Shown: positions 1-32,169 of the stretch, in pieces
How the letters are laid out: each line of letters begins with the position of its first letter
How positions within the stretch are numbered: position 1 is the first letter of the stretch
Source of the DNA: a virus
IMG/VR virus record: IMGVR_UViG_3300045988_177309
Span: 1 to 32,169 of that record
DNA length: 32,169 nucleotides
Reading direction: 5' to 3' (one strand)
Notes under the pieces: generated by a model
What the model was told of the DNA's origin: nothing
Databases searched by the model: none
What the model saw: only the letters and a program-made list of their open reading frames with translations
Translations under genes and position numbers: made by a program

Positions 1-266
1 ATGTAAACTATCCAATTAAACAGAAGCCAACCATAAAATAAGCTGGGTTCAGTAAGATAATAACTCATTTGCGGCATTTGTTCTGTTTTGCTAGCACAAA
101 GTTTGCACAGATCTTCATAATACATATCCTCAGCACTACCATAAATTGCGATACAGCAAGCTGTAAGCATAGGAAGCGTTATATTCCAAGAGCAAGAAAA
201 GCCTTGAATGTGCCGTGCAATACAGAACACAAGAATTATTGAATAAAGGATTATTACTATTGTCAT
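1..266 (-). CDS. hypothetical small membrane protein (C-terminal part runs off window start)
   Basis: ATG at 266-264 overlaps the TGA of the 263..997 gene (ATGA). Hydrophobic N-terminus MTIVIILYSIILVFCIA. Open to window edge. Confidence 0.4.
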   Translation of the reverse strand, partial: MTIVIILYSIILVFCIARHIQGFSCSWNITLPMLTACCIAIYGSAEDMYYEDLCKLCASKTEQMPQMSYYLTEPSLFYGWLLFNWIVY

Positions 267-997
267 GCGGGAACCTCCGTTACATAGCATCGAGTAAGGT
301 AGTTTTGTCGCGTATTTTGGTAGACCTTATGCGCTTTAATAGTGCCGCGCACATTATATATCATGCCCTGTTCCAGGGTTCGCGCGCTTGTAACCCAGAC
401 AAACTCATTGCCTTCCTCATCAACCATAATGTGCATAGTACTGGGCGAATAATCACCCTCAAGAGGTATTGTGCGCTTTACGGCGAGAGTGCGCTCAATG
501 CGATCACCTTCTTTACCAACAAACTGCGAGGTGGAGGGAGGGTAGATTAATTCATTAACTGCCGCAAGCACTGCTGAATCCGGTAAAAGTGTATTATCAT
601 CTTTAGCCACTTTTGCCCAGAGGAGTTGTTTAGGTTCAACGCAAGTAGGAATGTCTTGCGGCAATTCATCAGTTGATACGATATACCAACCAAAAAGTTT
701 ATGGAATCGCGCAATGCTCATGCGGAACCATTCAAGCGCCGCATAGGTATCTCCTGAAAAGATAGTGATATAACCTTTGGTAAAACCAAGCACTTCTTTA
801 AGAGATTTCGTTGAAGAGCTCTGTGTTTGTGGGGCTGCATCGCCCCACAAACGCATAAACTCCTTTTCAGAATAAGCCCGCACTTGTTTTTCTATTCCAC
901 TCTTGGTACGAACCTTTACATACATGCGGCCATTAATTGTATAGGGTTCACCTATTTGCTCTAAATTTTGGTAGGATTTTGCAACTAGCGCACTCAT
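263..997 (-). CDS. hypothetical protein (244 aa)
   Basis: Uninterrupted ORF in track. TGA stop. 8-nt gap to the next minus gene. No in-frame TAG. Confidence 0.6.
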   Translation of the reverse strand: MSALVAKSYQNLEQIGEPYTINGRMYVKVRTKSGIEKQVRAYSEKEFMRLWGDAAPQTQSSSTKSLKEVLGFTKGYITIFSGDTYAALEWFRMSIARFHKLFGWYIVSTDELPQDIPTCVEPKQLLWAKVAKDDNTLLPDSAVLAAVNELIYPPSTSQFVGKEGDRIERTLAVKRTIPLEGDYSPSTMHIMVDEEGNEFVWVTSARTLEQGMIYNVRGTIKAHKVYQNTRQNYLTRCYVTEVPA

Positions 998-1004
998 AAT
1001 TTTA

Positions 1005-1304
1005 TCAACTCCTTACTCTTTCATAGCTGGCGCAAGACAAATCTATCAGAACGTTAGTATAAGTCTTAGGTACATTAAAGTATTCATATATTACTATGCT
1101 GGCTTTTTCTACGGTCGGAGTTACCCAAGGCTTATCACGATTGGTGTCAAGGAACAAGCGGTGAGCTCCAAAAGCATCAAGGGGTTCGCCATTCAAGTCA
1201 ACAAAGAGATCCTCAACGCGGAGCTCTTCGTCAAATTCTTCCTGATAAGCGCAAGCGAGGTCAAGGAAGTCTATAACAGGGGTGTTCATAGTCTTGTAAA
1301 TCAT
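1005..1304 (-). CDS. hypothetical acidic protein (99 aa)
   Basis: ORF track. SD AAGGAGAAAAGATGCAATG on minus strand upstream of 1304. TAA stop. Confidence 0.55.
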   Translation of the reverse strand: MIYKTMNTPVIDFLDLACAYQEEFDEELRVEDLFVDLNGEPLDAFGAHRLFLDTNRDKPWVTPTVEKASIVIYEYFNVPKTYTNVLIDLSCASYERVRS

Positions 1305-1364
1305 TGCATCTTTTCTCCTTTTTTCTTTATGTATATATAATACTATATTTTTTATAAAAAATAA

Positions 1365-1400
1365 AAGAAGAATTACTTGCGGGAGCTTATCGCCGCAAGT
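1365..1400 (-). terminator. putative intrinsic terminator (hairpin acttgcgg/ccgcaagt then T-rich)
   Basis: Minus-strand transcript forms an 8-bp stem followed by aattcttctttt. Confidence 0.35.
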
Positions 1401-1625
1401 AATTCAAATTAAATTCTACTTCTTTAAGTTCTTCTACTACATGGTTTTCACGCAAACAATAGAAACTTATTGCAATAATTGCACAAAGTGGTATAATATG
1501 CGGCCGCAATGTTAAAAATTACGGCAATAGTGGGGATGCGGCGGACATACCGACCGTGCACCCCCAAAACGCCATTTTCAAGAATATCCATTTTTGATAG
1601 AGTTTTTTTCGTTTATTATTCATAT

Positions 1626-1904
1626 TTACCAACTTACTGTTACAAAATAGAGACATTCATTAGAATCTGGATAAGTGAGTTCTTTGCGAATTTTTTGAGT
1701 TTTATATCCAAATTCTTTAAGTATATTAGTTATATTATTACAATCTTCATCAGTCCAGTATGCAACTCTTAATTTATCATGAAGAAAATTAAGACATATT
1801 TCTGTTCTATCTTGACCTTTAGCAGCGGCACTATCTATCTCTTTTAGAACTATATTAAAATAATTTTTATTAGCTTTTTCCATCATTTCATGAGCGTAAT
1901 GCAT
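1626..1904 (-). CDS. hypothetical protein (92 aa)
   Basis: ORF track. TAA stop. Confidence 0.5.
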   Translation of the reverse strand: MHYAHEMMEKANKNYFNIVLKEIDSAAAKGQDRTEICLNFLHDKLRVAYWTDEDCNNITNILKEFGYKTQKIRKELTYPDSNECLYFVTVSW

Positions 1905-1953
1905 AATATTTTAATCTCCTTTTTTATTATATATATTATATATAATTTTTTTA

Positions 1954-2475
1954 TTATTGTCTAATATTATATATTATTCTAATCTCATTTGCAAACGGTG
2001 AGAAGAATTCCTCGCGTCGATAAGTATAGCCATTGCGACGCAACCATAGCAGTAATTGCGTGAGAGCATCTGACCCTTCGGCAAATTGAGGGTCAAGCGC
2101 CATTGGCATTAAAGGGTATTCTACTTGACCCATCTCACGAGCGCAGATTAAAGCGTTTTCGATGGTTTTTATTGCGTCTTTTTTTGTTTGATTAAATTTC
2201 TTATTGCGCTTGCGCAAGGTGAGCTCTGCACTCCTTTCTCTTTCTTGACGGAAACAAAATTTTTTGTTATAATAAATATATAAAATCTTGCCGTGGGGGG
2301 TAAAAGTAATTAATGTATTTGCTTGAAATTTTAGCTGGCGTAGTAATAGCCTTGGGGTGCGTATGTTCGGATTGCGCCTAGCGTGCGCAAGTTGATTCAT
2401 TATTAAGTGTATTTGTGCGCAGTATGTTAGTCTATACGGGTACCGCGCTTGAAACAATAATGTATGTTTTTGCAT
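1954..2475 (-). CDS. hypothetical protein; true start probably internal (about 2130-2165), 5' part may be noncoding
   Basis: ORF track. The N-terminal half translates to an implausible Arg/Leu-rich sequence over a palindrome-rich DNA stretch. Confidence 0.3.
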   Translation of the reverse strand: MQKHTLLFQARYPYRLTYCAQIHLIMNQLAHARRNPNIRTPRLLLRQLKFQANTLITFTPHGKILYIYYNKKFCFRQERERSAELTLRKRNKKFNQTKKDAIKTIENALICAREMGQVEYPLMPMALDPQFAEGSDALTQLLLWLRRNGYTYRREEFFSPFANEIRIIYNIRQ

Positions 2476-2579
2476 TTTTAGTTTGCGGGTTCACGCACTC
2501 TTTTTACTTTTGGATTAGCGTGCTGCTGTTTGCGCTATTAATTGCCGCAGTTGGCAATACCCGCAACCTTAAATTCTTT

Positions 2580-2828
2580 TCAGCTGTTTTCCTCAATTAT
2601 CATATCTTCAAGATTTACATTGGGGAGTTCTGGAAGAAAAACTATGCCACCATCTCGGAGAGACGATAATTTAAGTTCATAAAGATCTTCTGGGTCATAA
2701 AATTTTTCGAGTTGAGACATTGCTTCAGCATAGCTATCATCTGCAACTATACCATGGTCAGTGTATTCTTTATATTCATCCTCCATGTTTTTGAGAATGT
2801 ATTTAGCAGTATAGAAAAAAGTTTTCAT
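2580..2828 (-). CDS. hypothetical acidic protein (about 82 aa)
   Basis: Track ORF 2580..2930, which overlaps the upstream gene. Internal ATG at 2828 (MKTFFYTAKY...) avoids the overlap. TGA stop. Confidence 0.45.
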   Translation of the reverse strand: MKTFFYTAKYILKNMEDEYKEYTDHGIVADDSYAEAMSQLEKFYDPEDLYELKLSSLRDGGIVFLPELPNVNLEDMIIEENS

Positions 2829-2898
2829 AGTGTATTCCTTTCTTATATTGTAAGTGTGAGGTTTGCGAGTTTTAAGATTTATGGTATACGTTCGTAGA

Positions 2899-3381
2899 TC
2901 AAAGAAATCGGTTATTTTTGTAAATTCCATTTTTTCTTATATTGTGAGCATAGCTCAACGAGACTTCGTAAAAGATTGCCGCAATTTGAATAGGTTGGCA
3001 AGAGTCAAAGAAACACAATTTACCATTGATAAGATTGACAGTGTTATAATTTGGTATGTTTGTGTTAATCTTCATATAATAGCTTTGAAAAGCCATATTG
3101 TCAATAGCAAAAGTTTCTCCATAGCCTATGTCAGAAAAACGAGTGCGGTCAGCAGTGTTATTAACAAAGATGTCTGAAGGACAATCTACATCTACTGGAA
3201 TTACAAGATCATCGGGATTCCAAGAGCCATAATAGCCGTTTGAAAGATTGACGAAAGTGTTTTCTGACAATTTCATAAAATAGAAGTTTTTTGTGGAATT
3301 AGGCTCTATGAAAATTGCAGTGGGATCAAGTTCTGAGAATTCAACTTGCAATGGAGTGCTTTTTGAAACAAAGTTAATCAT
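2899..3381 (-). CDS. hypothetical protein (160 aa)
   Basis: ORF track. Strong RBS GGAGGAACCTAAATG on the minus strand. TGA stop. Confidence 0.6.
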   Translation of the reverse strand: MINFVSKSTPLQVEFSELDPTAIFIEPNSTKNFYFMKLSENTFVNLSNGYYGSWNPDDLVIPVDVDCPSDIFVNNTADRTRFSDIGYGETFAIDNMAFQSYYMKINTNIPNYNTVNLINGKLCFFDSCQPIQIAAIFYEVSLSYAHNIRKNGIYKNNRFL

Positions 3382-3526
3382 TTAGGTTCCTCCAAGAGAT
3401 GGCGTAGATTGCGGTAGTAGCGCAAGGTGAGAATTGGATTGTTTTTCATGGGCTTCGCCCCTTTCTTTTTTTGTGAAATTCTTTTCTTTTTCTTTATATA
3501 TATATTATAATATAAAATTTAATAAA

Positions 3527-3562
3527 AATAAAAGGGAAACTATATGTTTCCCTTTTATTTTA
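3527..3562. terminator. bidirectional intrinsic terminator
   Basis: aaaagggaaac-tatat-gtttccctttt hairpin flanked by an A-run and a T-run. Lies just 3' of the 3560..3868 minus gene. Confidence 0.6.
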
Positions 3563-3868
3563 TTTATTGTTGTTGTCAACTTCGTTGTCAACGGGTTTTT
3601 CTTCTGCGGAGTTAGCTTCTGCGGAACAAGGTTTCGCAGTAATCGGTTTCGGGTTGCCAATTAAAACGGCCGAGGAACCCACTTCTTCCACAAGAAGCTT
3701 AGAGATTTTATTTTTATCGGAGCGGAACGTTCCAACAATGTTAGCTACTGCGTCCGCATAATCGGCTCCCGCAACAATGCCATTGCAGAGGAGAGGAGTA
3801 TTTTCTTTTATGGAGCTTTCTGCGCCTGTGGCGCAGAATTCAAAGCTAAAATTATAAAGTTCAGTCAT
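3560..3868 (-). CDS. hypothetical protein (about 102 aa)
   Basis: Track ORF 3560..3946. Likely start is ATG at 3868 (MTELYNF...) preceded by GGAAATAA. TAA stop. Confidence 0.45.
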   Translation of the reverse strand: MTELYNFSFEFCATGAESSIKENTPLLCNGIVAGADYADAVANIVGTFRSDKNKISKLLVEEVGSSAVLIGNPKPITAKPCSAEANSAEEKPVDNEVDNNNK

Positions 3869-4092
3869 TGTACAATTATTTCCTTTATTATTTATTATGT
3901 ATATATTATAAGATATTTTTTGGAGAAAGTCAAGAATAAAATGCAAAGCTTGAATCCAGTAGACAAAAGAAAAAGGTTTGCGGAAATTGCGGCTTTATAT
4001 AATCACAAAAAGAGATTGGCGTCAAGCAGTTTCGTATAGATTGCGTACAGTTTGCGGAATTGTTAGAGGAGAAGAATTGTCGCCGTGAGTTT

Positions 4093-4161
4093 TAATTAAT
4101 TGTTCAAACTGCGTTTGAACAATTATAAAACATCACAGCGCTTTTGGGGCTATCGCCCCAA
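4093..4161. repeat. 12-bp perfect inverted repeat (aattgttcaaac-tgc-gtttgaacaatt) plus adjacent 10-bp stem-loop (cttttggggc-tatc-gccccaaaag)
   Basis: Read directly from the sequence. No adjacent T-run, so not a simple terminator. Confidence 0.7.
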
Positions 4162-4196
4162 AAGATAAATATATTATAGTATATTTTTTTAGAAAA

Positions 4197-4265
4197 GTAA
4201 AATTGTGCGAGCGGTAGCTCGCAAAGTAAAATTGTGCGAGCGGTAGCTCGCAAAGTAAAATTGTG
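4197..4265. repeat. iteron-like tandem direct repeats, about 2.5 copies of a 29-31 nt unit aaagtaaaattgtgcgagcggtagctcgc
   Basis: Direct repetition read from the sequence. Each unit contains an internal palindrome gcgagc-ggta-gctcgc. Confidence 0.8.
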
Positions 4266-4332
4266 CGGCTTTTTGGACAGAAGTTATTTATACATTAAAA
4301 AGATTCTTGTAGTCTAATAGAGGCCTCTTGAT

Positions 4333-4393
4333 TGTAACTATGTTTGTCATACCCATATATTATAATAGACCTGACAAACATAGTTACAATGAG
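4333..4393. repeat. 18-bp perfect inverted repeat ttgtaactatgtttgtca / tgacaaacatagttacaa around a 25-nt AT-rich spacer
   Basis: Read from the sequence. Lies 40 bp upstream of the first plus-strand gene. Confidence 0.8.
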
Positions 4394-4435
4394 CCCGTTG
4401 AGGTTGGTACATTATAATAAAGGAGTATAAAATTT

Positions 4436-5113
4436 ATGGTTATTGAAACAAGTCATTTTTATGTGTTTAAAAAAGAGTTTTGTAAAATGTTAAGAATACC
4501 GGATAATCAAGCAGACAGACGATTGAATGAATTATTAGATTGGTTAACTAATTTTTTTGATTTTGATTTTTATAAAGGTCATCCTAATCGAATTTTTATT
4601 AAAGAAGTATATGGGGATTATTAGCCTTTACCAAAAAGACCTCCAAGGCAAGATGCTTTAAATTAGTTAAAAAAAGAACGATATGATGAATATACTAAAA
4701 ATCAGTTTAATAAAAATATTTATGAACCTAATAGTATAATGAGAGTTGCTCGAAATGCTAGAGATGAGTTTGGCGAGGAAGAGTTTGGCCACACTAATGT
4801 TGAGGCTGTAGCACGCAGGTATGTAAAAGAATCTTTTTATAAGTATGGTGAAAATAATAATCATTTTATTTGGGTTGATTATTATGATTATTAGCCTTTA
4901 TCTGATGAATTATTGCTTGCTTGGAAGGAAATTAGAAGACAAGAGAATATCGATGAAGAAGAAGCTGCAAATGCTTTTTATGCTCAAGAGAATGGTGAAG
5001 ATATTTCTAAGTAGAAGAATGCTTATAAAGTAGCTTTAAGAAAGTTTAAAGAGCGATATGGTATTATTCCGGTTTGTGTTAAAGAATGGCGATTAAAGAG
5101 AACAGATAATTAA
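4436..5113 (+). CDS. hypothetical HTH-like protein; CDS contains about 4 in-frame TAG codons (read as sense)
   Basis: Track ORF 4436..4624 continues in the same frame through TAGs at about 4621, 4663, 4892 and 5012 to a TAA at 5111-5113. No TAA or TGA lies in the frame. RBS AAAGGAG upstream. Confidence 0.6.
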
Positions 5114-5446
5114 AAAATTCAATTAGGTATCAGCGTGGAGTGAAATAAAAAAAAATAGAAAATTGGGGAGGTGTAGTGACAGATCCCTTACTCCAACACC
5201 ACATTTATTTTATCGAACCCGTTATCATATTATCTTCCTCCTGGGCTTGTGCGCCAAGTTTACAATTTGATAAAAATATGTTATTATATATATAATGAAA
5301 AAAAAAATCAAATTTTGATTTCAAAACTGAAAATTCAATTCAAAAAACGAAATGAAAACTCCATTCTAAAATTCTCATTTTGAAACAAATTAAAACAGTT
5401 GTGTTAGTTGTTCTATTTTTTTACACCGGAAGAAAAGGAACACATT

Positions 5447-5473
5447 TCTGTGGGCTTGGCCCACATTTTTTTA
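5447..5473 (+). terminator. intrinsic terminator (tgtgggc-ttg-gcccaca + T7)
   Basis: Hairpin and T-run read from the sequence. Confidence 0.5.
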
Positions 5474-5646
5474 TACTCCTTTGGGCACGGATTAAATATT
5501 TTTTTATATAAAGTAGAAAAATATGACAAGTTTAATTATCTTGTCAGAGTTGTAATGAAAAATGGCCTCTCTATAAGACATATAGAGGTGCCAAAAAATA
5601 TTACAACTTTTTCTTGACTATTAGAGGAAAGGAGGATATTTATACT

Positions 5647-6396
5647 ATGAAATTATAGTTAGGAAAAATGAAAACTCAAGAATTGGCTGCTTGGTTTGGT
5701 GTATCGTTCGGTCATTTTAGAAATTCATCAGTGAAATTCTATGAAAAGCTTTCTCATTTTTGCGAATATGAAAAAGTTTATGGTGGTGTTATTATAAATG
5801 AAATATACCAAGATACTTATGAAAGAAACTTTGATGCAAGAACTGAATTATTAATTATTGATGAAGTATTGCGTTGTGCCAAAGAGAATGATAGTCTTGG
5901 AACTATAAGTGGTATGGCACGTTTATTTATGCTTTAGAATTACTTTACTAGTGAAAGGACTGCTAAAAGAATAATATCAAAAATTTTAGTTAAATTATTT
6001 GGTATAACTAAAGATGATGATAGTTATGGTGAAATAGGTAGTCGTGATTATATTTGGGGCATTAAACTTGATGATTATGATCATTATCGTCTTATGACTG
6101 GAGATGAAGTAATTTTATTTGATCAAATTATTACAGATTTCTATTCGCGCAGTCCTGATATAATTAAAAAAGCCGCATTATTAGCTGATGCAGTATATCA
6201 AGGCGAAATGAGCCCAGAAGAATTTTTTGGATTAATGCAAGCTGATGAACATGATTATTTGTCTTTTAGAAGCTGTATTAGACGTTTCCTTGAAAAAACT
6301 GGCTGTATTGTTGCACGCACAACTCGATTCCAAATATTTATAACATACTTAGAATCATATCGTGAAAAGCTTAAAGCTATTTTAAAAGAAAATTAA
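5647..6396 (+). CDS. hypothetical protein with N-terminal HTH-like segment; in-frame TAG at codon 4 and at about 5935
   Basis: Track ORFs 5668..5937 and 6094..6396 share a frame with no TAA or TGA between them. ATG 5647 has a strong RBS (GAAAGGAGG, 9 nt) and is in frame through TAG 5656-58. Confidence 0.6.
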
Positions 6397-6412
6397 TAGC
6401 ATTGTGTTAAAA

Positions 6413-6452
6413 AGGTTGCGGAAGGCAATAAAGCCTTCCACTTCCTTTTTAA
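6413..6452 (+). terminator. intrinsic terminator after the 5647..6396 gene
   Basis: ggaaggc-aataaa-gccttcc hairpin flanked by an A-run and ttccttttt. Confidence 0.55.
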
Positions 6453-7052
6453 CGAAGTTAATAAAAACCAAGCATTTTCATTAGGCGGCAAATTATATCT
6501 GGGCATTAAAAAATTTTTGGGCGTAAGGCAAAAATTGGATAATGCCTTGCCGCATTTTCCTTTTCCCTTTTGATTATAATATTATTATACAATATATTTT
6601 TATAAAAATAAACTGAAGCCGCGGCGGATTTAATTTGAAAGCGCGCAATTTGACAAGAAAATTTTTTTTCTTTCCTTTTGGAATTTTTGCTTTTTTTTAA
6701 TATTATAACATATTTTTTATAAAAAATCAAAAAATATAAAATGATTGGGTGGTGCCGGGGCGGAATAAAGATAAAATAAAAAAGCTGAGGATGCGTGAGC
6801 ACAACTCAACTTTTATGGGAAAATAGATGCATATGAGGCGAGCCGCTGGATTGAGCAAAAAATCGCCATATGAGGTTTGCGGGGGAAATACCGGAGCCTA
6901 ACAACCGGCTCCGGGACGCTGAAACTTAATTACAGGATTTTTTAGTTGGGGCACTTGAACCGCACTTGCGCAGAAAAAAATTTACAAGTCCTAATTAAAC
7001 TGAAATTCTGGTCGCCATGGCCAAGGGCGACCAGCTGAAAAAAAATAGGGGG

Positions 7053-7217
7053 TTATTCCCCTATGAGCCATTTTTTCAACAGTTCTGCGCATTCATAACA
7101 GTCAATCCCTTCATTGTCTCTTTCGCAATCAAAAGTTAAAGGGCAACAAGCGCAATCATTGAATGATTCTACAAAACTTTGCAAAATAGTATCAAGTCTG
7201 TTTTCATTTACCTGCAT
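7053..7217 (-). CDS. small Cys-rich (CxxC...CxxC) protein, about 54 aa
   Basis: Minus-strand ORF MQVNENRLDTILQSFVESFNDCACCPLTFDCERDNEGIDCYECAELLKKWLIGE with RBS GGAGGTTTGATAATATG. Too short for the track. Confidence 0.4.
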   Translation of the reverse strand: MQVNENRLDTILQSFVESFNDCACCPLTFDCERDNEGIDCYECAELLKKWLIGE

Positions 7218-7506
7218 ATTATCAAACCTCCTTTTGATGATATTATTATAGCACCAATAAATTTATTTGTCAAGCCCCCGCACGCAAAAATATAAAAAAA
7301 GAAGGGATTTTTTTCCCTCCCTTTTGGCTTTACAAAGCTGAATATAACGCGATATATAAGGCAATCTACTATTATCATCTTCCAGATTGAAAAGAGCTTC
7401 TGTTAAAATCTTAACGCCTTTCTTATCCAACTTAAAATTATTCTTATATAATCCTCCATAATATTCACCTTACGCGCGGGGGATTTTACCCCCGCGTTTT
7501 CCTTTC

Positions 7507-7860
7507 TTAAAATTCCGGTATTTTAATCGTGTAAGTTTTTCTAATTGTAACTTCTACACGTTCGGGAACCTGTTTACAGACAAATCTGTCATTTCGCACA
7601 TATTCCCCGATTTCTTCATCTTGCCAACGCTGGCGCGTTTTATCCTCAAAGCGCAATGTGTTATATTTGCTTAACGGCAAATGCCACAAATAAACAAATT
7701 CGCGCTTGCCTATTAGCTTATGTTTATCGGCTTTGCGATAGTTGCGAGTGTGTTCAACTCTGCGCCGCTCAAGATTGTTAGTCGTGCCGACTTTAAGAAT
7801 AAAGTCATCATTTTCATCAAGGTAACAGCCCACATAGAGAAATTCTTTTTCATTATTCAT
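7507..7860 (-). CDS. GIY-YIG-like nuclease domain protein (117 aa)
   Basis: FLYVGCY...ILKVGTTNNLERRRVEH matches the GIY / YIG / R..E(H) spacing of GIY-YIG/T5orf172-type domains. Start overlaps the upstream gene by 8 nt. Confidence 0.5.
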   Translation of the reverse strand: MNNEKEFLYVGCYLDENDDFILKVGTTNNLERRRVEHTRNYRKADKHKLIGKREFVYLWHLPLSKYNTLRFEDKTRQRWQDEEIGEYVRNDRFVCKQVPERVEVTIRKTYTIKIPEF

Positions 7861-8245
7861 CTTTTTTCTTCCTCTTTTGGATTAGATTTATTTCATAAGA
7901 ATTTCCCTCATAGTCAAAGATGACTTGGCGTTCTTCGTTCGTGACTTGGAGACTTTCGACCTTTGCGTTCAGCATTTCCGCAATTAGCGCAATTAATTCA
8001 GCCTTTGCGCCGTTTTTCTTTCTTTCGCGCTTCTGGAATTTGTAATTTGTTCCGGTTTGCTTTTTGTGGTCGCAATTAGTCATTTTTTTAGCAACCTTCT
8101 TTTGATCCGGTGTTAAGTCGTACTCCGTAGGCTTGCCATGTTCGACCGCTTCATCATAGGCCATAACTTCGCGGGCTTCGGCTTCGCTTATGTCCAGCGT
8201 TTTCATTAGATTTTCAAGTTTCGCTTTTTCTTGTTCTTTGGTCAA
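7853..8245 (-). CDS. hypothetical basic protein (130 aa); paralog of 10390..10773
   Basis: Shares ...KTLDISEAEAREV...YD... and ...YKFQKRER... with the 10390..10773 product. Confidence 0.6.
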   Translation of the reverse strand: MTKEQEKAKLENLMKTLDISEAEAREVMAYDEAVEHGKPTEYDLTPDQKKVAKKMTNCDHKKQTGTNYKFQKRERKKNGAKAELIALIAEMLNAKVESLQVTNEERQVIFDYEGNSYEINLIQKRKKKDE

Positions 8246-8287
8246 TGGCTCTCAAACCTCCTTTTGGAGGAAAAGGGGCAAAACCCC

Positions 8288-8662
8288 TTAACCTTCCAAA
8301 CCTTCCTTGGCTTCATCGCTCAGCGTAAAATGCGCCTTACGCTTAACCTCAGTGCGAATGACGATGCCCTCATCCTTCAACTTTTTTACAAGCTGGTTTA
8401 TACGGGAATGGGTTATGCTATCATCATCAAGAGCCTTGACTACTTCGGTAATAGTCATACCATCCTTGGGAGCGTGAAACAGAATAGCCTTGATGCGCTC
8501 GGTAAGGATTTCGTTTTCTTCCTGATGGGCAGTAGGCTTGCGAGTGCTTGAGCTCTTGCGGCTTAGCAGTTCAATTTCATGTTCAATGCCTGCAACAAGG
8601 TCAGGACGAGAAACAACTTCGCTCAGGGTCAGCAGTTCGGTAAACATTTCTTTCTTAGTCAT
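8288..8662 (-). CDS. winged-helix-like DNA-binding protein (124 aa); paralog of 10776..11141
   Basis: MTKKEMFTELL..RPDLVAG.EHE..LL.RK...RKPTA.QEE...ITEV.K.LD....SR.NQL.KK.KD.G....EVKRKA.F is conserved with the 10776..11141 product. Confidence 0.6.
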   Translation of the reverse strand: MTKKEMFTELLTLSEVVSRPDLVAGIEHEIELLSRKSSSTRKPTAHQEENEILTERIKAILFHAPKDGMTITEVVKALDDDSITHSRINQLVKKLKDEGIVIRTEVKRKAHFTLSDEAKEGLEG

Positions 8663-8752
8663 AGTATCAACTCACTTTCTGGTTTTTAAGTGTGTCCTTC
8701 ACTTAATAGTGATGCCCTTGGGAGTAGAACCCTGCTCCCTTGGAACGATTAT

Positions 8753-8781
8753 AGTATACACCATAATGCCGTTGGTGTCAA
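8753..8781 (-). promoter_or_regulatory. consensus sigma70-type promoter TTGACA-17-TATACT (minus strand) with conserved leader ATAATCGTTCCAAGGG
   Basis: Plus-strand agtata 8753-58 and tgtcaa 8776-81 with a 17-bp spacer. Leader motif is shared with 13001 and 13936. Confidence 0.65.
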
Positions 8782-8857
8782 CAGTTTTTTGGAAAAAATG
8801 AAAAAGTCAAGGGAAAGTTTTTTACAAACTTTCCCTTGAAAATTATGTTAATTATTT

Positions 8858-9301
8858 TCAATAGCTCACCGGATATTCATTACCCCTATATTCACCATAA
8901 ATATATTCATTGTTATAACAATCATAAGCGCAAATATAATTGTTACTTTTCCAATCATCATCATAATAATCTCCAAGGGTTTGCAAATACGTTTTCACTT
9001 CTGCGGGAATCCCATCGGCGGGTTTACGATTAACGAATTTTTTTTCGATAATAAATTCTCCGGTATTTTCTGACCAATAACCAAGCACCATTCCCCTTTC
9101 CATGTTGTCGGGATTATCCCATTCCCTTATACACTTGCCGATGTTGCCATTTTTTTCAATTTCATAAACTTCCATTGGGAACATACCATTGAATGCCTTC
9201 CAATTCTCAGTTATGCAAATAGGTGTGCGGTCTACATCACACTCGTATTGATCATTCAGCTCCCTACACTTTACAACAAGATACTTTTTCATTTTCATCA
9301 A
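8858..9301 (-). CDS. hypothetical protein (147 aa)
   Basis: ORF track. TAA stop. Confidence 0.5.
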   Translation of the reverse strand: MMKMKKYLVVKCRELNDQYECDVDRTPICITENWKAFNGMFPMEVYEIEKNGNIGKCIREWDNPDNMERGMVLGYWSENTGEFIIEKKFVNRKPADGIPAEVKTYLQTLGDYYDDDWKSNNYICAYDCYNNEYIYGEYRGNEYPVSY

Positions 9302-9307
9302 TTCCTT

Positions 9308-9649
9308 TCATTTTTTAGTATACCTTATTTTATCATAAGGGGCTGAGCTTGTCAACCCCTTTATTACAAAATGGTTAATCCACTTTTTCCCATTTATTTT
9401 TCTTATCGTTCCATTTGTATAAGGTATAGCCATAATCTTCATCGTTTTCATAGGCCGGATTAGATACAGTTTACATCCATCATTATTACTTATTGTAAAA
9501 CTTGGCGTATAATAATCATCTGGATCTAATGTCCCTTGTAATATCAAGCCTGAATCTATTGCTTTTTGAATGGTATTGGCAAAATCGCGCGCGATCTCAT
9601 AAGCTTTAGTATTGCGCCGCAGTTTCAGTTCATCTTGAACAAGGTTCAA
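9308..9649 (-). CDS. hypothetical protein (113 aa; TTG start as given by track, first internal ATG far downstream)
   Basis: ORF track. TGA stop. A 32-aa ORF (9651..9749) lies immediately upstream in another frame. Confidence 0.45.
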   Translation of the reverse strand: MNLVQDELKLRRNTKAYEIARDFANTIQKAIDSGLILQGTLDPDDYYTPSFTISNNDGCKLYLIRPMKTMKIMAIPYTNGTIRKINGKKWINHFVIKGLTSSAPYDKIRYTKK

Positions 9650-9747
9650 ATATTTATGGAGATCATGGGCGCGCCCGCTTCAACGTTTATTCGTTCTCGT
9701 ATTTCTACGCGCCCCAGCTCATCAATTCGCCTTACTTCAAACATTTT

Positions 9748-10008
9748 TTAACCCTCCAACATTGTTATGGTTTCATCGCCGCTGGTAATTTCTGCGCATT
9801 GATAATTACCATTATCTATATCACAGCTAAGAACGTAGCCATAATTTTTTCTAATGTAATCCTTGACGCGCTCATAATCTTCTTCGGTTGCAATTCCGCT
9901 CTTATCCCAATTTTCTTTACAGTTGTCCAGCATCAGCGGCGCAATAACTGCATAAGGAACTTCAACATCCACATTCTCAATCTTACAAATCTGCAAAGTA
10001 ACTTTCAT
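9748..10008 (-). CDS. hypothetical acidic protein (86 aa)
   Basis: ORF track. RBS AAAGGAGATTAAAAAAATG. TAA stop. Confidence 0.55.
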   Translation of the reverse strand: MKVTLQICKIENVDVEVPYAVIAPLMLDNCKENWDKSGIATEEDYERVKDYIRKNYGYVLSCDIDNGNYQCAEITSGDETITMLEG

Positions 10009-10069
10009 TTTTTTAATCTCCTTTTTCTCTTATCTTTTGGAGAACCCCCTTGTCCTCCTGACATTATGT

Positions 10070-10098
10070 AGTATACACCATTTCGTTTATAAAGTCAA
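10070..10098 (-). promoter_or_regulatory. sigma70-type promoter TTGACT-17-TATACT (minus strand)
   Basis: Plus-strand agtata 10070-75 and agtcaa 10093-98 with a 17-bp spacer. Drives the 9748..10008 operon. Confidence 0.55.
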
Positions 10099-10214
10099 TA
10101 CTTTTAGGAAAAAAATGTTTGTCTAAATTTTCACAATTTTTCGTTAAAAAATTACCAGAGATTCTATATTGACAAAATTCTCGCCGGTCTCATCTGAGAG
10201 CGGCGAGTTGAATG

Positions 10215-10310
10215 TCAAGAGGTAATTTTTGTAACAATTTTGTAACAATTATAAAACTTTGCGATAAATTCTCATGATTTTTTTAATAAAATAAGAATTA
10301 TTATCAAGGT
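10215..10310. promoter_or_regulatory. operator-like direct repeats of TTGTAACAATT (tandem pair at 10222-10250, third copy at 10293-10305)
   Basis: Read from the sequence. Lies between the 10070 promoter and the terminator at 10363. Confidence 0.45.
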
Positions 10311-10362
10311 TTTCAACTCAAATTATTACAAATTCGTAACAATTTATGTAATAAATTAAAAA

Positions 10363-10395
10363 ATAAAAGCCCCTTGCGGGCTTTTGTTTTTATTT
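10363..10395. terminator. bidirectional intrinsic terminator (aaaagcccc-ttgc-ggggctttt)
   Basis: Hairpin with an A-run 5' and a T-run 3'. Lies directly after the minus gene ending at 10390. Confidence 0.65.
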
Positions 10396-10773
10396 TCGCG
10401 GACAACTCAAAGTTATTTTATATTTTACATTATCCAACAGGAAAGAAAATTCTCTTTCCACGTTTGTAATTTCCAGCTTTTCCGCGCCTTTATTCTCAAG
10501 CATTTGCGCCAATGCCGCAATTATTTCTTGCTTTGCCGCATTAGCTCTTCTTTCTCTCTGTTGGAATTTATAGCTTGTTTTTGTGCGCGTAATTGTCATT
10601 TCCTTGGCAATTTTTTTTTGTTCTGCGCTCAATTCGCCCAGCTTTTCCCCTGCGTCTATACGCCTATCATAGTCTAACACCTCTTTTGCCTCTGCCTCTG
10701 AAATTTGCAACGTTTTCATTATCTGCTGGATTTGTGGGGAGCTTGCGTTCCCCACGTTTTTGCGTTGATTCAT
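10390..10773 (-). CDS. hypothetical basic protein (127 aa); paralog of 7853..8245
   Basis: ORF track. Conserved motifs as listed for 7853..8245. Confidence 0.6.
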   Translation of the reverse strand: MNQRKNVGNASSPQIQQIMKTLQISEAEAKEVLDYDRRIDAGEKLGELSAEQKKIAKEMTITRTKTSYKFQQRERRANAAKQEIIAALAQMLENKGAEKLEITNVEREFSFLLDNVKYKITLSCPRK

Positions 10774-10775
10774 GC

Positions 10776-11141
10776 TTACTGCTCAATCGGCTTGTGCTCA
10801 ACTCCTGCGGCGAAAAAGTACGCCTTGCGCTTGACTTCTTCGCGCTCAATCGTTCCGGCGTCCTTGGCCTTCTTGATAAGCTGATTCAATCGGGAATGGC
10901 TCAAATCTGCTATGTCCAGCATCTTGAGAATTTCTGTTACTGTGCGGCCTTCGCCATCACTCAAAATCTCAATGACACGGGCGATTATTTTGTCACCTTC
11001 TTCCTGCTTTGCCGTGGGCTTGCGCGTTGCGTTCTTGCGGTTCAGCAGGTCAAGCTCATGTTCCAGCCCGGCTACAAAGTCGGGGCGCGCCTGAATGGTA
11101 GGCAGATTCAGCAGAGCGGTGAACAGTTCCTTTTTGGTCAT
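10776..11141 (-). CDS. winged-helix-like DNA-binding protein (121 aa); paralog of 8288..8662
   Basis: ORF track. The 29 nt spanning its start/5'UTR (11137-11167) are identical to 8659-8687. Confidence 0.6.
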   Translation of the reverse strand: MTKKELFTALLNLPTIQARPDFVAGLEHELDLLNRKNATRKPTAKQEEGDKIIARVIEILSDGEGRTVTEILKMLDIADLSHSRLNQLIKKAKDAGTIEREEVKRKAYFFAAGVEHKPIEQ

Positions 11142-11264
11142 AGTATCAACTCACTTTCTGGTTTTTTTGACTGTCCTTGTCATTTTTTATCTGAAGGGCA
11201 TTTCCTGCCCTTCAGCTTACGACTTATTATAACATGGGGGGCGTGGTTTTGTCAATAGGTTTTT

Positions 11265-11966
11265 TTAACTATTGAACAACTTTTTTTGCATTTTTTTGTG
11301 CTGACGCATACAATGAACAAAAATGCGCGTTTCTATCTCGACATCTTCAAGCCCTGTATGACTTTCAACAAAGTCATTATTGCCGCTAATATATTTGTAC
11401 AGCACTTCTGCCGAACATTGCGGCTGATTGTTTTTAGTCAAGTAGCCATTTTCTTGACAAAAACGCTTATAAGTTTTTTGCTTTGCAATGGTACTGCGTG
11501 CCATGCGAACGGTATCATGCCATTCTATACCCTTGGGCAGAAAATAGCGGTATTTGCTTTTTGTTATATATCTTTGCGTAGCATTAAGCGCGTCATAATC
11601 AAATTTTGCATTGTGCGCCATTACTACGGTTATACCATACTCTGCAATAACATCGACAATAGCCTTGCGAATTTCGTAAAGGCTTGCGATCATGCGTTTA
11701 CCTTCAAGAATTTGCGCATCATACATGCCCATTTTATCGGCGTAATAGGCACTCTGCATAAGATTGCGCTCCGCGTAGTAAATGTCGCGGTTGATAAAGC
11801 TAAAACGTTCATACACGTTGCCGGATTTGTCTACAACTTGCGCGCCCAAGTCATAAAAAAGCGCGTTTTTGCTTACCAGTTTATTATTCTCATCTCGATA
11901 GGTGTTAGCCGTTTCAGTATCTAATACAAGATAATAGCGGCGGCGTTGGTCGATTTTCTTTTCCAT
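11265..11966 (-). CDS. DEDDh-family 3'-5' exonuclease (DnaQ/epsilon-like)
   Basis: Exo I YLVLDTETAN, Exo II VVMAHNAKFDYDALN, Exo III ESHTGLEDVEIETRIF. Probable start is ATG 11966 (MEKKIDQ...) with GGAAGGA RBS. Track ORF extends to 12005. Confidence 0.8.
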   Translation of the reverse strand: MEKKIDQRRRYYLVLDTETANTYRDENNKLVSKNALFYDLGAQVVDKSGNVYERFSFINRDIYYAERNLMQSAYYADKMGMYDAQILEGKRMIASLYEIRKAIVDVIAEYGITVVMAHNAKFDYDALNATQRYITKSKYRYFLPKGIEWHDTVRMARSTIAKQKTYKRFCQENGYLTKNNQPQCSAEVLYKYISGNNDFVESHTGLEDVEIETRIFVHCMRQHKKMQKKLFNS

Positions 11967-12074
11967 CTCTTTTTTCCTTCCTGCGGGAACATTGCGCCCC
12001 CGCAAGTATTATGTTATCACAAGTTGCTTTATTTGTCAACAACTTTTTGCAAAATGGGAAAGAATTTCCATTAT

Positions 12075-12398
12075 GCGGGATTCATCAAATGCCATGCATC
12101 GCGGTTGCGTTTTTCATCATCAAAAAGTATAGCATACTTGTCATTGGCATGATTGTGCTTTGGTGTACCATAGGGAATAATTGTCATTTCATCCCATTTC
12201 ACGGAGGGTAAATGCTTTTTTTATGGCGGTATAGCCATTTGTTCCGCTTTTGGATAACCAGCTAATTATTCCAACTTTATATCCCTTGCGTTGCAGTTGG
12301 TGAATGCGCCGCGCCAATAGAGAAAAGTTTATAAGCGGTTTGGCTATGCGGTATGGTGTAGTATCAGAATTTTCGAGGTATTCAAGCCAATTTTGCAC
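12075..12398 (-). pseudogene. possible frameshifted HAD/NT5C-like remnant (69-aa ORF 12189..12398 plus 38-aa ORF 12075..12186 in another frame)
   Basis: ...GYKVGIISW... then, in a shifted frame, ...YGTPK...DKYAILFDDEKRN.D.WH. These resemble C-terminal HAD motifs. No N-terminal DxD motif is present. Confidence 0.25.
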
Positions 12399-12414
12399 AC
12401 CATAAAAATTTGTC

Positions 12415-12450
12415 AGTGTTCACAATTTTGTCACAATTCAAAAAATGTAT
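12415..12450. promoter_or_regulatory. operator-like repeats GTTCACAATTTTGTCACAATT immediately upstream of minus gene start 12398
   Basis: Variant of the GTNACAATT repeat seen at 10222-10305. Confidence 0.4.
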
Positions 12451-12593
12451 TATTTGTGACGCGATAATACACTATGTATAATTATACAATTGTTAAAAAT
12501 ACTACGATAATTTTTTAACAATAGGGGGTTTCGGGATTGATAATTTTTTATTACAAATGATAAAAAATTATCAGAAATTCCGCCAAAAAATGC

Positions 12594-12634
12594 TTGACAC
12601 AAAGCTCGGCCTGTGCCAACCGCGCACAGGCCGC
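12594..12634 (+). repeat. copy 1 of repeated element: TTGACA-CAAAGCTC-[hairpin ggcctgtgc-caaccgc-gcacaggcc]-GCC
   Basis: Paralogous to 14399-14438. Same flank and loop, different stem with compensatory changes. Preceded by the shared block ggattgataat. Confidence 0.6.
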
Positions 12635-12722
12635 CAACAAAGTCAAGGCCATATATAAAAAATAATAGGCTGTAAATTACTTACAGCTTTTTAATTCAAT
12701 TTTTGTTTTTATTTTTCAAGCT

Positions 12723-12865
12723 TTAGTTTTCTTCATCATTTTTTTTATGTTTCTTTTTTCTGCGATACTTTTTTTTATCCAATTCAATTCTTGTATAAGG
12801 TTTAACGTCTCCCCAATTTTTTCTTATTTTTCGCAGGGTTTCAAGTTGCTGTTCTTTTGATGCCA
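12723..12865 (-). CDS. small highly basic protein (47 aa, K/R-rich C-terminus)
   Basis: Internal ATG 12865 with RBS AAAGTGAGGTG (MASKEQQLETLRK...KKYRRKKKHKKNDEEN). Track ORF 12723..12941 includes the 5'UTR. Confidence 0.4.
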
Positions 12866-13000
12866 TATAGTAACACCTCACTTTTAACTGAAAAGGCGGG
12901 GGGATGTTCCCCCGCTTGTTATGTCTTAGCCCTAACCTCATACCTGTTTTTCATTTTCTTCAATCTCCTTTGATTTTTTGTTCCTCTCTTGGAACAATTA

Positions 13001-13029
13001 TAGTATACTATACTTAGGCTAAAATGTCA
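13001..13029 (-). promoter_or_regulatory. consensus promoter TTGACA-17-TATACT (minus strand) with leader ATAATTGTTCCAAGAG
   Basis: Plus-strand agtata 13001-06 and tgtcaa 13024-29. Confidence 0.65.
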
Positions 13030-13038
13030 ATACCTTTT

Positions 13039-13509
13039 TCAAAGGTTTTTTGTTTCTGAAACAAAATACTTTGCGCCAACTGCATCAAGTATTGTTTTGG
13101 CTTTCGCGCTCTGCTCTTGAGTTGCGCAAAAACAATTGATAATAAAATATTTATTTATGTCTATCCAATTAAAAGGGATATCTGCCAATTCCAATTGATC
13201 GCGCAAAGCATATAATATTTTTTCATCATGTTTTATGGTGCTTTCAATCTTCCAGAGCATTTCTTTGCGCGCTTTTTCTTCCAATAGCTTAACAAGATAA
13301 ACCCCTATAAAATTTGCCGCCGCGGTGACAGCCATTTTTCCCTCAATGCTAAGCGCGGCATCGCTTGTTAAAAGAATAACATAAGTATAAAAGCCATATG
13401 TTAAAGCATTTATTAAGGCCGCCGCAAGCTTAGAACCTTTAATTGTAATAAGGCTTTTTACTGTTGAAAGAATTACATTGATTATTGTACAAATAGAAAA
13501 CAATATCAT
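13039..13509 (-). CDS. membrane protein (156 aa, 3-4 predicted TM helices in N-terminal half)
   Basis: ORF track. Hydrophobic segments. TGA stop. Confidence 0.55.
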   Translation of the reverse strand: MILFSICTIINVILSTVKSLITIKGSKLAAALINALTYGFYTYVILLTSDAALSIEGKMAVTAAANFIGVYLVKLLEEKARKEMLWKIESTIKHDEKILYALRDQLELADIPFNWIDINKYFIINCFCATQEQSAKAKTILDAVGAKYFVSETKNL

Positions 13510-13599
13510 TAAAAATCACCTACTTTTTTAAGTATTCCTCCAAAAAAGAGAGGGTTAAGAGATTGTCTTTGTTATTCGCCTAGAGTCTCAGCGGTTTTT

Positions 13600-13749
13600 T
13601 TATCCCCCACAAACTGCCGCCAGTAGAATATATAAGAGGTATAAACAACTTGCGCCGCATATGGCTTGTGTTGCGCGTATTGCGAACCATGCGACTGAAC
13701 GCGGGCGAACCTTGAATTTTTTGGTTACAATGTAATCATCATCAAACAT
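13600..13749 (-). CDS. small hydrophobic protein (49 aa)
   Basis: RBS AAGGGAGGAAGAAACAATG. ORF MFDDDYIVTKKFKVRPRSVAWFAIRATQAICGASCLYLLYILLAAVCGG. Confidence 0.4.
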   Translation of the reverse strand: MFDDDYIVTKKFKVRPRSVAWFAIRATQAICGASCLYLLYILLAAVCGG

Positions 13750-13935
13750 TGTTTCTTCCTCCCTTTTGTTTATACCTTATTATACTATTTATTTTATTAT
13801 TTGTCAATAGATATTTTTACAAAAAGATTGTCGAGTTTTTAACAAAGTTTGTCGCTTTAACACGTTAAAGCATTATCACTTTAATGCGCTAAAGTGACGC
13901 TCTAAAAAATAAAAAAAACTTTTTCAAAAAAAGTG

Positions 13936-13964
13936 TTGACAGATTTTAAGTGTTGTGCTATACT
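13936..13964 (+). promoter_or_regulatory. perfect consensus promoter TTGACA-17-TATACT
   Basis: TTGACA 13936-41, TATACT 13959-64. Confidence 0.75.
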
Positions 13965-13970
13965 ATAATT

Positions 13971-14123
13971 GTTCCAAGGGGAGCGCGGTTAGCAGACACC
14001 GTGCAGGGGTTCAGGTAGTAAGTCCCCAAAAGGGCAGTAAAGCCAAGCGAATCGCGTCACAAGGAATCAGTAAGTCGCTCCCAAAGAACAAAAAAGTTGC
14101 TAAATTTTAGCAACTTTTTTTTT
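13971..14123 (+). ncRNA. short structured RNA (about 120-150 nt) between a consensus promoter and an intrinsic terminator; weak resemblance to the domain IV / helix 8 region of small SRP (4.5S) RNA
   Basis: No ORF. Terminal helix GGGAGCG...CGCUCCC. Internal CAGGGGUUCAGGUAGUAAGUCC...GGGCAGUAAAGCCAAG. Terminator gttgctaa-atttt-agcaac + T9 at 14096-14123. Confidence 0.55.
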
Positions 14124-14134
14124 ACACAAAGGTA

Positions 14135-14163
14135 TTGACAAGCTTGCGCAAGTGTGGTATACT
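14135..14163 (+). promoter_or_regulatory. perfect consensus promoter TTGACA-17-TATACT
   Basis: TTGACA 14135-40, TATACT 14158-63. Confidence 0.75.
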
Positions 14164-14272
14164 TGAATGGGATGCTGCTGTCAACAAGACTGACTATTTA
14201 TTAACAATCTCAGTTTCCGCGGCGGAAACCTGTTTCCCAACAGGAAATAGAAAAGATAAGTTAATTTTTTAA
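14164..14272 (+). ncRNA. second short structured RNA (about 105 nt)
   Basis: Two hairpins (gtttccgc-g-gcggaaac; cctgtt-tccca-acagg) followed by a T6 run at 14265-70. No ORF longer than 8 codons. Confidence 0.45.
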
Positions 14273-14398
14273 CAAAGTAAAACTTTTTCGTAACATTTTG
14301 GACTTGTTAAAAAATTAACAATATTTGCCCAATTTTAGGATTGATAATATTTTAACAAAGTTGTCCAAAGTTTGTTAAAAATTTACCACAATAAACTC

Positions 14399-14438
14399 TT
14401 GACATAAGCTCGGTGCGTGTCAACCGCACACGCACCGC
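14399..14438 (+). repeat. copy 2 of repeated element: TTGACA-TAAGCTC-[hairpin ggtgcgtgt-caaccgc-acacgcacc]-GC
   Basis: See 12594-12634. Preceded by the shared block taggattgataat. Confidence 0.6.
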
Positions 14439-15039
14439 TGAATAATATAACTGTATCAACCTCTTTATATAATAATAGCACAGCTTAATAAGTCTCTAAG
14501 CTGTGCTACAGTAACAGTGCAGTATCTACCAAGGAGAGTGTTGCCGTGGCGGCATTGAGCATGTACACAACGTTATATTATTAATGCTCAGTATGTCGAG
14601 CTAAAAGGCTGTTCGCGCAACCTTATTCGCTTGAAGAAAGGAAGTGGAAAATGAATAATCATTAAAAAAATAATTTTCATTTTTTATTTTGTCTGTTGGA
14701 GTAAAACCAAGAGAGAAAGATATTGGAAGAAAAAGCTCTCTTAATTTATATTAGACAGAGCAGACTATATTAAGCAGTATGTTGCTGCATTACTTAATGT
14801 TAGAACCGCAGAAGAGAGAGTAGCTTTGTTATTGCGGCAAGCACAATACTTATAATACGCTCTACTTGTTTTAACAAAAGTCTTCCCCTTATGCTCCTTC
14901 TACATCAACGTTTATATTAGTTATTATGATTGAATGTTAATTAAATAAAGTTAAGTTATTTAATTGTATGCAAGTCTATAGACAAGCTTTGTATGTATTG
15001 TGACACTTGCTACGTCGTGTCACACCAGAAAGGAGGTTA

Positions 15040-15340
15040 AGAAAAAAAAACAAAATAATTTTTCTTTTTACATTATAACGAAGCAATAAAAAACGTTATA
15101 AAATTAATATTAATATTTAATTTATATTTATTATATTTAATTTAATACATTAAAAAGAAATAAATTACTAAAAGAAAATCAAATATTAATTTAAGAAAAG
15201 AATTTAGTTTATACAAAAAAAGAATACATTAAATAATATTTCCTTAATAGATTAATTATATTATACAGTATTTTTTTAATTTTGTCAAATTTTTTATATT
15301 TCTTTTATTCTTATTTGCTGTTGGTGAGTTTGCTGGCAAG
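15040..15340. other. roughly 300-bp extremely AT-rich tract (candidate DNA-unwinding/origin or packaging element)
   Basis: More than 85% A+T by eye, no ORF, sits between structured GC-richer segments. Confidence 0.4.
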
Positions 15341-15651
15341 TGCCGCAAGCACAAGAGTTTCAGGATGTGATTTGAGTTAAATAAGCCGCGGCGGAAGAAA
15401 AGATTTTTCTCTGTTGGCCTATTTTGATTGAAATCAAGGCCGTTAACGATGACTAGGATTATTCTAAGTGGGGGCTGGGGTTGGAGGGTCGCGCGTTCCT
15501 CAGATAAAAAGTCCGTAAGGTTCATGAATGTTTATCTGGTAAAAACTAAAAGAACAAAAGGGGGGTAGTATTTCGGGAAAAAATTTTTTTTGATTTAATA
15601 AAAACGTTTTGCCTGGACAATCTTCTGTCCCCAAGTATTTTTATTTTCAAA

Positions 15652-15798
15652 TTACGATGATTCTTTTTTCTTCTTGGGTCGACCTCTCTTTGGTTTTTCT
15701 CCCCACATAAATTCATATACTCCACTGGTTGCCGCCATAGTGGCCTTTCTCTTCATGTTTGCAGCATAGCTGCCCAAAATTCCACGAGGTTTTCTCAT
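15652..15798 (-). CDS. small basic protein with AT-hook-like motif (KRGRPKKKK), 48 aa
   Basis: ORF MRKPRGILGSYAANMKRKATMAATSGVYEFMWGEKPKRGRPKKKKESS. Upstream hairpin ttgttgaaaag-taaaa-cttttcaacaa. No obvious SD. Confidence 0.3.
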   Translation of the reverse strand: MRKPRGILGSYAANMKRKATMAATSGVYEFMWGEKPKRGRPKKKKESS

Positions 15799-15905
15799 AA
15801 AAAATATTGTTGAAAAGTTTTACTTTTCAACAAATCTCCTTTCTTATTTTTTATATATAAATTATATACTATTTTTAAAATTTTATCAATTTTTACAATT
15901 TTTAC

Positions 15906-15934
15906 TTGACATTGCGCTTTTTTCATGCTATAAT
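15906..15934 (+). promoter_or_regulatory. perfect consensus promoter TTGACA-17-TATAAT heading the recoded structural operon
   Basis: TTGACA 15906-11, TATAAT 15929-34. Leader has two hairpins, then RBS AAAGGAGG. Confidence 0.75.
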
Positions 15935-16000
15935 AAAGTAAGACTTAGAGTAAAGTCTAAAATTTCGGAGCGAGGCTCCGAAAGGAGGTTCTAAAAAACT

Positions 16001-17075
16001 TTTGATAAAATTAGATTATTCTTTAGAAACTCCAGAAGAAAGAGTACAATTAGTAGAGCAAATTTTGGCTGAATAGCCTAATCCTCCTCAAAAATACATA
16101 GAAATTTTAACTGATTATCTAGTTATGTGCATGGAGCGTCAAGAACGCCGTGAGCGCAAAATATTAACTGAGAATCGTTTGGCGACAGTTAATAAACGTG
16201 AAACCTCTTTTGAAGGTCTTGTATCACAACTAGAAAGTGGCGAAGATGGAATCTATAATCTCATTCATGAAAATAAGAACCAAATATTTAAACCAAAAGT
16301 AAGAATAACAAAAAAAGACATTGAAGAAATACCCGAACTCCAACAAATAAGAGATTCCATTGAATTTTGGGAAAAAAAGGCAAAAACCGCACAAGGTCGC
16401 GAAGCATTTATTATACGAAAAACAATTATTGAATTGCGCAAAGATCAATACCTTGTGAAAGACTCTTTCCGATAGCCCATTCAAGCAAGTTCAACCGCGC
16501 ATTCACGTGGTATCTATAAACTTACTTATGATGATAAAACTTGCAATTTTGATGAAGAAGGATATCCAATTCCTTCTGGTCTCTCTCTTTTGGATCCAAA
16601 CATTTGTTCGACAATCTTATGTTTATATTCTAAATTAAAACAAGATGGTTATAGTGAATTCATTGGTGATTTATACTATCTTATGGAAGATTTTGATAAA
16701 ATTTCTATTATTGCGCTTGCGCCTTATCCTATTTATCAAAAATTAGTATTATATAAAATAGATGGCCGACAAAACGCTGAAATACAAAATTTATTACAAA
16801 CAGAATTTGGTATTACTCATAGTCTTGAATACCTTTCGAGTCTTTGGCGTAATAAAATTCCTAAATTAATAGCCAGTGCCGCAGAAGATCAATATCTTGA
16901 ATGGTATTACCTTAATGCTGAAAAAGGCAAATATAAAAGATGTAGCTGCTGTGGACAAATTAAATTAGCTCATAATAAATATTTTTCTAAAAATAAAACT
17001 AGCAAAGATGGTTATTACAGCATTTGTAAAAAATGTCGCAATGCTAAAAGTAAAAAAAGAAAAAGGAAGAAATAA
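16001..17075 (+). CDS. hypothetical protein with C-terminal Zn-ribbon (CSCCGQ...CKKC) and basic tail; 1 in-frame TAG
   Basis: Track ORFs 16125..16475 and 16590..17075 share a frame through the TAG at 16473. The frame stays open upstream to a TTG at about 16001, 11 nt after AAAGGAGG. The start is uncertain and may be 16125. Confidence 0.5.
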
Positions 17076-17078
17076 TTT

Positions 17079-18266
17079 ATGAGCGAGTTACATTATTGTA
17101 AAAAATGTAATCGAACCATGAATGGGGAACAATTTTATTCTTCTAACAATTTAGAAAAATACCCTGATAATGGTAAATTTGATATTTGCAAGAAATGTAT
17201 GACTATGCATGTAGATAATTGGGATCCAAACACTTACCTTTGGATCCTAGAAGAAGCTGACGTGCCTTATGTTCCCGATGAATGGAATAAATTGATGGCA
17301 AAGTATGCCAATAATCCAGAAAAATTAACTGGTATGACTATTCTAGGGCGTTATCTCTCTAAAATGAAACTTAAACAATTTAGAGATTATCGATGGAAAG
17401 ATACCGCTTTCTTGCAAGAATTGACACAAAGTAAAATTGAGCAAACAATGAAACGCTCCGGTTATGATGCTTAGCAAATTGCCGAAGCTATTAATAAGGT
17501 TACTTTTACTTTTGATGAACATTATGAATAGCCTCCAATTCCTGCTTCGAATGAATGTAGTGAATCTGAAGATTATTTTGACCAATAGAATGATATTTCT
17601 ATTCCAGAAGAAACGTTTGATTTAACCGACGAAGAAAAATTAATGTTGCGTCTTAAATGGGGAAAAACTTATAAACCAGAAGAATGGATTAAACTTGAAC
17701 AATTATATAATGAATTTCTTTAGTCTTATGATATTCAAAGCGCAGGACATATTGATACTCTTAAATTGATATGCAAAACCTCTCTTAAAGCCAATTAGTT
17801 AATCGATATTGGAGATGTAGAAGGTTTTCAAAAAATGAGCCGGGTGTATGATAATTTAATGAAGAGCGGTAAGTTTACTGCTGCTCAAAACAAAGCCGAA
17901 TCTGGGGAATATGTAAATTCAATTTCTGAACTTGTTACTTTATGTGAATAGCAAGGTTTTATTCCTCGTTATTATGTATCTACACCGCAAGATAAAGTTG
18001 ATGAAACTTTATAGGATACTAAAAATTATGTGCGGACTTTAGTTACCGAAGAAATGAACTTAGGTAATTTAATTGAATCTTCAATACGCACAATGAATTA
18101 TGAAGAAAATAAAGAAGAAGATGAAGATATCGAAGATGAAATAATGGAAGATGTAGTTCCTGAAATTACTGATGAAGACTTCATGGAGCAAGAGGAATTT
18201 CTTGAGTCTGAACAAGAGAAAGATGCGCGATTGACTGAAGAATTGGCCTTGGGCAAAAATAATTAA
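17079..18266 (+). CDS. hypothetical protein (N-terminal CxxC...CxxC, acidic C-terminus); 7 in-frame TAGs
   Basis: Track ORFs 17079..17474 and 18030..18266 share a frame. The frame stays open through TAGs at about 17473, 17528, 17585, 17720, 17798, 17949 and 18010, with no TAA or TGA. TAA at 18264-66. Confidence 0.6.
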
Positions 18267-18937
18267 TGGCATTACAAGAACTTTTAAATTTATAGTCTCG
18301 ATACAATAAATTAGGGCTTTCTGAAGAGCGCGTAACTGCAATTCTTCCAGTAGTGCGTGAATATGTAGCATTCTGGCGTGAATACCCAGATATGTTTATT
18401 GATTTCCTTTTGGAAGCGGGGAACCCTTAGAATTTTCATCTTTATTTTTATCAACGAGTATTTTTACGTGCGGCAATGCGGCATAAATATGTGTATGCAG
18501 TTTACCCGCGCGCCTATTCAAAATCGTTTCTTGCAATTATGATTTTAATGATACGTTGCATTCTCTATCCCAAGTGTAAACTTTTCGTTACTTCGGGTGG
18601 TAAAGAATAGGCGGCTGGTATCATAAAGGAAAAAGTACAAGAAATATGTAATCTTATTCCAGCAATGGATAAAGAAATAGATTATCGACCTGGTCAAACT
18701 AGATTTATTAAAGACCAAACTACAATAGTATTTAAAAATGGCTCTTATTTTGATAATATTGCAGCGCGTGAAACCTCTCGTGGTAAACGTCGTCATGGTG
18801 GAGTCATAGAAGAATGTGTTGGAGTCGATGGCGATATACTGTCCCAAGTTATTATTCCCACAATGAACATTTCACGTATGTGTATGGATGGAACAACATA
18901 GCCTGAAGAAACGCTCAATAAGTCCCAAATTTATGTT
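18266..18937 (+). CDS. terL: terminase large subunit, exon 1 (ATPase domain)
   Basis: ATG overlaps the upstream TAA (TAATG). ...AVYPRAYSKSFLAIM... (deviant Walker A) ...ETLNKSQIYV coupling motif. In-frame TAGs. The frame then degenerates and hits TAA at 19007, so the exon must end near 18937. Confidence 0.65.
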
Positions 18938-19530
18938 AATTTTTTGGTCATTTTACGTTACTTAAATGTATTAATTTTAAAGAGAAAAAAGCCCATTCTA
19001 CCATTATAAAATCTAAAAGAAAGCTTACGCAAGAACAAGTTTTTATGATTTATGTAAATAATGAATAGAATATTATTCCAAAAACATATCTTTGTAATAT
19101 GTTTAATATCACTAGTAATACAATTTATACTATTTTAAATCAAAAATCTTATCAAGATTATTGGCAAGATTATCAAAAATTAACGAATGATCAAAAAGAA
19201 CAATTAGCATCATTGTTGCGAAAGCAACAACAGCAAACCCCTTGAATTGCTGGGAAGCCCTAAAAAATAGGGTAATCAGCAGCCAAGCCTTGAATAAAGG
19301 AAGGTTCAACGACTATCTCAATATGAGAGTAGAGGCAAGCGTCTCGAAGTGGGGGGCCCTTAGCAGGTAAAGCTGAAGGTGAAGATATAGTCTTTTCTAT
19401 ATAGTAATATATAGCAGTTCATAAGAGAACGTATTTAATTTAGCGAATTAAATAGAAAAATAAAGAACAACTGCGGGATACAAAAACACATATGCTTATG
19501 ATAAACTTATTTAGTTGTTAGTTTGGTAGA
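18938..19530 (+). mobile_element. group I (IA-like) self-splicing intron interrupting terL; boundaries approximate
   Basis: P GAATTGCTGGGAAGC 19245-59. P5 hairpin ccct-aaaaaat-aggg. Q AATCAGCAGCC 19274-84. P6 ccttgaataaaagg. R GTTCAACGACTA 19304-15. P8 tctca-ata-tgaga. S AAGATATAGTC 19382-92 (GACUA:UAGUC P7). P9 ctatata-gtaa-tatatag. All in canonical order. Confidence 0.7.
19045..19245 (+). CDS. intron-internal ORF, HTH-like (possible degenerate homing-endonuclease DNA-binding module); contains 1 in-frame TAG
   Basis: Frame differs from both exons. MIYVNNE(Q)NIIPKTYLCNMFNITSNTIYTILNQKSY... resembles a NUMOD/HTH motif. TGA stop at 19243-45. Confidence 0.25.
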
Positions 19531-20525
19531 TCGTAAGACCAGAACGTTCAATTATTCTCGGAGGTACTTACCGCATCCCAGTTCTTATGAAGCTTCTGGA
19601 TAAAAGCTTTGTTCAAGACTTGCGTATGGATGGTACCTTTAATGAAAGTGCATTTTAGCGAGAATATGAGTCGAAATGGTCTGGCACAGTAGAGGATGCA
19701 TTCTTTAATCCAGAAGTTTTTGAACGTAATCGCATTCTTAATCAGCCAGAATATGAACTTTCTGGACGTGCATCAAAACAATCTTATTATGTGCTTTCTG
19801 TGGATGTTGGTCGCAAACAATGCGACACTGTTGTTTGCGTTTTTAATGTCATTCCATAGTAGCAAGGTACATCAATAAAAAAATTGGTTAACATATTTGT
19901 ATTAACTGATGAACATTTTGAAGATCAAGCAATAAGATTAAAGCAATTATATTATAAATTTAAAGCACGTCGTATTGTAATTGATGCGAATGGATTAGGT
20001 ATTGGACTTGTAGATTATATGATAAAAACTCAAGTTAACCCTGAAACAAATGAAACTTATTATGATTTTGGTGTTTATAATGATGAAGATAATTATTACA
20101 AAAAATATAGAACCATTTTCACAGAACAAGATGCAATGTATTTAATTAAAGCTAATGCGCCATTAAATACTGATGCTCATGCGAATGCACAATCTTAGCT
20201 ATCTTCTGGAAAAGTAAAATTTTTAATTGATGTTCAAACAGCCAAAGCGAAATTGCTTAATACAAAAGTTGGCCAAAATATGAGTCCTGAACAAAGGACA
20301 GATTATTTAAAACCATTTAATTACACTTCCATATTAAAAGAAGAAATGTTGAATCTTCGTGAAGAAAATGAAGGTATTAATATTAATTTAAAACAAATAA
20401 ATCGCGGAATACGAAAAGACAAATTTTCTGCGTTTGAATATGGGTTATATTATATTAAACATGAAGAAGATGACAAGAAAAAACGTAAAAGATTTAATGC
20501 AAAAGATTGGGCTTTTTTTAATTAA
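19530..20525 (+). CDS. terL: terminase large subunit, exon 2 (linker + RNaseH-like nuclease domain)
   Basis: ...FQREYESKWSGTVEDAFFNP... then ...YYVLSVDVGRKQCDTVVCVFN... and IVIDANGLGIGLVDYM. In-frame TAGs at about 19656, 19857-62 (double) and 20196. Track ORFs 19884.. and 20253..20525 share the frame. TAA at 20523-25. Confidence 0.7.
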
Positions 20526-20634
20526 AGGAGAAATAAAATATGAAAAGTTTTGCAGTAATAGCCAATAAAGCTATTAGAAGTTTTGATACGACTATATTAA
20601 ATTATACTGATATTGCTATGAGGTATTATCAACA

Positions 20635-20994
20635 GTGCGAGCTTCACGAGCGGAAATTAAAATTGAAGAAATCCTGCGTGACGCAGGTTTAAATTTTAAA
20701 ATGGAGTATATTTTTCCTGATTTAAAAAGTCCCAATGGACGTCCTTTGCGTTTTGATTTTGTTGTTTTTGATGATGATGGACGTATTGATTTTATTATTG
20801 AATATTAGGGTAAACAACATTACCAACCAAGTAGTAAATTTGGTGGTAAACGAGGTTTTTATCAACAACAATATAATGATAATCAAAAGCGTCGATTTTG
20901 CGCTTTGCATGATTTTAATTTAATAGAGATTCCGTATAATGAAGAAAATCTCATTTCTTATGATTATATTATGAATAAGGCCTACGGCTGGTGA
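20635..20994 (+). CDS. small endonuclease-like protein (restriction-endonuclease-fold/Vsr-like motif ...RFDFVVFDDDGRIDFIIEY-Q-GKQHY...LIEIPY); 1 in-frame TAG
   Basis: Frame opens after the TGA at 20608-10. Candidate starts are GTG 20635 or ATG 20701. TAG sits inside the conserved E-Y-x-G-x-Q-H block. TGA stop overlaps the portal RBS GAAGGAGGTG. Confidence 0.5.
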
Positions 20995-21008
20995 AGGAGG
21001 TGCGTAAT

Positions 21009-22616
21009 TTGGATAAATCCCGAACCTAGCAAATTCATGATAAAGGTTTTGCAATGGTTGATGGATACGCCTATTATCGCACAGACGCACCTAATGAATA
21101 TAAGAAAATTCGTATTGGAGTAAAATCTGTTGAAGACGCTGTGCTTCAACTAGGTTCTTATTGCCCTAATCCAAAAGATAAAGGTAATCATGGTCCTGCC
21201 ATTAATAAAGGCATGATTATTAAAGCTTTAATGGAACATGATGTTAAAGAATAGCGGAGAATTTCTAATCTTTTTTATGAAATAAATGGTATTTATCAAA
21301 AAGTATGTAATTATTTTGCTTATCTTTATCGTTATGATTGGTATGTAGATCCAAAAGTTTATGAAGATGCCAATGTTGAGAAAGTCTTAAAAAACTTTGC
21401 TAGTGTATTAGATTTTCTTGATAAATCTTATATTAAAAAAGTGTGTGGCGATATAGCTTTAGAAGTAGTTAAAAGTGGCGCCTATTATGGATATATTGTT
21501 AATATAAACAAAAGCTTAGTATTACAATAGCTGCCGACTGATTACTGCCGCTCCCGTTATAATGTTGGTTCAACTCCTGCAATAGAATTTGATATGAGAT
21601 ATTTTGATACGTTTAGAGATACTAATTATCGTATGCGTATCTTAAAGTTATTTCCTGATGAATTCTCAAAAGGATATTTACTTTATAAATAGGGTAAATT
21701 ACAACCTGACTTTGCTGGAGATAATTAGGGAAGTTGGTATTTACTTGAACCAGAAAATACTATAAAATTTAATTTATTGCATCATGATTTACCAATGTTT
21801 GTGAATGCAATTCCTGCGATTCTTGATTTGGATGCCGCCCAAGACTTAGACCGCAAGAAACAAATGCAGCAATTATTAAAAATTGTTGTACAAAAATTGC
21901 CACGAGACAAAAATGGTGATTTAATATTTGATGTTGAAGAAGCTAGAGATATACACAACAATGCAGTAGAAATGTTGCGTCGTGCTGTTGGAGTTGATGT
22001 TTTAACAACATTTACAGATGTTGATTCTATTGATATGTCTGATAAAAATACTTCAACCACTAAAGATGATTTAGAAAAAGTTGAACGCACTGTTTATAAT
22101 GCATTAGGTATTTCGCGCAATTTGTTTAATACGGATGGCAATTTATCTTTGGAAAAATCAATTCTTAATGATGAATCTTCTATGCGTAAATTATTGCTTC
22201 AATTTGAACAATTCTTTGATCGTATTATAAGTCAAAAATATAAAAATAGTAAATGTATTTTTAATTTTTGTATGTTAGAAACGACTCAATATAATTATAA
22301 AGAATTAGCAAAATTATATAAAGAACAATCTTAGATTGGTTTCTCAAAGATGTTACCTTAGATTGCTCTTGGACATTCTTAGAGTTTCATTTTGAATTCT
22401 GCCCACTTTGAGAATGATATATTAAAGTTATATGAAATTATGATTCCTCCGCTTATGAGTTCTACTATGAGTAGTGATTTAATTTTGGGTAACAAAGAGC
22501 AAAGTAATTAGACAAAAAATCAAACAAATTAGGATAGTAAAGAAATTGGTCGTCCAGAAAAATCTGATGACCAAAAGAGCGAAAAAACTATCTAGAATAA
22601 AGAATCTATGAGTTAA
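21009..22616 (+). CDS. portal protein (putative, about 535 aa); at least 10 in-frame TAGs
   Basis: Track ORFs 21054..21254 and 21777..22334 share a frame that stays open from TTG 21009 (5 nt after GGAGGTG) to TAA 22614-16. Synteny: terL, nuclease, this gene, scaffold. Size is typical of portals. Confidence 0.55.
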
Positions 22617-22628
22617 GGAGGAATATTA

Positions 22629-24167
22629 ATGCATAAGAGTATAGGCATTGAACAGTCCATCGAATTCATTAACGTGACTCCGCTCAATCCTTTAATTTCT
22701 AAATGTCAAATAAAAGTTTGTTATGTTCAAGATGAACCTAACCGCAATAAGAGTATAATTACTAAAGATGTTGCGCGAAAGCTCGCTAATTCATTGCCGG
22801 GTAGTCCCATTGTTGGTTATTATAATGAGGCCAGTGGTGATTTTGAAGAACATAATAAAATTATAGAAATTTCTAATGGTCAATTAACTTTTAAAGAAAA
22901 TACAAGGCCTTATGGCTTTGTTGATTTAGGTGCTAAAGTTTGGTTTTAGAAATTCCTTGATGATGATGTAATAGAACGTGAATATTTAGTAACAGAAGGA
23001 TATTTATGGACTGGCCAGTATCCTGAATGTCAACGTATTATTGATATCGGCAATAACCATTCAATGGAACTTGACAATACAATTTTAAAAGGACACTGGA
23101 CAAAAGATGATAAAGGAAAACCACAGTTTTTTATTATCAATGAAGCAATAATTTAGAATCTTTGTATTTTAGGCGAAGATGTAGAACCTTGCTTTGAAGG
23201 GGCTAGTATTACAGCTCCTATTCAATTCTCATTCGAGGATGGGTTTAAAGAGTAGCTCTTCTCAATGATGAATGAGTTAAAGAATATTTTGAATGAAGGA
23301 GGAGCGAAAGTATTGAATACTTATGCCGTTGATATTGGCGATAGTCTTTGGTCAGCCGTATGGGATTATGTTCATAAGACTTATAAAGATCCTGCTGATG
23401 AATGGTCTGCTTTGTATAACATCGATAGCATTTGCGAAGAAAATGGCCAAAAATTTGCAGTTCTGAGAAGTGCTGATGCCAAATACTATCGTTTAAATTT
23501 CTCTCTTTCTGAAACAGAGGGCTTCCAAGCTTCTGGCGCTTTAATTGAAGTAACTAAAAATTATACTCCTATTAATCAGTTTGCAGAAGCCGATGTTGCA
23601 GCTTATATGGAAGAATATAAGAAAAAGAATACTAAAGAGCCTTCTGAGGATGAAGAGAAGCCCATTGAGGATGAGAAAAAGTCAGAAGAAGAAGATAATT
23701 CTGATAATGAATCTCAATCTGATGATGAGGAAGATAAGAAGAAGAAGAAAACTTCTTATTCTATAGAAGAGTATAATACTGTTGTTGAACAGTTAAATAC
23801 TTTACAAGCTCAGTATAATGCCTTGCAGGAAACTAATAATGAGTTAACTGCGCAAGTTGAGTCTTTGACTCAGTTTAAGGTTGCGGCCGAGCGCAAGGAT
23901 AAACAGGCTATGATAAATAGCTTTTATATGCTGTCCGATGATGATAAGAAAGATGTTGTTGATCATATTGATTCTTATTCTTTGGATGATATTGAAGCAA
24001 AACTTTCTATAATATGTTTCCGTAATAAGGTAAGTTTTGACCTTGATGAGGAAAAGAAAACAGATGAGAATGGGCCTATTACTTATAATTTAGACCATGA
24101 TGAAGTTGATAATACTCCTGCTTGGTTAAAGGCTGCATTTGCTGTTGCAAAATCTAGAGAAGAATAA
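22629..24167 (+). CDS. scaffolding-like protein (globular N-domain, acidic E/D/K low-complexity linker, coiled-coil C-terminus); 3 in-frame TAGs
   Basis: Track ORFs 22629..22949 and 23265..24167 share a frame through TAGs at about 22947, 23154 and 23253. RBS GGAGGAATATTAATG. Confidence 0.5.
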
Positions 24168-24188
24168 TAGTTTTAAGGAGGATAAACA

Positions 24189-24953
24189 ATGCTGGGTGAG
24201 TTTTTAAAGAAACACATTACTAGCCAGGCAGATTCCGCCAAGGGCGGCTATGTCGATTATGGTTATGGCCAAGTAGAACCTAACCATCTTTCAGCTTAGA
24301 GGACTGGACAGATGTATGGTCAGCTGCCTGCTAATAAAGATATTAAGATTTTAGAAAATGGTCAGTTTGTAAAATATGATTATGCTGCCGCCAATGGCGG
24401 TGAGGTAAATTTCGTTGGTAAGGGCGAATGGATGCTTGTTTATAATGAGATTAAGCTTTATCGTGAACATCAGGTTGACGCTGAGTTCGCTATGCTGAAA
24501 GATAATTATGAAGCTCGTGTTTATAGTCCTTATGATTGGGAAAAGCCTGAAGAGGATAAGCAGACTCGTTACTATAATGGTGTAGATAATAACGGCGATT
24601 CTAGCATCGAGCTTGGTGGTAAGACTTATAATTATGATGATGTAACTGCTGGCCCTGATTATTATGAAATTCATTATAATGAAGATCCCTTCCACATTCT
24701 TGGTAAGCATTATGAGCGCAAGATGCCCGAAGGTACTAAGATGGTTCCTCGCGTATTTAAGACTAATGTGGGTGATATCTTTACCACTAACATGATTGCC
24801 GAAACTACTCTTGCTCTTGGCGATGAGCTTTCTCCTCGTGCAACTGATGGTATTCTCAGCAAGTCTGGCGATGGCTCTATGAAATGGCAAGTAGTGCGTC
24901 TGTATACTATGCCCGATGGCCAAAAGGGCGTTAAATTAATGCGCATAGCGTAA
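24189..24953 (+). CDS. hypothetical head-associated protein (254 aa); 1 in-frame TAG
   Basis: ATG 24189 after AGGAGGATAAACA. Same frame as track ORF 24312..24953 through the TAG at about 24297. Confidence 0.5.
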
Positions 24954-24970
24954 GAAAGGAGAAAAATATA

Positions 24971-26080
24971 ATGGCTTTAGATCGTAATAATCTTGTTGCA
25001 TTAATGAAGACTGTAGCTAAGGCTAAGCCTGCTTCTCCTATTGCTTATAGCTGGGATGGCAAGAATTTAGACTATGATACACTTAATGAAACACTCCGTA
25101 TGGAGATGAATGAACTTGCAGGTTCTTATTCTCTCTATCGTGAAAATAAAAATCTGATTTTCTCCATTATTGAAGAGACTCTTGATGATGTTCTCCCCAA
25201 GAAGGTTGAAGAGCAGTATAATCAGTTCGCTGAAGTTAAGACTTTTAAGCAGGGTGATAAGCCCATTTTCCGCAGGAAGCTCAATACTCGTCAGCGTGCT
25301 AAGCAGTTTGTAACTCGTGTTGGCCATGCTAGCATGTATGAAGTTTTTAAACTTGGTGCGGCTGAAGAGGCTTTTGAAGTGCGTACTAGCGCGATTGGCG
25401 GCGCTGCTCAGATTGGTTTTGAAGAGTTCCTTGATGGTCGTGTTGATTTCGCTGAAGTTACTGCTATCATTATGGAAGGTATGGATGAACTCATTTATAA
25501 GGAGATTGGTGCTGCTCTGAAGGCTTCTATCAATCAGCTTCCTCCTGCAAACCGTGTTGCGGCCGCTGGTTTTGATGAAGCTTCTTTTGATCGCCTTCTG
25601 ACTGTTGCTTCTGCTTATGGCGAACCTACTATCTATTGTACTTATGAATTTGCTGTCAATATGATTCCTCAGGAGGCTTGGCGTTATACTGAGTCTATGA
25701 AGGATGAACTTTGGCGCACCGGTCGTCTGGCTAGCTATAAGGGCAAGAAGGTCATTATTCTTGAACAGGGTTTTGAGGATGGTACCAATGAAAAGAAGGT
25801 TATTGATCCTGGTTATGCTTGGATTATTCCTACTGGTGCTGATGGTAAACCTGTGAAGGTTGCTTTTGAAGGCAATACTATTGTTGATGAGTATAATAAC
25901 TATGACCGCTCTCGTGAAATTCAGGTTTATAAGAAGGTTGGCGTAGTATGCATGATGGCCAATAATATTTGCGCTTATGTTGATACTGCCCTTCTGGGTC
26001 AAATGGATACATGGCATCTTGATGGTGCTTCCAATGTTGCTTGGCAGTCTAATGTTGTTATTGGTAACGACAATCCGTAA
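24971..26080 (+). CDS. major capsid protein (putative; 369 aa), no in-frame TAG
   Basis: Intact track ORF with RBS AAAGGAGAAAAATATAATG. Position after the scaffold-like gene. GC3-rich, highly biased codon usage. Confidence 0.5.
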   Translation: MALDRNNLVALMKTVAKAKPASPIAYSWDGKNLDYDTLNETLRMEMNELAGSYSLYRENKNLIFSIIEETLDDVLPKKVEEQYNQFAEVKTFKQGDKPIFRRKLNTRQRAKQFVTRVGHASMYEVFKLGAAEEAFEVRTSAIGGAAQIGFEEFLDGRVDFAEVTAIIMEGMDELIYKEIGAALKASINQLPPANRVAAAGFDEASFDRLLTVASAYGEPTIYCTYEFAVNMIPQEAWRYTESMKDELWRTGRLASYKGKKVIILEQGFEDGTNEKKVIDPGYAWIIPTGADGKPVKVAFEGNTIVDEYNNYDRSREIQVYKKVGVVCMMANNICAYVDTALLGQMDTWHLDGASNVAWQSNVVIGNDNP

Positions 26081-26162
26081 TTTTTAATATAAGGGGAGAA
26101 AAAAGGATACTTTCGTATCCCTTTTCTCCCATTTTTTGCTATGAGAAAAAGGAGATAATAAA

Positions 26163-26759
26163 ATGGTTGGTAATAAAAATTTTAATGTAAAAAATCGTAG
26201 TGCTAGTGTAGTAGTTTATAAAATTCCAGAAGAAAATATTCGTAGAGAATTTGCGCCCGGTGAAAGTAAGAAGATTTCTTATGCAGAATTAGAAAAGCTT
26301 ACTTATCAGCCTGGCGGTCGTGAATTAATGGCAAATTTTTTGCAAATTGATAGTGATGAAGCAATCAATAGCTTAAATATTTATGCGACTCCTGAATATT
26401 GGATGTCAGAAAAGAATATTATAGATTTGATTAAAACTGGCCCTCTTGATCAGTGGCTCGATGCCCTCGATTATGCTCCTGTTGGCGCAATGGATTTAAT
26501 TAAGAAATATTCTGTGTCTTTGCCTTTGACTGATACTCGTAAGATAGAGGCTTTGCAGAAAAAGACTGGCTTTAATGTTACTGCTGCTATTCAACATGAT
26601 AAAGAATCTAAGGAACCTGACGAAGTATTTACAAAGACTGAAAAGAAGGAAAATACTGAAACCGCTCATACAGCACCTACTGGACGTCGTACTACTGTTG
26701 ATTATAAGAAGAGCAACGAAGAAGCTCCTACTACTCCAGTTTATAAAGTAGTAAAGTAA
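26163..26759 (+). CDS. hypothetical structural protein (198 aa), no in-frame TAG
   Basis: Intact track ORF. RBS AAAAGGAGATAATAAAATG. Confidence 0.5.
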   Translation: MVGNKNFNVKNRSASVVVYKIPEENIRREFAPGESKKISYAELEKLTYQPGGRELMANFLQIDSDEAINSLNIYATPEYWMSEKNIIDLIKTGPLDQWLDALDYAPVGAMDLIKKYSVSLPLTDTRKIEALQKKTGFNVTAAIQHDKESKEPDEVFTKTEKKENTETAHTAPTGRRTTVDYKKSNEEAPTTPVYKVVK

Positions 26760-26786
26760 TAAATAAATAGGAGGCGAGTTTACACT

Positions 26787-27374
26787 GTGGATGGAATAAC
26801 TGAATTTTCCAAAGTATATAATCGCTTTCTTGGTAAAATTACTGATGATATGTATATTGAATTGACTCCAGAAGATACATTAAAAGATTTGCAGAATCTT
26901 TTAATTGAATCATTGCCAGGGTTTGAGTTTCCTAGGCATGATATTTCTTCCTATGTCATAAAGACTGAAACAATTCCAGAAGATATGATAACTTCTGATG
27001 ATTTTGTTGTAGGTATTTTATGGGGTAAGATACCTTCTGGGCCAAATGATGTTCCTGATGTAATTATTGATAAATCTTATTTTTTAGAATCTTTAACAGA
27101 AGAAGAAATTAATATTATAGCCATTTTAATGATGTGCGCTTGGGTAAATAGATAGGTAGCATCTATTGAAAATACTAGAATGAAATATTCAGGTACGGAT
27201 TTTAAATTTACTTCCCAAGCTAATCATTTATCAAAGATGTTAGCGCTGTTATCAGAAACATAGCGCCAATCAATTCATATGCAAAGACTTTATGGTCGTC
27301 GCAAAAAAAATGCGCGAGGTGCTTATGAATCTAATTGGTCTATATTACGAGAAAAGAGCGCATTAGATAGATAA
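26787..27374 (+). CDS. head-tail adaptor/connector-like protein; 2 in-frame TAGs
   Basis: Track ORF 26787..27155 (GTG start after TAGGAGG) continues in frame through TAGs at about 27153 and 27261 to TAA 27372-74. Confidence 0.4.
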
Positions 27375-27676
27375 TGATGACTAAATATGGTTTTACTGTT
27401 GTCGAAGATGTTATTAATAAAGATTTATTACGTTTAACTAATTAGATTTGGAAATTAATTCCTATGCGCGAACATGAGGAAGATTGGTTAAAACAATTAA
27501 ATACGATAATTGTAGAAATCTCTGGCTTAAATGAAATATTTGCGCCAGAGCTTTCTTTTACTATCTTATTAAGTAAATTAGAAGGTTTAAAAATTGAAGA
27601 ACATTTAGATTTTTATACTTATCGAAAAACTGTTTTTGAAGCTATAAATTTATTATAGGAGTTAAAACATGCATAA
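27374..27676 (+). CDS. hypothetical small structural protein; 2 in-frame TAGs
   Basis: ATG overlaps the upstream TAA (TAATG). Same frame as track ORF 27464..27658. Confidence 0.45.
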
Positions 27677-28697
27677 TGCACAAGTAAATTCATTGATGCG
27701 CGGCCGCCTTGGCTTATATTCTCAATAGCCTGGACAAGATGCCGGTGTTGAAACTCGTGACCAATAGTTTATATAGCGCGGAGGATATCATCAGCAAGAA
27801 AGAATGATTAAAGACAAGCGCCGCAGTTTGGATAAAGCCACTCTTTATTCTTACTAGGCTGCTGATGTGCGGGATATTAACGCAAAAATATTAAATACAT
27901 ATCGTGCGTTAATTAATCCTAATAAATTAAAACAAGATTATGATGATAAGATTGTTTCTGTTGGATTTGAAGCCAGGTTTTAGCCAGGTACTGTTTTTGA
28001 ATGGGTTGGCACTCATACTTATTGGTTAATTTATTTACAAGATTTAACTGAGCTGGCGTATTTTCGTGGTGATATTCGTAAGTGTTCTTATGAAATTGCT
28101 TGGAAAGATGATGATGGTGAACATAAAACTCATGCGGCAATTCGTGGCCCAGTAGAGACAAAAATTAATTTTATTCAAAAGCATGGAATTAGTGTCGATG
28201 AGCCTAATTATTCTTTGAATATATTAATGCCTAAAAATGAAGAAACTTTGAAATATTTTACCAGATATTCTAAATTTTATTTGCATAATGATCCGGTGCA
28301 AGAAAATAAAATTTGTTGGCGAGTTGAAGCTGTAGATTGGATTAGTATGCCGGGCGTTTTAGAAATAAATGCAGTAGAATATTATAGTAACAAAGTTGAA
28401 GATGATATAGAAAATGGTATTGTGGGTGGGCTAGTAGTTGAAGAAAAAAATCCCAATACTGAAGAAGTAGAGGATGCTATTACTGGTGAAACATTTATTA
28501 AGCCTAAGAAGAGATATAGATATCAATTTACTGGTTCTATGATTTCTGATTGGAAAATAAAAACTGATTTGCCATTACAATGCTGGGAAATTGATGAGCA
28601 TTGTATTGAATTAATGTGGCTAAAACCTGTTAGTGGATAGTTTACATTAAGTTATGGTGATTTTGAGAAAGTAATAGTGGTTGAGTCCCTATTTTAA
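27669..28697 (+). CDS. hypothetical structural protein (about 342 aa); 6 in-frame TAGs
   Basis: ATG 27669. Frame shared with track ORF 28215..28640. Open to TAA 28695-97. Confidence 0.5.
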
Positions 28698-28721
28698 TGA
28701 GATAAAGGAGAAAAAAGTGTT

Positions 28722-29330
28722 ATGAAAGTTGTAAGCTATATTGAGCCAAAGTCTTCTTTTTTATCATTAGAGAAAGATTTGGCTATTATTGTAGATAAAA
28801 TTTTGGCTGATACTCGATTAAAAAAATTGTTATATTATCCCTCAAAAGATGCTTTGACTAAGCCGGCTTTAACTGAGGATTAGAGTATTGCATTATTTGG
28901 TAAGCAAATAAAAATAGTGCCAAAGCTTTATATTGATTCTGAGGTTTTTGCTTATTTAATTATTTCTTTTGATAACTTTTTAACAAATATGACAAATCCG
29001 CAATTTAGAGATAATGTATTAGAGGTAGATGTTATTTGTCATTTTGATCAATGGCAATTAACAGATTTTAAATTGCGGCCCTATAAAATTGCAGCGGAAA
29101 TTGATTCTATGTTAAATAATCAAAGATTGACTGGAATTGGATTAACTGAATTTTTGGGTTGCAATCAAATAGTACTTAATGATGAATATGCAGGATTATG
29201 TTTAATGTATCGTGTTGTACATGGTGAAGAAGATAAAAAGAATATGTTAACGCCGCAAGATGAGAAAGTATTCTTAAACGATTATTTTAGTATGGATACT
29301 GTTGGATCTGATGATGAAGATGGAGATTAA
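28722..29330 (+). CDS. hypothetical protein (about 202 aa); 1 in-frame TAG
   Basis: RBS AAAGGAGAAAAAAGTGTTATG. Frame shared with track ORF 28917..29330. Confidence 0.5.
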
Positions 29331-29332
29331 TT

Positions 29333-30058
29333 ATGGATTTACGGCTAGCCTTAATGTCTGGTATAGATATTGCGGTGCCTGAATGCCCTTTAATTATTCA
29401 CTAGCCGAAAATTAGGGAGATAGCTTATTTAGGTGAAACGCCTTTTTTTACTGGTGTTCAAACTCTTTGTTTAGATAAGCGCATGTTTGCTGAAAATCAA
29501 GAAGAATTAGCTATGGTTAATAATTTTTAGATTGTCATGACACTTTTAAATAGTCCGGAAGGACAAGATAAAAAAATACATGTGAAACAATTATTAAATA
29601 TGATATGTCCGAGTTATAAAATTAGCTTTACTCCTCGGTCAATTTTTTTTAATAAAGAAGATACAAATATCATATTAGATGAGGGTAATTTTGATTCCTT
29701 TCAAGAAATTTTACGTCAAATTTTTTGTGTTAATTCCGGGGCGATGGGTGAAACTGCTTTCAATCCCGCAGATGCTAAAGCAAGAGAAATTGCAGAAAAG
29801 CTCATGCGAGGGCGGCAACGAGTTGCAGCGGAGAAGGGAGAGGGTGCGGGCAGCATCTTTGCCCAATACGCATCCATCCTAACAGTAGGGCTTAACTCAA
29901 TGTCTTTACATGATGTTTTAGATTTAACTATGTTTTAGATGTATGATTTAATTGAAAGACTCTCTCTGTATACTAATTGGGACCTTGACGTTCGAACTAG
30001 ATTAGCGGGAGGTAAGCCGGATCAACAACCCGATAATTGGATGAAAAATATTCATTAA
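29333..30058 (+). CDS. hypothetical protein (about 241 aa); 3 in-frame TAGs
   Basis: ATG 29333. Frame shared with track ORF 29537..29938. TAA at 30056-58. Its 3' end contains the RBS of the next gene. Confidence 0.5.
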
Positions 30059-30081
30059 ATATTAAGGAGGAACAAAACACT

Positions 30082-31080
30082 ATGAAGTTTGGTGTCCGCG
30101 AGATTTGTGACGTCGTGTTAAAGGCGAAAGCACCTCAAAAAGTGGGTAATAAAATATTCTATAAAAATGAACCTGTTATTTATTTTGATACATTAAAGAC
30201 TTCTAGTATGGAAGGCGCTGCAACCACAGTTTACGCGCAAGGTGGACGAGGCAATACTCGTCTCGTAGCGTGGGAAGGCGAACGCACTGTAACCTTCACC
30301 ATGGAGGATGCTCTGATTTCCCCTGCGGGATTCATGATTCTTTCTGGTGCCGGTCTTATTGAAGCTGGTAAGGGCGCTCCTATTTATGTTCATACAACTG
30401 AGCAAACTGACCAGGTTATAGTAGGTGCCGATAATGTTACTATTTACTTGAAAGAAAAGCCCTATTTTGCTGATAATAATGAGGATATGGTTTATGTTAT
30501 GCTTATGGATGGCGATGAAGTTGCCACTGAGCCTTATATTCCTGCTAAGCCCGAAGGTTACAGCAATAAGGAAGCTGATAATACTTATGTGAAAGTTACT
30601 GAAGAAGTTGAAGGTATAACCTATGCTGGTTATAAGATTACTCTGCCCATTACTCGTACTGCTGAGGGTGCTGAGCGTGATGATCTCACTCCTTTCAAGG
30701 CTGGTTGCGTTGTATTAGTAGACTATTACGTAGCTAAGGAAAGTGGCGCGCAGCAGATTGAAATTACTGCCGATAAATTTGGCGGTAACTACTACCTTGA
30801 AGCTTCTACTCTGTTCCGTGATCGCAATGGTGTAGATATGCCTGCGGAATTTATTATTCCTAACTGCAAGATTCAGTCTAATTTTACTTTCACAATGGCG
30901 TCTTCTGGCGATCCTTCTACTTTCACCTTTACCATGGATGCATTCCCTGATTATACTCGTTTCGACAAGACTAAGAAAGTCCTCGCCGCAATTCAGATTA
31001 TTGAAACTGCGGGTGCTTCTGATATCGAACGTCTTAAGACTGATCATATCAAGGCTCATGAGGAGTATTTCATAGATTAA
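30082..31080 (+). CDS. major tail (tube/sheath-like) protein, putative (332 aa), no in-frame TAG
   Basis: ATG 30082 preceded by TAAGGAGG. The track's extension to 30037 has no RBS. Followed by a small ORF and a strong terminator. Confidence 0.45.
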   Translation: MKFGVREICDVVLKAKAPQKVGNKIFYKNEPVIYFDTLKTSSMEGAATTVYAQGGRGNTRLVAWEGERTVTFTMEDALISPAGFMILSGAGLIEAGKGAPIYVHTTEQTDQVIVGADNVTIYLKEKPYFADNNEDMVYVMLMDGDEVATEPYIPAKPEGYSNKEADNTYVKVTEEVEGITYAGYKITLPITRTAEGAERDDLTPFKAGCVVLVDYYVAKESGAQQIEITADKFGGNYYLEASTLFRDRNGVDMPAEFIIPNCKIQSNFTFTMASSGDPSTFTFTMDAFPDYTRFDKTKKVLAAIQIIETAGASDIERLKTDHIKAHEEYFID

Positions 31081-31248
31081 TGATTATACACTCTCGCAAA
31101 AAAGCAAGTGTGGGAAATGCTACTAAGGTGGTAGAACCAAAAGTAGAAAAGATTGATATTGAGGAAGAAAAGCCTATTAAGATAACAAAGAAAAAACCTA
31201 AGAAGGTTTTTGAAGAATTAGATTTTGAGCTTGATTCTCAAGAGTAAA
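31081..31248 (+). CDS. small lysine-rich protein (55 aa)
   Basis: ATG overlaps the upstream TAA. ORF MIIHSRKKASVGNATKVVEPKVEKIDIEEEKPIKITKKKPKKVFEELDFELDSQE. Confidence 0.35.
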
Positions 31249-31249
31249 A

Positions 31250-31286
31250 ATGGGGGAAGAGAAATCTTCCCCCATTATTTTTTTAT
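31250..31286 (+). terminator. strong intrinsic terminator (ggggaaga-gaaat-cttcccc + T10)
   Basis: Read from the sequence. Confidence 0.75.
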
Positions 31287-31297
31287 AAGAAAGGAAG

Positions 31298-32169
31298 ATG
31301 GACGTGGGAATAGGTTCAACATTTGCGAGAAATATAACTACCTTAAAAGGGTGGCCTTAGCCTTTTTGGGGTAGATATGAAGAATTAAATAATGTAGTGA
31401 CTCCTAGTATTTCAGCCATTTAGGCTTATCAATTACAAAAAATTAAATAGTTTGAAGAGATTTCGGCCTCAAGAATGGAGAAATATGCTAGAATAAATAA
31501 ATTATTTTCTTCTGGAAATGTTAATAAATTATAGTCTGAACATGCTGAAAATGAAAATAATACTATAGATTAGGCTATAACAAATATAATAAAAGCAATA
31601 AATGGAACTTATCAAGCTAGGGAAAGAATAGACAAAAACCAATATGAATATAATTATTAGAAGTTGTAGAATAAGCTCGAAAATTTAAAAGATGCTATTA
31701 ACTCAGTGAAAGAAATATTAGAATCTGGAAAATAGTCATAGACAATAAATGAATATTTTTTAGACCAAGTGAATAAGGCTATTAAGAACTGTGGAGTGGA
31801 AGGCTCAAATCCATCGCAATGGTTTGCACAGATAAATCAATTTAAAGGTGATATTGTGGAAGAAATAGGTTTAAAATGGTTAAATAGTTTTGGGGTTTCA
31901 AATATAAAAACTTTAAATGTTGGCTCATTAAGCTATCAAGGCTCTTCCAATAAAGGACGTCATAAAGGTTAGTTAATATAGGATTTAATGATTTTATAGG
32001 TAGATGATTTTGATTTAGACACGATACCAATTGAATATAAATTTAACAAAGAGAAAAAAATAGTCACTTTAAGAGAATTTATTGAAAAAATTGAGACAAT
32101 GACAGGTAAATCTGAAGAGATTTCCATTACAGATGAAACATATGATATTTTAGAAAGTTTATCTATTAT
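31298..32169 (+). CDS. large structural protein, tape-measure-like (helical, Q/K/N-rich); about 14 in-frame TAGs; continues beyond window end
   Basis: ATG 31298 after AAAGGAAG. 290 codons open to the window end with no TAA or TGA, but TAG about every 20 codons. Confidence 0.4.

What the first reader, a model, noticed from the sequence alone, without database searches (positions are those of the whole stretch)
7853..11200. Tandemly duplicated two-gene module (wH-like protein + basic 'ISEAEA' protein) with a 29-nt identical patch across the start codon
Gene pairs 8288..8662 + 7853..8245 and 10776..11141 + 10390..10773 are clear paralogs (about 45-50% identity by eye, same order and orientation). 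Between them sits an unrelated 3-gene insert. Although the proteins have diverged, 29 nt spanning the RBS and start of the first gene are identical (8659-8687 = 11137-11167). This implies either gene conversion or strong selection on a regulatory RNA/DNA element there. The function of the pair is unknown. A diverged duplicate regulator pair could serve an immunity/anti-immunity or early/late switch role.
Basis: seen in the sequence. Interest (0 to 1): 0.6.

Follow-up and report, generated by a model that had tools for sequence, protein, structure and literature searches.

The report
Conserved ribosome-binding leader on duplicated phage operon
A gut phage carries two ancient copies of a small two-gene operon, and the identical 30 bases in front of each copy are the ribosome-binding region of the messenger RNA, kept unchanged by selection; this is real but fairly ordinary.

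Summary
A1/A2 are 54% identical and B1/B2 45%. The exact shared run is 30 nt (8658-8687 = 11137-11166, minus strand): 25 nt of 5' UTR plus ATGAC. The duplication is ancient (dS about 2.5). It is kept in most relatives of this ~175-kb Firmicutes phage clade.

The patch is almost invariant across relatives. Only 1 of 25 positions varies among 14 A1 orthologues, against 83% of third codon positions. Synonymous differences start at codon 2. So purifying selection explains it, not a recent conversion tract.

The patch reads as an extended Shine-Dalgarno: AGAAAG(U)GAG(U)UGAU pairs with the 16S 3' tail, with canonical spacing to AUG. Similar GGAGTTGAT-type sites precede unrelated genes in this phage group. 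Eleven nt upstream lies a 4-5 bp hairpin with covarying stems and an invariant AAGGAYA loop. A protein-bound translational operator is therefore not excluded.

The conserved 5' region also serves as a recombination point. Two independent single-module relatives have crossovers in the patch or at codon ~42.

A is a winged-helix protein. B belongs to a large unannotated family with no recognisable fold. There is no evidence for an immunity or early/late switch.

The parts
11226..11255 (-). Promoter of module 2: TTGACA, 18-nt spacer, TATAAT, with TG before the -10 hexamer
   Evidence: Consensus scan gives 12 of 12 matches. The promoter is conserved in relatives.
11191..11215 (-). 5'-proximal hairpin of the A2 leader (CUGAAGGGCA-ggaaa-UGCCCUUCAG)
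   Evidence: Present in the minimum-free-energy fold; z = -3.2 for the whole leader. Relatives keep a hairpin here with a different stem sequence (GGGGGU/ACCCCC).
11168..11182 (-). Small hairpin, UGAC-AAGGACA-GUCA, 11 nt upstream of the SD
   Evidence: the stem covaries among 12 distinct sequences and the loop is invariant apart from C/U.
11137..11166 (-). Patch copy 2: AAAAACC + extended SD AGAAAGUGAGUUGAUAC + U + AUGAC
   Evidence: Exact 30-nt identity with copy 1. Duplex with the 16S tail is -15 kcal/mol. Conserved in relatives.
10776..11141 (-). A2: 121-aa protein with N-terminal helices, a conserved RKPT..Q..N linker and a winged-helix domain
   Evidence: dN/dS is 0.06-0.23.
10390..10773 (-). 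B2: 127-aa basic protein ('ISEAEA' family). Its start lies 2 nt after the A2 stop.
   Evidence: dN/dS is 0.10.
10365..10385 (-). Intrinsic terminator after B2
8858..10008 (-). Variable insert: ORFs of 86, 113 and 147 aa, plus an AbrB/MazE-like remnant at 9637-9744. The insert has its own promoter (10070-10098) and terminator (8807-8839).
   Evidence: Gene content of the insert differs among relatives.
8753..8781 (-). Promoter of module 1: TTGACA, 17-nt spacer, TATACT
   Evidence: 11 of 12 matches.
8720..8739 (-). 5'-proximal hairpin of the A1 leader. It is variable and flanked by a CCAAGGG direct repeat. It is absent in L001.
8688..8704 (-). Small hairpin, AAGUG-AAGGACA-CACUU
8658..8687 (-). 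Patch copy 1, identical to 11137-11166
8288..8662 (-). A1: 124-aa winged-helix protein. This allele was exchanged by recombination relative to its flanks.
   Evidence: Against L008, dS is 0.58 for A1 but 0.06-0.18 for the neighbouring genes.
8273..8289 (-). Hairpin in the A1-B1 spacer (AAGGGG-uuuug-CCCCUU). Module 2 has no counterpart.
   Evidence: Read from the sequence. A G+C-rich hairpin is conserved at this position in relatives.
7853..8245 (-). B1: 130-aa basic protein with a TTG start (ATG in L013) and its own AAAGGAGG SD
   Evidence: dN/dS is 0.00-0.04.

Best explanation
The window comes from a ~175-kb phage of gut Firmicutes (Clostridia). Early in this phage lineage, a two-gene operon was duplicated in tandem. 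The operon encodes A, a small winged-helix protein, and B, a small basic protein of unknown fold.

Each copy is now a separate transcription unit. It has its own sigma-70-type promoter, a 5'-terminal hairpin, a small hairpin with the loop AAGGAYA, and then the 30-nt patch.

The patch is the translation-initiation region of the A mRNA. It has an A-rich tract and then an extended Shine-Dalgarno. The SD can pair with almost the whole 3' tail of a Firmicutes-type 16S rRNA: AGAAAG, a bulged U, GAG, one mismatch, then UGAU. AUG follows at the canonical distance.

Nearly every base either pairs with an invariant partner (the ribosome) or sets the spacing. Purifying selection has therefore held the patch constant in both paralogues and across phage lineages, while the coding sequences drifted to saturation at silent sites.

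As the best-conserved DNA shared by the two copies, the patch and nearby conserved codons also act as crossover points. These crossovers delete one module or swap A alleles.

Shown: the anatomy, the conservation, the complementarity, the stem covariation and the recombination breakpoints. Inferred: that ribosome pairing is the selective cause, that transcription starts at the predicted promoters, and that A binds DNA.
For: Conservation of the patch:
- The identical run is 25 nt of UTR plus ATGAC.
- A1 and A2 are saturated at silent sites (dS 2.5; third-position identity 35%). The first synonymous difference is at codon 2.
- Among relatives whose A1 is 67-100% identical, 1 of 25 patch positions varies. 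For codon positions 1/2/3 the figures are 43/31/83%. For A2, 3 of 25 patch positions vary.
- Spacers and ribosome-binding sites of B1, o86 and o147 vary in the same genomes.

Complementarity to the ribosome:
- RNAduplex pairs the patch with GGCUGGAUCACCUCCUUUCUA as 6+3+4(+3) bp, -15 kcal/mol.
- The two variable sites inside the SD are A to G opposite the terminal U (A-U to G.U) and U to A at the predicted bulge.
- G[AG][GA]TTGAT followed by a start codon precedes many unrelated genes of this phage group; 17 of 40 occurrences are at ORF starts.
- The exact 17-mer plus ATG precedes unrelated ORFs in Lachnospiraceae and Erysipelotrichaceae MAGs.
- Start-proximal extended SD pairing is documented for S. 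aureus (PMC13009471).
- The patch is predicted to be largely unpaired, with no conserved structure sequestering it.

Other anatomy and recombination:
- Promoters and terminators.
- Recombination: L023 switches from A2-type to A1-type inside the patch. L017 switches at the RKPT-coding segment. Both have a single module.
- The A1 allele has been swapped between near-identical genomes, with its 5' boundary at the start codon.
Against: - An SD alone does not obviously require the bulged U, the mismatched U, the ACU before AUG or the upstream AAAAACC to stay fixed, yet they are nearly invariant.
- The duplex energy is high but not the strongest in the window.
- The host, and therefore its 16S 3' tail, is unknown. 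A B. subtilis/S. aureus-type tail was assumed.
- The adjacent covarying hairpin, with an invariant loop at a fixed distance, suggests something more than ribosome pairing.
- Exact-match database scans bias towards finding identical copies.
Confidence: 0.58

Rival explanations
1. The 48-nt block (covarying hairpin with AAGGAYA loop, A-rich linker, SD region) is a translational operator. A protein binds it and competes with the ribosome. The binder could be B, A or another phage factor. This would give autogenous control and cross-control of the two paralogous operons.
For: - The hairpin stem is 100% paired in 12 distinct sequences, with double compensatory changes at 3 of the 4 core pairs. The covariation score is 0.66, against 0.21 in shuffles (0 of 500 reach it) and at most 0.15 in slid controls.
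- The loop and the hairpin-to-AUG distance are invariant, with no indels.
- The hairpin occurs only at the two A leaders in the window.
- Conservation exceeds that of second codon positions.
- The layout resembles the T4 gp43 operator: a hairpin about 40 nt upstream plus sequence overlapping the ribosome-binding site (PMC3014915).
- B is basic and has no known fold.
Against: - No binding data exist.
- Only three stem haplotypes are seen, so there are few independent compensatory events.
- Distant phages keep the exact 17-mer but not the AAGGAYA hairpin, and their A and B proteins are only 30-45% identical.
- The same 17-mer plus ATG serves unrelated bacterial genes.
- A and B show no RNA-binding family signal.
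Confidence: 0.24
2. The patch is a double-stranded DNA operator. The winged-helix A proteins, or another phage regulator, bind it downstream of both promoters and act as a roadblock or autorepressor.
For: - A has a MarR/ArsR/F-93-like winged helix.
- A1 and A2 share recognition-helix residues, HSR(I/L)NQL(V/I)KK.
- The patch is specific to the two A promoter regions.
Against: - The patch has no dyad symmetry and no further half-sites in the window above chance.
- Compensatory changes in the adjacent stem point to a single-stranded (RNA) constraint.
- Distant phages carry the identical 17-mer but have quite different recognition helices.
- The position, +60 to +90 from the promoter and exactly over the SD and AUG, fits an RNA role better.
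Confidence: 0.08
3. The identity is a by-product of recent gene conversion between the two copies and has no function of its own.
For: - Recombination between the copies demonstrably occurs.
- Nucleotide identity is raised (83%) over the first 76 nt, including the N-terminal codons.
- A2 in L008, L037 and L010 carries a 9-12-nt duplication of the start region that looks like an imprecise repair or conversion scar.
Against: - The patch is the same across genomes, not only within one.
- Synonymous differences start at codon 2, and the upstream stem differs. A conversion tract would therefore have to coincide exactly with the UTR block in every lineage.
- Variability is 1 of 25 positions, against 83% at silent sites.
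Confidence: 0.06

Closest known systems
[quoted passage not shown]
   Same: Complementarity runs beyond GGAGG into the GAUCA part of the 16S tail. One unpaired position is tolerated inside the helix. The region usually counted as spacer takes part in pairing, so it is constrained. G.U can replace A-U.
   Different: Here the pairing also covers the extreme 3' CUUUCU, the core is interrupted (GUGAG instead of GGAGG), and the host ribosome is unknown. Nothing was tested experimentally.
T4/RB69 gene 43 translational operator, and RegA and gp32 targets (PMC3014915)
   Same: These are phage early mRNAs with a small hairpin a few tens of nt upstream of AUG, followed by unstructured sequence overlapping the ribosome-binding site. 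The operator is more conserved than the coding sequence.
   Different: No repressor has been identified here. There is no sequence similarity. Both proteins are small and unrelated to gp43, RegA or gp32. The operator role is only inferred.
MarR/ArsR/SSV1 F-93-type small winged-helix transcription factors
   Same: The predicted fold of the C-terminal 60 residues of A matches: three helices plus a beta-hairpin wing.
   Different: Sequence scores fall below every Pfam threshold. A has a distinct N-terminal helical part and a near-invariant RKPT..Q..N linker. A occurs as 2-5 paralogues per phage genome.
Conserved boundary ('linker') sequences at phage gene junctions that mediate mosaic exchange (from general knowledge of lambdoid phage mosaicism)
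   Same: A short conserved non-coding block sits at the 5' edge of a gene whose alleles are swapped between genomes. Crossovers map to it.
   Different: Here the block has an evident expression function, so recombination is probably a consequence of conservation and not its cause.

Membership tests
Extended Shine-Dalgarno / translation-initiation region | Lies immediately upstream of the start codon of a real gene | tested here: met
   The patch ends in ATGAC of A1 and A2. Both genes are under purifying selection, with dN/dS at most 0.23.
Extended Shine-Dalgarno / translation-initiation region | Complementary to the 16S rRNA 3' tail beyond the CCUCC core, at canonical aligned spacing | tested here: inconclusive
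   Pairing is 6+3+4 bp at -15 kcal/mol, with 7 nt from the GGAGG-equivalent position to AUG. This was computed against an assumed B. subtilis-type tail, because the host 16S is unknown.
Extended Shine-Dalgarno / translation-initiation region | The same motif is used by other genes of the same phage or host | tested here: met
   GGAGTTGAT-type sites precede unrelated genes. The exact 17-mer plus ATG precedes unrelated bacterial ORFs.
Protein-bound translational operator (T4 gp43-like) | Conserved hairpin upstream of, and contiguous with, the ribosome-binding site | tested here: met
   Covarying 4-5 bp stem, invariant loop, fixed spacing.
Protein-bound translational operator (T4 gp43-like) | Specific binding by a repressor that lowers translation | not testable with these tools
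   Needs EMSA, toeprinting or reporter assays.
Gene-conversion tract | Identity extends over silent sites; the sequence is shared within a genome but differs between genomes | tested here: not met
   Silent differences start at codon 2. The patch is identical across 12 distinct leaders from many genomes.
Known RNA families (Rfam 15) | Match to a curated covariance model | tested here: not met
   No hit in either leader at E up to 1.
MarR/ArsR-like winged-helix DNA-binding proteins (protein A) | Helix-turn-helix plus beta-hairpin wing fold | tested here: met
   AF2 model, pLDDT 83. Helices at 71-78 and 85-97, strands at 101-106 and 109-114. Foldseek PDB hits are MarR, ArsR, MepR and F-93, with probability 1.0 and E about 1e-3.
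MarR/ArsR-like winged-helix DNA-binding proteins (protein A) | Sequence score above the family's curated threshold | tested here: not met
   Best Pfam hits are MarR_2 at 21.5 bits (cut-off 27) and Sigma70_r1_1 at 19.8 bits (cut-off 22.5). NCBIfam and PADLOC give nothing above cut-off.
Any described family for protein B | Sequence or fold match | tested here: not met

The most novel reading that the evidence does not exclude
The hairpin (AAGGAYA loop) plus the 25-nt leader is a dedicated translational operator shared by both paralogous operons. One of their own products recognises it, most plausibly B, which would then represent a new RNA-binding fold. The two ancient copies would thus be cross-regulated at the level of translation. 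The exceptional conservation would reflect dual recognition by the ribosome and the repressor.
Probability: 0.2. Interest if true: 0.55.

Novelty: new member of a known kind. Interest (0 to 1): 0.3.

Why it matters
This is a clean natural example of a ribosome-binding region conserved more strictly than the protein it serves. It has stayed constant through an ancient duplication and across a whole clade of large gut Firmicutes phages. That fits recent evidence that Firmicutes ribosomes read long, start-proximal SD helices.

It also defines a widespread and entirely uncharacterised early-gene pair: a winged-helix protein plus a basic protein whose family has at least 749 members. It provides a 48-nt leader element that could be tested directly for translational control.

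Practically, the invariant patch is a good marker for this phage clade and a good CRISPR target. At least one natural type I-C-like array already carries a spacer against it.

Tried and rejected
- blastn of 7500-12100 against 50,697 GenBank phages: no match.
- Rfam scan of 7400-12200 at E up to 1: nothing in the leaders.
- Pfam, PHROGs, NCBIfam and PADLOC for A and B: only sub-threshold winged-helix hits for A, and nothing for B.
- PDB sequence profiles: nothing significant.
- The AFDB50 fold library was not available.
- Extra copies or half-sites of the patch in the window: none above chance.
- A conserved structure sequestering the SD or AUG (riboswitch or thermosensor type): minimum-free-energy folds of six leaders show no common pairing of the patch.
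- Diversifying selection on A1 as the reason for its divergence from L008: rejected, because dN/dS is 0.14 and dS is raised, which indicates allele replacement.
- Toxin-antitoxin or defence-system readings of the A-B pair: no family support.
- Search for an sRNA complementary to the patch: not done beyond the window-wide mismatch searches.
Full report
**1. What is in the sequence**

All genes of the region lie on the minus strand. In transcription order they are:
- a DEDD-type exonuclease (11265-12005);
- A2 (10776-11141) and B2 (10390-10773);
- an insert with ORFs of 86, 113 and 147 aa;
- A1 (8288-8662) and B1 (7853-8245, TTG start);
- a GIY-YIG/T5orf172-like gene (7507-7860).

A1 and A2 are 54% identical (E 1e-40). 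B1 and B2 are 45% identical (E 2e-29). The longest exact match between the two modules is 30 nt, 8658-8687 = 11137-11166. On the coding strand it reads AAAAACCAGAAAGTGAGTTGATACT|ATGAC. The next longest match is 11 nt. At up to three mismatches the 30-mer occurs only at these two places in the window, and no shuffle produced a match.

One important qualification applies: 25 of the 30 bases are 5' UTR, and only ATGAC is coding.

**2. Each module is its own transcription unit**

The consensus scan finds TTGACA-18-TATAAT (12/12, with TG) at 11255-11226 and TTGACA-17-TATACT (11/12) at 8781-8753. Intrinsic terminators lie after B2 (10385-10365) and after the insert (8839-8807).

Downstream of each promoter comes a 5'-proximal hairpin, then a small hairpin, then the patch. 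The two A-B junctions differ. In module 2 the A2 stop and the B2 start are 2 nt apart. In module 1 there is a 42-nt spacer with a G+C-rich hairpin and a separate AAAGGAGG site for B1.

**3. Origin and relatives**

The window also holds matches to phage portal, virion-structural and sigma-factor families, so it is phage DNA. There is no DNA match among GenBank phages.

Protein and pattern searches retrieve many metagenomic contigs of 146-179 kb. Several of these are binned as Clostridium sp. or Lachnospiraceae MAGs.

In the close clade the layout exonuclease - A2 - B2 - variable insert - A1 - B1 - GIY is conserved. This holds for L005-L008, L020, L025/L037, L026 and L041. More distant phages, whose exonuclease is about 50% identical, keep the same double layout (L021/L022) or carry 3-5 A paralogues (L003, L004, L030).

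The duplication is ancient. Between A1 and A2, dS is about 2.5 and third-position identity is 35%. B1/B2 are also saturated. All four genes are under purifying selection against their orthologues, with dN/dS of 0.00-0.23. Both copies are therefore functional.

**4. The patch is held by selection, not merely by conversion**

The IMG/VR contig that contains the patch (L001/L002) is a different phage from the window. Its A1 is 71% and its A2 82% identical to the window's, yet both of its leaders carry the identical patch.

I collected 12 distinct versions of the last 48 nt of the leader from many genomes. They contain no indels. Inside the SD part only two positions vary: A/G in CC(A/G)G, and U to A in GAAAG(U/A)GAG.

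Variability by class of position:

| Set | Codon pos. 1 | Codon pos. 2 | Codon pos. 3 | Patch |
|---|---|---|---|---|
| 14 distinct A1 orthologues | 43% | 31% | 83% | 1 of 25 positions |
| 9 distinct A2 orthologues | 29% | 16% | 66% | 3 of 25 positions |

In the same genomes the ribosome-binding sites and spacers of B1, o86 and o147 vary freely.

Between A1 and A2 of the window, synonymous differences start at codon 2 (ACT/ACC, AAG/AAA, AAA/AAG, TTT/TTC). A conversion tract would therefore have to stop exactly at the start codon in every lineage. Purifying selection on the leader is the economical reading.

**5. What the patch is**

The patch resembles the complement of the Firmicutes 16S 3' tail, AGAAAGGAGGUGAUCC. 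That tail sequence, 3'-UCUUUCCUCCACUAGG-5', is taken from general knowledge of B. subtilis and S. aureus.

RNAduplex pairs AGAAAG, then GAG after one bulged U, then UGAU after one mismatch, at -15 kcal/mol. This is among the stronger sites in the window. The position equivalent to the last G of GGAGG lies 7 nt from AUG.

The two natural variants inside the SD fit this model. The A to G change lies opposite the 3'-terminal U, so A-U becomes G.U. The U to A change lies at the predicted bulge.

The same design recurs at unrelated genes of this phage group. G[AG][GA]TTGAT followed by a start codon 11-14 nt later accounts for 17 of 40 occurrences. Examples are aaGGAGTTGATaaaattATG at 263-997 and aaaGGATTGATACTATG before a 59-aa gene in L005.

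An exact-match scan for GAAAGTGAGTTGATACTATG in metagenomes and genomes found it in front of unrelated ORFs. These are in Lachnospiraceae and Erysipelotrichaceae MAGs and in other samples. In all but one of these unrelated contexts the ATG opens an ORF. The same scan also found the sequence upstream of the distal A copy in the distant phages. Their A proteins are only 30-40% identical to the window's. Exact-match searching biases towards identical copies, so I treat these hits only as evidence that the sequence works as a ribosome-binding site.

Recent work on S. aureus shows by cryo-EM and toeprinting that Firmicutes ribosomes use extended, start-proximal SD helices. In those helices, bases usually counted as spacer pair with A1543/U1544, one position is unpaired, and G.U can replace A-U (PMC13009471).

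Folding of six leaders shows no conserved structure that sequesters the patch. Rfam has no match.

**6. The neighbouring hairpin**

Eleven nt upstream of the AGAAAG lies a 4-5 bp hairpin with the loop AAGGA(C/U)A. Three stem versions occur: AAGUG/CACUU in A1 leaders, UGAC/GUCA in A2 of the window and some relatives, and UGUC/GACA in other A2 leaders.

The four core pairs are formed in all 12 distinct sequences. Three of them show changes on both sides. The covariation score is 0.66, against 0.21 in shuffles (0 of 500 reach it) and at most 0.15 when partners are slid. In the window this hairpin exists only at the two A leaders.

This supports a real RNA structure, although only about two independent compensatory events underlie it. 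The distant phages that share the 17-mer do not share the hairpin.

The arrangement of a hairpin followed by unstructured sequence overlapping the ribosome-binding site is that of the T4 gene 43 translational operator (PMC3014915). I therefore keep a protein-bound operator as the main rival, and as the most novel reading not excluded.

**7. Recombination at the conserved 5' region**

Two groups of relatives have a single module: exonuclease - A - B1 - GIY.
- In L023 (a 174-kb contig) the promoter, 5' hairpin and small hairpin are A2-type. The coding sequence is A1-type from codon 1, so the crossover lies inside the patch.
- In L017/L018 the sequence is A2-type up to the conserved CGCAAGCC (RKPT) segment at about codon 42, and is then 90-100% identical to the window's A1.

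The window and L008 are 96-100% identical around A1 but only 78-90% identical within it. dS is 0.58 for A1, against 0.06-0.18 for A2, B1, B2 and GIY, and dN/dS is 0.14. The A1 allele was therefore exchanged, with its 5' boundary at the start codon.

A2 in L008/L009/L037 and in L010/L011 carries a 9-12-nt in-frame repeat of the start region directly after the patch. It is a consequence of the conserved block, however, and does not explain it.

**8. The proteins**

The A model (pLDDT 83) has N-terminal helices, a low-confidence linker and a winged helix. The linker carries the near-invariant K42-P43-T44...Q47...N50 motif. The best PDB matches are MarR, ArsR, MepR and SSV1 F-93 regulators. All sequence-family scores are below threshold.

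The function of the pair remains unknown. A DNA-binding regulator with a partner is the most that can be inferred. Nothing supports an immunity/anti-immunity or early/late role.

**9. Verdict**

The finding is real. It is best explained as an ancient tandem duplication whose A genes share a strongly constrained translation-initiation leader, consisting of an extended SD plus a small structured element.

It is a new example of a known kind of feature. Its interest is moderate, mainly because of the degree of conservation, the covarying hairpin and the uncharacterised A-B family.

Noticed in passing
L027 (Ga0129314_1005447), whole locus; protospacers at window 8651-8684, 11130-11163, 8379-8412 and 11811-11843: L027 is a CRISPR array of 69 repeats (ATTTCAATCCACGCTCCCCACGAGGGGGAGCGAC, type I-C-like). 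At least 8 spacers match this phage clade at up to 4 mismatches. One spacer is the patch itself plus the first A codons, so it hits both copies. One matches the window's A1 exactly (34/34). One matches the exonuclease gene with 1 mismatch. In the repeat orientation shown, 3 of the 4 window protospacers are followed by GAA (a TTC PAM on the other strand), and most clade matches are too. This is a host clue.
   Followed up: partly
window 9375-9744 (minus strand): Only the first ~32-40 codons of an AbrB/MazE-like gene remain (MFEVRRIDELGRVEI...); the gene is 104 aa in L008. The following ORF (9308-9649) lacks the first 16 codons of its L008 homologue and differs from it by a frameshift near 9452. 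The insert between the two modules therefore looks partly decayed, and its content varies among relatives.
   Followed up: partly
window 10231-10343 (minus strand), inside the 370-nt AT-rich gap 10009-10389: Three copies of ATTGTTAC occur, two of them 11 nt apart, plus an ATTTGTAA variant. They lie between the B2 terminator and the promoter of the 86-aa gene. The whole window has 4 copies against 1.3 expected (5 of 100 shuffles reach 4). This could be an operator or iteron cluster for a DNA-binding protein such as A.
   Followed up: partly
L008 5984-6024, L009 4-44, L037 12560-12600, L010 4984-5020: In several relatives the A2 gene has a 9-12-nt in-frame repeat of the start region directly after the patch (ATGACTAAGACC-ATGACC..., ATGACTAAG-ATGACT...). 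This gives MTKT- or MTK- N-terminal extensions and looks like a scar of imprecise recombination at the patch.
   Followed up: no
window 16590-17075 and 21777-22334: A 161-aa ORF matches only the C-terminal third of a phage sigma-factor family and also matches HNH endonuclease families. A 185-aa ORF matches only positions 241-420 of a 501-position portal profile. Several large genes in this window may be split, possibly by introns, homing endonucleases or frameshifts.
   Followed up: no
window 8720-8745 versus L001, L005, L006, L012 and L013 leaders: The 5' part of the A1 leader carries a hairpin of very variable length and sequence. It is flanked by a CCAAGGG direct repeat. It is absent in L001 and about 60 nt long in L012 and L013, so it behaves like an insertion-prone cassette.
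   Followed up: no
L003, L004, L014, L030: In more distant phages the A family is present in 2-5 copies within a few kb. Each copy has its own TTGACA/TATAAT promoter, and the first codons (ATGACTAAGAARGAAATG) are nearly identical. B is present once or twice. A is thus an expanding paralogous family in these phages.
   Followed up: partly

What the first reader, a model, noticed from the sequence alone, without database searches (positions are those of the whole stretch)
8739..13985. Conserved promoter-plus-leader cassette (TTGACA-17-TATACT followed by ATAATYGTTCCAAGRG) reused at least three times on both strands
The elements at 8753-8781 (-), 13001-13029 (-) and 13936-13964 (+) share the exact -35, spacer length and -10. 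They also share about 16 nt of initial transcribed sequence (AUAAUYGUUCCAAGGG). A fourth and fifth variant (10070-10098 (-), 14135-14163 (+)) share the hexamers only. Conservation extending into the transcript suggests a common 5' leader function, such as processing, stability or a regulator binding site, in addition to strong host-RNAP recognition.
Basis: seen in the sequence. Interest (0 to 1): 0.5.

Follow-up and report, generated by a model that had tools for sequence, protein, structure and literature searches.

The report
Reused phage early promoter-leader cassette
A 22-base block, made of the end of a strong bacterial-type promoter plus the first ten transcribed bases, is repeated three times in this phage fragment and more than 200 times, unchanged, in related uncultivated gut and rumen phages; its transcribed half tends to fold the RNA's 5' end into a helix, which probably protects early phage transcripts.

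Summary
TTGACA-N17-TATACT followed by ATAATYGTTCCAAGRG occurs at 8737-8781(-), 12986-13030(-) and 13936-13980(+). No such match occurred in 100 shuffles.

It is not a recent duplication. About 200 distinct copies lie in 161-183 unrelated flanks.

The window is the early region of a TAG-recoded Clostridia-type phage of about 175 kb. The cassette is a feature of its whole clade.

Anatomy:
- A Gram-positive sigma-A promoter: A/T-rich upstream tract, TTGACA, 17 bp, TRTG, TATACT.
- An untranscribed discriminator, ATAATY.
- A leader, GUUCCAAGRG, that starts at the predicted +1 G.

The leader's complement, GGAAC, follows in 31% of copies against 3-4% in controls, with loops of 3-10 nt. Other copies pair the whole leader with a site 60-150 nt downstream. 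The first four bases are paired in 56-64% of predicted folds, against about 10% for other promoters.

The best reading is a stereotyped early promoter whose leader forms a 5'-terminal protective helix. It also acts as a junction for module swapping, as PeSLs do in T4-like phages. The mechanism is inferred. One third to one half of copies keep the invariant leader without a partner, so a protein-binding or initiation role is not excluded. I class it as a new variant of a known kind.

The parts
8753..8781 (-). Copy 1 promoter core: TTGACA (8781-8776), 17-bp spacer, TATACT (8758-8753)
8737..8752 (-). Copy 1 discriminator ATAATC (8752-8747) and leader GTTCCAAGGG (8746-8737). The predicted +1 is the G at 8746.
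   Evidence: register inferred from the -10 position
8288..8746 (-). Copy 1 transcript. The 84-nt 5' UTR holds a 22-nt hairpin insertion (GGAGCAGGGTTCTACTCCCAAG) that is absent from L048 and different in L124. It is followed by a 124-aa gene (8288-8662) with weak winged-helix hits, which has a paralog at 10776-11141.
8807..8839 (-). Terminator-like hairpin of the upstream gene, immediately 5' of the copy 1 promoter. This terminator-then-promoter order matches a PeSL.
13002..13030 (-). Copy 2 promoter core: TTGACA, 17-bp spacer, TATACT
12980..13001 (-). Copy 2 discriminator ATAATT (13001-12996) and 5'-terminal hairpin GUUCC-AAGAGA-GGAAC (12995-12980)
   Evidence: z = -3.1 for the first 41 nt
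12723..12995 (-). Copy 2 transcript, in order: hairpin, Shine-Dalgarno sequence, 11-codon mini-ORF (12954-12919), terminator-like hairpin (12915-12896), then a 47-aa gene MASKEQQ... (12866-12723).
13936..13964 (+). Copy 3 promoter core: TTGACA, 17-bp spacer with TGn, TATACT
13965..13980 (+). Copy 3 discriminator ATAATT (13965-13970) and leader GTTCCAAGGG (13971-13980)
13971..14125 (+). Copy 3 product: a non-coding structured RNA of about 150 nt. Leader GUUC pairs with GAAC near its 3' end, and GGGAGCG pairs with CGCUCCC. It ends in an intrinsic-terminator-like hairpin plus a T-run (14090-14125). It is 92% conserved in two relatives whose promoter spacers have diverged.
   Evidence: z = -5.3; no Rfam family
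10070..10098 (-). Related promoter without the leader (TTGACT-17-TATACT, then ACATAATGTCAGGAGGAC)
14135..14163 (+). Related promoter without the leader (TTGACA-17-TATACT, then TGAATGGG). It opens a 1.5-kb stretch with no ORF.

Best explanation
The cassette is a stereotyped early promoter-plus-leader module of a clade of uncultivated TAG-recoded phages with 100-240 kb genomes that probably infect Clostridia.

The DNA half is read by the host sigma-A RNA polymerase. It consists of an A/T-rich upstream tract, TTGACA, a 17-bp spacer ending in TRTG, TATACT, and the AT-rich discriminator ATAATY. Transcription most likely starts at the G of GTTCCAAGRG.

The 10-nt transcribed half acts as the 5' strand of a helix that begins at nucleotide 1. 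That helix is either a small terminal hairpin (GUUCC-loop-GGAAC) or the closing helix of a 60-150-nt structured leader or small RNA. A 5' end buried in a helix, with U and not G at position 2, is a poor substrate for the RppH/RNase J 5'-end-dependent decay route of Firmicutes. The module would therefore give strong, long-lived early transcripts: mRNAs of small standard-code genes, small RNAs and a pre-tRNA.

Because the 22-nt block is identical everywhere, it also serves as a crossover point where gene modules are exchanged between relatives.

Shown here: the motif, its register relative to the -10, its clade-wide conservation, the enrichment of pairing partners, and the homology switches at the block. 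Inferred: the start site, the use of host sigma-A, and the stabilising effect.
For: Reality and selection:
- three copies sharing only 20-25 nt.
- 17 further stretches in MAG contigs, mostly labelled Clostridia.
- 207 distinct copies, 183 non-redundant by flanks, 161 unrelated downstream clusters.
- of 87 extra GTTCCAAG copies not forced by the query, most sit exactly 6 nt after a -10-like hexamer.
- positions +9 and +10, also not forced by the query, are G in 142 and 162 of 183 copies. The logo also shows TTGACA, TRTG and an upstream A/T tract.
- cassette-bearing contigs include relatives whose late-module protein is 98% down to 64% identical to the window's.
- across three orthologues of copy 3, only 5 of the 17 spacer columns are identical in all three sequences while -12 to +7 is unchanged.

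RNA-level evidence:
- exact GGAAC lies at +9 to +25 in 30.9% of cassette promoters, against 3.1% for 29 anagram control words and 4.0% after other promoters. The GTCC allele carries its own complement GGAC in 12 of 22 copies, against a 5% background.
- loop lengths of 3-10 nt do not fit a fixed-spacing protein operator.
- hairpin bases cluster at -3 to 0 relative to the predicted start in 110 of 138 copies, against about 2% per position elsewhere.
- nucleotides 1-4 are all paired in the predicted fold in 56-64% of cassette transcripts. The figure is 9-11% for other promoters and 8-15% when the leader 8-mer is permuted.
- contiguous helices of 10-12 bp between the leader and a site at +67 to +148 occur in 9 of 107 copies that lack a local arm. 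Several of these helices end exactly at G1.
- 14 cells with changes on both sides of a pair, reached by 0 of 500 shuffles.
- all three window copies are predicted to pair G1.

Early-gene class:
- of 105 cassette-driven ORFs (median 78 codons), only 5 reach TAG as their first stop, whereas late genes carry many in-frame TAGs.

Module swapping:
- the promoter of window copy 1 matches L048 cassette 2, but its downstream sequence matches L048 cassette 1. The copy 2 promoter, spacer included, drives a different gene in L130, while the copy 2 gene has a different promoter in L064.

Background:
- BsRppH needs at least 2 unpaired 5' nucleotides and prefers G at position 2 (PMC3997798).
Against: - Only about one third of copies have an exact local complement, and about half have one of 4 bp. 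The leader is invariant in the rest as well, so pairing alone does not explain its conservation.
- Shuffling the purine-rich downstream sequence still pairs nucleotides 1-4 in 37-40% of folds. Much of the signal is therefore compositional.
- Among 40 variant 5' arms, only 7 form a strict 5-bp hairpin with their own arm, while 13 would pair with the canonical arm. Covariation is thus partial.
- G.U evidence is weak.
- The covariance-model alignment was fitted to the structure, which biases it towards pairing.
- The fold of copy 1 is not better than its shuffles (z = -1.25).
- The discriminator ATAATY is co-conserved with the leader although it is probably not transcribed. This points to a DNA-level constraint.
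- No transcript ends, half-lives or host are known.
Confidence: 0.5

Rival explanations
1. The block from -12 to +10 is an operator. A phage-encoded (or host) DNA-binding protein recognises TATACTATAATTGTTCCAAGG over the start site and switches the whole early regulon off, or on, together. The downstream GGAAC is then secondary.
For: - The leader is invariant even where no RNA partner exists.
- The untranscribed discriminator is co-conserved with the leader.
- The motif is almost never found away from a start site.
- A second motif specific to these phages, AATTGTTACAA, matches 10 of 11 positions of cassette positions -4 to +7 (AATTGTTCCAA). It occurs 23 times in cassette loci and never in control loci, often just upstream of the -35 of cassette promoters. 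In the window it is a tandem pair at 10229-10250.
- The cassette-driven window genes give weak winged-helix hits.
Against: - The GTTCCAAGG leader persists with other discriminators (AAGGAT, ACAATT, ATACTT), so the transcribed part is the separable unit.
- The spacing between GTTCC and GGAAC varies from 3 to 10 nt and up to 150 nt. That suits RNA and not a dimeric operator.
- The block has no internal dyad symmetry beyond TTG...CAA.
- No candidate binding protein was identified.
Confidence: 0.2
2. The conserved bases are an optimised discriminator and initially transcribed sequence. They tune open-complex stability, start-site choice (a +1 G, hence sensitivity to GTP) and promoter escape for very strong early promoters. 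This would resemble the conserved downstream regions of phage T5 early promoters.
For: - The block lies entirely inside the RNA polymerase footprint and is fixed in register with the -10.
- TATACT-ATAAT is a common arrangement in many unrelated phage promoters, so that part is generic promoter design.
- phAss-1, a distant relative, has its own different stereotyped promoter-leader in about 30 copies.
- The T5 precedent and the +1 nucleotide effects in Bacillus subtilis come from my own knowledge. I did not check them in the paper library.
Against: - It does not predict the 8-10-fold enrichment of the leader's complement downstream, or the long distal helices that end at G1.
- Other equally consensus promoters in the same phages use quite different purine-rich starts.
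- Only about 9 of 119 sampled TTGACA-N17-TATACTATAAT sites carry the leader.
Confidence: 0.15
3. The nascent leader hairpin is a protein- or polymerase-binding RNA signal, like lambda nut/boxB or HK022 put. It would make transcription from these promoters resistant to terminators, or mark the transcripts for a phage RNA-binding protein or nuclease.
For: - A small hairpin lies directly downstream of divergent early promoters. Copies 2 and 3 face away from each other, as pL and pR do.
- Terminator-like hairpins follow within the transcripts of copy 2 (12915-12896) and copy 3 (14090-14125).
- The apex ..CC-AAG-GG.. is kept in variants with different stems, such as ACUCC-AAG-GGAGU and AUCCC-AAG-GGGAU.
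Against: - The loop varies in length and sequence, and many copies have no hairpin.
- No boxA-like partner is seen, and no N-, Q- or put-like component was identified.
- No Rfam family matches.
- The motif is tied to the very 5' end, which antitermination sites do not need.
Confidence: 0.1
4. The similarity is only the trace of recent segmental duplication within this genome.
For: One pair of paralogous genes with similar 5' UTRs exists nearby: 8624-8699 against 11103-11178, 83% identical.
Against: - The three copies share only 20-25 nt with unrelated flanks.
- That paralog pair uses different promoters.
- The block is identical in about 200 unrelated contexts in other phages.
Confidence: 0.01

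Closest known systems
PeSL (promoter-early stem-loop) cassettes of T4-like phages (Arbiol et al. 2010, PMC2839356; Comeau et al. 2014, PMC4122927)
   Same: - Short, highly conserved composite regulatory cassettes built on a near-consensus sigma-70 promoter (TTGACA-N17-TATAAT).
- Repeated many times between small, variable early genes.
- Found at insertions, deletions and replacements between close relatives.
- Here, homology partners switch at the block, and copy 1 sits right after a terminator hairpin.
   Different: - In PeSLs the stem-loop is a terminator upstream of the promoter, and the conserved parts are the promoter and the Shine-Dalgarno sequence.
- Here the most conserved part runs from the -10 into the first 10 transcribed bases, and the stem-loop is at the RNA 5' end.
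- The host is a Firmicute and not a proteobacterium, and the phages are unrelated to T4.
- The spacer and the -35 flanks are not conserved.
5'-terminal stem-loop mRNA stabilisers (E. coli ompA and papA; B. subtilis aprE leader, ermC and SP82 5' stabilisers), as reviewed and referenced in PMC3997798
   Same: A helix that starts at or within a few nucleotides of the 5' end, upstream of a strong Shine-Dalgarno sequence. This is the arrangement known to block RppH, RNase J or RNase E entry from the 5' end.
   Different: - Known stabilisers are individual gene leaders with no shared sequence.
- Here one invariant 5' arm is reused in hundreds of transcripts, with 3' arms that differ in position.
- The stabilising effect is untested here.
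Conserved initially transcribed regions of strong phage T5 early promoters (from my own knowledge; not checked in the paper library)
   Same: Strong host-polymerase early promoters of a large lytic phage that share sequence downstream of the -10 and into the transcript.
   Different: T5 similarity is loose and A/T-rich. Here 22 nt are essentially invariant and are followed by their own complement.
The stereotyped promoter cassette of phage phAss-1 (OQ749652.1).
   Same: phAss-1 belongs to the same broad group of TAG-recoded phages; its counterpart of the window's 369-aa late-module protein is 50% identical. It carries about 30 copies of one nearly identical promoter-leader.
   Different: - The sequence is different (TTGACATAAAAAAATTTTTRTGNTATAAT-ATATAT-AGAAARTGAG).
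- Its conservation includes the spacer.
- The leader is purine-rich, has no 5' hairpin and does not contain GTTCCAAG.

Membership tests
Sigma-70/sigma-A-type bacterial promoter | A -35 hexamer close to TTGACA and a -10 hexamer close to TATAAT, separated by 16-18 bp | tested here: met
   All three copies have TTGACA-17-TATACT, 11 of 12 consensus positions. The family logo shows the same pattern.
Sigma-70/sigma-A-type bacterial promoter | Gram-positive extended -10 (TRTG at -17 to -14) and an A/T-rich upstream element | tested here: met
   Logo of 183 non-redundant copies: T at -17 in 151, T at -15 in 166, G at -14 in 157, and A/T-rich tracts from -55 to -40. In the window only copy 3 has TG in the scanner's sense.
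Sigma-70/sigma-A-type bacterial promoter | Experimentally mapped start site 6-8 nt after the -10, and dependence on the host holoenzyme | not testable with these tools
   There are no transcript data. The +1 G is inferred from geometry and from the fact that several distal helices end at G1.
PeSL mobile regulatory cassette (T4-like phages) | Terminator stem-loop immediately upstream of an early promoter, then a Shine-Dalgarno sequence and start codon | tested here: inconclusive
   Copy 1 follows a 14-bp terminator-like hairpin at 8807-8839. Copies 2 and 3 have no clear upstream terminator. Copy 3 drives a non-coding RNA.
PeSL mobile regulatory cassette (T4-like phages) | Located at insertions, deletions or replacements of small genes between close relatives | tested here: met
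   Copy 1 against L048, and copy 2 against L130 and L064: the homology partner switches at the block.
PeSL mobile regulatory cassette (T4-like phages) | Occurs in T4-like myoviruses of Gram-negative hosts | tested here: not met
   The window's 369-aa late-module protein (24971-26080) finds its nearest GenBank relatives in phAss-1 and Enterococcus phages. MAG labels point to Clostridia. The cassette therefore works like a PeSL but is not a member.
5'-terminal stem-loop mRNA stabiliser | A helix beginning within a few nucleotides of the transcript 5' end | tested here: met
   This is a prediction only. Nucleotides 1-4 are paired in 56-64% of copies against 9-11% of other promoters. Hairpin bases lie at -3 to 0 in 110 of 138 copies. 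All three window copies pair G1.
5'-terminal stem-loop mRNA stabiliser | Measured increase in mRNA half-life that depends on the helix | not testable with these tools
   Requires rifampicin-chase experiments with helix-disrupting and compensatory mutants.
Lambda-type nut (boxA/boxB) or HK022 put antitermination site | A boxB hairpin with a GNRA-like pentaloop plus boxA, or a two-stem put RNA of about 70 nt, together with an N protein or a polymerase-zinc-domain dependence | not tested
   I made no dedicated search for boxA or for N-like proteins. The variable loop and the absence of Rfam hits argue against membership.
Any curated RNA family (Rfam 15) | A covariance-model match at or near the gathering score | tested here: not met
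   No hit overlaps the cassettes or the copy 3 RNA. The only window hit is a group I intron. Nineteen cassette loci gave only tRNAs.

The most novel reading that the evidence does not exclude
The invariant block from -12 to +10 is a clade-specific 'early-regulon tag' read by a dedicated phage factor, which no one has yet identified. That factor would either bind the DNA across the start site, perhaps the same protein that binds the related AATTGTTACAA iterons, or bind the 5'-terminal RNA sequence or hairpin. Dozens of early transcripts (mRNAs, small RNAs and a pre-tRNA) would then be switched off, protected or processed together as the phage moves from standard-code early genes to TAG-recoded late genes.
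Probability: 0.2. Interest if true: 0.7.

Novelty: new variant of a known kind. Interest (0 to 1): 0.5.

Why it matters
- Annotation. The cassette marks start sites and the early gene class in a large, uncultivated and poorly annotated group of TAG-recoded gut and rumen phages. It is a 22-nt tag that can be searched directly.
- Evolution. It extends the idea of mobile regulatory cassettes from T4-like phages of Gram-negative hosts to big phages of Firmicutes, with a different architecture in which the stem-loop sits at the RNA 5' end.
- A testable question. One invariant 5' arm is paired with many independently placed 3' arms. This makes a natural series for testing how 5'-end sequestration controls RNA life-time in Clostridia.
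- Application. If it works as proposed, it is a ready-made strong promoter plus stabilising leader for expression in these bacteria.
- If a dedicated factor reads the block instead, it would be a handle on early-to-late switching in recoded phages.

Tried and rejected
- Rfam, at gathering and at E-value thresholds: nothing on the cassettes or the copy 3 RNA.
- Megablast of 8000-15000 against GenBank phages: no hit.
- blastn of a 37-nt cassette against GenBank phages: only chance-level hits with E of at least 2. No deposited phage carries the cassette.
- Full-text search for the sequence string: only unrelated primer hits.
- phAss-1 whole genome: no GTTCCAAG at any promoter.
- Strict test for 5-bp covariation in variant arms: weak. 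7 of 40 pair with their own arm and 13 of 40 would pair with the canonical arm, although the own-arm count was reached in only 9 of 2000 permutations.
- G.U wobble as evidence for RNA over DNA: not convincing. Most one-mismatch arms are GGAAA or GGAAG, as expected from composition.
- Extension of the helix into the discriminator (UU pairing with AA): GGAACA and GGAACAA frequencies give no clear support, and distal helices often stop at G1. I therefore did not move the start site upstream.
- A host chromosomal origin: all 17 hits among 185,579 species genomes are MAG contigs. Three contigs (four of the stretches) are 144-175 kb, which is phage-sized, and some are binned to unrelated phyla.
- The idea that the cassette drives a suppressor tRNA: the downstream tRNA is an ordinary tRNA-Ser(UGA).
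- Resemblances to cre, LexA (Cheo box) and T4 RegA sites: I considered these by eye and dropped them, because the central CG is absent in most copies and the half-sites are in the wrong order. They were not formally tested.

Full report

Yes. TTGACA-N17-TATACT occurs four times in the window, and none of 100 dinucleotide-preserving shuffles gave any match. The 16-mer ATAATYGTTCCAAGRG occurs exactly three times. Each copy lies directly after one of the promoters 8753-8781(-), 13002-13030(-) and 13936-13964(+).

The site at 10070-10098(-) has TTGACT and not TTGACA. The site at 14135-14163(+) has both hexamers.

The repeat finder shows that the copies share only 20-25 nt (families D8, I5 and I8). 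They are not part of a longer duplicated segment.

**2. Context**

The window has 34.7% G+C. Its left half carries small minus-strand ORFs in the standard code, and nearly every one has its own consensus promoter and often a terminator. From about 15,950 onward the plus strand carries long reading frames that are open only if TAG is read as sense, for example 11 in-frame TAGs in 546 codons. These frames include a portal protein, a large terminase subunit and a virion structural protein. The terminase frame is split by a group I intron at 19192-19414.

The window is therefore the junction of the early and late regions of a TAG-recoded ('code 15') phage.

- A 369-aa late-module protein (24971-26080) is 50% identical to its counterpart in phAss-1, a described TAG-recoded gut phage thought to infect Clostridia (PMC10607447).
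- The same protein is 98% identical to that of the 175,955-bp contig IMGVR_UViG_3300045988_175607.
- The closest DNA relatives in the material fetched are that contig (L048, L064) and a 174,861-bp contig binned as 'Clostridium sp. SUG910' (L124, L130). They are 78-94% identical to the window.

The genes driven by the cassettes are small early proteins with at most weak winged-helix hits.

**3. The cassette is clade-wide**

The contigs are mostly 20-240 kb, with up to three or four copies per 8-12 kb.
- Among 185,579 species-representative genomes it occurs in only 17 stretches, all in MAG contigs. Most are labelled Clostridia, Oscillospiraceae, Acutalibacteraceae or Lachnospiraceae. Several come from ruminant projects. 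Three contigs (four of the stretches) are 144-175 kb, which is phage-sized. This makes it a phage element and not a host one.
- No GenBank phage carries it.
- In the fetched DNA there are 207 distinct copies of '-10-like hexamer, 6 nt, GTTCCAAG'. Of these, 183 are non-redundant by flanks, and the downstream sequences fall into 161 unrelated clusters.
- At least eight of the 52 contigs that encode a relative of the late-module protein (98% down to 64% identity) are also in the truncated cassette list.

The 20-mer query forces identity within itself, so the following checks use data that the query did not force.

- 87 further GTTCCAAG copies were not matched by the 20-mer. Most of them sit exactly 6 nt after some -10-like hexamer, such as TATAAT, TAATAT or TACAAT.
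- Positions +9 and +10 are G in 142 and 162 of 183 copies.
- A control scan for TTGACA-N17-TATACTATAAT returned 119 stretches, of which only 9 were cassette loci. TATACT-ATAAT is therefore a common promoter design in many phages, and the leader is the clade-specific part.
- phAss-1 itself has no such leader. It has about 30 copies of a different stereotyped promoter-leader.

**4. Anatomy**

The logo of 183 copies shows, in order:

- A/T-rich tracts at -55 to -40;
- TTGACA;
- an unconserved spacer ending in T-R-T-G at -17 to -14, the Gram-positive extended -10;
- TATACT, or less often TATAAT;
- the discriminator ATAATT or ATAATC;
- GTTCCAAG followed by G/A and G.

With this geometry the G of GTTCC is the expected +1.

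Across three orthologues of copy 3, only 5 of the 17 spacer columns are identical in all three sequences. Positions -12 to +7 are identical, and the downstream RNA is about 92% conserved.

**5. Evidence that the transcribed part works as RNA**

- The exact complement GGAAC lies at +9 to +25 in 30.9% of cassette promoters. The figure is 3.1% on average for the 29 anagram control words and 4.0% after other promoters in the same loci. GAAC is present in 53% against 15%.
- Loop length varies from 3 to 10 nt.
- Hairpins of at least 5 bp have their base at -3 to 0 relative to the predicted start in 110 of 138 copies, against about 2% per position for other promoters.
- In minimum-free-energy folds of the first 40-100 nt, nucleotides 1-4 are all paired in 56-64% of cassette transcripts. 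The figure is 9-11% for other promoters, 8-15% when the leader 8-mer is permuted, and 37-40% when the downstream sequence is shuffled.
- Variant alleles keep the hairpin with changed stems: GUCC-GAAG-GGAC, GUACC...GGUAC, AUCCC-AAG-GGGAU and ACUCC-AAG-GGAGU. GTCC starts are followed by GGAC in 12 of 22 cases, against a 5% background.
- I built a covariance model from a hand-made seed of 16 29-mers modelled on observed copies. It aligned 121 distinct sequences with 14 double-sided changes, a count reached by 0 of 500 shuffles. That alignment was fitted to the structure, so it leans towards it.
- Of the 107 copies without a local arm, 9 pair the whole leader (10-12 contiguous bp) with a site at +67 to +148. 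These sites often lie just before the next promoter or before a tRNA-Ser gene, and several of the helices stop exactly at G1.

In the window:

- Copy 2 forms GUUCC-AAGAGA-GGAAC at the 5' end.
- Copy 3 uses GUUC...GAAC and GGGAGCG...CGCUCCC to close a terminated RNA of about 150 nt (z = -5.3).
- Copy 1 pairs G1 only weakly, around an inserted hairpin (z = -1.25).

**6. Evidence that RNA pairing is not the whole story**

- One third to one half of copies have no recognisable partner yet keep the invariant leader.
- Composition alone explains a good part of the predicted pairing.
- Of 40 variant 5' arms, 13 still face a 3' arm that fits the canonical sequence, and only 7 face one that fits their own.
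- G.U pairs give no clear support.
- The untranscribed discriminator is co-conserved with the leader.
- A second motif specific to these phages, AATTGTTACAA, differs by one base from cassette positions -4 to +7. It is often found just upstream of cassette promoters, with 23 copies in cassette loci and none in control loci.

A DNA-binding factor or an effect at transcription initiation therefore cannot be excluded.

**7. Module exchange at the block**

- Copy 1. Its promoter, spacer included, matches cassette 2 of L048, whereas everything downstream of GTTCCAAG matches cassette 1 of L048. Between the two, the window has a 22-nt hairpin insertion flanked by CCAAG repeats. L124 has a different insertion at the same point.
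- Copy 2. Its promoter, with an identical spacer, drives an unrelated 74-aa gene in L130. The 47-aa gene it drives in the window has a different promoter in L064.

This is the behaviour described for PeSL cassettes in T4-like phages (PMC2839356; PMC4122927).

**8. Class of genes served**

I examined 105 cassette-driven ORFs, with a median length of 78 codons. The first stop is TAA in 81, TGA in 19 and TAG in 5. They are therefore essentially free of in-frame TAG, as expected for early genes translated before suppression starts. The cassette also drives non-coding RNAs (copy 3) and a leader followed by tRNA-Ser(UGA).

**9. Most likely mechanism**

The module is a host sigma-A early promoter fused to a 10-nt leader that buries the transcript's 5' end in a helix.

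In Firmicutes, decay from the 5' end needs RppH and RNase J. The Bacillus subtilis RppH needs at least two unpaired 5' nucleotides and prefers G at position 2 (PMC3997798). A transcript that starts GUU... and is paired from nucleotide 1 should be a poor substrate. The expected result is high and lasting early expression.

The identical 22-nt block additionally provides microhomology for swapping gene modules.

- Shown here: the motif, its register, its conservation, the partner enrichment and the homology switches.
- Inferred: the start site, the polymerase used and the stabilising effect.

I give this composite explanation a probability of about 0.5. The rivals are an operator (0.2), optimisation of initiation and escape (0.15), an antitermination or RNA-protein signal (0.1) and recent duplication (refuted).

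**10. Novelty and verdict**

Stereotyped early promoter cassettes and 5'-terminal stabilising hairpins are both known. Their fusion into one invariant block running from -12 to +10, reused about 200 times across a clade of uncultivated recoded phages of Firmicutes, has not been described in the papers I could search.

I class it as a new variant of a known kind, of moderate interest (0.5). It is useful for annotation and as an experimental handle. Its mechanism is still open.

Noticed in passing
window 19192-19414 (+): A group I intron (Rfam RF00028, 92.7 bits, E = 8e-23) interrupts a reading frame resembling the large terminase subunit (18263-19009 and 19464-20525, read with TAG as sense).
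   Followed up: partly
window about 15950-32169 (+): Late genes (portal protein, structural proteins) contain many in-frame TAG codons, up to 12 per ORF, while the early minus-strand genes have none. This marks a code-15 (TAG-recoded) phage. No tRNA gene lies in the window.
   Followed up: partly
window 10229-10250, and loci L014, L021, L027, L028, L118 and others: A second clade-specific motif, AATTGTTACAA, occurs 23 times in cassette loci and never in control loci. It is usually followed by TGTTAA and a GC-rich palindrome (GCGCGCCGGC...) and lies about 6 nt upstream of the -35 of a divergent promoter. It matches 10 of 11 positions of cassette positions -4 to +7. It could be a regulator site or a phage-specific promoter.
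   Followed up: partly
window 10160-10215 (-), 12596-12640 (+), 14399-14445 (+): Repeated units consisting of TTGACA followed directly by a long GC-rich hairpin in place of a -10 hexamer. They lie in AT-rich intergenic islands full of TTAACAA and TTGTAACAA repeats. Their function is unknown.
   Followed up: no
window 12896-12954 (-): In the copy 2 transcript, an 11-codon mini-ORF (MKNRYEVRAKT) with a strong Shine-Dalgarno sequence ends a few bases before a terminator-like hairpin, and the 47-aa gene follows. This looks like a translation-coupled attenuator. The arrangement is absent from relatives L064 and L130.
   Followed up: partly
window 14163-15650: A stretch of about 1.5 kb has no ORF of 50 aa or more in any frame, yet is 87.5% identical to relative L130. 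It lies downstream of the promoter at 14135-14163. It may be a long non-coding transcript or a regulatory region. There is no Rfam hit.
   Followed up: no
window 8624-8699 and 11103-11178; genes 8288-8662 with 10776-11141, and 7853-8245 with 10390-10773: Two adjacent early genes are present as a diverged tandem pair of paralogs with 83% identical 5' UTRs and start regions. Only the 8288-8662 copy is driven by the GTTCCAAG cassette.
   Followed up: partly
L042 1683-1775, L132 5084-5176, L023 2710-2802, L112 10283-10375: tRNA-Ser(UGA) genes. In L042 and L132 (coordinates checked) the gene lies about 95-100 nt downstream of a cassette. In L023 and L132 the leader's distal partner is followed directly by tRNA-like sequence, so the leader closes on itself just before the tRNA.
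   Followed up: partly
phAss-1, OQ749652.1 (L299-L301): About 30 copies of a different stereotyped promoter-leader (TTGACATAAAAAAATTTTTRTGNTATAAT-ATATAT-AGAAARTGAG) with a conserved palindromic spacer. The phAss-1 paper does not mention it.
   Followed up: partly
many loci, e.g. L020, L022, L033, L114: Tandem promoter arrangement: a cassette, then 60-110 nt of structured RNA, then a second promoter (TTGACA...TATAAT-AAGGAT) that again starts with GTTCCAAGG.
   Followed up: no

What the first reader, a model, noticed from the sequence alone, without database searches (positions are those of the whole stretch)
12530..14440. Repeated regulatory cassette: TTGACA + AAGCTC + hairpin with conserved loop CAACCGC and compensatory stem substitutions
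Two copies (12594-12634 and 14399-14438) share the 5' flank (G)GATTGATAAT...TTGACA(Y)AAGCTC and an identical 7-nt loop CAACCGC. Their 9-bp stems differ in sequence yet both pair perfectly (ggcctgtgc/gcacaggcc versus ggtgcgtgt/acacgcacc). Compensatory change is the classic signature of a functional hairpin in RNA or ssDNA. The hairpin occupies the position where a -10 box would be, so this is not an ordinary sigma70 promoter. Candidates include a phage RNAP or alternative-sigma promoter, a rolling-circle or ssDNA origin/nick site, or a protein-recognised RNA leader.
Basis: seen in the sequence. Interest (0 to 1): 0.6.

Follow-up and report, generated by a model that had tools for sequence, protein, structure and literature searches.

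The report
Repeated promoter–hairpin cassette of phage early region
The two look-alike hairpins are real, but they are members of a large family of intergenic promoter-plus-hairpin "punctuation" cassettes that separate the small early genes of a big stop-codon-recoded phage, rather than an exotic promoter or a replication origin.

Summary
Both copies exist as described, and the chance expectation is 0.01.

The stems covary. A 96%-related phage (L056) keeps both copies and shows further paired changes.

The two copies are not a special pair. A covariance model finds 4 copies in the window and 182 hits (94 distinct) in 80 related phage contigs. All lie on one strand, all in the early-gene cluster, and none in unrelated DNA.

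In relatives the hairpin abuts consensus sigma-70 promoters:
- 30 of 94 have TTGACA-17-TATAAT ending 7-8 nt before the stem.
- 34 of 94 have a promoter on the other strand ending 3-4 nt from the stem.
- 15 of 94 have both.

The window type (TTGACA 5-9 nt from the stem, no -10) is a recurrent variant (29 of 94). So TTGACA is the -35 of the family's early-promoter consensus.

On the early (minus) strand the hairpin follows gene ends and carries a U-rich tail (…UUUGUGUCAA).

Best reading: a PeSL-like composite promoter/stem-loop cassette that attenuates leftward early transcripts. The conserved loop and the face-to-face promoters remain unexplained.

This is a new variant of a known kind, of moderate interest.

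The parts
12534..12544 (+). Shared 5' flank GGATTGATAAT of copy 1. It is part of a TTTCGGGATT-containing stretch that, in relatives, lies in the spacer of leftward early promoters.
12593..12599 (+). CTTGACA: a -35-type hexamer 7 nt from the stem with no -10. It is also the 5' arm of an outer stem. Read on the minus strand it is the UGUCAAG that ends the U-rich tail.
12607..12633 (+). Copy 1 hairpin: 10-bp GC-rich stem, loop CAACCGC.
   Evidence: 41.6 bits, E 5e-15
12642..12647 (+). GTCAAG: the 3' arm of the outer stem of copy 1, and a decapitated -35 (TTGACT) on the minus strand.
12667..12689 (.). Canonical bidirectional terminator of the leftward gene 12941-12723. The cassette hairpin lies 33 nt beyond it in the leftward direction.
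14338..14348 (+). Shared 5' flank GGATTGATAAT of copy 2.
14399..14404 (+). TTGACA of copy 2, 6 nt from the stem, with no -10.
14411..14437 (+). Copy 2 hairpin: 10-bp stem, loop CAACCGC. It is the last copy before the sigma-like gene, a position that is syntenic in relatives.
   Evidence: (44.8 bits)
14475..14509 (.). Second, AT-richer 14-bp hairpin that accompanies copy 2. It corresponds to the terminator next to copy 1.
10169..10219 (+). Third copy: TTGACA 10169-10174, hairpin 10180-10207 (7 bp + G.G mismatch + 4 bp), GTCAAG 10214-10219. It is orthologous to L056:2858-2908.
   Evidence: 10.6 bits, weak
6999..7043 (+). Fourth copy, not used to train the model: hairpin 7008-7034 (CTGGTCGCC ATGGCCAAG GGCGACCAG). 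It lies 10 nt from the leftward terminator at 7064-7045.
   Evidence: (36.1 bits, E 1e-12)
8799..8815 (+). Remnant of a copy: only the 3' flank (GAAAAAGTCAAGGG) is left. The hairpin and its left flank, present at L056:1408-1446, are deleted, with a breakpoint at the stem base.

Best explanation
The two sites are members of a clade-specific family of intergenic regulatory cassettes in the early-gene cluster of a large TAG-recoded phage. Its closest cultured relatives infect Firmicutes.

Each cassette combines the family's sigma-70/sigma-A early-promoter consensus (TTTGTGCAA..TTGCCTATTGACA-17-TATAAT), or a remnant of it, with a GC-rich hairpin of about 9 bp stem and 9 nt loop. This is the same kind of thing as the promoter-early stem-loop (PeSL) cassettes of T4-type phages.

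Proposed working (inferred, not shown):
- The early genes are transcribed leftward, on the minus strand.
- On that strand the hairpin, followed by its U-rich tail (A-R-U-U-U..., in the window type ...UUUGUGUCAAG), acts as an attenuator or back-up terminator. It insulates one small early transcription unit from the next.
- Promoters that abut the hairpin restart transcription at or inside the stem. Their own RNAs therefore either carry the hairpin at the extreme 5' end or escape it.

In this window the promoters flanking copies 1 and 2 are reduced to their -35 hexamers, 6-8 nt from the stem. TTGACA here is therefore not a working promoter; its complement forms the end of the U-rich tail and, in copy 1, an outer stem.

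As dispersed repeats, the cassettes probably also serve as recombination and deletion points that shuffle early genes.
For: Shown:
- Family and structure. 182 covariance-model hits (94 distinct) in 80 relatives plus the window. There were none in 461 kb of unrelated viral DNA; the only hit in that control search was one weak match in the related Enterococcus phage locus L135 that was searched alongside it. 93.5% of pair cells are paired, 181 cells are changed on both sides, and slid controls give 27-47% paired.
- L056 orthologues carry new paired changes.
- Promoters. 30 of 94 have a consensus + strand promoter whose -10 ends 7-8 nt from the stem. 34 of 94 have a minus-strand promoter ending 3-4 nt from it. 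29 of 94 are the 'TTGACA adjacent' type and keep the upstream promoter consensus.
- Polarity and place. All strong promoters in window 6400-11500 are leftward. All 182 hits have the orientation that puts the T-rich flank downstream in the leftward direction: mean 4.3 T in 9 nt against 2.0 on the other side, and 20 of 29 'adjacent' members have at least 5 T.
- In 62 of 94 the hairpin is at most 128 nt past the stop codon of a leftward ORF. In a few it is 17-25 nt past the stop with no other terminator detected by my scan.
- In the window, copies 6999, 10171 and 12598 each lie 10-160 nt past a canonical leftward terminator.
- Plasticity. The early region of the window and L056 is mosaic. One deletion ends at a stem base, and one gene cassette has moved, with a breakpoint in a terminator loop.

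Precedent: PeSLs are sigma-70 promoters plus stem-loops that terminate transcription. They are classified into five subclasses by where the stem-loop sits relative to -35 and -10, and they drive modular shuffling (PMC2839356; PMC4122927).
Against: - The U-tract is short and offset by two purines in most members. In copy 2 it is only UUAUGU.
- 62 of 94 cassettes already have a canonical terminator just upstream, so a second one looks redundant.
- The 9-nt loop is larger than usual for terminators, and part of its sequence is conserved in a strand-specific way (C 87/94, G 81/94). A terminator does not need this.
- 30 of 94 have a perfect promoter that places the complete hairpin at the 5' end of a rightward RNA, which points to a role on the other strand.
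- The family never occurs in reverse orientation after rightward genes.
- The window copies lack a -10 on either side, so the 'promoter' half of a PeSL is not met here.
- No transcript data exist. Termination, start sites and early/late timing are all inferred.
Confidence: 0.42

Rival explanations
1. The functional molecule is the rightward (+ strand) RNA. The hairpin is a promoter-proximal or 5'-terminal leader stem-loop whose conserved loop is read by a protein. Possible roles are protection of the RNA 5' end in a Firmicutes host, a nut/boxB-like signal for processive antitermination toward the late operon, or the handle of short antisense RNAs directed against the early genes.
For: All 182 hits are on the strand of the late genes. 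In 30 of 94 a consensus promoter ends exactly 7-8 nt before the stem, so the RNA would start 0-2 nt before the hairpin. The loop and the 3' flank CCGA are conserved in a strand-specific way. The last copy is syntenic 1.5-2.3 kb upstream of the sigma-like gene and heads a non-coding stretch. 18 of 94 are followed by a + strand terminator, which would give a two-hairpin small RNA; copy 1 has one at 12667-12689.
Against: In the window no strong + strand promoter precedes copies 6999, 10171 or 12598. Most rightward transcripts would run antisense into early genes with no terminator. No N-like or RNA-binding partner was identified. G.U pairs are not favoured over A.C (10 against 21), as they would be if only the + RNA mattered.
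Confidence: 0.25
2. The element works at the DNA level. A perfect palindrome is kept by template switching or gene conversion and serves as a recombination or deletion hot spot, a protein-bound cruciform, or a strand-specific nick or recognition site. Transcription signals are only passengers.
For: Stems are almost purely Watson-Crick (781 WC, 10 G.U, 21 A.C), as expected if complementarity is copied at the DNA level. GC-to-CG flips are frequent. Copies within a genome show concerted evolution: the flank of L056 copy 2 resembles copy 1. A deletion ends at the stem base, and another breakpoint lies in a hairpin loop.
Against: A 9-bp stem with a 9-nt loop is a poor cruciform. No recombinase or nickase was linked to the cassettes. 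The tight spacing to promoters and the polar T-rich flank argue for a transcriptional role.
Confidence: 0.12
3. An RNase III-type processing site in polycistronic early RNA, as in T7 or SP82: outer stem CUUGAC/GUCAAG, internal loop, inner GC stem.
For: Copy 1, the copy at 10169-10219, and L056:1408 and L056:2858 fold into outer stem + symmetric internal loop + inner stem, with z-scores of -4.5 to -7. They lie between early genes.
Against: The outer stem is absent from copy 2 and from most relatives. The total helix is shorter than typical RNase III substrates.
Confidence: 0.07
4. A promoter for the phage-encoded sigma-like factor (16002-17075) or for a phage RNA polymerase that recognises a hairpin. 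Alternatively, a rolling-circle or ssDNA origin with a nick in the loop. These are the first reader's candidates.
For: A sigma-like gene is present (phrog_5767, E 5e-44). The hairpin replaces the -10 in the window copies.
Against: There are no copies in or before the late genes other than the sigma gene's own distant upstream region. The same -35 serves ordinary sigma-70 promoters in relatives. The sigma-like gene has its own perfect TTGACA-17-TATAAT at 15906-15934. No Rep/HUH protein or giant RNA polymerase was found among the neighbours. There are several copies per genome.
Confidence: 0.04

Closest known systems
PeSLs (promoter-early stem-loop cassettes) of T4-type phages (Arbiol et al. 2010, PMC2839356; Comeau et al. 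2014, PMC4122927)
   Same: Both are dispersed cassettes under 100 bp in the intergenic spaces of a hyperplastic cluster of small early genes. Both are made of a strong sigma-70-type promoter consensus plus a stable GC-rich stem-loop whose position relative to -35 and -10 varies between copies. Both are associated with indels and gene replacement between close relatives.
   Different: The phage clade is unrelated (relatives of large Firmicutes siphophages, TAG-recoded). The hairpin is much longer (27 nt against short GGGG..CCCC stems) and cannot fit inside a 17-nt spacer. Part of the loop is conserved. Promoters often face each other across the hairpin. The window copies have no -10 at all. Terminator activity and mini-circles are untested here.
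Intrinsic (Rho-independent) terminators, including tandem terminators
   Same: GC-rich perfect stem, a T-rich tract on the downstream side in the direction of the genes, and a position just after gene ends.
   Different: The loop is 7-9 nt with conserved positions. The U-tract is short and offset. The element usually sits behind a canonical terminator. It is absent after rightward genes.
Lambda-type nut sites (boxB hairpins) and HK022 put RNAs
   Same: Several copies per genome of a promoter-proximal hairpin whose stem varies with compensation while the loop is conserved, placed upstream of terminators.
   Different: No boxA and no N-like protein were identified. The hairpin is often at +1. 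Rightward transcripts would be antisense to the genes they cross. Nothing of this kind is known in Firmicutes phages.
T7 / SP82 RNase III processing signals
   Same: Repeated intergenic hairpins with an internal loop in early transcripts (window copy 1 and L056 copies).
   Different: The outer stem is not conserved across the family.

Membership tests
PeSL-type promoter/stem-loop cassette | Contains a strong sigma-70-like promoter (-35, 17 nt, -10) | tested here: inconclusive
   Met in relatives: 30 of 94 on the + strand and 34 of 94 on the minus strand score at least 10 of 12. Not met in the two window copies, which have only the -35 hexamer.
PeSL-type promoter/stem-loop cassette | Stable stem-loop next to or overlapping the promoter elements, at variable positions | tested here: met
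   the stem lies 7-8 nt after a -10, 3-4 nt after a -10 on the other strand, or 5-9 nt after a -35.
PeSL-type promoter/stem-loop cassette | Many dispersed copies in intergenic spaces of a plastic cluster of small early ORFs | tested here: met
   4 copies in the window and up to 4 or more per 10 kb in relatives. Positions between leftward ORFs. Mosaic early region between the window and L056.
PeSL-type promoter/stem-loop cassette | The stem-loop terminates or attenuates transcription | not testable with these tools
   Only the polarity of the T-rich flank and the position after stop codons are consistent with it.
PeSL-type promoter/stem-loop cassette | Recombination between cassettes causes indels or shuffling | tested here: inconclusive
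   One deletion ends at the stem base (window 8799 against L056:1408-1446). One relocated gene cassette has a breakpoint in a different terminator's loop. Too few events for statistics.
Sigma-70/sigma-A promoter (the window copies themselves) | -10 hexamer (TAnnnT) 16-18 nt downstream of the -35 | tested here: not met
   The hexamers at that distance are CAACCG and AACCGC. The promoter scan lists no site using these -35 hexamers.
Intrinsic terminator (minus strand) | GC-rich stem, short loop, and a run of U immediately 3' of the stem | tested here: inconclusive
   Stem is met. The loop is 7-9 nt. For the tail, 43 of 94 have at least 5 T in 9 nt. Copy 1 (AGCUUUGUGU) was listed by the scan; copy 2 (AGCUUAUGUC) was not.
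N4-type hairpin promoter for a virion RNA polymerase | 5-7 bp stem with a 3-nt loop, and a giant virion RNA polymerase gene | tested here: not met
   The stem is 9-10 bp and the loop 7-9 nt. No such gene was found among the proteins scanned. The rest of the genome was not seen.
Rolling-circle / HUH origin | A Rep/HUH gene nearby and a conserved nick motif in the loop; typically one origin per replicon | tested here: not met
   No Rep among 20 proteins. There are 3-5 copies per 10 kb. Only a CG dinucleotide is conserved in the loop.
Lambda-type nut site | boxA + boxB with a conserved loop, an N-like arginine-rich protein, and a downstream terminator on the same strand | tested here: inconclusive
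   The loop is partly conserved. Only 18 of 94 have a + strand terminator within 120 nt. No boxA or N-like protein was identified.
Any Rfam family | Reaches the family's gathering score | tested here: not met
   Only the group I intron in the window, and tRNAs and an intron in relatives.

The most novel reading that the evidence does not exclude
The hairpins are a new class of protein-read RNA signals: variable stem, conserved loop, often at the exact 5' end of RNAs made from perfect promoters, and often faced by a second perfect promoter. They would steer the early-to-late switch of TAG-recoded Firmicutes phages, for example through nut-like processive antitermination of rightward transcription that runs antisense through the early genes into the sigma and late operon, or through mutually exclusive face-to-face promoters acting as a switch.
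Probability: 0.12. Interest if true: 0.7.

Novelty: new variant of a known kind. Interest (0 to 1): 0.36.

Why it matters
The finding shows that composite promoter/stem-loop cassettes are not confined to T4-like phages of Gram-negative hosts, where they have been described so far. They also punctuate the early region of an unrelated, uncultured clade of large stop-codon-recoded gut or rumen phages.

The family gives a ready-made map of early transcription units for about 80 contigs, in the form of 94 distinct sequences and a covariance model. It also offers a candidate explanation for the mosaic early regions of these phages.

Two features go beyond what is described for PeSLs and are testable with a simple in vitro transcription or Term-seq experiment:
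- a strand-specific conserved loop;
- perfect promoters facing each other across 27 nt.

For genome annotation the practical lesson is that TTGACA next to a GC hairpin in these phages is not a novel promoter type.

Tried and rejected
- Exact-pattern scan of IMG/VR for AAGCTCGG-N7-CAACCGC: 54 hits, all chance (no stem, no TTGACA). The loop and the AAGCTC box are lineage-specific, so relatives had to be reached through the sigma-like protein instead.
- INPHARED phages, near and distant DNA searches: no relative.
- Rfam at gathering and at E-value thresholds, and ARAGORN: nothing at the cassettes.
- The other CAACCGC heptamers (11787, 12101, 16492) lie inside genes without stems and were rejected.
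- A -10 hidden in the loop, or brought into range by hairpin extrusion: the spacings do not fit, and the loops of promoter-bearing and promoter-less copies are alike.
- Simple inversion of a promoter-hairpin segment between the TTGCCTATTGACA inverted repeats, as the origin of the 'adjacent TTGACA' type: rejected, because the hairpin keeps its orientation and the -10-to-stem distance differs (3-4 against 7-8 nt).
- Using G.U against A.C to decide the transcribed strand: uninformative (10 against 21, mostly at the loop-closing pair).
- Pseudoknot between loop and flanks: no mutual information beyond the stem pairs.
- CRISPR-repeat mimic, tRNA-like element, DGR or retron readings: rejected from memory of their anatomy and because no matching neighbours were seen. 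These were not formally tested.
- Enterococcus phage VRE9_3, a syntenic cultured relative: only one weak promoter + short hairpin + CCGAAAAA site, so no experimental system was found.
Full report
**1. The observation**

- Copy 1 reads cTTGACAcaAAGCTCGGCCTGTGC-CAACCGC-GCACAGGCCGcc (12593-12635).
- Copy 2 reads cTTGACAtAAGCTCGGTGCGTGT-CAACCGC-ACACGCACCGct (14398-14439).

With the flanking C-G pair the stems are 10 bp. Four pairs differ between the copies, and all four are changed on both sides.

TTGACA-N0-3-AAGCTC occurs twice against 0.01 expected. The heptamer CAACCGC alone is not significant, and its other three occurrences are inside genes without stems.

It runs from TTGTTAAAAA and GGATTGATAAT on the left to ATAATAG plus a second hairpin on the right. 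No -10 hexamer follows TTGACA at 16-18 nt.

**2. What the window is**

Under the standard code the right half of the window has few ORFs. If TAG is read as a sense codon, the + strand from 15954 becomes a continuous row of long ORFs carrying 1-10 in-frame TAG each. The small minus-strand ORFs on the left carry none.

PHROG matches identify three + strand genes:
- a sigma-like factor (16125-17075, E 5e-44);
- a large terminase, split by a group I intron (Rfam, 19192-19414);
- a portal protein.

The closest cultured relatives of the sigma-like protein are 130-140 kb phages of Enterococcus, Clostridioides, Brevibacillus and Geobacillus.

All promoter-like sites scoring at least 10 of 12 in 6400-11500 are on the minus strand.

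From this I infer a large TAG-recoded phage of a Firmicutes host. Small early genes are transcribed leftward from host-type promoters, and late genes rightward. The early/late timing is inferred, not shown.

**3. Relatives**

The sigma-like protein retrieved 183 related stretches in IMG/VR, from contigs of up to about 400 kb; 80 loci were kept.

The closest, L056 (96% sigma identity), has both copies.
- Copy 1 has the same stem but loop CAATCGC.
- Copy 2 has stem CGCTGCGTGC/GCACGCAGCG, which is two more pairs changed on both sides, and AAGGTC instead of AAGCTC.

L056 and the window hold further elements of the same build: TTGACA, then 5-8 A-rich nt, then a GC hairpin with a different stem and loop, then 6-8 nt, then GTCAAG. 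These are at L056:1408 and L056:2858, and at window 10169-10219. In them TTGAC/GTCAA form an outer stem around an internal loop.

**4. The family**

I aligned 32 perfect hairpins from the relatives that share loop and flank features and built a covariance model from them.

- The model finds four sites in the window, all on the + strand: 14402-14446, 12598-12642, 6999-7043 (36 bits, not in the training set) and, weakly, 10171-10216.
- Over 1.4 Mb of relatives it finds 182 hits at E < 0.01. All are on the + strand, and all lie upstream of the sigma-like gene.
- In 461 kb of unrelated viral contigs it finds none. The single hit in that control search is a weak match in the Enterococcus phage locus L135, searched alongside them.
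- A 21-base pattern from one loop subfamily occurs in only 24 stretches of IMG/VR, many of them on contigs already retrieved through the sigma-like protein.

Among the 94 distinct sequences:
- 93.5% of pair cells are paired, against 27-47% when the partner column is slid.
- 181 cells are changed on both sides.
- Mutual information peaks at the stem pairs and nowhere else.

Two caveats apply. The training set was chosen for perfect stems, and the alignment is fitted to the model, so the percentages lean toward the structure. In addition, stems contain almost no G.U (10) or A.C (21) pairs. This fits complementarity kept at the DNA level, or needed in both transcripts, as well as it fits selection on a single RNA.

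Family consensus: AAAYT - C S G S S C G C N - A S R N Y C G T N - N G C G S S C S G - CCGA. The loop C and G are present in 87 and 81 of 94 sequences.

**5. Context, which changes the interpretation**

- In 30 of 94 distinct members, a consensus TTGACA-17-TATAAT on the + strand ends 7 or 8 nt before the stem.
- In 34 of 94, an equally good promoter on the minus strand ends 3 or 4 nt from the other side.
- 15 have both, facing each other.
- 29 of 94 are the window type, with TTGACA 5-9 nt from the stem and no -10. Of these, 16 have the minus-strand promoter.

Promoter-bearing and promoter-less members share the same upstream consensus, TTTGTGCAA..TTGCCTATTGACA. So TTGACA is the -35 hexamer of the family's early-promoter consensus. 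In the window lineage only that hexamer remains: on both sides of copy 1, and on the left side of copy 2.

Position and polarity:
- The hairpin lies at most 128 nt beyond the stop codon of a leftward ORF in 62 of 94 cases. In a few it is 17-25 nt beyond the stop with no other terminator detected by my scan.
- A canonical leftward terminator lies within 120 nt in 62 of 94. A rightward terminator does so in only 18 of 94.
- The flank that is downstream in the leftward direction is T-rich: mean 4.3 of 9 nt, and at least 5 T in 20 of 29 window-type members (for example AGUUUUUGUCAA). The other flank is T-poor, mean 2.0.

**6. Comparison with what is known**

The closest described kind is the PeSL of T4-type phages. 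PeSLs are small cassettes of a strong sigma-70-like promoter plus a stem-loop that terminates transcription. They are scattered through hyperplastic early regions. The stem-loop can sit upstream of -35, over -35, between the boxes, over -10, or just before the start site. They act as recombination points for modular shuffling (PMC2839356; PMC4122927).

The present family shares the anatomy, the place and the variable promoter/stem geometry. The early regions of the window and L056 are mosaic:
- One cassette has been deleted in the window with a breakpoint at the stem base.
- The gene at 13039-13509 sits in a different slot in L056, with a breakpoint in a terminator loop.

The differences from PeSLs are:
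- the phage clade;
- a much larger hairpin;
- a partly conserved loop;
- face-to-face promoters;
- in the window copies, no -10 at all.

I therefore file it as working like a PeSL and as a new variant of that kind, not as a proven member. Terminator activity and cassette-mediated recombination are untested.

**7. Mechanism and rivals**

My best reading (confidence about 0.4) is transcription punctuation of the leftward early units. The hairpin plus U-rich tail attenuates transcripts that pass the preceding terminator. Abutting promoters restart at or inside the stem.

The main rival (about 0.25) is that the rightward RNA matters. Its support is the exact 7-8 nt spacing from perfect promoters, the strand-specific loop, and the syntenic last copy ahead of the sigma-like gene. 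These fit a 5'-terminal or nut-like leader hairpin.

A DNA-level role (palindrome kept by template switching, acting as a recombination hot spot) and an RNase III site are minor rivals.

These were an alternative-sigma or phage-polymerase promoter and a rolling-circle origin. There are no copies among the late genes. The sigma-like gene has its own perfect host-type promoter at 15906-15934. No Rep or polymerase gene was found among 20 neighbouring proteins.

**8. Verdict**

The feature is real, well above chance, and structurally conserved. It is one lineage's version of a repeated early-region promoter/hairpin cassette rather than a new kind of promoter or origin.

Two points remain unexplained and make the family worth one experiment: the conserved loop, and the convergent perfect promoters 38-45 bp apart.

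Noticed in passing
window 15954-32169 (+ strand) versus 263-13749 (- strand): Stop-codon recoding. Rightward late genes carry 1-10 in-frame TAG each, for example 21054-22616 (portal) with 10. The leftward early genes carry none. Reading TAG as a sense codon joins the fragments into long ORFs. No tRNA is present in the window.
   Followed up: partly
window 16002-17075: The sigma-like factor (phrog_5767) has a possible N-terminal extension from TTG 16002 that contains a TAG at 16075. Full-length protein would then need suppression, while ATG 16125 would not.
   Followed up: no
window 19192-19414: Group I intron (Rfam RF00028, 92.7 bits) splitting the large terminase gene (18266-19009 and 19464-20525). 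Relative L109 also has one. L056 seems to lack it: its alignment with the window skips 18937-19466.
   Followed up: partly
window 13936-14120 and 14135-14270 (+): Two units that look like non-coding RNA genes inside the finding's span. Each has TTGACA-17-TATACT. The first has a structured core of about 110 nt and a strong terminator (fold z = -5.2). Their promoter and leader sequence is the early-gene consensus in inverted orientation. No Rfam match.
   Followed up: partly
window 14440-15550: About 1.1 kb without ORFs between copy 2 and a conserved block. It is absent at this place in distant relatives and carries a perfect leftward promoter (15288-15260). Possibly an inserted non-coding unit.
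   Followed up: partly
window 15559-15596: GGGGGGTAGTATTTCGGGAAAAAATTTTT is 90-97% identical in relatives whose sigma protein is only 62-68% identical. In those relatives it lies about 130 nt after the last hairpin. The core TTTCGGGA also recurs in the spacers of leftward early promoters and upstream of copy 1 (12529-12538).
   Followed up: partly
relatives, e.g. L070:2600-2720, L068:90-220, L098:2900-3010: Perfect or near-perfect sigma-70 promoters face each other across the 27-nt hairpin (15 of 94 distinct cassettes). RNA polymerase footprints at the two promoters would overlap.
   Followed up: partly
window 8288-8662 and 10776-11141 (-): Paralogous small early genes sharing an 83% identical 76-nt 5' region (8624-8699 and 11103-11178). 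Both give weak winged-helix (MarR-like) hits below Pfam cut-offs. They are candidate regulators for the repeated TTGTnACAA / TGATAA-TTATCA palindromes in the spacers.
   Followed up: no
window 4194-4251: Exact tandem duplication of a 29-mer, AAAGTAAAATTGTGCGAGCGGTAGCTCGC. Each unit ends in a short GC hairpin.
   Followed up: no
L076:1245-2377 (-): Cluster of six tRNA genes on the early strand of a relative, interleaved with weak hairpin-family hits (L076:1890 and L076:2662). Anticodons were not examined.
   Followed up: no
window 12571-12591: TCAGAAATTC-C-GCCAAAAAAT resembles the two cassette flanks joined without a hairpin (model score 8.9 bits, E 1.3). It may be chance.
   Followed up: no

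What the first reader, a model, noticed from the sequence alone, without database searches (positions are those of the whole stretch)
13750..16000. 2.2-kb noncoding hub between the two transcription polarities, with a structured 600-nt segment and a 300-bp near-pure AT tract
Besides the two sRNAs and the repeat, 14440-15040 is ORF-free yet GC-balanced and full of long-range complementarity. Examples are gcacagctta/taagctgtgc, gtgacac/gtgtcac and several GNRA-like loops. It ends in a strong AGGAGG with no gene behind it. 15040-15340 is more than 85% AT, a DUE-like tract. 15340-15560 is again GC-rich and structured. Together this looks like an origin/packaging/regulatory region or a large unannotated ncRNA (possibly an intron or ribozyme relic) rather than spacer DNA.
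Basis: partly seen in the sequence, partly recalled or inferred. Interest (0 to 1): 0.5.

Follow-up and report, generated by a model that had tools for sequence, protein, structure and literature searches.

The report
Phage early/late noncoding control hub
The gene-poor 2.2 kb between the early and late genes of a large gut/rumen phage that reads TAG as an amino acid is a conserved control region; its core is a predicted ~850-base non-coding, hairpin-rich early transcript that starts in a nearly pure A/T tract, a layout most like transcript-dependent phage replication origins, though that function is untested.

Summary
14440-15040 has no conserved ORF under the standard, TAG-sense or TGA-sense codes. 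15040-15340 is 85.7% AT and is the only stretch that AT-rich in the window. The AGGAGG at 15031-15036 has no start codon behind it in any of five relatives.

The region is not fully noncoding and not one element.

Its core is a leftward, early-direction unit:
- a perfect promoter (15288>15260) inside a 140-bp block that is 96-99% identical in relatives whose silent sites are only 64-95% identical;
- then a freely drifting AT tract;
- then a roughly 600-nt chain of hairpins (10-11 pairs changed on both sides);
- then a hairpin (14437-14411) from a multi-copy family of early-strand terminators.

No Rfam family matches. There are no DnaA boxes. The core occurs only in one close clade.

The best reading (about 0.37) is a transcript-dependent origin like that of lactococcal phage c2, or like T4 promoter-plus-unwinding-element origins. 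A regulatory or antisense RNA hub is nearly as likely. The intron or ribozyme relic, packaging-site and hidden-gene readings are not supported. The folded strand is undecided.

The parts
13779..13807 (-). Consensus sigma-70-type promoter (TTGACA-17-TATAAT). It drives the first ORF of the main leftward gene block (49 aa, about 13749>13600). It is the second early-direction promoter bounding the noncoding stretch.
13826..13905 (.). Cluster of short repeats: TTTTTAACAAAGTTTG, and GCTAAAG / CTTTAATG inverted repeats. Operator-like. The 13855-13896 motif recurs twice at about 90% identity in the distant relative L037.
13936..14122 (+). Small RNA 1. Promoter at 13936-13964 (TTGACA-17-TATACT with TG), a roughly 105-nt folded body, and a bidirectional terminator at 14090-14120.
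   Evidence: z = -4.9; 87% identical in L002
14135..14259 (+). Second rightward promoter (14135-14163, extended -10) and its 5' hairpins (GTTTCCGCGGCGGAAAC and others). In L002 a different extended -10 promoter sits just upstream of the same conserved hairpins.
14260..14388 (.). AT-rich perfect or near-perfect palindromes: 14260-14275 with 14304-14319, and 14342-14362 with 14368-14388. They are part of a TTAACAA/TTGTTAA cluster: 8 of the window's 17 copies lie in 1.1 kb (binomial p = 3e-8). Operator or iteron candidates. A paralogous copy lies at 12480-12580.
14411..14437 (-). GC-rich stem-loop (CGGTGCGTGT / CAACCGC / ACACGCACCG). It belongs to a multi-copy family of leftward intrinsic terminators. 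Here the U-tail is degenerate (AGCUUAUGU). It is the predicted 3' end of the noncoding early transcript. The paralog is at 12609-12635.
   Evidence: (119/119 Watson-Crick pairs, 2-3 pair types per position)
14441..15040 (-). Chain of about 12 local hairpins, the 'structured 600 nt'. It includes the terminator-like hairpin 14475-14509 and the hairpin 15001-15024. It is under purifying selection but tolerates indels. The window itself lacks 15, 21 and 23 nt that relatives have. The strand of the functional fold is undecided.
15031..15036 (+). AGGAGG with no ORF behind it. The invariant context is CAGAAAGGAGGT. It is predicted to be one arm of a helix with CTCCTTCT (14895-14902) that closes the last hairpin domain. 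On the minus strand it reads ACCUCCUUUCU.
15041..15160 (.). Left half of the AT tract (10% GC). Its sequence drifts at the neutral rate but stays AT-rich. It contains an 11-bp-period ATTTATATTTA x3.5 repeat. This is the DNA-unwinding-element candidate.
15161..15300 (-). Ultra-conserved AT-rich block, 96-99% identical in all close relatives. It holds the perfect leftward promoter (-35 at 15288-15283, -10 at 15265-15260, start about 15253) and the first ~90 nt of its transcript.
15301..15565 (.). Conserved block, G-rich on the plus strand (core GGGGGCTGGGGTTGGAGGG...GTCCGTAAGGTTCA). Neither coding nor unusually structured. The minus ORF is broken in L030. The plus ORF has no codon periodicity (6/7/9) and a shifting C-terminal frame.
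15560..15650 (+). Single-copy sequence motif: G6 - N - CGGGA6T8 - AAAACGTTTT - CCAA(A)T-rich. It is conserved on the same strand upstream of the sigma-like gene even in distant relatives. It has no consensus RNA structure. In L037 it is followed by three tandem 26-nt repeats.
15652..15798 (-). Real 48-aa gene: MRKPRGILGSYAANMKRKATMAATSGVYEFMWGEKPKRGRPKKKKESS. The C-terminus is AT-hook-like (RGRP flanked by basic residues).
   Evidence: variable sites 3/4/24 by codon position
15861..15934 (.). Back-to-back promoters. The leftward one (15889>15861, TTGATA-17-TATAAT) serves the 48-aa gene. The rightward one (15906-15934, TTGACA-17-TATAAT with TG) serves the late operon.
15935..16004 (+). Leader, Shine-Dalgarno (15983-15988) and TTG start (16002) of the sigma-factor-like first gene of the TAG-recoded right arm. 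Its first in-frame TAG is at 16074-16076.

Best explanation
The hub is the divergent early/late control region of a ~115-176-kb TAG-recoded phage associated with Clostridia.

Its core is a discrete early-direction (leftward) noncoding transcription unit. A perfect host-type promoter at 15288>15260 starts an RNA at about 15253. The RNA runs through about 210 nt of 89% A/T, then through a roughly 600-nt chain of conserved hairpins. It ends at the terminator-like hairpins 14509-14475 and 14437-14411, giving about 850 nt.

I propose that this unit acts in cis as a transcription-dependent replication origin. Transcription from the strong early promoter opens the AT tract or leaves an RNA-DNA hybrid there, as at a T4-type promoter plus downstream unwinding element. 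Alternatively the folded transcript serves as primer or activator, as with the PE1-T transcript of lactococcal phage c2. Rightward promoters at 14135 and about 14269 converge on the unit and could modulate it. So could the adjacent AT-hook-like 48-aa protein.

Read from sequence and comparison: the promoters, the terminator family membership, the absence of genes, the conservation pattern and the hairpin covariation. Inferred only: that the RNA is actually made, which strand folds, and any role in replication.
For: - Position: between the standard-code leftward genes and the TAG-recoded rightward late genes.
- Promoter: 12/12 consensus, invariant, inside a 140-bp block 96-99% identical to relatives whose four-fold sites are only 64-95% identical.
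- AT tract directly downstream: the unique GC minimum of the window. Its distal half evolves at the neutral rate while staying AT-rich, as expected if only ease of melting matters.
- The 600-nt segment is more conserved than silent sites: 0.76-0.81 against 0.64 for L002, and 0.90-0.95 against 0.83-0.85 for L031 and L034.
- 10-11 pairs changed on both sides, against about 4 +/- 1.6 in shuffles and 0-3 when slid.
- The 3' boundary hairpin belongs to a strand-specific family of GC stem plus U-tail terminators of leftward transcription.
- No conserved ORF or usable RBS under three codes.
- The core blocks occur only in the close clade and have no detectable similarity in more distant relatives. 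PMC7150918 reports the same pattern for c2, bIL67 and 923 origin types.
- Per PMC7150918, c2-type origins lie between the early and late clusters, are noncoding, are flanked by the first two early promoters, and depend on a noncoding structured PE1 transcript.
Against: - There is no expression, replication or coverage data. Every promoter and terminator is a consensus prediction.
- The terminal hairpin has a degenerate U-tail in this clade.
- The strand of the fold is unresolved. MFE z-scores favour minus (-5.3 against -3.0). The RNAalifold covariation term (-3.84 against +0.32) and the wobble asymmetry (plus 24 G.U to 12 A.C; minus 18 to 21) lean to plus.
- Covariation rests on only about three independent lineages, and the structure was derived from the same sequences.
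- The window itself has lost 15, 21 and 23 nt, including one hairpin arm, so parts are dispensable.
- No replication initiator gene was recognised nearby, and there are no DnaA boxes.
- The cumulative GC-skew minimum at about 14000-14500 is confounded by the switch in gene orientation.
- An AU-rich RNA makes a weak RNA-DNA hybrid.
- Another early promoter and a gene (15889; 48 aa) lie upstream, so the promoter at 15288 is not strictly the first early promoter.
Confidence: 0.37

Rival explanations
1. A regulatory RNA hub. The ~850-nt leftward RNA and the converging rightward RNAs (from 14135 and about 14269) act as long noncoding or antisense regulators. They would work by transcriptional interference, by double-stranded RNA formation, or by base-pairing or protein sponging in trans. 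Their job would be to time the switch from standard-code early genes to TAG-recoded late genes. Replication would not be involved.
For: - Face-to-face consensus promoters with about 1.1 kb of overlap.
- A rightward promoter is kept upstream of the same conserved hairpins in L002 even after a 1-kb insertion.
- Two neighbouring small RNAs have their own promoters and terminators.
- The first ~90 nt of the leftward RNA are ultra-conserved, like a seed or operator region.
- Hairpin covariation.
- The invariant CAGAAAGGAGG / CCUCCUUUCUG motif could engage ribosomes or Shine-Dalgarno sequences.
- The first late gene needs TAG suppression.
Against: - No target complementarity was found inside the window beyond promoter look-alikes.
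- No Rfam family matches.
- The element is confined to one clade, although the early/late switch is common to all relatives.
- The window carries deletions in the hairpin chain.
- This reading does not explain the neutral but compositionally maintained AT tract.
Confidence: 0.3
2. An ordinary crowded intergenic region. It would be a pile-up of promoters, operators, terminators and RNA-stabilising hairpins that serve the flanking genes, with an AT-rich bent or UP-element tract. The hairpin chain would be only accumulated terminator or insulator hairpins between convergent and divergent units, and the long RNA would have no function of its own.
For: - Promoter-like and terminator-like sites are enriched: 29 against 12.9 +/- 3.8, and 8 against 2.0 +/- 1.6.
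- At least one hairpin is a family terminator, and another is terminator-like.
- Hairpin arms can be lost.
- Both strands fit the covariation equally well, as expected for DNA-level inverted repeats or bidirectional terminators.
- Enterococcus phage VRE9_3 has a comparable ~1-kb gene-poor, palindrome-rich strand-switch region.
- L002 shows that the hub accepts gene insertions.
Against: - 600 nt of hairpins far exceeds what termination needs.
- Most hairpins lack U-tails on either strand.
- Conservation above the silent-site rate extends across loops and linkers.
- The 140-bp block is more conserved than the late-operon promoters: 0.96-0.99 against 0.88.
- A 12/12 promoter pointing into 850 nt of nothing would be wasteful.
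Confidence: 0.2
3. A packaging (pac or cos) or other single-copy protein-binding site. The best candidate is the G6...CGGGA6T8...AAAACGTTTT motif at 15560-15650, or the ultra-conserved block 15161-15300, lying upstream of the operon that encodes terminase.
For: - The motif is single-copy in the window.
- It is conserved in position and strand in relatives whose sigma-like protein is 49-66% identical.
- It has no RNA structure.
- In L037 it is followed by three 26-nt tandem repeats.
- G-rich sites in AT-rich genomes are typical of cohesive ends (my own recollection, not tested).
Against: - All nine contigs that carry the motif run through it; none ends there.
- Contigs that do end near the hub stop in repeated promoter sequence.
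- The terminase genes lie about 2.6 kb or more to the right.
- This reading does not account for the hairpin chain.
Confidence: 0.06
4. A hidden or recoded small gene, or the relic of an intron, ribozyme or known large RNA, explains the structure and the orphan AGGAGG.
For: - The phage recodes TAG.
- It carries a genuine group I intron elsewhere.
- A 132-codon TAG-sense frame exists in the window at 14352-14750 on the minus strand.
Against: - That frame is broken in all four relatives. No frame is conserved under three codes.
- No start codon follows AGGAGG in any relative.
- The 15449 ORF lacks codon periodicity, and the 15525 ORF has a stop in L030.
- Rfam finds nothing at E <= 10 (window) or E <= 5 (L031) beyond noise.
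Confidence: 0.04

Closest known systems
Replication origin of lactococcal prolate (c2-type, Ceduovirus) phages, with its noncoding PE1-T transcript
   Same: - Lies between divergently transcribed early and late gene clusters.
- Noncoding, with no usable RBS after the promoter.
- Bounded by early-direction promoters.
- A strong early promoter makes a structured noncoding RNA that ends at a terminator.
- Highly conserved within a type, with no similarity between types (PMC7150918).
   Different: - About 1.5 kb against about 0.5 kb.
- Contains rightward small-RNA genes, a 260-bp AT tract and an extra early promoter plus a 48-aa gene upstream.
- No sequence similarity: blastn against 50,697 phage records found nothing.
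- Function untested here. The host and phage group are unrelated: a ~115-176-kb TAG-recoded phage against 22-kb dairy phages.
Promoter-plus-downstream-unwinding-element origins (T4 oriF/oriG R-loop origins; T7 primary origin).
   Same: A strong promoter is followed directly by an AT-rich tract whose composition is maintained rather than its sequence.
   Different: - The tract is about 210-260 bp, against about 50-60 bp.
- It is followed by 600 nt of conserved hairpins, which those origins lack.
- The promoter is host sigma-70 type, not phage-specific.
- R-loop formation is untested.
ColE1-type RNA II / RNA I priming and antisense control. From my own knowledge.
   Same: A long, multi-hairpin noncoding transcript and converging transcription from the opposite strand, near an easily melted region.
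   Different: No similarity and no RNase H-type G-rich/C-rich switch identified. This is a phage, not a plasmid. It is unknown which strand would be the primer.
Large ornate noncoding RNAs of phages and Firmicutes (ROOL, GOLLD, OLE, HEARO) and self-splicing introns
   Same: Several hundred nucleotides, ORF-free, multi-hairpin, in a rumen/gut phage lineage.
   Different: - No covariance-model match at any threshold.
- Mostly simple local hairpins rather than multi-junction or pseudoknotted architecture.
- Confined to one narrow clade, and tolerant of deletions.
Gene-poor strand-switch region of Enterococcus phages VRE9_3 / EF1 (cultured relatives; sigma-like protein about 39% identical)
   Same: About 1 kb without credible genes at the point where gene orientation flips. 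It is dense in palindromes (ATAACA-NN-TGTTAT x4 and others) and consensus promoters.
   Different: - No sequence similarity.
- No long AT tract or long hairpin chain seen.
- A 620-aa gene separates it from the sigma-factor gene.
- Unannotated and unstudied.

Membership tests
c2-type transcript-dependent phage origin | Located in the intergenic region between divergently oriented early and late gene modules | tested here: met
   Leftward standard-code genes end at about 13749. Rightward TAG-recoded late genes start at 16002.
c2-type transcript-dependent phage origin | Noncoding sequence flanked by the first two early promoters (PE1, PE2) | tested here: inconclusive
   Leftward consensus promoters at 15288 and 13807 flank 1.45 kb without conserved ORFs. 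However, a further leftward promoter (15889) with a 48-aa gene lies upstream, and two rightward small-RNA units lie inside.
c2-type transcript-dependent phage origin | No ORF of 100 bp or more and no RBS downstream of PE1; the transcript is structured and ends at a terminator | tested here: met
   - No conserved frame under three codes.
- The only SD-like motif has no start codon.
- Hairpin chain with covariation.
- Family terminator at 14437-14411.
All are predictions from sequence.
c2-type transcript-dependent phage origin | Supports replication of a plasmid; the transcript is essential in cis | not testable with these tools
   Needs cloning and replication assays.
c2-type transcript-dependent phage origin | Sequence similarity to the c2, bIL67 or 923 origin types | tested here: not met
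   blastn (word 11) of 13500-16100 against 50,697 phage records gave no match. Hence 'works like', not 'is a member of'.
Promoter + downstream DUE (T4/T7-type) origin | Strong promoter immediately followed by an AT-rich, easily melted tract | tested here: met
   A 12/12 promoter at 15288>15260 is followed by 10-11% GC down to 15041. This is the unique GC minimum of the window.
Promoter + downstream DUE (T4/T7-type) origin | Persistent RNA-DNA hybrid, or priming of leading-strand synthesis | not testable with these tools
   Needs R-loop mapping or replication-intermediate analysis.
DnaA / iteron (theta-type) origin | Cluster of DnaA boxes | tested here: not met
   TTATCCACA with one mismatch or fewer: 13 matches in the window (9.2 expected), none between 13750 and 16000.
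DnaA / iteron (theta-type) origin | Iterons next to the AT-rich tract, with an initiator gene nearby | tested here: inconclusive
   TTAACAA/TTGTTAA is clustered (8 of 17 copies in 13800-14900; p = 3e-8), but about 700 nt from the AT tract. No initiator was recognised among neighbouring proteins.
Known structured RNA families (group I/II introns, RNase P, OLE, ROOL, GOLLD, HEARO, riboswitches) | Match to the family covariance model | tested here: not met
   Nothing in the hub at gathering score. The best E-value hits (1-7) are miRNA, snoRNA or ctRNA noise. Positive control: the group I intron at 19192-19414 scored 92.7 bits.
Rho-independent terminators (for hairpin 14411-14437) | GC-rich perfect stem followed by a U-rich tail on the transcribed strand; intergenic, strand-specific, with stems covarying freely | tested here: met
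   - 13 distinct versions gave 119/119 Watson-Crick pairs.
- There were 63 covariance-model matches. All full-length matches below E = 1e-3 except one (L022) are on the same strand; the other opposite-strand rows are weak partial echoes of the same stems.
- Tails average 6.2 U in 12 nt on the minus strand.
- In the window's own copy the tail is degenerate (AGCUUAUGU).
Protein-coding gene | Open frame kept in relatives, with substitutions concentrated at third codon positions | tested here: not met
   - For 14170-15565, no frame is kept.
- ORF 15525>15256 has a stop in L030.
- ORF 15449-15565 has variable sites 6/7/9.
- By contrast, 15798>15652 meets the test with 3/4/24.

The most novel reading that the evidence does not exclude
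The ~850-nt unit is a new family of large early phage noncoding RNA with a function of its own beyond priming. One example: an RNA whose invariant ACCUCCUUUCU (identical to the 3' end of Firmicute 16S rRNA as I recall it) or its complement AGAAAGGAGGU titrates Shine-Dalgarno sequences or ribosomes. That could help gate the hand-over from standard-code early translation to TAG-recoded late translation.
Probability: 0.12. Interest if true: 0.7.

Novelty: new variant of a known kind. Interest (0 to 1): 0.4.

Why it matters
Large stop-codon-recoded gut and rumen phages are known almost only from metagenomes. Nothing is known about where they start replication or how they time the switch between genetic codes.

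This hub gives concrete, testable coordinates:
- an invariant early promoter;
- an unwinding-prone tract;
- a covarying hairpin RNA;
- a single-copy conserved motif;
- an adjacent AT-hook-like protein.

If it is the origin, it would extend the transcript-dependent origin design from 22-kb dairy phages to ~150-kb recoded phages and provide a part for building replicons. If it is a regulatory RNA, it would be a handle on code-switch timing. Either way, it shows that such 'empty' stretches should not be filled with spurious small ORFs during annotation.

Tried and rejected
- **Known RNA families.** I scanned Rfam on the whole window at gathering scores, on 13400-16200 at E <= 10, and on the fuller L031 version at E <= 5. 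Only noise was found in the hub.
- **tRNA or tmRNA.** None in the window.
- **Hidden genes.** I tested standard, TAG-sense and TGA-sense frames against four relatives; none is kept. I first took the minus ORF 15525>15256 and then the plus ORF 15449-15565 seriously. The first has a stop in L030. The second has no codon periodicity and a shifting frame.
- **The CTTGACA + CGG-hairpin module.** I first read it on the plus strand as a promoter, operator or nut-like element or a small-RNA gene. A covariance-model search showed it is a multi-copy family whose minus-strand reading is a stem plus U-tail, that is, a terminator. I withdrew the plus-strand reading.
- **DNA pattern scans of IMG/VR with conserved 17-19-mers.** These returned only the known relative plus chance hits with no flanking similarity.
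- **DnaA boxes.** None in the hub.
- **Block 15560-15650 as an RNA terminator or structure.** There is no consensus structure.
- **Cos-site idea.** Contigs run through the motif.
- **Strand assignment.** Wobble asymmetry and z-scores give conflicting, weak signals.
- **Neighbouring proteins.** Pfam and PHROGs gave no replication initiator.
- **Literature on genome ends.** A search using 'Schiekvirus' as a term returned a paper on Enterococcus phage iF6 (a myovirus with long terminal repeats), not on the EF1/VRE9 relatives; nothing usable came of it.


Full report
**Context**

With TAG read as sense, the plus strand from about 15954 onward becomes a continuous run of long ORFs. The minus-strand ORFs on the left need no recoding. 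The right-arm ORFs are:
- a sigma-factor-like protein (phrog_5767);
- a phrog_3314 protein;
- a terminase split by a group I intron;
- portal and further head and tail genes.

The window is therefore part of a large TAG-recoded phage. Relatives sit on contigs of 115-176 kb. The finding lies exactly where leftward standard-code genes and rightward recoded genes diverge.

The portal is 40% identical to the gut phage phAss-1 (TAG-recoded; PMC10607447) and about 31% identical to Enterococcus phages EF1 and VRE9. Two relatives are binned in Clostridium and Clostridia MAGs. That is only a weak pointer to the host.

**Checking the observation**

Confirmed points:
- No ORF of 60 aa or more lies between 13509 and 15256.
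- GC is 0.338 in 14440-15040. It is 0.143 in 15040-15340, the only sub-16% stretch in 32 kb. It is 0.425 in 15340-15560.
- The quoted inverted repeats are there.
- 14400-15045 folds better than shuffles on both strands: z = -3.0 and -5.3.
- The AGGAGG at 15031-15036 has no start codon at a usable distance.

Points that need correction:
- 15300-15610 is no better folded than shuffles (z = -0.09).
- The region contains a genuine 48-aa gene on the minus strand (15798>15652). Six homologues vary at 3, 4 and 24 sites in codon positions 1, 2 and 3.

**Relatives**

The sigma-like protein retrieved 24 viral, 28 metagenomic and 3 MAG loci. The whole hub is alignable only in a close clade:

| Locus | Nucleotide identity to the hub |
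|---|---|
| L030 | 95% |
| L031, L034 | about 86% |
| L059 | about 87.5% |
| L002 | 77%, with a 1-kb gene-bearing insertion |
| L032 | about 84.5%, right part only |

nhmmer profiles of the individual blocks find 14441-15565 nowhere else. Two elements recur in relatives whose sigma-like protein is only 46-66% identical: the hairpin module at about 14400 and the motif at 15560-15650.

**A neutral yardstick**

I used four-fold degenerate sites of the adjacent genes as a neutral yardstick. All values are identity to the window.

| Segment | L030 | L031 | L034 | L002 | Reading |
|---|---|---|---|---|---|
| Four-fold degenerate sites | 0.95 | 0.83 | 0.85 | 0.64 | yardstick |
| 14441-15040 | 0.96-0.99 | 0.91-0.95 | 0.90-0.95 | 0.76-0.81 | constrained, but with 15-35 indel columns |
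| 15041-15160 | 0.97 | 0.81 | 0.80 | 0.65 | neutral, yet still about 10% GC |
| 15161-15300 | 0.98 | 0.98 | 0.99 | 0.96 | tighter than codon positions 1+2 of the genes |
| 15301-15565 | 0.94-0.97 | 0.91-0.93 | 0.91-0.94 | 0.86-0.87 | constrained |

The 'AT tract' is therefore two things. One half is ultra-conserved. The other half is maintained only in composition.

**No hidden gene**

- The 132-codon TAG-sense frame of the window is broken in all relatives. A TGA-sense frame open in three relatives is in a different frame in L002 and has junk-like content.
- The minus ORF 15525>15256 has a stop in L030.
- The plus ORF 15449-15565 is intact in six sequences, but it varies at 6, 7 and 9 sites by codon position. 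Its frame after codon 39 differs among relatives. Its conservation is at the nucleotide level.
- No relative has a start codon after the invariant CAGAAAGGAGGT.

**Transcription signals**

The region has 29 promoter-like sites, against 12.9 +/- 3.8 in shuffles. It has 8 terminator-like sites, against 2.0 +/- 1.6. The strongest promoters are:

| Direction | Position | Hexamers |
|---|---|---|
| leftward | 13807>13779 | 12/12 |
| rightward | 13936-13964 | 11/12, with TG |
| rightward | 14135-14163 | 11/12, with TG |
| leftward | 15288>15260 | 12/12 |
| leftward | 15889>15861 | 11/12 |
| rightward | 15906-15934 | 12/12, with TG |

The 15288 promoter lies in the ultra-conserved block and points into the AT tract and the hairpin chain.

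**The hairpin at 14411-14437**

This hairpin has two fully compensated pairs in L002. It has a paralogue at 12609-12635 with the same loop and four more compensated pairs.

I first read its conserved flank (CTTGACAYAAAGCTCGG) as a plus-strand signal. A covariance model built from eight versions then found 63 matches in 34 sources. There are two per close relative and up to eight in L017. All full-length matches below E = 1e-3 lie on the same strand except one (L022). The other opposite-strand rows are weak partial echoes of the same stems.

Read on the minus strand, each is a perfect GC-rich stem followed by a U-rich tail. In 13 distinct versions, 119 of 119 pairs are Watson-Crick. Tails average 6.2 U in the next 12 nt. 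They are intrinsic terminators of leftward transcription.

This delimits a leftward unit. It starts at about 15253. It runs through about 210 nt of 89% AT and then about 600 nt of hairpins. It passes the terminator-like hairpin 14509-14475 and ends at the family terminator 14437-14411, giving about 850 nt. In this clade the U-tail is degenerate (AGCUUAUGU), so termination may be leaky. The next stop is the bidirectional terminator at 14122-14090.

**Is the hairpin chain a selected structure?**

On the five-sequence alignment, the RNAalifold consensus has 183 pairs on the plus strand and 192 on the minus strand.
- 11 (plus) or 10 (minus) pairs changed on both sides. Column-preserving shuffles give about 4 +/- 1.6, with 0 of 500 reaching the observed number. 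Slid registers give 0-3.
- There are caveats. Only about three lineages are independent, and the structure was derived from the same sequences.
- Most helices are local hairpins. The one notable longer-range helix pairs CTCCTTCT (14895-14902) with the AGAAAGGAG of the orphan Shine-Dalgarno motif and closes the last domain. This gives the motif a structural explanation.
- The window lacks 15, 21 and 23 nt that its relatives have, including the 5' arm of one hairpin. Individual hairpins are therefore dispensable.

**Which strand folds?**

The evidence conflicts.
- The promoter-terminator architecture and the MFE z-scores favour the minus strand.
- The RNAalifold covariation term is -3.84 on plus and +0.32 on minus.
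- The ratio of wobble-compatible to wobble-incompatible variants is 24:12 on plus and 18:21 on minus. Both measures lean to the plus strand.
- A rightward promoter is also conserved in function. In L002, after the 1-kb insertion, a different extended -10 promoter sits just upstream of the same conserved hairpins.

Convergent transcription over about 1.1 kb is therefore likely. I leave the strand open.

- Rfam found nothing here at permissive thresholds, on the window and on the fuller L031 version. It found the group I intron at 19192-19414 at 92.7 bits.
- There are no DnaA boxes in the hub.
- The cumulative GC skew has a local minimum at about 14000-14500, but this coincides with the flip in gene orientation.
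- TTAACAA/TTGTTAA is strongly clustered at 13800-14900: 8 of 17 copies, p = 3e-8. It forms perfect AT-rich palindromes that could be operators or iterons.

**Interpretation**

The anatomy has six features:
1. a strong early-direction promoter;
2. an unwinding-prone tract right behind it;
3. a long structured noncoding transcript ending at a terminator;
4. a position between the early and late clusters;
5. no ORF or RBS;
6. strong conservation within a clade with no similarity outside it.

This matches the description of the c2-type lactococcal origins and their PE1-T transcript (PMC7150918). The promoter-plus-DUE part matches T4 and T7 origins as I remember them. I therefore rank a transcript-dependent origin first, at about 0.37.

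It is a functional analogy, not membership. There is no sequence similarity to any deposited phage. The defining replication assay cannot be done here.

A regulatory or antisense RNA hub that times the early-to-late (standard-to-recoded) switch is nearly as plausible, at about 0.30. A merely crowded promoter and terminator region gets about 0.20. A packaging site gets about 0.06. A hidden gene or RNA relic gets about 0.04.

**Unexplained**

Three things remain unexplained:
- the 140-bp ultra-conserved AT-rich block beyond the promoter itself;
- the conserved G-rich block 15301-15565;
- the single-copy G6...CGGGA6T8...AAAACGTTTT motif. It is conserved across distant relatives and has no RNA structure. 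In L037 it is followed by three 26-nt tandem repeats.

The neighbouring 48-aa protein ends in KRGRPKKKK, an AT-hook-like motif. It is an obvious but untested candidate for binding these AT-rich sites.

Noticed in passing
window 15954-32169 (+); first TAG at 16074-16076: The right-arm genes carry many in-frame TAG codons and become long ORFs only if TAG is sense. The left-arm genes do not need this. The first late gene (sigma-factor-like, phrog_5767) has a perfect host-type promoter but a TAG at codon 25, so its translation would wait for a suppressor. No tRNA gene lies in the window.
   Followed up: partly
window 19192-19414 (+): Group I intron (Rfam RF00028, 92.7 bits). It splits the terminase large-subunit reading frame (18263-19009 / 19464-20525). 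An 87% identical stretch of about 76 nt occurs in Vibrio phages K470, K412 and K460.
   Followed up: no
window 13971-14122 (+): Small RNA 1 has its own promoter and a bidirectional terminator, and folds well (z = -4.9). It carries three copies of (C)AGUAA(A)G in loops or linkers. It is 87% identical in L002 and matches no Rfam family.
   Followed up: partly
window 12444-12700; loci L010, L012, L015, L017, L018, L035: This concerns the leftward terminator family (model R1). In several relatives a rightward TTGACA-17-TATAAT promoter abuts the hairpin, so a plus-strand transcript would start at the hairpin. In others the U-tail is followed by GUCAA. This is possibly a terminator/antisense-promoter module. 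The window's second copy (12609-12635) sits in a unit with a rightward promoter (about 12444-12472) and a terminator (12668-12695).
   Followed up: partly
window 15560-15650; L037 5603-5747; L015 about 5355-5500: A single-copy motif: G6, CGGGA6T8, AAAACGTTTT, CCAAAT-rich. It is conserved on one strand upstream of the sigma-like gene in relatives whose sigma-like protein is 49-66% identical. It has no RNA structure. L037 adds three tandem 26-nt repeats (TACCAAATATTTTTTTAAAACGATTT), and L015 has two TTTTAAAAAACGA copies. It looks like a protein-binding site or iteron array of unknown role.
   Followed up: partly
window 13855-13896; L037 91-180: The motif GTTAAAGCATTATCACTTTAATGCGCTAAAGTGA (inverted and direct YTAAAG units) recurs twice at 87-90% identity in the distant relative L037. 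It also recurs, duplicated, in L002 (6440-6475 and 7150-7215). It is probably a conserved operator.
   Followed up: no
L002 7155-8080, between window positions about 14196 and 14197: L002 has a roughly 1-kb insertion inside the hub carrying at least one ORF on each strand with their own promoters. The hub tolerates gene insertion, and a new promoter restores rightward transcription of the conserved hairpins.
   Followed up: partly
window 7853-8671 and 10390-11150 (-): A two-gene cassette is duplicated in the early arm. 8288-8671 is paralogous to 10776-11150, and 7853-8251 to 10390-10782. Neither has a PHROG or Pfam match.
   Followed up: no
window 15799-15845 (-): The Shine-Dalgarno (GGAG) of the 48-aa gene lies about 40 nt upstream of its ATG. 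A 12-bp hairpin (15807-15833) lies between them and would bring them together. L031 and L034 lack the hairpin and have a directly adjacent AAAGG. L002 has a different hairpin.
   Followed up: no
window 6400-7500: A second gene-poor stretch with a turn in cumulative GC skew and another 12/12 leftward promoter (7273). It may be a similar control region.
   Followed up: no
L058 (Enterococcus phage VRE9_3, PP680569.1) 2500-3550: The cultured relative has a roughly 1-kb strand-switch region annotated only with 30-40-aa low-score ORFs. It holds ATAACA-NN-TGTTAT x4, GTAAGCGCTTAC x2 and TGTGAAAYATTTCACA x2. It is probably an unannotated control or origin region.
   Followed up: partly
contig ends of L001, L013, L014, L033 (40-102 nt upstream of the sigma-like gene) and L032 (window about 15225): Several independent assemblies break in or next to the hub. 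The break points lie in promoter sequences that are repeated within the genome (for example 15257-15293 resembles 15858-15894 and 1926-1992). Assembly repeats are a likelier cause than physical genome ends.
   Followed up: partly

What the first reader, a model, noticed from the sequence alone, without database searches (positions are those of the whole stretch)
13936..14123. Stand-alone small RNA gene with perfect consensus promoter and intrinsic terminator at the strand-switch/code-switch boundary
TTGACA-17-TATACT is followed 6 nt later by a roughly 120-nt transcript. It has a long terminal helix (GGGAGCG/CGCUCCC), several internal hairpins and a gttgctaa/ttagcaac + T9 terminator, and no ORF. 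The segment CAGGGGUUCAGGUAGUAAGUCC...GGGCAGUAAAGCCAAG loosely resembles the helix-8 region of 4.5S/SRP RNA (CAGGUCAGGUCC-GGAA-GGAAGCAGCCAAGG). It is not a cloverleaf, so I do not think it is the missing suppressor tRNA. A strongly expressed phage sRNA sitting exactly where the translation code changes is worth characterising.
Basis: partly seen in the sequence, partly recalled or inferred. Interest (0 to 1): 0.7.

Follow-up and report, generated by a model that had tools for sequence, protein, structure and literature searches.

The report
Orphan small RNA gene in a recoded phage
This is very likely a real, self-contained gene for a ~150-nt structured non-coding RNA of a previously undescribed family, carried by a narrow group of gut phages that read TAG as an amino acid; it is not an SRP RNA or tRNA, shows no link to the code change, and its function is unknown.

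Summary
A near-consensus promoter (TTGACA-17-TGcTATACT, 13936-13964) and a strong intrinsic terminator (14096-14123) bracket about 120 nt of 52% G+C sequence in a 35% G+C phage. The sequence has no translatable ORF.

Eight homologous copies were found in related 115-176 kb phage contigs. Across seven aligned copies both promoter hexamers are invariant, 13 of 17 spacer columns vary, and 19 of 121 RNA columns vary.

- a closing helix (P1/P2);
- a 7-bp hairpin (P3);
- one long irregular hairpin (P4) with invariant AGUAA-containing internal loops;
- an invariant 19-nt stretch predicted to be unpaired.

Rfam (4227 families, including SRP, tRNA, tmRNA, 6S and pRNA) gives nothing, even at E<=10, and ARAGORN finds no tRNA.

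More distant TAG-recoded relatives lack the RNA, including the complete phAss-1 genome. It is therefore an accessory cassette, not part of the recoding machinery.

The function is unresolved. My best guess is an early, abundant, trans-acting RNA that binds a protein or a host RNA. It is a new family of a known kind (phage sRNA), of moderate interest.

The parts
13936..13941 (+). -35 hexamer TTGACA
   Evidence: Invariant in 7 aligned homologues.
13956..13964 (+). Extended -10, TGcTATACT. The spacer to the -35 is 17 nt.
   Evidence: The hexamer is invariant while 13 of 17 spacer columns vary.
13970..13974 (+). P1 5' strand, UGUUC. The transcript probably starts at 13970-13972.
   Evidence: Pairs with 14086-14090 in the minimum-energy fold of all eight homologues folded and in the duplex calculation for all nine. 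One-sided C->U change giving G-U. The start site is inferred from the distance to the -10.
13978..13985 (+). P2 5' strand, (G)GGAGCG
   Evidence: Pairs with 14076-14082. Four haplotypes of the two strands all keep the helix, including G-C / G-U / A-U at one pair and a compensated 1-nt indel.
13983..14004 (+). P3 hairpin: GCGCGGU / ACCGUGC around an 8-nt loop, YAGYAGAC
   Evidence: The stem is invariant and both variable columns fall in the loop. Its lower three pairs compete with the inner part of P2, and this is unresolved.
14008..14053 (+). P4, a long irregular hairpin. Base helix GGUUC/GAAUC, apical stem CYC/GRG with loop CAAAA (14027-14031), and internal loops made of AGUAAG (14017-14022) opposite AGUAAA (14036-14041).
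   Evidence: 100% of cells paired, one double compensatory pair (14025/14033, C-G <-> U-A) and four one-sided changes. The energy is stable at -18 to -23 kcal/mol in all nine copies, whereas the alternative model falls to -11 to -13 in four.
14054..14075 (+). 3' linker predicted to be unpaired. It contains most of the invariant 19-nt stretch CAAGGAAUCAGUAAGUCGC (14060-14078, running into the P2 3' strand), which holds a third AGUAAG copy at 14069-14074.
   Evidence: columns 79-97 of A4 are invariant in all copies, while columns 74, 76 and 78 just upstream vary. AGTAAGTC occurs twice in the window, both times here.
14076..14090 (+). 3' strands of P2 (CGCUCCC) and P1 (GAACA)
14083..14095 (+). 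A-rich tract AAAGAACAAAAAA. It can be read as four consecutive A-R-N triplets.
   Evidence: Read; conserved as AAAGAAYAAAAAA. Its role (Hfq-type site, or the U-tract of the terminator read on the opposite strand) is inferred.
14096..14123 (+). Intrinsic terminator: GTTGCTAA-AUU-TTAGCAAC followed by T9
   Evidence: The stem is invariant and the loop varies among homologues.

Best explanation
The interval 13936-14123 is an independent gene for a small, stable, structured non-coding RNA of a family not yet catalogued. The RNA is about 150 nt with its terminator, and the structured body is about 120 nt.

Shown:
- A near-consensus promoter of the host sigma-A type (sigma-70 class) and a strong terminator bracket the sequence.
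- The sequence is G+C-rich and not translatable.
- Its promoter hexamers and body are conserved while the promoter spacer has diverged.
- Its variation fits one fold: closing helix P1/P2, hairpin P3, long hairpin P4, then a 3' linker predicted to be unpaired.

Inferred:
- Host RNA polymerase transcribes it at high level from the start of infection. It sits among the many promoter / small gene / terminator cassettes of the early region.
- It acts in trans.
- I favour a protein-binding (scaffold or decoy) mode. The ends are sealed in a helix, as in stable RNP RNAs. The nucleotides that never vary are the purine-rich internal loops (AGUAAG opposite AGUAAA) and a third AGUAAG in the linker, while the Watson-Crick pairs around them change with compensation.
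- A base-pairing mode through the invariant 19-nt linker is the close second.

The RNA is an accessory cassette of one narrow phage lineage and not a component of the TAG-to-Gln recoding system.
For: - Promoter and terminator.
- No Rfam family and no tRNA or tmRNA.
- Eight homologues: L059, L067, L064, L058, L002, L068, L069, L071.
- Hexamers vary at 0 of 12 columns, the spacer at 13 of 17, the RNA body at 19 of 121, p = 7.6e-7.
- The RNA is the best-conserved stretch of the 2.2-kb region, 0.91-0.97 mean pairwise identity against 0.70-0.95 elsewhere.
- G+C peak of 52%.
- The structural model is 100% paired, with one double compensatory pair and four one-sided changes. In the A4 core columns, every variable column either lies in a loop or linker or keeps its pair.
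- The closing helix is kept through four haplotypes, including a compensated indel.
- G-U pairs in the model and the promoter/terminator orientation fix the strand.
- Not coding.
- Absent from TAG-recoded relatives.
Against: - There are no expression data.
- All nine copies are close relatives (77-96% identity across the region), so covariation support is thin: two double-compensatory pairs in the whole molecule.
- The shuffle control is only 8 of 500, a level that relatedness alone can produce.
- Fold z-scores are weak in the second sequence group (-0.9 to -1.2), and the reverse strand folds about as well by energy alone.
- No protein partner or target was identified.
- The protein-binding preference rests on the pattern of conservation, not on any test.
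Confidence: 0.5

Rival explanations
1. It is a classical base-pairing riboregulator of the Hfq type. The invariant single-stranded CAAGGAAUCAGUAAGUCGC stretch is a seed that pairs with host mRNAs, or with phage mRNAs outside the window. The A-R-N tract and the U9 tail bind Hfq.
For: It has its own promoter and a Rho-independent terminator with a long U tail. The 19 nt predicted to be unpaired are invariant while the linker just upstream varies. Four A-R-N triplets lie directly before the terminator. Phage sRNAs of this kind are known, for example lambda LPR1/PreS (bioRxiv 10.1101/2024.10.31.621285).
Against: The complement of a 17-nt core of the seed (14060-14076) has no match in the 32-kb window with <=3 mismatches. 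The best RNAduplex hits for the tail, the P3 loop and the top of P4 are no better than those for shuffled queries. Sealed 5'/3' ends and a largely double-stranded body are atypical for seed-type sRNAs. Host sequence could not be searched.
Confidence: 0.3
2. It is a regulator tied to the genetic-code switch. For example, it could control the translation or timing of the TAG-containing sigma-factor gene, modulate release factor 1, or modulate suppression.
For: It lies in the control region between the standard-code early genes on the - strand and the TAG-recoded block on the + strand. The first gene of that block is a sigma-factor homologue with two in-frame TAGs. The loop position 14016 is U (UAG) in one group and C (CAG) in the other.
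Against: Relatives that also carry in-frame TAG in the same sigma gene have no copy within 10 kb (L004). The complete TAG-to-Gln phage phAss-1 has none anywhere. The UAG is not conserved, and the U/C change is fully explained by a U-G <-> C-G pair with 14042. There is no significant complementarity to the sigma leader or to anything else in the window. The gene is 1.9 kb from the first recoded gene, with other units in between.
Confidence: 0.04
3. It is not an RNA gene. The interval would then be a decayed early small-protein cassette, or a DNA-level site (operator, origin or packaging element), that happens to lie between a promoter and a terminator.
For: The neighbourhood is full of promoter / small ORF / terminator cassettes. 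One reading frame is open across the body in all copies. The promoter plus the first ~15 transcribed nt is duplicated in inverted orientation in L002 and L059. TTTAACAAAG repeats and a stretch of 6-12% G+C lie nearby.
Against: The open frame has no start codon downstream of the start site and no RBS. Indels break it, and it changes mostly non-synonymously. The variable columns show no 3-nt periodicity (6, 4 and 5 by position modulo 3, counted from A4). A decaying cassette would not be the best-conserved segment of the region, nor would it keep compensatory pairs.
Confidence: 0.08
4. It is a cis-acting leader (riboswitch or attenuator) that controls read-through into downstream genes.
For: Promoter, ~100-nt structured G+C-rich element and intrinsic terminator is the standard riboswitch layout in Firmicutes.
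Against: The terminator hairpin does not overlap or compete with the structured body. It is followed after 11 nt by a separate consensus promoter at 14135-14163. No conserved ORF follows, and what lies downstream differs between homologues: there are insertions in L002 and L058. No riboswitch family matches.
Confidence: 0.03
5. It is a divergent or mimic SRP RNA, tRNA-like RNA, 6S RNA or phi29-type packaging RNA.
For: The closing helix plus a three-way junction is superficially like pRNA or a tRNA-like RNA.
Against: None of these families matches at E<=10. ARAGORN finds nothing. There is no GNRA apex, no CUA anticodon on the + strand and no complementary loop pair for pRNA-type oligomerisation (read). 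The phage uses a terminase (TerL, interrupted by a group I intron) rather than a pRNA motor.
Confidence: 0.02

Closest known systems
Stand-alone phage-encoded sRNAs, e.g. lambda LPR1/PreS (bioRxiv 10.1101/2024.10.31.621285), and, from my own knowledge, lambda OOP and the prophage sRNAs DicF and IsrK
   Same: A short non-coding transcript with its own promoter and a Rho-independent terminator, encoded in a phage regulatory or early region and presumed to act in trans on host or phage gene expression.
   Different: There is no sequence or Rfam-level similarity. The body is much more structured: sealed ends, a long irregular hairpin and 52% G+C. No target or antisense partner was found in the window. 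The host is a Clostridia-type Firmicute and the phage is a 115-176 kb TAG-recoded virus.
Protein-sequestering or scaffold RNAs (CsrB/RsmZ-type sponges, 6S RNA, Y RNAs, phi29 pRNA; from my own knowledge)
   Same: The 5' and 3' ends are closed in a helix. A short motif recurs (AGUAAG/AGUAAA, three copies) in internal loops or single-stranded stretches, and it is invariant while the surrounding pairs covary. High expression is presumed.
   Different: It fails every Rfam model for these families. It has only three motif copies, and the motif is not GGA. It has no central bubble (6S), no Ro-binding bulged helix and no complementary loops (pRNA). No partner protein was identified.
Bacterial small SRP (4.5S) RNA, RF00169
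   Same: Similar size (~115 nt), with a long irregular hairpin containing purine-rich internal loops. There are short shared strings (CAGG..., GCAG..., GCCAAG).
   Different: There is no covariance-model match at E<=10. The apex is CAAAA, not GGAA/GNRA. The shared strings sit in a different pairing register. There is an additional hairpin and a multi-branch junction. The RNA is present only in a narrow phage lineage.

Membership tests
Bacterial SRP RNA (RF00169 / RF01854) | Match to the Rfam covariance model | tested here: not met
   Gathering-threshold scan of the whole window, then an E<=10 scan of 13750-14500. No SRP hit, and no hit of any family on the + strand body 13970-14085.
Bacterial SRP RNA (RF00169 / RF01854) | Helix 8 capped by a GNRA tetraloop, with the conserved symmetric and asymmetric loops | tested here: not met
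   The apex of the supported hairpin is the pentaloop CAAAA (CAGAA in L067). The internal loops are AGUAAG/AGUAAA.
tRNA / suppressor tRNA | Cloverleaf detectable by ARAGORN or by Rfam tRNA, with a CUA anticodon for TAG | tested here: not met
   ARAGORN finds 0 genes in the window and in 8 related loci. No RF00005 hit at E<=10. There is no CUA on the + strand of the RNA (read). In the relative phAss-1 the Sup-CTA tRNAs are annotated in the tRNA clusters of the genome; that genome has no copy of this RNA.
tmRNA / 6S RNA / phi29 pRNA / Y RNA | Match to the Rfam covariance model | tested here: not met
   no hit. ARAGORN finds no tmRNA.
Type III antitoxin RNA (ToxI-like) | Tandem direct repeats of ~34-48 nt followed by a terminator and a toxin gene | tested here: not met
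   Tandem Repeats Finder gives 0 arrays at score >=30. The only direct repeat is the 8-mer AGTAAGTC, twice. No ORF follows.
Riboswitch / cis-acting leader | An expression platform that overlaps the aptamer and a regulated ORF in the same transcription unit | tested here: not met
   The terminator is independent of the body. A new consensus promoter starts 11 nt after it. No conserved downstream ORF. No riboswitch family hit.
Stand-alone trans-acting sRNA gene | Own promoter and own intrinsic terminator, both conserved | tested here: met
   hexamers 0 of 12 variable against spacer 13 of 17; the terminator stem is invariant.
Stand-alone trans-acting sRNA gene | No protein-coding capacity | tested here: met
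   there is no start codon or RBS downstream of the start site, indels shift the frame, and changes are mostly non-synonymous.
Stand-alone trans-acting sRNA gene | Conserved secondary structure supported by covariation | tested here: inconclusive
   All variable paired positions keep pairing, and there are two double-compensatory pairs. However, there are only nine close relatives, and the shuffle control is 8 of 500.
Stand-alone trans-acting sRNA gene | A detectable transcript and an identified target or partner | not testable with these tools
   No transcriptome or host genome was available. No target above shuffled background was found within the window.

The most novel reading that the evidence does not exclude
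The RNA is an accessory modulator of the phage's genetic-code switch. It would be an abundant early RNA that tunes when UAG is read as Gln, for example by titrating a translation-termination or RNA-binding factor through its AGUAAG/UAG-like loops, or by acting on the TAG-containing sigma-factor mRNA 1.9 kb downstream. That would set the timing of late-gene expression in this lineage.
Probability: 0.04. Interest if true: 0.9.

Novelty: new member of a known kind. Interest (0 to 1): 0.4.

Why it matters
Large gut phages that recode TAG are uncultured, and their regulation is unknown. A strongly promoted, structured, conserved RNA in their early control region is a concrete and testable candidate for an RNA-level host-takeover or anti-defence factor in Clostridia phages. 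It would also add a new family to the RNA catalogues.

It does not explain the recoding, because recoded relatives do without it. It also shows that the 'missing' suppressor tRNA should be sought elsewhere in the 115-176 kb genome, not in this window.

Tried and rejected
- **Rfam.** A gathering-threshold scan of the whole window found only the group I intron at 19192-19414. E<=10 scans of 13750-14500 and E<=1 scans of 14400-16050 found nothing on the RNA body.
- **ARAGORN.** Nothing in the window or in related loci.
- **BLAST.** The region found no real match in GenBank phages, and the RNA found none in PLSDB plasmids.
- **Single-motif pattern scans of IMG/VR.** Apart from the L002 contig (L038), the matches were chance ones in coding DNA (L025, L028, L039).
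- **More distant homologues.** nhmmer and the covariance model R1 were run on the 23 other sigma-anchored loci (L001, L003-L024); only L002 of that set has a copy. R1 was also run on five loci reached through homologues of the 156-aa early protein and on the whole phAss-1 genome. None were found. L070 and L072 end before the expected position and are uninformative.
- **Targets.** There is no antisense match with <=3 mismatches, and the RNAduplex scans are not above shuffled queries.
Two of its pairs are broken in 3-4 sequences, and its energy collapses in the second sequence group.
- **Mini-ORF GUG-CAG-GGG-UUC-AGG-(UAG/CAG)-UAA.** It has no RBS, and the GUG is buried in P3. The U/C change is explained by base pairing.
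- **A ~53-nt internal duplication or ToxI-like repeats.** Not supported.
- **Strand choice by folding energy.** Uninformative.
- **CsrA sponge.** There are only two GGA motifs, and one is buried in P2.

Full report
**Context**

The 32-kb window (35% G+C) is part of a large tailed phage.
- From about 16.0 kb onward the + strand genes are intact only if TAG is read as sense. Their products contain 0-12 in-frame TAGs each. These genes include a terminase large subunit split by a group I intron at 19192-19414, portal-sized and capsid genes, and others.
- The major capsid protein is 50% identical to that of phAss-1, a 136-kb human-gut phage described as using TAG for Gln. That phage has 36 tRNAs, three of them Sup-CTA, and a predicted Clostridia host.
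- ARAGORN finds no tRNA in this window. By analogy with phAss-1, whose suppressors are annotated in tRNA clusters, the suppressor tRNA should be elsewhere in the genome.
- The - strand genes left of 13750 use the standard code. The last is a 49-aa ORF with a strong RBS at 13600-13749.
- The interval 13760-16000 is a control region with several consensus promoters on both strands, small units and a stretch of 6-12% G+C.

**Checking the observation**

- Promoter: TTGACA (13936-13941), a 17-nt spacer, then TGc-TATACT (13956-13964), 11 of 12 consensus matches plus an extended -10.
- Terminator: stem GTTGCTAA/TTAGCAAC followed by T9 (14096-14123), preceded by A6, so it can terminate in both directions.
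- Terminal helix: GGGAGCG/CGCUCCC, extended outward by UGUUC/GAACA.
- Composition: the body is 52% G+C, the highest peak between 12.5 and 16.5 kb.
- Folding: z = -3.4 without the terminator and -5.3 with it.

**Coding potential**

The ORF listing reports a 51-aa GTG ORF at 13955-14110, but it is not a gene.
- Its GTG is the 'TG' of the extended -10, so it lies upstream of any start site this promoter could use.
- It has no RBS, and the frame has no ATG, GTG or TTG downstream of the start site.
- One-base indels shift the frame in L002, L068, L071 and L058.
- Between the two sequence groups the frame shows 7 amino-acid changes.
- The variable columns show no 3-nt periodicity (6, 4 and 5 by position modulo 3, counted from A4).

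**Homologues**
- GenBank phages and PLSDB plasmids give nothing.
- Anchoring on the downstream sigma-like gene retrieved 24 IMG/VR loci. Only L002 (96% protein identity, 176-kb contig) has the RNA.
- A two-motif DNA pattern found five more copies in metagenome contigs of up to 174 kb (L059, L067, L064, L058, L068). It found one more in a 174.9-kb contig binned into a 'Clostridium sp.' MAG (L069).
- A ninth copy (L071, 171-kb contig) was reached through a homologue of the 156-aa early protein.
- These genomes are 77-96% identical to the window across the region.

**Evidence of constraint**
- In the seven-sequence alignment both promoter hexamers are invariant (0 of 12 columns), 13 of 17 spacer columns vary, and 19 of 121 RNA-body columns vary (Fisher p = 7.6e-7).
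- In a six-genome alignment of the whole control region, the RNA is the best-conserved stretch, at 0.91-0.97 mean pairwise identity against 0.70-0.95 elsewhere.

**Structure**

- The fold consists of P1 (13970-13974 / 14086-14090), P2 (13978-13985 / 14076-14082), a 7-bp hairpin P3 (13983-14004) and one long irregular hairpin P4 (14008-14053).
- On the 97-column core this model is 100% paired. It has one double compensatory pair (14025/14033, C-G <-> U-A) and four one-sided changes. Every other variable column lies in a loop or the linker.
- The model built from several small hairpins has two pairs broken in 3-4 sequences. Its energy falls from about -23 to between -11 and -13 kcal/mol in the second sequence group, whereas the P4 model stays at -18 to -23 in all nine copies.
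- The closing helix survives four different haplotypes of its two strands. At one pair the series is G-C / G-U / A-U, and a G deletion on the 5' strand is matched by a U insertion on the 3' strand.
- Several G-U pairs, together with the promoter and terminator orientation, assign the RNA to the + strand. Folding energy alone does not.

Two caveats apply. The nine copies are close relatives and the shuffle control is only 8 of 500, so the structural support is suggestive, not conclusive. P2 and the base of P3 compete for the same GCG, and the data cannot resolve this.

**Anatomy relevant to function**

The nucleotides that never vary are not the Watson-Crick pairs.
- The two internal-loop strands of P4 are invariant: AGUAAG (14017-14022) opposite AGUAAA (14036-14041). 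They form a quasi-symmetric stretch of purine-purine mismatches around a U-A/A-U step.
- A 19-nt stretch predicted to be unpaired, CAAGGAAUCAGUAAGUCGC (14060-14078), is also invariant and carries a third AGUAAG.
- AGTAAGTC occurs only twice in the window, both times here.
- An A-rich tract (AAAGAAYAAAAAA) precedes the terminator.

**What it is not**
- *Any Rfam family.* None of the 4227 families matches the body, even at E<=10 in a 751-nt search. All weak hits fall on the terminator or elsewhere. That rules out membership of SRP, tRNA, tmRNA, 6S, Y RNA, pRNA and the known riboswitch families. The SRP resemblance is a few short strings in a different pairing register, with a CAAAA apex instead of a GNRA tetraloop.
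- *A ToxI-like repeat array*.
- *A cis-acting leader.* The terminator is independent of the body, a second consensus promoter (14135-14163) begins 11 nt after it, and the downstream content differs between homologues.

**Relation to the code switch**

The first recoded gene (16003-17075) is a sigma-factor homologue (PHROG 5767, E = 2e-48) with two in-frame TAGs. It sits behind its own consensus promoter, which is an interesting arrangement in itself. The sRNA, however, is 1.9 kb away. Several relatives lack it:
- relatives whose sigma gene also carries in-frame stops, the first of them TAG, such as L004;
- a ~190-kb sister lineage in which the whole early-to-sigma interval was fetched;
- the complete phAss-1 genome.

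The U/C difference that makes UAG in one group and CAG in the other is explained by a U-G / C-G pair. The RNA is therefore an accessory cassette of one narrow lineage and not part of the recoding apparatus.

**Mechanism**

I could not identify a target. A 17-nt core of the invariant stretch has no antisense match with <=3 mismatches in the window. RNAduplex scans of the tail, the P3 loop and the top of P4 give best energies inside the range of shuffled queries.

Weighing the anatomy (sealed ends, a rod-like hairpin with invariant purine-rich loops, a motif present three times), I favour an abundant early trans-acting RNA that binds a protein as a scaffold or decoy. A base-pairing sRNA that uses the invariant linker, the A-R-N tract and the U tail is a close second. 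Both modes are inferred, not shown.

**Verdict**

This is very likely a real stand-alone sRNA gene (about 0.85) of a new family, and its function is unresolved. The SRP analogy and the code-switch link are not supported. It is a new member of a known kind (phage-encoded sRNA), of moderate interest.

Noticed in passing
window 19192-19414 (+): A group I intron (Rfam RF00028, 92.7 bits, E = 8e-23) lies between two TAG-recoded ORFs (18263-19009 and 19464-20525) that together look like a terminase large subunit.
   Followed up: partly
window 15906-17075 (+): The first gene of the TAG-recoded block is a sigma-factor homologue (PHROG 5767, E = 2e-48) with a C-terminal zinc-ribbon/HNH-like tail. It has two in-frame TAGs and sits behind a perfect TTGACA-17-TGcTATAAT promoter (15906-15934). 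Making the phage sigma factor would therefore itself require TAG suppression, which could act as a timing gate for late transcription.
   Followed up: partly
window 14135-14275 (+): A second consensus promoter (TTGACA-17-TGgTATACT) begins 11 nt after the sRNA terminator. An ATG lies 4 nt after its -10. It opens a 35-aa ORF (MGCCFRRIG...) that is intact in L059, L064, L068 and L069 but truncated or frameshifted in the window and in L067. The same stretch forms two hairpins (GUUUCCGC/GCGGAAAC and a second at CUGUUUCC-CAAC-AGGAAAUAG). It could be a leaderless mini-gene or a second small RNA.
   Followed up: partly
window 13838, 14268, 14351 (+), 14370 (-), 14870 (+): Three exact copies and two near copies of TTTAACAAAG cluster within 1 kb around the sRNA gene. 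The window has 19 matches with <=1 mismatch against 9.6 expected. Small palindromes lie at 13855-13895. These are possible operator or iteron sites.
   Followed up: no
window 15050-15540: A stretch of 6-12% G+C (15050-15300) abuts a 40-47% G+C block (15300-15540). Both are 0.89-0.95 conserved among relatives and neither has a convincing ORF. This could be a DNA-unwinding element or origin, or another non-coding element. Rfam gives only sub-threshold noise there.
   Followed up: no
L002 6796-6856 (-), L059 9767-9827 (-): An inverted copy of the sRNA promoter plus the first ~15 transcribed nt (…TATAxTATAATTGTTCCAAGG…) drives the divergent early unit. The sRNA 5' end therefore shares a promoter/leader module with early protein cassettes, and the cassette is flanked by variable insertions in different genomes.
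   Followed up: partly
L004 5287-9507 (-): A related phage carries nine near-perfect sigma-70-type promoters with an extended -10, spaced 350-750 nt apart on one strand. Several are followed by hairpins that look like terminators. This is a dense array of early 'host-takeover' cassettes.
   Followed up: no
L069 (JALFQD010000409.1, 174,861 bp): A contig that carries the sRNA and has the size of the related phage contigs is deposited as part of a 'Clostridium sp. SUG910' MAG. It is probably a phage genome binned with its host, which gives a weak host clue.
   Followed up: no

What the first reader, a model, noticed from the sequence alone, without database searches (positions are those of the whole stretch)
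16001..32169. Stop-codon recoding: TAG is a sense codon (probably Gln) throughout the plus-strand structural/packaging operon
Every break between adjacent plus-strand ORFs in the supplied track is an in-frame TAG. Joining them gives full-length phage proteins: terminase domains, a 535-aa portal-sized protein and a 342-aa protein. TAA and TGA never occur inside these joined frames, and every gene ends in TAA or TGA. One TAG sits inside a conserved endonuclease block (IEY-TAG-GKQHY), where Q or D is the usual residue. This is the code-15-type reassignment known from some crAss-like and Lak-type phages. Standard-code gene callers would shred this region into pseudogene-like fragments.
Basis: partly seen in the sequence, partly recalled or inferred. 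Interest (0 to 1): 0.9.

Follow-up and report, generated by a model that had tools for sequence, protein, structure and literature searches.

The report
TAG-to-glutamine recoded phage late operon

Summary
With TAG read as sense, window 16.0-32.2 kb becomes one packed plus-strand operon. It has 60 in-frame TAG codons and no in-frame TAA or TGA, and all 15 complete genes end in TAA or TGA. Coding coverage rises from 0.58 under table 11 to 0.88 under table 15; TGA-as-sense gives no real gain.

In 52 related contigs the window's TAG columns behave like glutamine columns. In seven standard-code relatives 49% are Gln, against 54% for true Gln columns. Fourteen of 15 conserved TAG columns are Gln. 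Against the closest relatives, 33 of 36 TAG differences are TAG<->CAA/CAG.

Eighteen leftward genes contain no TAG, either in frame or as a stop. A tRNA(CUA) gene sits at a conserved site in all 11 relative contigs examined. It was not reached in this phage's own genome.

Corrections:
- The two terminase halves are joined by a 529-nt group I intron, not a TAG.
- The portal is 520 aa.
- The "endonuclease" is a conserved 119-aa gene, not a mobile element.

The closest described group is the code-15 phAss-1/SPbeta-like phages (Babkin 2023). This is a new member of a known kind.

The parts
15906..15934 (+). Perfect extended sigma-70-type promoter (TTGACA, 17 nt, TG-n-TATAAT) upstream of the first late gene
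   Evidence: 12 of 12 matches, TG extension; sequence. Function is inferred only.
16002..17075 (+). First gene of the rightward operon, 357 aa, TTG start after RBS AAAGGAGG. PHROG 5767 'sigma factor'-like with a C-terminal zinc-ribbon. In-frame TAG at 16074 and 16473.
   Evidence: relatives start MIKLDYSL at this position
17079..18266 (+). YonG_N-like protein, 395 aa, 7 in-frame TAG
   Evidence: phrog_3314 spans residues 6-334; Pfam YonG_N on the homologue
18266..18936 (+). Terminase large subunit (YonF-like), exon 1, 4 in-frame TAG
18937..19465 (+). Group I intron, 529 nt. It follows U18936 and ends in G19465. The catalytic core is at 19192-19414. It contains a 66-aa HTH-like ORF at 19045-19245 with its own in-frame TAG at 19066.
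   Evidence: Rfam RF00028, 92.7 bits against a gathering score of 50. The insertion is absent at exactly this point in L002, L003 and about 30 other relatives. It is polymorphic among contigs that share the identical tube protein.
19466..20525 (+). Terminase large subunit, exon 2, 6 in-frame TAG. The spliced protein is 576 aa.
   Evidence: Gene calls of 576 aa exist in the intron-less contigs L203 and L057.
20635..20994 (+). Conserved 119-aa nuclease-like protein with a GTG start. Motif IEY-TAG-GKQHY with TAG at 20806; ends in TGA.
   Evidence: Present between TerL and portal in all 52 relatives; the column is CAA in 39 and TAG in 13.
21054..22616 (+). Portal protein, 520 aa, 10 in-frame TAG
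   Evidence: phrog_2739, E=5.5e-83, spanning residues 61-518 across the TAGs
22629..24167 (+). YonD_N-like protein, 512 aa, 3 in-frame TAG
24189..24953 (+). 254-aa virion-module protein, 1 in-frame TAG (24297; Gln in 51 of 52 relatives)
24971..26080 (+). Major capsid protein (YonB family), 369 aa, no TAG; 11 of its 12 Gln codons are CAG
26163..26759 (+). 198-aa protein, no TAG
26850..27374 (+). 174-aa protein, 2 in-frame TAG
27374..27676 (+). 100-aa protein, 2 in-frame TAG
27669..28697 (+).
28722..29330 (+). YomW-like virion protein, 202 aa, 1 in-frame TAG
29333..30058 (+). YomV-like protein, 241 aa, 3 in-frame TAG. All three columns are Gln in at least 94% of the non-TAG relatives (24/24, 17/18, 26/26).
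30082..31080 (+). Tail tube protein (YomU_Tube), 332 aa, no TAG
31298..32169 (+). TAG-rich gene cut by the window end (432 aa in the full contig); 12 in-frame TAG in 290 codons
4436..5113 (+).
   Evidence: (called as a 225-aa gene in the source contig)
5647..6396 (+).
263..15525 (-). 18 leftward genes (2,486 codons, 82 Gln codons) with no in-frame TAG and no TAG stop (11 TAA, 7 TGA). They read the same under either code.

Best explanation
The window comes from a roughly 162-kb SPbeta-like siphovirus of gut Bacillota whose rightward packaging and virion operon is written in a TAG=glutamine code (NCBI table 15).

Shown:
- TAG is the only stop-type codon inside the frames of these genes.
- Its columns in relatives are glutamine columns.
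- It interchanges with CAA/CAG between near-identical genomes.
- It is never used as a terminator in the window.
- The leftward genes avoid it completely.

Inferred, from relatives and from the published model for recoded phages:
- The leftward genes, which read the same under either code, are translated by the unmodified host machinery.
- They are co-oriented with a phage tRNA with anticodon CUA. That tRNA is charged with Gln by a host enzyme and competes with release factor 1 at UAG.
- Only then can the TAG-containing late proteins be completed: the sigma-like regulator, terminase, portal, and head and tail accessory proteins.
- The most abundant virion proteins (capsid, tube) are kept almost free of TAG, presumably because suppression is limiting.

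Separately, the terminase mRNA must also be spliced, because a group I intron interrupts it at 18937-19465.
For: - Frames: 60 in-frame TAG against 0 in-frame TAA/TGA, with 908 TAA/TGA off-frame. All 15 complete late genes stop at TAA or TGA.
- Coding density is 0.584 under table 11 and 0.883 under table 15, all on the plus strand; table 4 gives 0.613.
- Family profiles span the TAGs: portal phrog_2739 covers residues 61-518 at E=5.5e-83.
- In 52 IMG/VR relatives the non-TAG residues at window TAG columns are Gln in 815 of 1,903 cells; the next is Lys with 146. The log-likelihood is -4513 for Gln and -6545 for the runner-up His.
- In 7 standard-code representatives, 49.2% of cells at TAG columns are Gln, against 53.8% at true Gln columns. 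Fourteen of the 15 conserved TAG columns are Gln.
- In the closest relatives (96% aa identity) all 47 aligned TAG columns are TAG or CAA/CAG, and 33 of 36 TAG differences are TAG<->CAA/CAG.
- The 18 leftward genes have 0 TAG among 82 Gln-type codons (P about 2.5e-11 at the late-gene share) and 0 TAG stops.
- A tRNA(CUA) lies just downstream of a DUF2828 gene in all 11 lineage contigs examined.
- The nearest named phage, phAss-1, is filed under 'Caudoviricetes code 15 clade' and has three tRNA-Sup-CTA genes.
- Public gene calls on the source contig already give the joined lengths of 520, 512 and 342 aa.
Against: - No tRNA gene lies in the window, and the suppressor was not reached in this phage's own genome. 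It was seen only in relatives, including one with 96% aa identity in the late genes.
- The isotype of that tRNA could not be assigned from sequence. It resembles neither the phage tRNA-Gln nor the phAss-1 suppressors.
- No GlnRS or release-factor gene was seen in the roughly 50 kb of this genome inspected.
- There is no peptide-level evidence.
- The early/late timing of the two gene sets is assumed from orientation and gene content, not measured.
Confidence: 0.93

Rival explanations
1. TAG is read through only partially. It remains mainly a stop or attenuator that sets the dose of each late protein, rather than being fully reassigned as a sense codon.
For: The abundant virion genes avoid TAG. 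Its share of Gln-type codons is 2.4% in the capsid gene and 3.0% in the tube gene, against 23-57% in the other late genes of 35 recoded relatives. The window's capsid, tube and 198-aa genes have none. This is what one would expect if suppression is inefficient or limiting.
Against: Essential single-copy-function proteins carry many TAGs: 10 in the portal, 10 in the terminase, and 12 in 290 codons of the last gene. With partial read-through the yield would fall geometrically with each TAG. TAG is also never used as a terminator in 33 genes, which argues that it no longer works as a reliable stop.
Confidence: 0.1
2. TAG encodes an amino acid other than glutamine, for example Lys, Glu, Ser or pyrrolysine. 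ARAGORN labels the tRNA 'Pyl'.
For: The isotype of the lineage's tRNA(CUA) cannot be read from its sequence. One conserved TAG column (17949) is Lys in 38 of 43 relatives.
Against: The likelihood ranking puts Gln about 2,000 log units ahead of any other residue. Fourteen of 15 conserved columns are Gln. TAG<->CAA/CAG accounts for 33 of 36 differences with the closest relatives. The 'Pyl' label is only ARAGORN's name for the CUA anticodon.
Confidence: 0.03
3. The region is a decaying, pseudogenised prophage or an assembly artefact, and the TAGs are nonsense mutations.
For: Under table 11 the genes look shattered.
Against: - Random decay would also produce TAA, TGA and frameshifts, and none occurs in about 5,000 codons.
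- The same TAG positions are shared with relatives: 402 cells in total, and 37-41 of 47 columns in L002/L003.
- Identical proteins occur in many independent assemblies: 24 contigs were read for the tube protein and 3 large contigs carry the capsid protein.
Confidence: 0.01
4. The host itself reads TAG as sense, so the phage simply mirrors its host's code and no switch is involved.
For: TAG is absent as a stop from every gene in the window, including the leftward ones.
Against: - The leftward genes also avoid TAG as a sense codon (0 of 82 Gln-type codons). A host-wide code would not impose that.
- The lineage carries its own tRNA(CUA).
- Seventeen of 52 close relatives use the standard code.
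- No bacterium with TAG=Gln is known (my own knowledge).
Confidence: 0.02

Closest known systems
phAss-1 / proposed Phassvirus and the surrounding SPbeta-like gut phage group (Babkin et al. 2023, PMC10607447; NCBI 'Caudoviricetes code 15 clade')
   Same: A large (130-160 kb) siphovirus of gut Bacillota. TAG is recoded to Gln in the terminase, portal, tail and other virion genes. Suppressor tRNA(CUA) genes are present in the lineage and no dedicated aminoacyl-tRNA synthetase has been seen. Recoded and standard-code genomes are mixed within the wider group. The structural module is homologous (capsid 49.7% aa identity).
   Different: Not the same genus: no megablast match to any GenBank phage apart from 76 nt of the intron core. 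The late proteins are about 42% identical over the part compared. The genome is about 162 kb rather than 136 kb. The lineage's tRNA(CUA) is unrelated in sequence to the three phAss-1 suppressors and sits at a different locus, after a DUF2828 gene rather than after NrdD or in the tRNA array.
Code-15 crAss-like and Lak phages, and the gut-phage recoding model of Borges et al. (bioRxiv 10.1101/2021.08.26.457843); metaproteomic proof in crAss-like phages (Peters et al. 2022, PMC9523058)
   Same: TAG=Gln. The recoding is concentrated in structural and late genes, alongside genes that read the same under either code, and it relies on a phage-borne suppressor tRNA. The genetic code is inconsistent within a clade.
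   Different: A different phage lineage and host phylum (SPbeta-like phages of Bacillota, not Crassvirales or Lak phages of Bacteroidota). There is no experimental validation here. In this lineage the tube and capsid genes avoid TAG, whereas Borges et al. report the crAss tail tube as preferentially recoded.
Bacillus phage SPbeta and relatives (Enterococcus phage EF1, Lactococcus phage 949, Brevibacillus phage Sundance)
   Same: Same virion and packaging gene set and order: YonG, YonF (TerL), portal, YonD, YonB (capsid), YomW, YomV, YomU (tube). The EF1 terminase is also interrupted, with an HNH homing endonuclease under the match.
   Different: These cultured phages use the standard code (Babkin 2023 states this for EF1).
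Group I introns in phage genes (Rfam RF00028)
   Same: The catalytic core matches at 92.7 bits. The intron sits in a conserved essential gene, follows a U and ends in G, and carries a small internal ORF. Its presence varies among near-identical genomes.
   Different: The internal ORF is only 66 aa with an HTH-like segment and no recognisable nuclease domain. It itself contains a recoded TAG.

Membership tests
Phage with TAG-to-Gln recoding (translation table 15 type) | In-frame TAG, and only TAG, inside conserved protein-coding genes | tested here: met
   60 in-frame TAG and 0 in-frame TAA/TGA in about 5,000 codons, against 908 TAA/TGA off-frame. Family profiles span the TAGs.
Phage with TAG-to-Gln recoding (translation table 15 type) | TAG positions align with glutamine in homologues that use the standard code | tested here: met
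   49.2% Gln at TAG columns against 53.8% at true Gln columns in 7 standard-code relatives. Fourteen of 15 conserved columns are Gln. The Gln likelihood is far ahead of any other residue.
Phage with TAG-to-Gln recoding (translation table 15 type) | TAG is not used as a terminator; genes end in TAA or TGA | tested here: met
   The 15 complete late genes end in TAA (14) or TGA (1). The 18 leftward genes end in TAA (11) or TGA (7).
Phage with TAG-to-Gln recoding (translation table 15 type) | Table 15 restores coding density and gene length; other reassignments do not | tested here: met
   Coverage 0.584 rises to 0.883 and median length from 133 to 336 aa. TGA-sense gives 0.613. TAA-sense gains fall on the wrong strand and are at the level of shuffled controls.
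Phage with TAG-to-Gln recoding (translation table 15 type) | Genome encodes a suppressor tRNA with anticodon CUA | tested here: inconclusive
   None in the window or within about 10 kb on either side in the source contig. Present at a conserved locus in all 11 contigs of the lineage that were examined, including a relative with 96% aa identity in the late genes. The rest of this phage's own genome could not be read.
Phage with TAG-to-Gln recoding (translation table 15 type) | Gln is inserted at UAG in the proteins (peptide evidence) | not testable with these tools
   Needs proteomics; this has been done only for crAss-like phages (PMC9523058).
Phage with TAG-to-Gln recoding (translation table 15 type) | A set of genes that read the same under either code sits beside the recoded late genes | tested here: met
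   0 TAG among 82 Gln-type codons of the leftward genes, against a 25.8% TAG share in the late genes; P about 2.5e-11.
Proposed genus Phassvirus (phAss-1, BK046881, BK025033) | Genus-level nucleotide similarity to phAss-1 (members are 80-86% identical to one another) | tested here: not met
   There is no megablast match of the 16-kb late region to phAss-1. The capsid is 49.7% identical in protein. This is a relative within the wider group, not a member of the genus.
SPbeta-like siphoviruses | SPbeta-type virion and packaging gene families in conserved order | tested here: met
   Pfam YonG_N, YonD_N, YonB, YomW, YomV_2nd, YomU_Tube and YomO hit the gene products of the source and related contigs. 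TerL matches yonF of SPBc2 and the terminases of 145 Bacillota phage records.
Group I intron | Match to the catalytic core model above the curated threshold | tested here: met
   RF00028, 92.7 bits against a gathering score of 50, full model length, E=8e-23.
Group I intron | Precise insertion in a host gene whose removal restores the conserved reading frame; U before the 5' splice site and G as the last intron base | tested here: met
   Removing 18937-19465 gives ...SQIYV|TTAGYK..., which is colinear with the uninterrupted TerL of L002, L003 and about 30 other relatives. The result is a 576-aa protein, equal to the gene calls in intron-less contigs. Position 18936 is T and 19465 is G.
Group I intron | Self-splicing activity | not testable with these tools
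   Needs in vitro transcription and splicing, or RT-PCR.
   The 119-aa gene is present at the same place, between TerL and portal, in all 52 relatives at 64-97% identity. PHROG hits carry 'homing endonuclease' and 'HNH endonuclease' labels. Pfam gives only a sub-threshold DUF2726 match.

The most novel reading that the evidence does not exclude
In this SPbeta-like family the code switch may be evolutionarily labile and wired as a translational timer.
- Standard-code and TAG-recoded genomes interleave on a crude tree, implying several gains or losses among 52 relatives.
- The lineage's tRNA(CUA) is unrelated to those of phAss-1, which hints at independent acquisition.
- The first gene of the late operon is a sigma-factor-like protein. 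It sits behind a perfect host-type sigma-70 promoter and carries two TAGs, so it could be completed only after the suppressor accumulates.
- The capsid and tube genes are kept TAG-free to escape limited suppressor capacity.
Probability: 0.25. Interest if true: 0.55.

Novelty: new member of a known kind. Interest (0 to 1): 0.3.

Why it matters
In practice, standard-code annotation would break this operon into roughly three times as many pseudogene-like fragments and would miss the terminase, the portal and most tail genes. The phage belongs to a large, mostly unannotated family: 52 relatives in IMG/VR and dozens of ENA and Logan contigs.

Biologically it adds a well-documented Bacillota-phage example to the TAG=Gln phenomenon. 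It also comes with a useful natural comparison set, because about one third of its relatives at roughly 56-68% protein identity use the standard code.

It does not change what is known about how recoding works.

Tried and rejected
- **NrdD as an anchor.** phAss-1's suppressors lie next to NrdD, so I used its NrdD to find the locus. Only near-identical Phassvirus contigs came back.
- **Anticodon-arm search.** The exact 17-mer of the lineage's tRNA(CUA) anticodon arm found only 2 contigs. The planned test, whether recoded relatives have the suppressor and standard-code relatives lack it, could therefore not be done.
- **Reaching the suppressor locus in this phage's own genome.** I tried exact-protein look-ups of DUF2828 variants. 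The contigs returned were relatives, not the source contig.
- **Identifying TerL.** Pfam, NCBIfam and PDB sequence or profile searches gave nothing. Identity was settled by tblastn to annotated terminases.
- **Theta ribozyme.** Rfam found no ribozyme next to the tRNA(CUA), only a chance sRNA match. Rfam may not hold a theta-ribozyme model, so this is not evidence of absence.
- **tRNA isotype.** Crude alignment of the suppressor to other phage tRNAs gave no isotype.
- **Rejected readings.** TGA or TAA reassignment; pseudogenes; a homing-endonuclease reading of the 119-aa gene.

Full report
**1. What is in the sequence**

The window is AT-rich (29-43% GC). Under the standard code its plus strand from 16 kb onward is a string of short ORFs. 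I re-derived open frames with only TAA and TGA as stops. The same stretch then becomes a tightly packed plus-strand operon whose genes abut or overlap by a few bases:

| Coordinates | Product | Length |
|---|---|---|
| 16002-17075 | sigma-factor-like (PHROG 5767) | 357 aa |
| 17079-18266 | YonG_N-like | 395 aa |
| 18266-20525 | terminase large subunit, in two exons | 576 aa spliced |
| 20635-20994 | nuclease-like | 119 aa |
| 21054-22616 | portal | 520 aa |
| 22629-24167 | YonD_N-like | 512 aa |
| 24189-24953 | virion-module protein | 254 aa |
| 24971-26080 | major capsid (YonB) | 369 aa |
| 26163-26759 | unnamed | 198 aa |
| 26850-27374 | unnamed | 174 aa |
| 27374-27676 | unnamed | 100 aa |
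| 27669-28697 | unnamed | 342 aa |
| 28722-29330 | YomW-like | 202 aa |
| 29333-30058 | YomV-like | 241 aa |
| 30082-31080 | tail tube (YomU) | 332 aa |
| 31298 to window end | TAG-rich gene, cut off | 290 codons here |

These frames hold 60 in-frame TAG codons: 59 counted, plus 16074 once the TTG start of the first gene was fixed. They hold no in-frame TAA or TGA. The two off-frames of the same genes hold 463 TAA and 445 TGA. All 15 complete genes end in TAA (14) or TGA (1).

**2. Is it more than chance, and is TAG the right codon?**

I ran a simple greedy ORF caller on 16001-32169.

| Code | Coverage | Notes |
|---|---|---|
| Table 11 | 0.584 | median ORF 133 aa |
| TAG as sense | 0.883 | median ORF 336 aa; all 16 genes on the plus strand |
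| TGA as sense | 0.613 | no real gain |
| TAA as sense | 0.791 | 19 of 25 ORFs on the wrong strand; shuffled sequence gives 0.52 |

The TAA-sense gain is the usual artefact of AT-rich DNA. Family profiles also run straight across the TAGs: the portal profile phrog_2739 covers residues 61-518 at E=5.5e-83.

**3. Which amino acid?**

A capsid-protein search of IMG/VR returned 52 related contigs with 10 kb on each side. I translated them with TAG masked and aligned the window's late proteins to them.

- At the window's TAG columns the relatives have TAG in 402 cells, Gln codons in 815, Lys in 146 and Ser in 138. Gaps account for only 17 of 2,320 cells.
- I scored the TAG-column residues against the substitution spectrum observed for each of the 20 window residues. 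Gln scores -4513 and the runner-up His -6545.
- Seventeen relatives have no in-frame TAG at all, so they use the standard code. In seven representatives of these, 49.2% of cells at window TAG columns are Gln. At the window's own CAA/CAG columns the figure is 53.8%. TAG columns are therefore indistinguishable from glutamine columns.
- Of the 15 TAG columns where one residue dominates (at least 80%), 14 are Gln and one is Lys.
- In the two closest relatives (96% aa identity) every one of the 47 aligned window TAG columns is TAG or CAA/CAG. Counting both directions, 33 of 36 TAG differences are TAG<->CAA/CAG.

**4. How the codon is distributed**

The 18 leftward (minus-strand) genes between 263 and 15525 contain 82 Gln codons, no in-frame TAG and no TAG stop (11 TAA, 7 TGA). 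TAG makes up 25.8% of Gln-type codons in the late genes, so the chance of this is about 2.5e-11. These genes read identically under tables 11 and 15.

Two plus-strand ORFs inside that region also carry TAGs: 4436-5113 (4 TAG) and 5647-6396 (2 TAG). They are called as 225-aa and 249-aa genes in the source contig. They match no known family.

Within the late operon the capsid, tube and 198-aa genes have no TAG. The same holds across 35 recoded relatives:

| Gene | TAG share of Gln-type codons |
|---|---|
| Capsid | 2.4% |
| Tube | 3.0% |
| 254-aa gene | 2.7% |
| 198-aa gene | 7.6% |
| Other late genes | 23-57% |

In the relatives those four genes use relatively more CAG (50-72% of CAA+CAG, against 12-37% in the other late genes). 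The capsid and tube regions of the window also have higher GC.

**5. The decoding machinery**

No tRNA gene lies in the window. Exact-protein look-ups show that the window comes from contigs of about 162.5 kb in ENA (ERZ28661244 scaffold_29 and ERZ27260911 k119_163740). The 10 kb beyond the left end holds tRNA-Lys and tRNA-Met only.

I then walked along the closest IMG/VR relative, IMGVR_UViG_3300045988_175607. It carries a dispersed set of tRNA genes and one tRNA with anticodon CUA (L194 16743-16817). This tRNA lies just downstream of a DUF2828 gene and on the same strand as the leftward genes. The same tRNA(CUA) is at the same place in all ten further ENA, Logan and IMG/VR contigs of the lineage that I could reach.

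Its isotype cannot be read from sequence with the tools at hand. It is unrelated to the three suppressors of phAss-1. The presence of a suppressor in this phage's own genome is therefore inferred, not shown. I saw no release-factor or aminoacyl-tRNA-synthetase domains in the roughly 50 kb of this genome with Pfam-annotated gene calls.

**6. The one break that is not a TAG**

The two "terminase domains" lie in different frames, 530 nt apart. Rfam places a group I intron core at 19192-19414 (92.7 bits against a gathering score of 50).

Removing 18937-19465 joins ...SQIYV to TTAGYK.... The base before the intron is U and the last intron base is G. This junction is exactly colinear with the uninterrupted terminase of the two closest relatives and about 30 others. 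The spliced protein is 576 aa, equal to the gene call in intron-less contigs.

Contigs that carry the identical tube protein differ in whether they have the intron: their gene calls are 576 aa or 312 aa. The intron is therefore polymorphic among near-identical phages. Other relatives carry insertions of 667-3,082 nt at other terminase sites.

The intron holds a 66-aa HTH-like ORF with its own in-frame TAG.

Pfam, NCBIfam and PDB searches did not identify the terminase. It was identified by tblastn to annotated terminases, to YonF of SPbeta, and to 145 Bacillota phage records.

**7. Comparison with what is known**

The nearest named phage is phAss-1 (OQ749652), with 49.7% capsid identity. NCBI files it under "Caudoviricetes code 15 clade". 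Babkin et al. 2023 (PMC10607447) describe TAG=Gln in 41 of its ORFs, three tRNA-Sup-CTA genes, no dedicated synthetase, and a wider monophyletic group in which only some genomes are recoded.

The general model is that of Borges et al. (bioRxiv 10.1101/2021.08.26.457843). Genes that read the same under either code come first. A phage suppressor tRNA is then made, and only after that the recoded structural and lysis genes are translated. Peptide proof exists for crAss-like phages (PMC9523058).

The window's phage is not a Phassvirus, since there is no nucleotide-level match. It is an SPbeta-like relative that shows the same phenomenon. The public gene calls on its contig already use the joined frames. 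The finding is therefore a new member of a known kind.

**8. Side observations**

- A crude neighbour-joining tree of six late proteins interleaves standard-code and recoded lineages. This suggests several code switches in the family, but the tree has no support values.
- The 13.5-16.0 kb region has few genes and many promoter-like sites (26 found against 10.3 expected). One is a perfect extended sigma-70 consensus at 15906-15934, just upstream of the sigma-like first late gene, which itself carries two TAGs. This invites the idea of a suppressor-gated regulator, which is untested.

**9. Verdict**

The interpretation (TAG=Gln, code-15 type) is supported with confidence of about 0.93. Novelty is low and interest is about 0.3.

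Noticed in passing
window 18937-19465 (core 19192-19414; ORF 19045-19245): A group I intron splits the terminase large-subunit gene. It is absent from the closest relatives and from some contigs that share identical neighbouring proteins. Its small HTH-like ORF contains a recoded TAG (19066). Other relatives have insertions of 667-3,082 nt at other TerL positions, and the Enterococcus phage EF1 TerL is also interrupted.
   Followed up: yes
window 24971-26080, 30082-31080, 26163-26759, 24189-24953; L002-L053: The abundant virion genes (capsid, tube and two neighbours) almost never use TAG: 2-8% of Gln-type codons, against 23-57% in the other late genes of 35 recoded relatives. In the relatives they use relatively more CAG than the other late genes, and the capsid and tube regions of the window have higher GC.
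   Followed up: partly
L002-L053 (relatives of window 15-36 kb): Seventeen of 52 relatives, at 56-68% protein identity to the window, have no in-frame TAG, while 35 have 28-67. On a crude NJ tree the two kinds interleave, which suggests repeated gain or loss of recoding within one family.
   Followed up: partly
window 15906-16004: A perfect extended sigma-70 promoter (TTGACA, 17 nt, TG-n-TATAAT) is followed by a 5' hairpin and the RBS AAAGGAGG. These lie ahead of the TTG start (16002) of a sigma-factor-like gene that carries two TAGs. It may be a host-transcribed regulator whose translation waits for the suppressor.
   Followed up: partly
window 13510-16000: A gene-poor region rich in promoter-like sites (26 against 10.3 expected) between the leftward and rightward gene sets. 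It has three 12-of-12 consensus promoters, and repeated TTGTTAAAAAATTAACAA-type palindromes at 14260-14390 that look like operator sites.
   Followed up: no
window 20635-20994, with overlapping small ORF 20540-20692: The 'endonuclease' is a 119-aa GTG-initiated gene conserved between TerL and portal in all 52 relatives, so it is a resident gene and not a mobile homing endonuclease. A 50-aa ORF with a strong RBS overlaps its 5' end in another frame.
   Followed up: partly
L194 16743-16817 (also L195, L197-L201, L204-L208): The lineage's tRNA(CUA) has a U1-C72 mismatch, G73 and no encoded CCA, and is followed by a possible hairpin-forming stretch. It is unrelated to the three phAss-1 suppressors. 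Whether a theta (HDV-like) ribozyme follows it, as reported for many phage suppressor tRNAs (PMC10879173), was not resolved.
   Followed up: partly
L184 10001-19511 and L054 18955-20735 (left of the window in the genome): There are pairs of large radical-SAM/SPASM-like genes (420, 465, 448 and 493 aa), together with a peptidase M28 gene and scattered tRNA genes. This is an unusual auxiliary module for a phage.
   Followed up: no
window 4436-5113 and 5647-6396: Two plus-strand ORFs with 4 and 2 in-frame TAGs lie among the TAG-free leftward genes and match no known family. A related contig (L203) instead carries a 400-aa PcfJ-like gene in the part that maps (approximately) onto window 5647-6396, so this stretch appears to be variable.
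   Followed up: partly

What the first reader, a model, noticed from the sequence alone, without database searches (positions are those of the whole stretch)
18938..19530. Group I (IA-like) self-splicing intron splitting the terminase large subunit gene
The terL frame ends abruptly right after the conserved ...KSQIYV coupling motif and runs into a TAA. The nuclease half resumes about 600 nt downstream in another frame. Between them lie canonical group I core elements in the right order with the right pairings. These are P (AAUUGCUGGGAAG), P5 hairpin, Q (AAUCAGCAGCC), P6, R (GUUCAACGACUA), P8, S (AAGAUAUAGUC) and a P9 hairpin with a GUAA loop, and P7 is formed by GACUA:UAGUC. Introns in terL are rare but documented. 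Combined with TAG recoding in the same gene, this is unusual.
Basis: partly seen in the sequence, partly recalled or inferred. Interest (0 to 1): 0.8.

Follow-up and report, generated by a model that had tools for sequence, protein, structure and literature searches.

The report
Group I intron in phage terminase gene
The phage's DNA-packaging (terminase) gene is interrupted by a real, intact self-splicing group I intron that has just lost its own mobility gene; this is a well-documented kind of phage element and here an ordinary, clear example.

Summary
The finding is right in substance. Rfam Intron_gpI hits window 19192-19414 at 92.7 bits (cut-off 50). The boundaries need correcting: the intron is 18937-19465 (529 nt), not 18938-19530. 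Removing it joins ...NKSQIY-V-TTAGYKNTYAYDKL..., which aligns without gaps to intronless TerL homologs and, at nucleotide level, to two intronless relatives of 95-97% protein identity. The host is an SPbeta/YonF-type, Phass-1-like siphophage that reads TAG as Gln (code 15).

A 14-sequence alignment of same-site introns supports the full fold (P1-P9.2, with P7.1/P7.2, IA-like): 92% of cells pair, against 37-46% when partners are slid, and 55 of 82 pairs show compensatory changes. The guide sequence (19202-19210) lies 265 nt downstream of the 5' splice site.

The P1 loop holds the remnant of a GIY-YIG homing endonuclease gene. A 98-99.7% identical metagenomic phage carries the same intron at 1086 nt with the intact gene. 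The window copy is identical apart from a 557-nt deletion between 11-nt direct repeats. At least 27 other IMG/VR phage contigs carry full-length relatives at the same codon.

This is a new member of a known kind. Introns in terL, and introns in recoded phages, are already documented. Splicing itself was not tested.

The parts
18266..18936 (+). terL exon 1 (223 codons plus 2 nt; 4 in-frame TAG = Gln). Ends ...CAA ATT TAT GT.
   Evidence: PHROG 15503/24618 and terminase PHROGs. tblastn to SPbeta/YonF-type TerL of Enterococcus H1/EF1, Geobacillus E3 and Phass-1. Translation.
18937..19465 (+). Group I intron, 529 nt. Starts UAAUUUU and ends ...AAAUAAAG, with the terminal G at 19465.
   Evidence: Gapless protein alignment and DNA alignment of the spliced junction to intronless alleles. 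Same boundaries in 14 other same-site introns. Identical to the L281 intron apart from the deletion.
18933..18941 (+). P1 5' strand: exon AUGU | intron UAAUU. The splice-site U is at 18936.
   Evidence: Pairs with 19202-19210. U.G is present in 14/14 sequences, and positions -2, -3, -4 and +1 covary with the guide sequence (helix 1).
18968..18978 (+). Deletion scar: the single retained copy of the 11-nt direct repeat GTATTAATTTT. 557 nt of the endonuclease gene are missing here.
   Evidence: Comparison with the 1086-nt intron of L281: the breakpoint is ambiguous over exactly these 11 nt, with 0 mismatches elsewhere.
18970..19245 (+). Remnant of the GIY-YIG homing endonuclease gene: last 91 codons plus TGA (helix-turn-helix DNA-binding part; one in-frame TAG). 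It has no ribosome-binding site or start codon, and its stop overlaps P3.
   Evidence: Identical to codons 174-264 of the L281 ORF. 34-58% identical to the C-termini of the full-length same-site endonucleases. Only weak HTH hits in Pfam/PHROGs.
19202..19210 (+). Internal guide sequence AAUUAGCAU (P1 3' strand).
   Evidence: Rfam's automatic placement of P1 at 19196-19217 is not the real P1.
19213..19230 (+). P2 hairpin UUGUUGC-GAAA-GCAACAA.
   Evidence: 6 of 7 pairs covary across the family (helix 2). Recovered by MFE folding.
19238..19414 (+). Catalytic core: P3 (19238-43/19351-56), P4, P5, P6, P6a, P7 (19311-15/19388-92), P7.1, P7.2, P8, P9.
   Evidence: Rfam RF00028 at 92.7 bits, covariation counts, coordinates.
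19417..19465 (+). Peripheral 3' domain: P9.1 (19417-19430), P9.2 (19432-19454, loop UAGCG), then the tail ending in the terminal G at 19465.
   Evidence: All 9 pairs of P9.2 and 3 of 4 pairs of P9.1 show compensatory changes (helices 16 and 17).
19466..20525 (+). terL exon 2. Starts A ACA ACT GCG GGA (completing Val224, then TTAG) and includes the nuclease domain. 6 in-frame TAG; stop TAA.

Best explanation
Window 18937-19465 is an intact group I intron (subgroup IA-like, with P7.1/P7.2 and P9.1/P9.2). It interrupts codon Val224 of an SPbeta/YonF-type terminase large-subunit gene, directly upstream of the TTAG segment. The phage reads TAG as glutamine.

Inferred mechanism, following the standard group I pathway:
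1. The terL pre-mRNA folds so that the exon end AUGU plus the intron start UAAUU pairs with the guide sequence AAUUAGCAU, 265 nt downstream. This forms P1 with a U.G wobble at the splice site.
2. An external guanosine bound in P7 attacks after U18936.
3. The freed exon then attacks after the terminal G19465. This joins GU to A and restores ...SQIY-V-TTAGY....

The 260-nt P1 loop is the wreck of the intron's own GIY-YIG homing endonuclease gene. A sibling phage, 98-99.7% identical, still has the complete 264-codon gene. In the window, a 557-nt deletion between two 11-nt direct repeats removed the ribosome-binding site, the start codon and the catalytic domain. The window copy can therefore still splice but cannot mobilise itself, which corresponds to the endonuclease-decay stage of the homing cycle.

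Shown here: the ribozyme's identity, boundaries and fold, the same-site family, the intron presence/absence polymorphism, and the deletion. Inferred, not shown: actual splicing, actual homing, and loss of endonuclease function.
For: - **Ribozyme identity.** Rfam Intron_gpI scores 92.7 bits, with the full-length model matched.
- **Boundaries.** The spliced TerL aligns without gaps to MT836163, Enterococcus H1, Geobacillus E3 and Phass-1. The spliced DNA aligns without gaps to the intronless L006 (97% aa) and L067 (95% aa).
- **Same-site family.** 27 IMG/VR loci with full-length relatives of the endonuclease all sit in terL, with exon 2 resuming at residue 225. A splice-site U and a terminal G are present in every copy extracted.
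- **Fold.** In the 14-sequence alignment, 92.0% of cells pair against 37-46% when partners are slid. 55 of 82 pairs have changes on both sides, and 0 of 500 shuffles reach the observed values on four of the five measures (2 of 500 on the fifth). P1 has U.G in 14/14 with four covarying neighbours.
- **Ribozyme not decayed.** The window has only two private changes at otherwise invariant columns, and they compensate each other in P2. MFE folding recovers most helices, z = -3.8.
- **Endonuclease.** The full-length ORFs hit PF01541 GIY-YIG at 36-46 bits against a cut-off of 22.6.
- **Deletion.** The L281 intron is 1086 nt. The window copy equals it minus nt 32-588, with 0 of 529 mismatches, and the breakpoint lies within the 11-nt repeat GTATTAATTTT.
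- **Recoding.** terL has 10 in-frame TAG and no in-frame TGA. Three of the four TAGs in the L281 endonuclease align with Gln that is conserved in most of the homologs.
Against: - No RNA data: splicing is inferred from sequence only.
- No convincing P10 pairing was seen between the exon 2 start (AACAAC) and the 5' part of the guide sequence. This was checked by eye on the alignment.
- The 260-nt P1 loop (about 820 nt in full-length copies) puts the guide sequence far from the splice site, which could slow folding.
- The co-conversion signal is weak. The cluster of synonymous differences at the junction against L006 (9 in +/-15 nt, top 1.2% of windows) is not matched against L067 (top 12%).
- The window structure pairs at 100% by construction, because the structure was derived from the window sequence.
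Confidence: 0.9

Rival explanations
1. The intron is a decaying, non-splicing relic, so terL is a pseudogene in a defective phage genome.
For: The endonuclease gene is already destroyed. No P10 was found. There is no RNA evidence.
Against: The ribozyme part is base-for-base identical to the copy in a 146.7-kb contig assembled at about 580x coverage. It has no uncompensated change at any column that is invariant in the other 13 sequences. Both terL exons are open apart from TAG codons, and TerL motifs are conserved.
Confidence: 0.04
2. The 557-nt deletion is an assembly or consensus artefact, and the real genome carries the full endonuclease gene as L281 does.
For: Only one sequence shows this junction. 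Exact searches found no second copy in IMG/VR or JGI metagenomes.
Against: The breakpoint is an 11-nt direct repeat, the classic signature of slippage or microhomology deletion, and is much shorter than assembler k-mers (inference). The window also differs from L281 by 27 substitutions within terL, so it is a separate genome rather than a mis-assembly of the same reads.
Confidence: 0.06
3. The 91-codon remnant is still expressed as a stand-alone DNA-binding protein, for example as a target-site binder, an immunity factor or a splicing helper.
For: The frame is open for 102 codons in 30% G+C sequence. It keeps the helix-turn-helix region.
Against: The openness is explained by age: there are zero substitutions relative to the intact parent, so the deletion is very recent. 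The original ribosome-binding site and ATG are deleted, and the deletion length is not a multiple of three. The first in-frame ATG (19045) is an internal Met that is frequent but not universal in the full-length proteins (about half of the copies), and no Shine-Dalgarno-like sequence precedes it.
Confidence: 0.04
4. The insert is a different kind of element: an intein, a group II intron, or a free-standing endonuclease gene that splits terL into two separately translated polypeptides.
For: Split terL genes and inteins occur in other phages (PMC7886860, PMC2677866).
Against: There is no in-frame continuity and there are multiple stops in the terL frame. No group II or other Rfam hit was found. 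The break falls inside a codon, immediately upstream of the conserved TTAG segment. The group I fold is supported by covariation.
Confidence: 0.01

Closest known systems
Phage T4 td intron with I-TevI (subgroup IA2 group I intron encoding a GIY-YIG homing endonuclease). Comparison from my own knowledge, not tested here.
   Same: A phage group I intron in an essential, conserved gene. It has an IA-type core with P7.1/P7.2 and P9.1/P9.2. It encodes a GIY-YIG endonuclease with a C-terminal helix-turn-helix DNA-binding part, and the 3' end of the ORF overlaps ribozyme structure.
   Different: The host gene is terL, not td. Here the ORF sits in the P1 loop, between the splice site and the guide sequence, rather than in the P6 loop as I recall for td. 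The ORF carries TAG = Gln codons. In the window the ORF is deleted. No sequence-level relationship to I-TevI was tested beyond the Pfam domain.
terL group I introns of Bastillevirinae Bacillus phages such as SIOphi (PMC11878797) and of Jug jumbo gut phages (PMC12880540)
   Same: Group I introns, sometimes two or three per gene, split terL. Splicing was shown experimentally or by metatranscriptomes in those systems.
   Different: Those are different phage lineages and TerL families. The endonucleases reported in Bastillevirinae terL are listed as HNH endonucleases with a VSR-endonuclease signature. The Jug introns are mostly about 206 nt and lack ORFs. Insertion sites were not compared.
Enterococcus phage EF1/EF5 terL (MF001358, MF001361). 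The GenBank annotation shows only 'hypothetical protein' pieces plus 'HNH homing endonuclease # Phage intron'.
   Same: Same TerL family (49% identity). EF1 intron 2 has a very similar core and shares the exact 18-nt P9.1 string GCAGTTCATAAGAGAACG.
   Different: EF1 intron 2 sits 13 nt further downstream, after the TSAG Gly codon, at a codon boundary rather than inside a codon. It is about 250 nt and has no ORF or P2-type hairpin. EF1 uses the standard code and has two further insertions, at residues ~198/199 (Rfam Intron_gpI) and ~290/291 (HNH gene, group I-like core by eye).
crAss-like phages with stop-codon recoding and group I introns (Yutin et al. 2021, PMC7886860)
   Same: Alternative genetic code and group I introns occur together, and the intron ORFs themselves contain reassigned stop codons.
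   Different: A different phage order. In the cited example the reassigned codon is TGA and the gene is PolB. In Delta-group crAss-like phages TerL typically carries inteins. The Phass-1 paper on the present clade (PMC10607447) does not mention introns.

Membership tests
Group I intron (Rfam RF00028) | Conserved catalytic core (P3-P8 with the P4/P6 and P3/P7/P8 domains) matching the family covariance model | tested here: met
   92.7 bits against a gathering score of 50, model positions 1-253 of 253.
Group I intron (Rfam RF00028) | P1 helix between the 5' exon end and an internal guide sequence, with a U.G wobble at the 5' splice site | tested here: met
   AUGU|UAAUU pairs with AAUUAGCAU (19202-19210). 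U.G is present in 14/14 sequences, and positions -2, -3, -4 and +1 all covary.
Group I intron (Rfam RF00028) | Terminal guanosine as the last intron nucleotide | tested here: met
   G19465. A G immediately precedes exon 2 in all 15 same-site introns.
Group I intron (Rfam RF00028) | Base-paired fold maintained by compensatory substitutions | tested here: met
   55 of 82 pairs have changes on both sides. 92% of cells pair against 37-46% in slid controls.
Group I intron (Rfam RF00028) | Precise excision restores the host reading frame | tested here: met
   In silico only: gapless alignment to intronless proteins and to intronless DNA.
Group I intron (Rfam RF00028) | P10 pairing of the 3' exon with the guide sequence | tested here: not met
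   Exon 2 starts AACAAC in most copies, and no complement lies 5' of the guide G (inspection). P10 is dispensable in many group I introns (my own knowledge), so this does not exclude membership.
Group I intron (Rfam RF00028) | Guanosine-dependent self-splicing | not testable with these tools
   Needs an in-vitro transcript with GTP/Mg2+, or RNA-seq.
Subgroup IA (IA2-like) | Extra helices P7.1 and P7.2 between P7 and P3', plus a P9.1/P9.2 extension | tested here: met
   P7.1 19316-19328, P7.2 19332-19345, P9.1 19417-19430, P9.2 19432-19454. All are supported by covariation. No subgroup-specific covariance model was run, so 'IA2' remains a resemblance.
GIY-YIG homing endonuclease (PF01541) | N-terminal GIY-YIG catalytic domain | tested here: not met
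   The window remnant (18970-19245) has no GIY-YIG hit. The domain is present in the parent-type ORF of L281 (37.6 bits) and in L226 and L205. The window therefore carries a pseudogene, not a member.
Mobile (homing) intron | Presence/absence polymorphism at one conserved site among related genomes, with the same intron and endonuclease in divergent hosts | tested here: met
   The intron is absent from L006 and L067 (95-97% aa TerL) and from 69 of 79 IMG/VR relatives. It is present at the same codon in 27 loci whose TerL is 47-76% identical to the window's.
Mobile (homing) intron | The endonuclease cleaves the intronless allele and the intron is copied in, with co-conversion of the flanks | tested here: inconclusive
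   A substitution cluster at the junction is seen against L006 (top 1.2% of windows) but not clearly against L067.

The most novel reading that the evidence does not exclude
The endonuclease of this intron family is itself written in the phage's alternative code. The L281 copy has 4 in-frame TAGs, three of them at Gln positions conserved in most homologs, and other copies have up to 8. Its translation, and hence homing, would then be gated by the phage's amber-suppression switch and confined to the late phase and to code-15 phages. The window's endonuclease-less copy, identical in sequence and flanks to the sibling's, could still spread by being mobilised in trans during co-infection.
Probability: 0.25. 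Interest if true: 0.45.

Novelty: new member of a known kind. Interest (0 to 1): 0.3.

Why it matters
**Annotation.** terL in this phage group will be miscalled as fragments for two independent reasons, TAG = Gln and introns. The exact exon coordinates, and the recognition that up to five sites in this TerL family carry insertions (Rfam-confirmed group I introns at four of them), allow correct TerL reconstruction for phylogeny. The Phass-1 description of the clade does not mention introns.

**Biology.** The window and its 98-99.7% identical sibling capture the step at which a homing endonuclease gene is lost by an 11-nt repeat-mediated deletion while the ribozyme stays untouched. This is a clean natural snapshot of the homing-cycle model.

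None of this changes current understanding of group I introns.

Tried and rejected
1. **Rfam's own P1/P2 placement** (19196-19217 as P1). Rejected: the true 5' strand of P1 is at the splice site, 265 nt upstream, as covariation shows.
2. **A local guide sequence** in the first 50 nt of the intron (AAAUGUAUUAAUUU). It has no consistent complementarity and sits partly on the deletion scar.
3. **P10.** None found.
4. **Co-conversion tract.** A synonymous-difference cluster is seen against L006 but is weak against L067. Against L281 the intron is identical, but flank divergence (0.4-3%) is too low for the zero mismatches to be significant.
5. **Exact search for the deletion junction.** 0 hits in IMG/VR and in JGI metagenomes. 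A second pattern covering P2 found L281 only.
6. **Pfam/PHROG on the remnant ORF alone.** Only sub-threshold HTH and invertase hits. Its identity came from same-site full-length genes instead.
7. **Pfam on spliced TerL.** No family found. PHROGs and tblastn were needed.
8. **Other introns in the window.** None at E <= 0.05.
9. **Suppressor tRNA in the window.** None: no tRNA genes were found.
10. **Literature search** for a description of this terL intron family in Enterococcus or SPbeta-like phages. Nothing specific was found.

Full report

Yes. A scan of the whole window against Rfam gives a single match above threshold. This is Intron_gpI (RF00028) at 19192-19414 on the + strand, at 92.7 bits against a gathering score of 50, E = 8e-23, covering model positions 1-253 of 253. 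A more permissive scan adds only a sub-threshold L20-leader hit elsewhere.

- UUGCUGGG / UCAGCAGCC (P4/P6 region)
- GUUCAACGACUA, with P7 5' GACUA at 19311-19315
- AAGAUAUAGUC, with P7 3' UAGUC at 19388-19392
- a P9 hairpin with a GUAA loop at 19397-19414

The last 270 nt fold at -72.1 kcal/mol, z = -3.8 against dinucleotide shuffles. The minimum-energy structure recovers P2, P3, P4, P5, P6, P6a, P7.1, P7.2, P9 and P9.2, and a P8 hairpin in a slightly shifted register, on its own.

**2. The host gene and the genetic code**

The gene starts at ATG 18266. Read with TAG as a sense codon and with the intron removed, it gives a 576-residue protein with 10 in-frame TAG, no in-frame TGA and a single terminal TAA.

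- Pfam finds nothing.
- PHROGs match the two halves strongly (phrog_15503 at 4.9e-63, phrog_24618 at 2.7e-47) and several 'terminase large subunit' families weakly.
- tblastn against GenBank phages finds 145 records. They are SPbeta/YonF-type TerL of large Firmicutes siphophages: Enterococcus H1, VRE9_4 and EF1 at about 49%, Geobacillus E3 at 49%, and a human-faecal contig, MT836163, at 58%.
- The hits also include Phass-1 (43%), which NCBI places in the 'Caudoviricetes code 15 clade'.

In the window, the minus-strand ORFs of the first 12 kb contain no TAG. The plus-strand structural genes contain up to 12 each. No tRNA gene lies in the window.

**3. Exact boundaries**

In the frame of the downstream half, 19467-19530 reads TTAGYKNTYAYDKLIQLLVWQIV, with two TAG = Gln codons.

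- Exon 1 ends at ...TAT GT (18936).
- The intron runs from 18937 to 19465 (529 nt). It starts UAAUUUU and ends AAAUAAAG.
- Exon 2 starts at 19466 with A ACA ACT GCG GGA.
- The join gives ...NKSQIY-V-TTAGYKNTYAYDKLIQLL....

This aligns without any gap to four uninterrupted homologs, for example NKSQIYITTAGWKNSFAYDKLIELL and HKQQIYVTTAGFKNTFAYQKMIQLL.

Among 79 IMG/VR loci that encode relatives, 69 are uninterrupted. These include L006 (97% protein identity) and L067 (95%). The spliced window DNA aligns base-for-base with both across the junction.

That frame runs on to TAA 19007-19009.

**4. A same-site family, and what fills the 5' half**

One IMG/VR relative, L084 (TerL 59% identical), has a roughly 1.09-kb insert at the same codon. 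It scores 92.5 bits against Rfam and carries a 265-codon ORF upstream of the core.

I used that ORF as a query. It returned 27 IMG/VR loci with full-length relatives (52-98% identity). Every one of them sits inside terL, with exon 2 resuming at window residue 225. These ORFs hit the GIY-YIG catalytic domain, PF01541, at 36-46 bits against a cut-off of 22.6.

The open frame in the window's intron matches only their C-terminal part, for example EKKAHSTIIKSKRKLTQEQVFM against EKKVQTTIIKSNRRMTKEQVFM.

**5. Structure**

From 14 distinct same-site introns I joined the splice-site region to the part running from the guide sequence to the 3' splice site. I aligned these (A1), wrote the structure on the window sequence and counted pairs.

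- 92.0% of 1110 cells are standard pairs, against 36.9-45.7% when the 3' partners are slid by 1-3 columns.
- 55 of 82 pairs show changes on both sides.
- The covariation score is 0.460, against 0.06-0.12 for slid partners and 0.18 for shuffles. None of 500 shuffles reaches it.
- P7 is invariant, as expected for the guanosine-binding helix, and so says nothing either way.
- P1, P2, P3, P5, P6, P6a, P7.1, P7.2, P8, P9, P9.1 and P9.2 all covary. P4 is mostly invariant, with one covarying pair.

P1 is the most informative helix. The splice-site U pairs with a G in 14 of 14 sequences. Exon positions -2 (G/A), -3 (U/C) and -4 (A/U), which are synonymous or conservative codon positions, and intron position +1 are each matched by the complementary change in the guide sequence.

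In the window the guide sequence is AAUUAGCAU (19202-19210), just 5' of the P2 hairpin at 19213-19230. The endonuclease gene therefore lies in the P1 loop. Rfam's automatic alignment had mis-assigned P1 to local sequence.

I did not run subgroup-specific models. I found no P10.

The window's ribozyme has only two private changes at columns invariant in the other 13 sequences. These two form a compensating C-G pair that closes P2. The ribozyme part therefore shows no decay.

**6. The deletion**

A pattern from the window's P2 region found one metagenome contig: ERZ1035037.2 NODE-2, 146,667 bp, coverage about 580 by its name (locus L281). It is 98.3-99.7% identical to window 14891-22198.

It has the same intron at the same site, but 1086 nt long. 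That copy carries an intact 264-codon GIY-YIG gene (PF01541, 37.6 bits). The gene starts at intron nt 72 after GAAGGGA and ends at the TGA that overlaps P3.

The window's 529 nt equal the L281 intron minus nt 32-588. There are zero mismatches. The breakpoint is ambiguous over exactly the 11 nt GTATTAATTTT, which occur as a direct repeat at both ends of the deleted 557 nt. One copy remains at window 18968-18978.

The deletion removes the ribosome-binding site, the ATG and 172 codons. Its length is not a multiple of three. The window copy is therefore a very recent endonuclease-less derivative.

The exons differ between the two genomes at 20 of 671 and 7 of 1060 positions, so these are separate genomes.

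Three of the four TAG codons in the L281 endonuclease fall at glutamines conserved in most homologs that use CAA or CAG there: SFLQKEF, GYNQNEGGN and PGQ(V/I)L. This directly supports TAG = Gln. It also shows that the mobile gene is itself recoded.

**7. Mechanism**

The best explanation is the standard group I pathway:
1. P1 forms between 18933-18941 and 19202-19210.
2. An exogenous guanosine attacks after U18936.
3. The exon attacks after G19465, and the exons are ligated.

This restores an essential gene, so the intron is phenotypically near-neutral.

Spread of the family to one codon in TerL proteins that are only 47-76% identical to the window's, together with absence from 95-97% identical relatives, fits endonuclease-driven homing. 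A cluster of synonymous differences around the junction against L006 may be a co-conversion trace: 9 in +/-15 nt against a mean of 1.9 per 30 nt, in the top 1.2% of windows. The signal is weak against L067, so I treat it as suggestive only.

Splicing, homing and endonuclease activity are all inferred, not shown.

**8. Comparison with what is known**

- Group I introns in phage terL are established. They are reported in 5 of 52 Bastillevirinae, with in-vitro and in-vivo splicing (PMC11878797), and in Jug jumbo phages, with metatranscriptome support (PMC12880540). Terminases are listed among typical targets in the Hausner/Edgell review, which also describes introns with degenerated endonucleases being mobilised in trans (PMC3984707).
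- Group I introns together with stop-codon recoding, including recoded intron ORFs, are described for crAss-like phages (PMC7886860).
- The Phass-1 paper on the code-15 siphophage clade does not mention introns (PMC10607447).
- Enterococcus phage EF1 (standard code, same TerL family) has three inserts in terL. Its second intron shares the core and an exact 18-nt P9.1 string with the window's intron but sits 13 nt further downstream.

**9. Verdict**

It is a new member of a known kind.

It is useful for annotating this phage clade and is a neat snapshot of endonuclease loss. It is not surprising to a specialist. Interest 0.3.

Noticed in passing
window 1-12000 (minus strand) versus 16000-32169 (plus strand): ORFs on the minus strand in the first 12 kb have no in-frame TAG. 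Most plus-strand structural and packaging ORFs have 1-12 each. This is the early/late split of recoding described for other recoded phages. No tRNA gene, and so no suppressor, lies in the window.
   Followed up: partly
L067 1399-2551 (corresponds to window 17816/17817, inside the 395-codon gene upstream of terL): The 95%-identical relative L067 has a 1153-nt insert absent from the window. It encodes an HNH_3 + NUMOD4 + NUMOD1 homing endonuclease with in-frame TAGs. No Rfam group I hit reaches the gathering score, so it is unresolved whether this is an intron or a free-standing insertion.
   Followed up: partly
L001 (EF1), L063, L069, L071-L075, L207-L230: This TerL family has at least five distinct insertion sites, at window residues ~84/85, 198/199, 224, 228/229 and 290/291. 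Single genes are split into up to five pieces. Several are Rfam Intron_gpI hits, and GenBank annotates the EF1 pieces as 'hypothetical protein'.
   Followed up: partly
This suggests a very widespread intron lineage. Which genes those copies interrupt was not examined.
   Followed up: no
window 20635-20994 (+): A small ORF (119 aa from GTG, one TAG) directly downstream of terL has a sub-threshold DUF2726 hit (20.8 bits against a cut-off of 24.7). It is present in L006 and L067 as well, so it is not an indel relative to them.
   Followed up: partly
window 31182-31287 (+): A weak L20_leader (RF00558) match at 31.3 bits against a gathering score of 58.7, E = 0.017. This is probably chance.
   Followed up: no
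Intron first ~25 nt in the window and L205-L230: The intron's 5' leader, UAAYUUUUUUGGNCAAAACGUUAYAA, is conserved across the same-site family well beyond the 5 nt that pair in P1. Its role is unknown; it could control endonuclease expression or be an extra RNA contact.
   Followed up: no
Exon 2 start; intron-containing versus intronless alleles: Intron-containing alleles start exon 2 with AAC in 14 of 15 cases. Intronless alleles mostly have T (TAC) at that wobble position and prefer ACT for the first Thr codon. This could reflect co-conversion, 3' splice-site preference or endonuclease target preference.
   Followed up: partly
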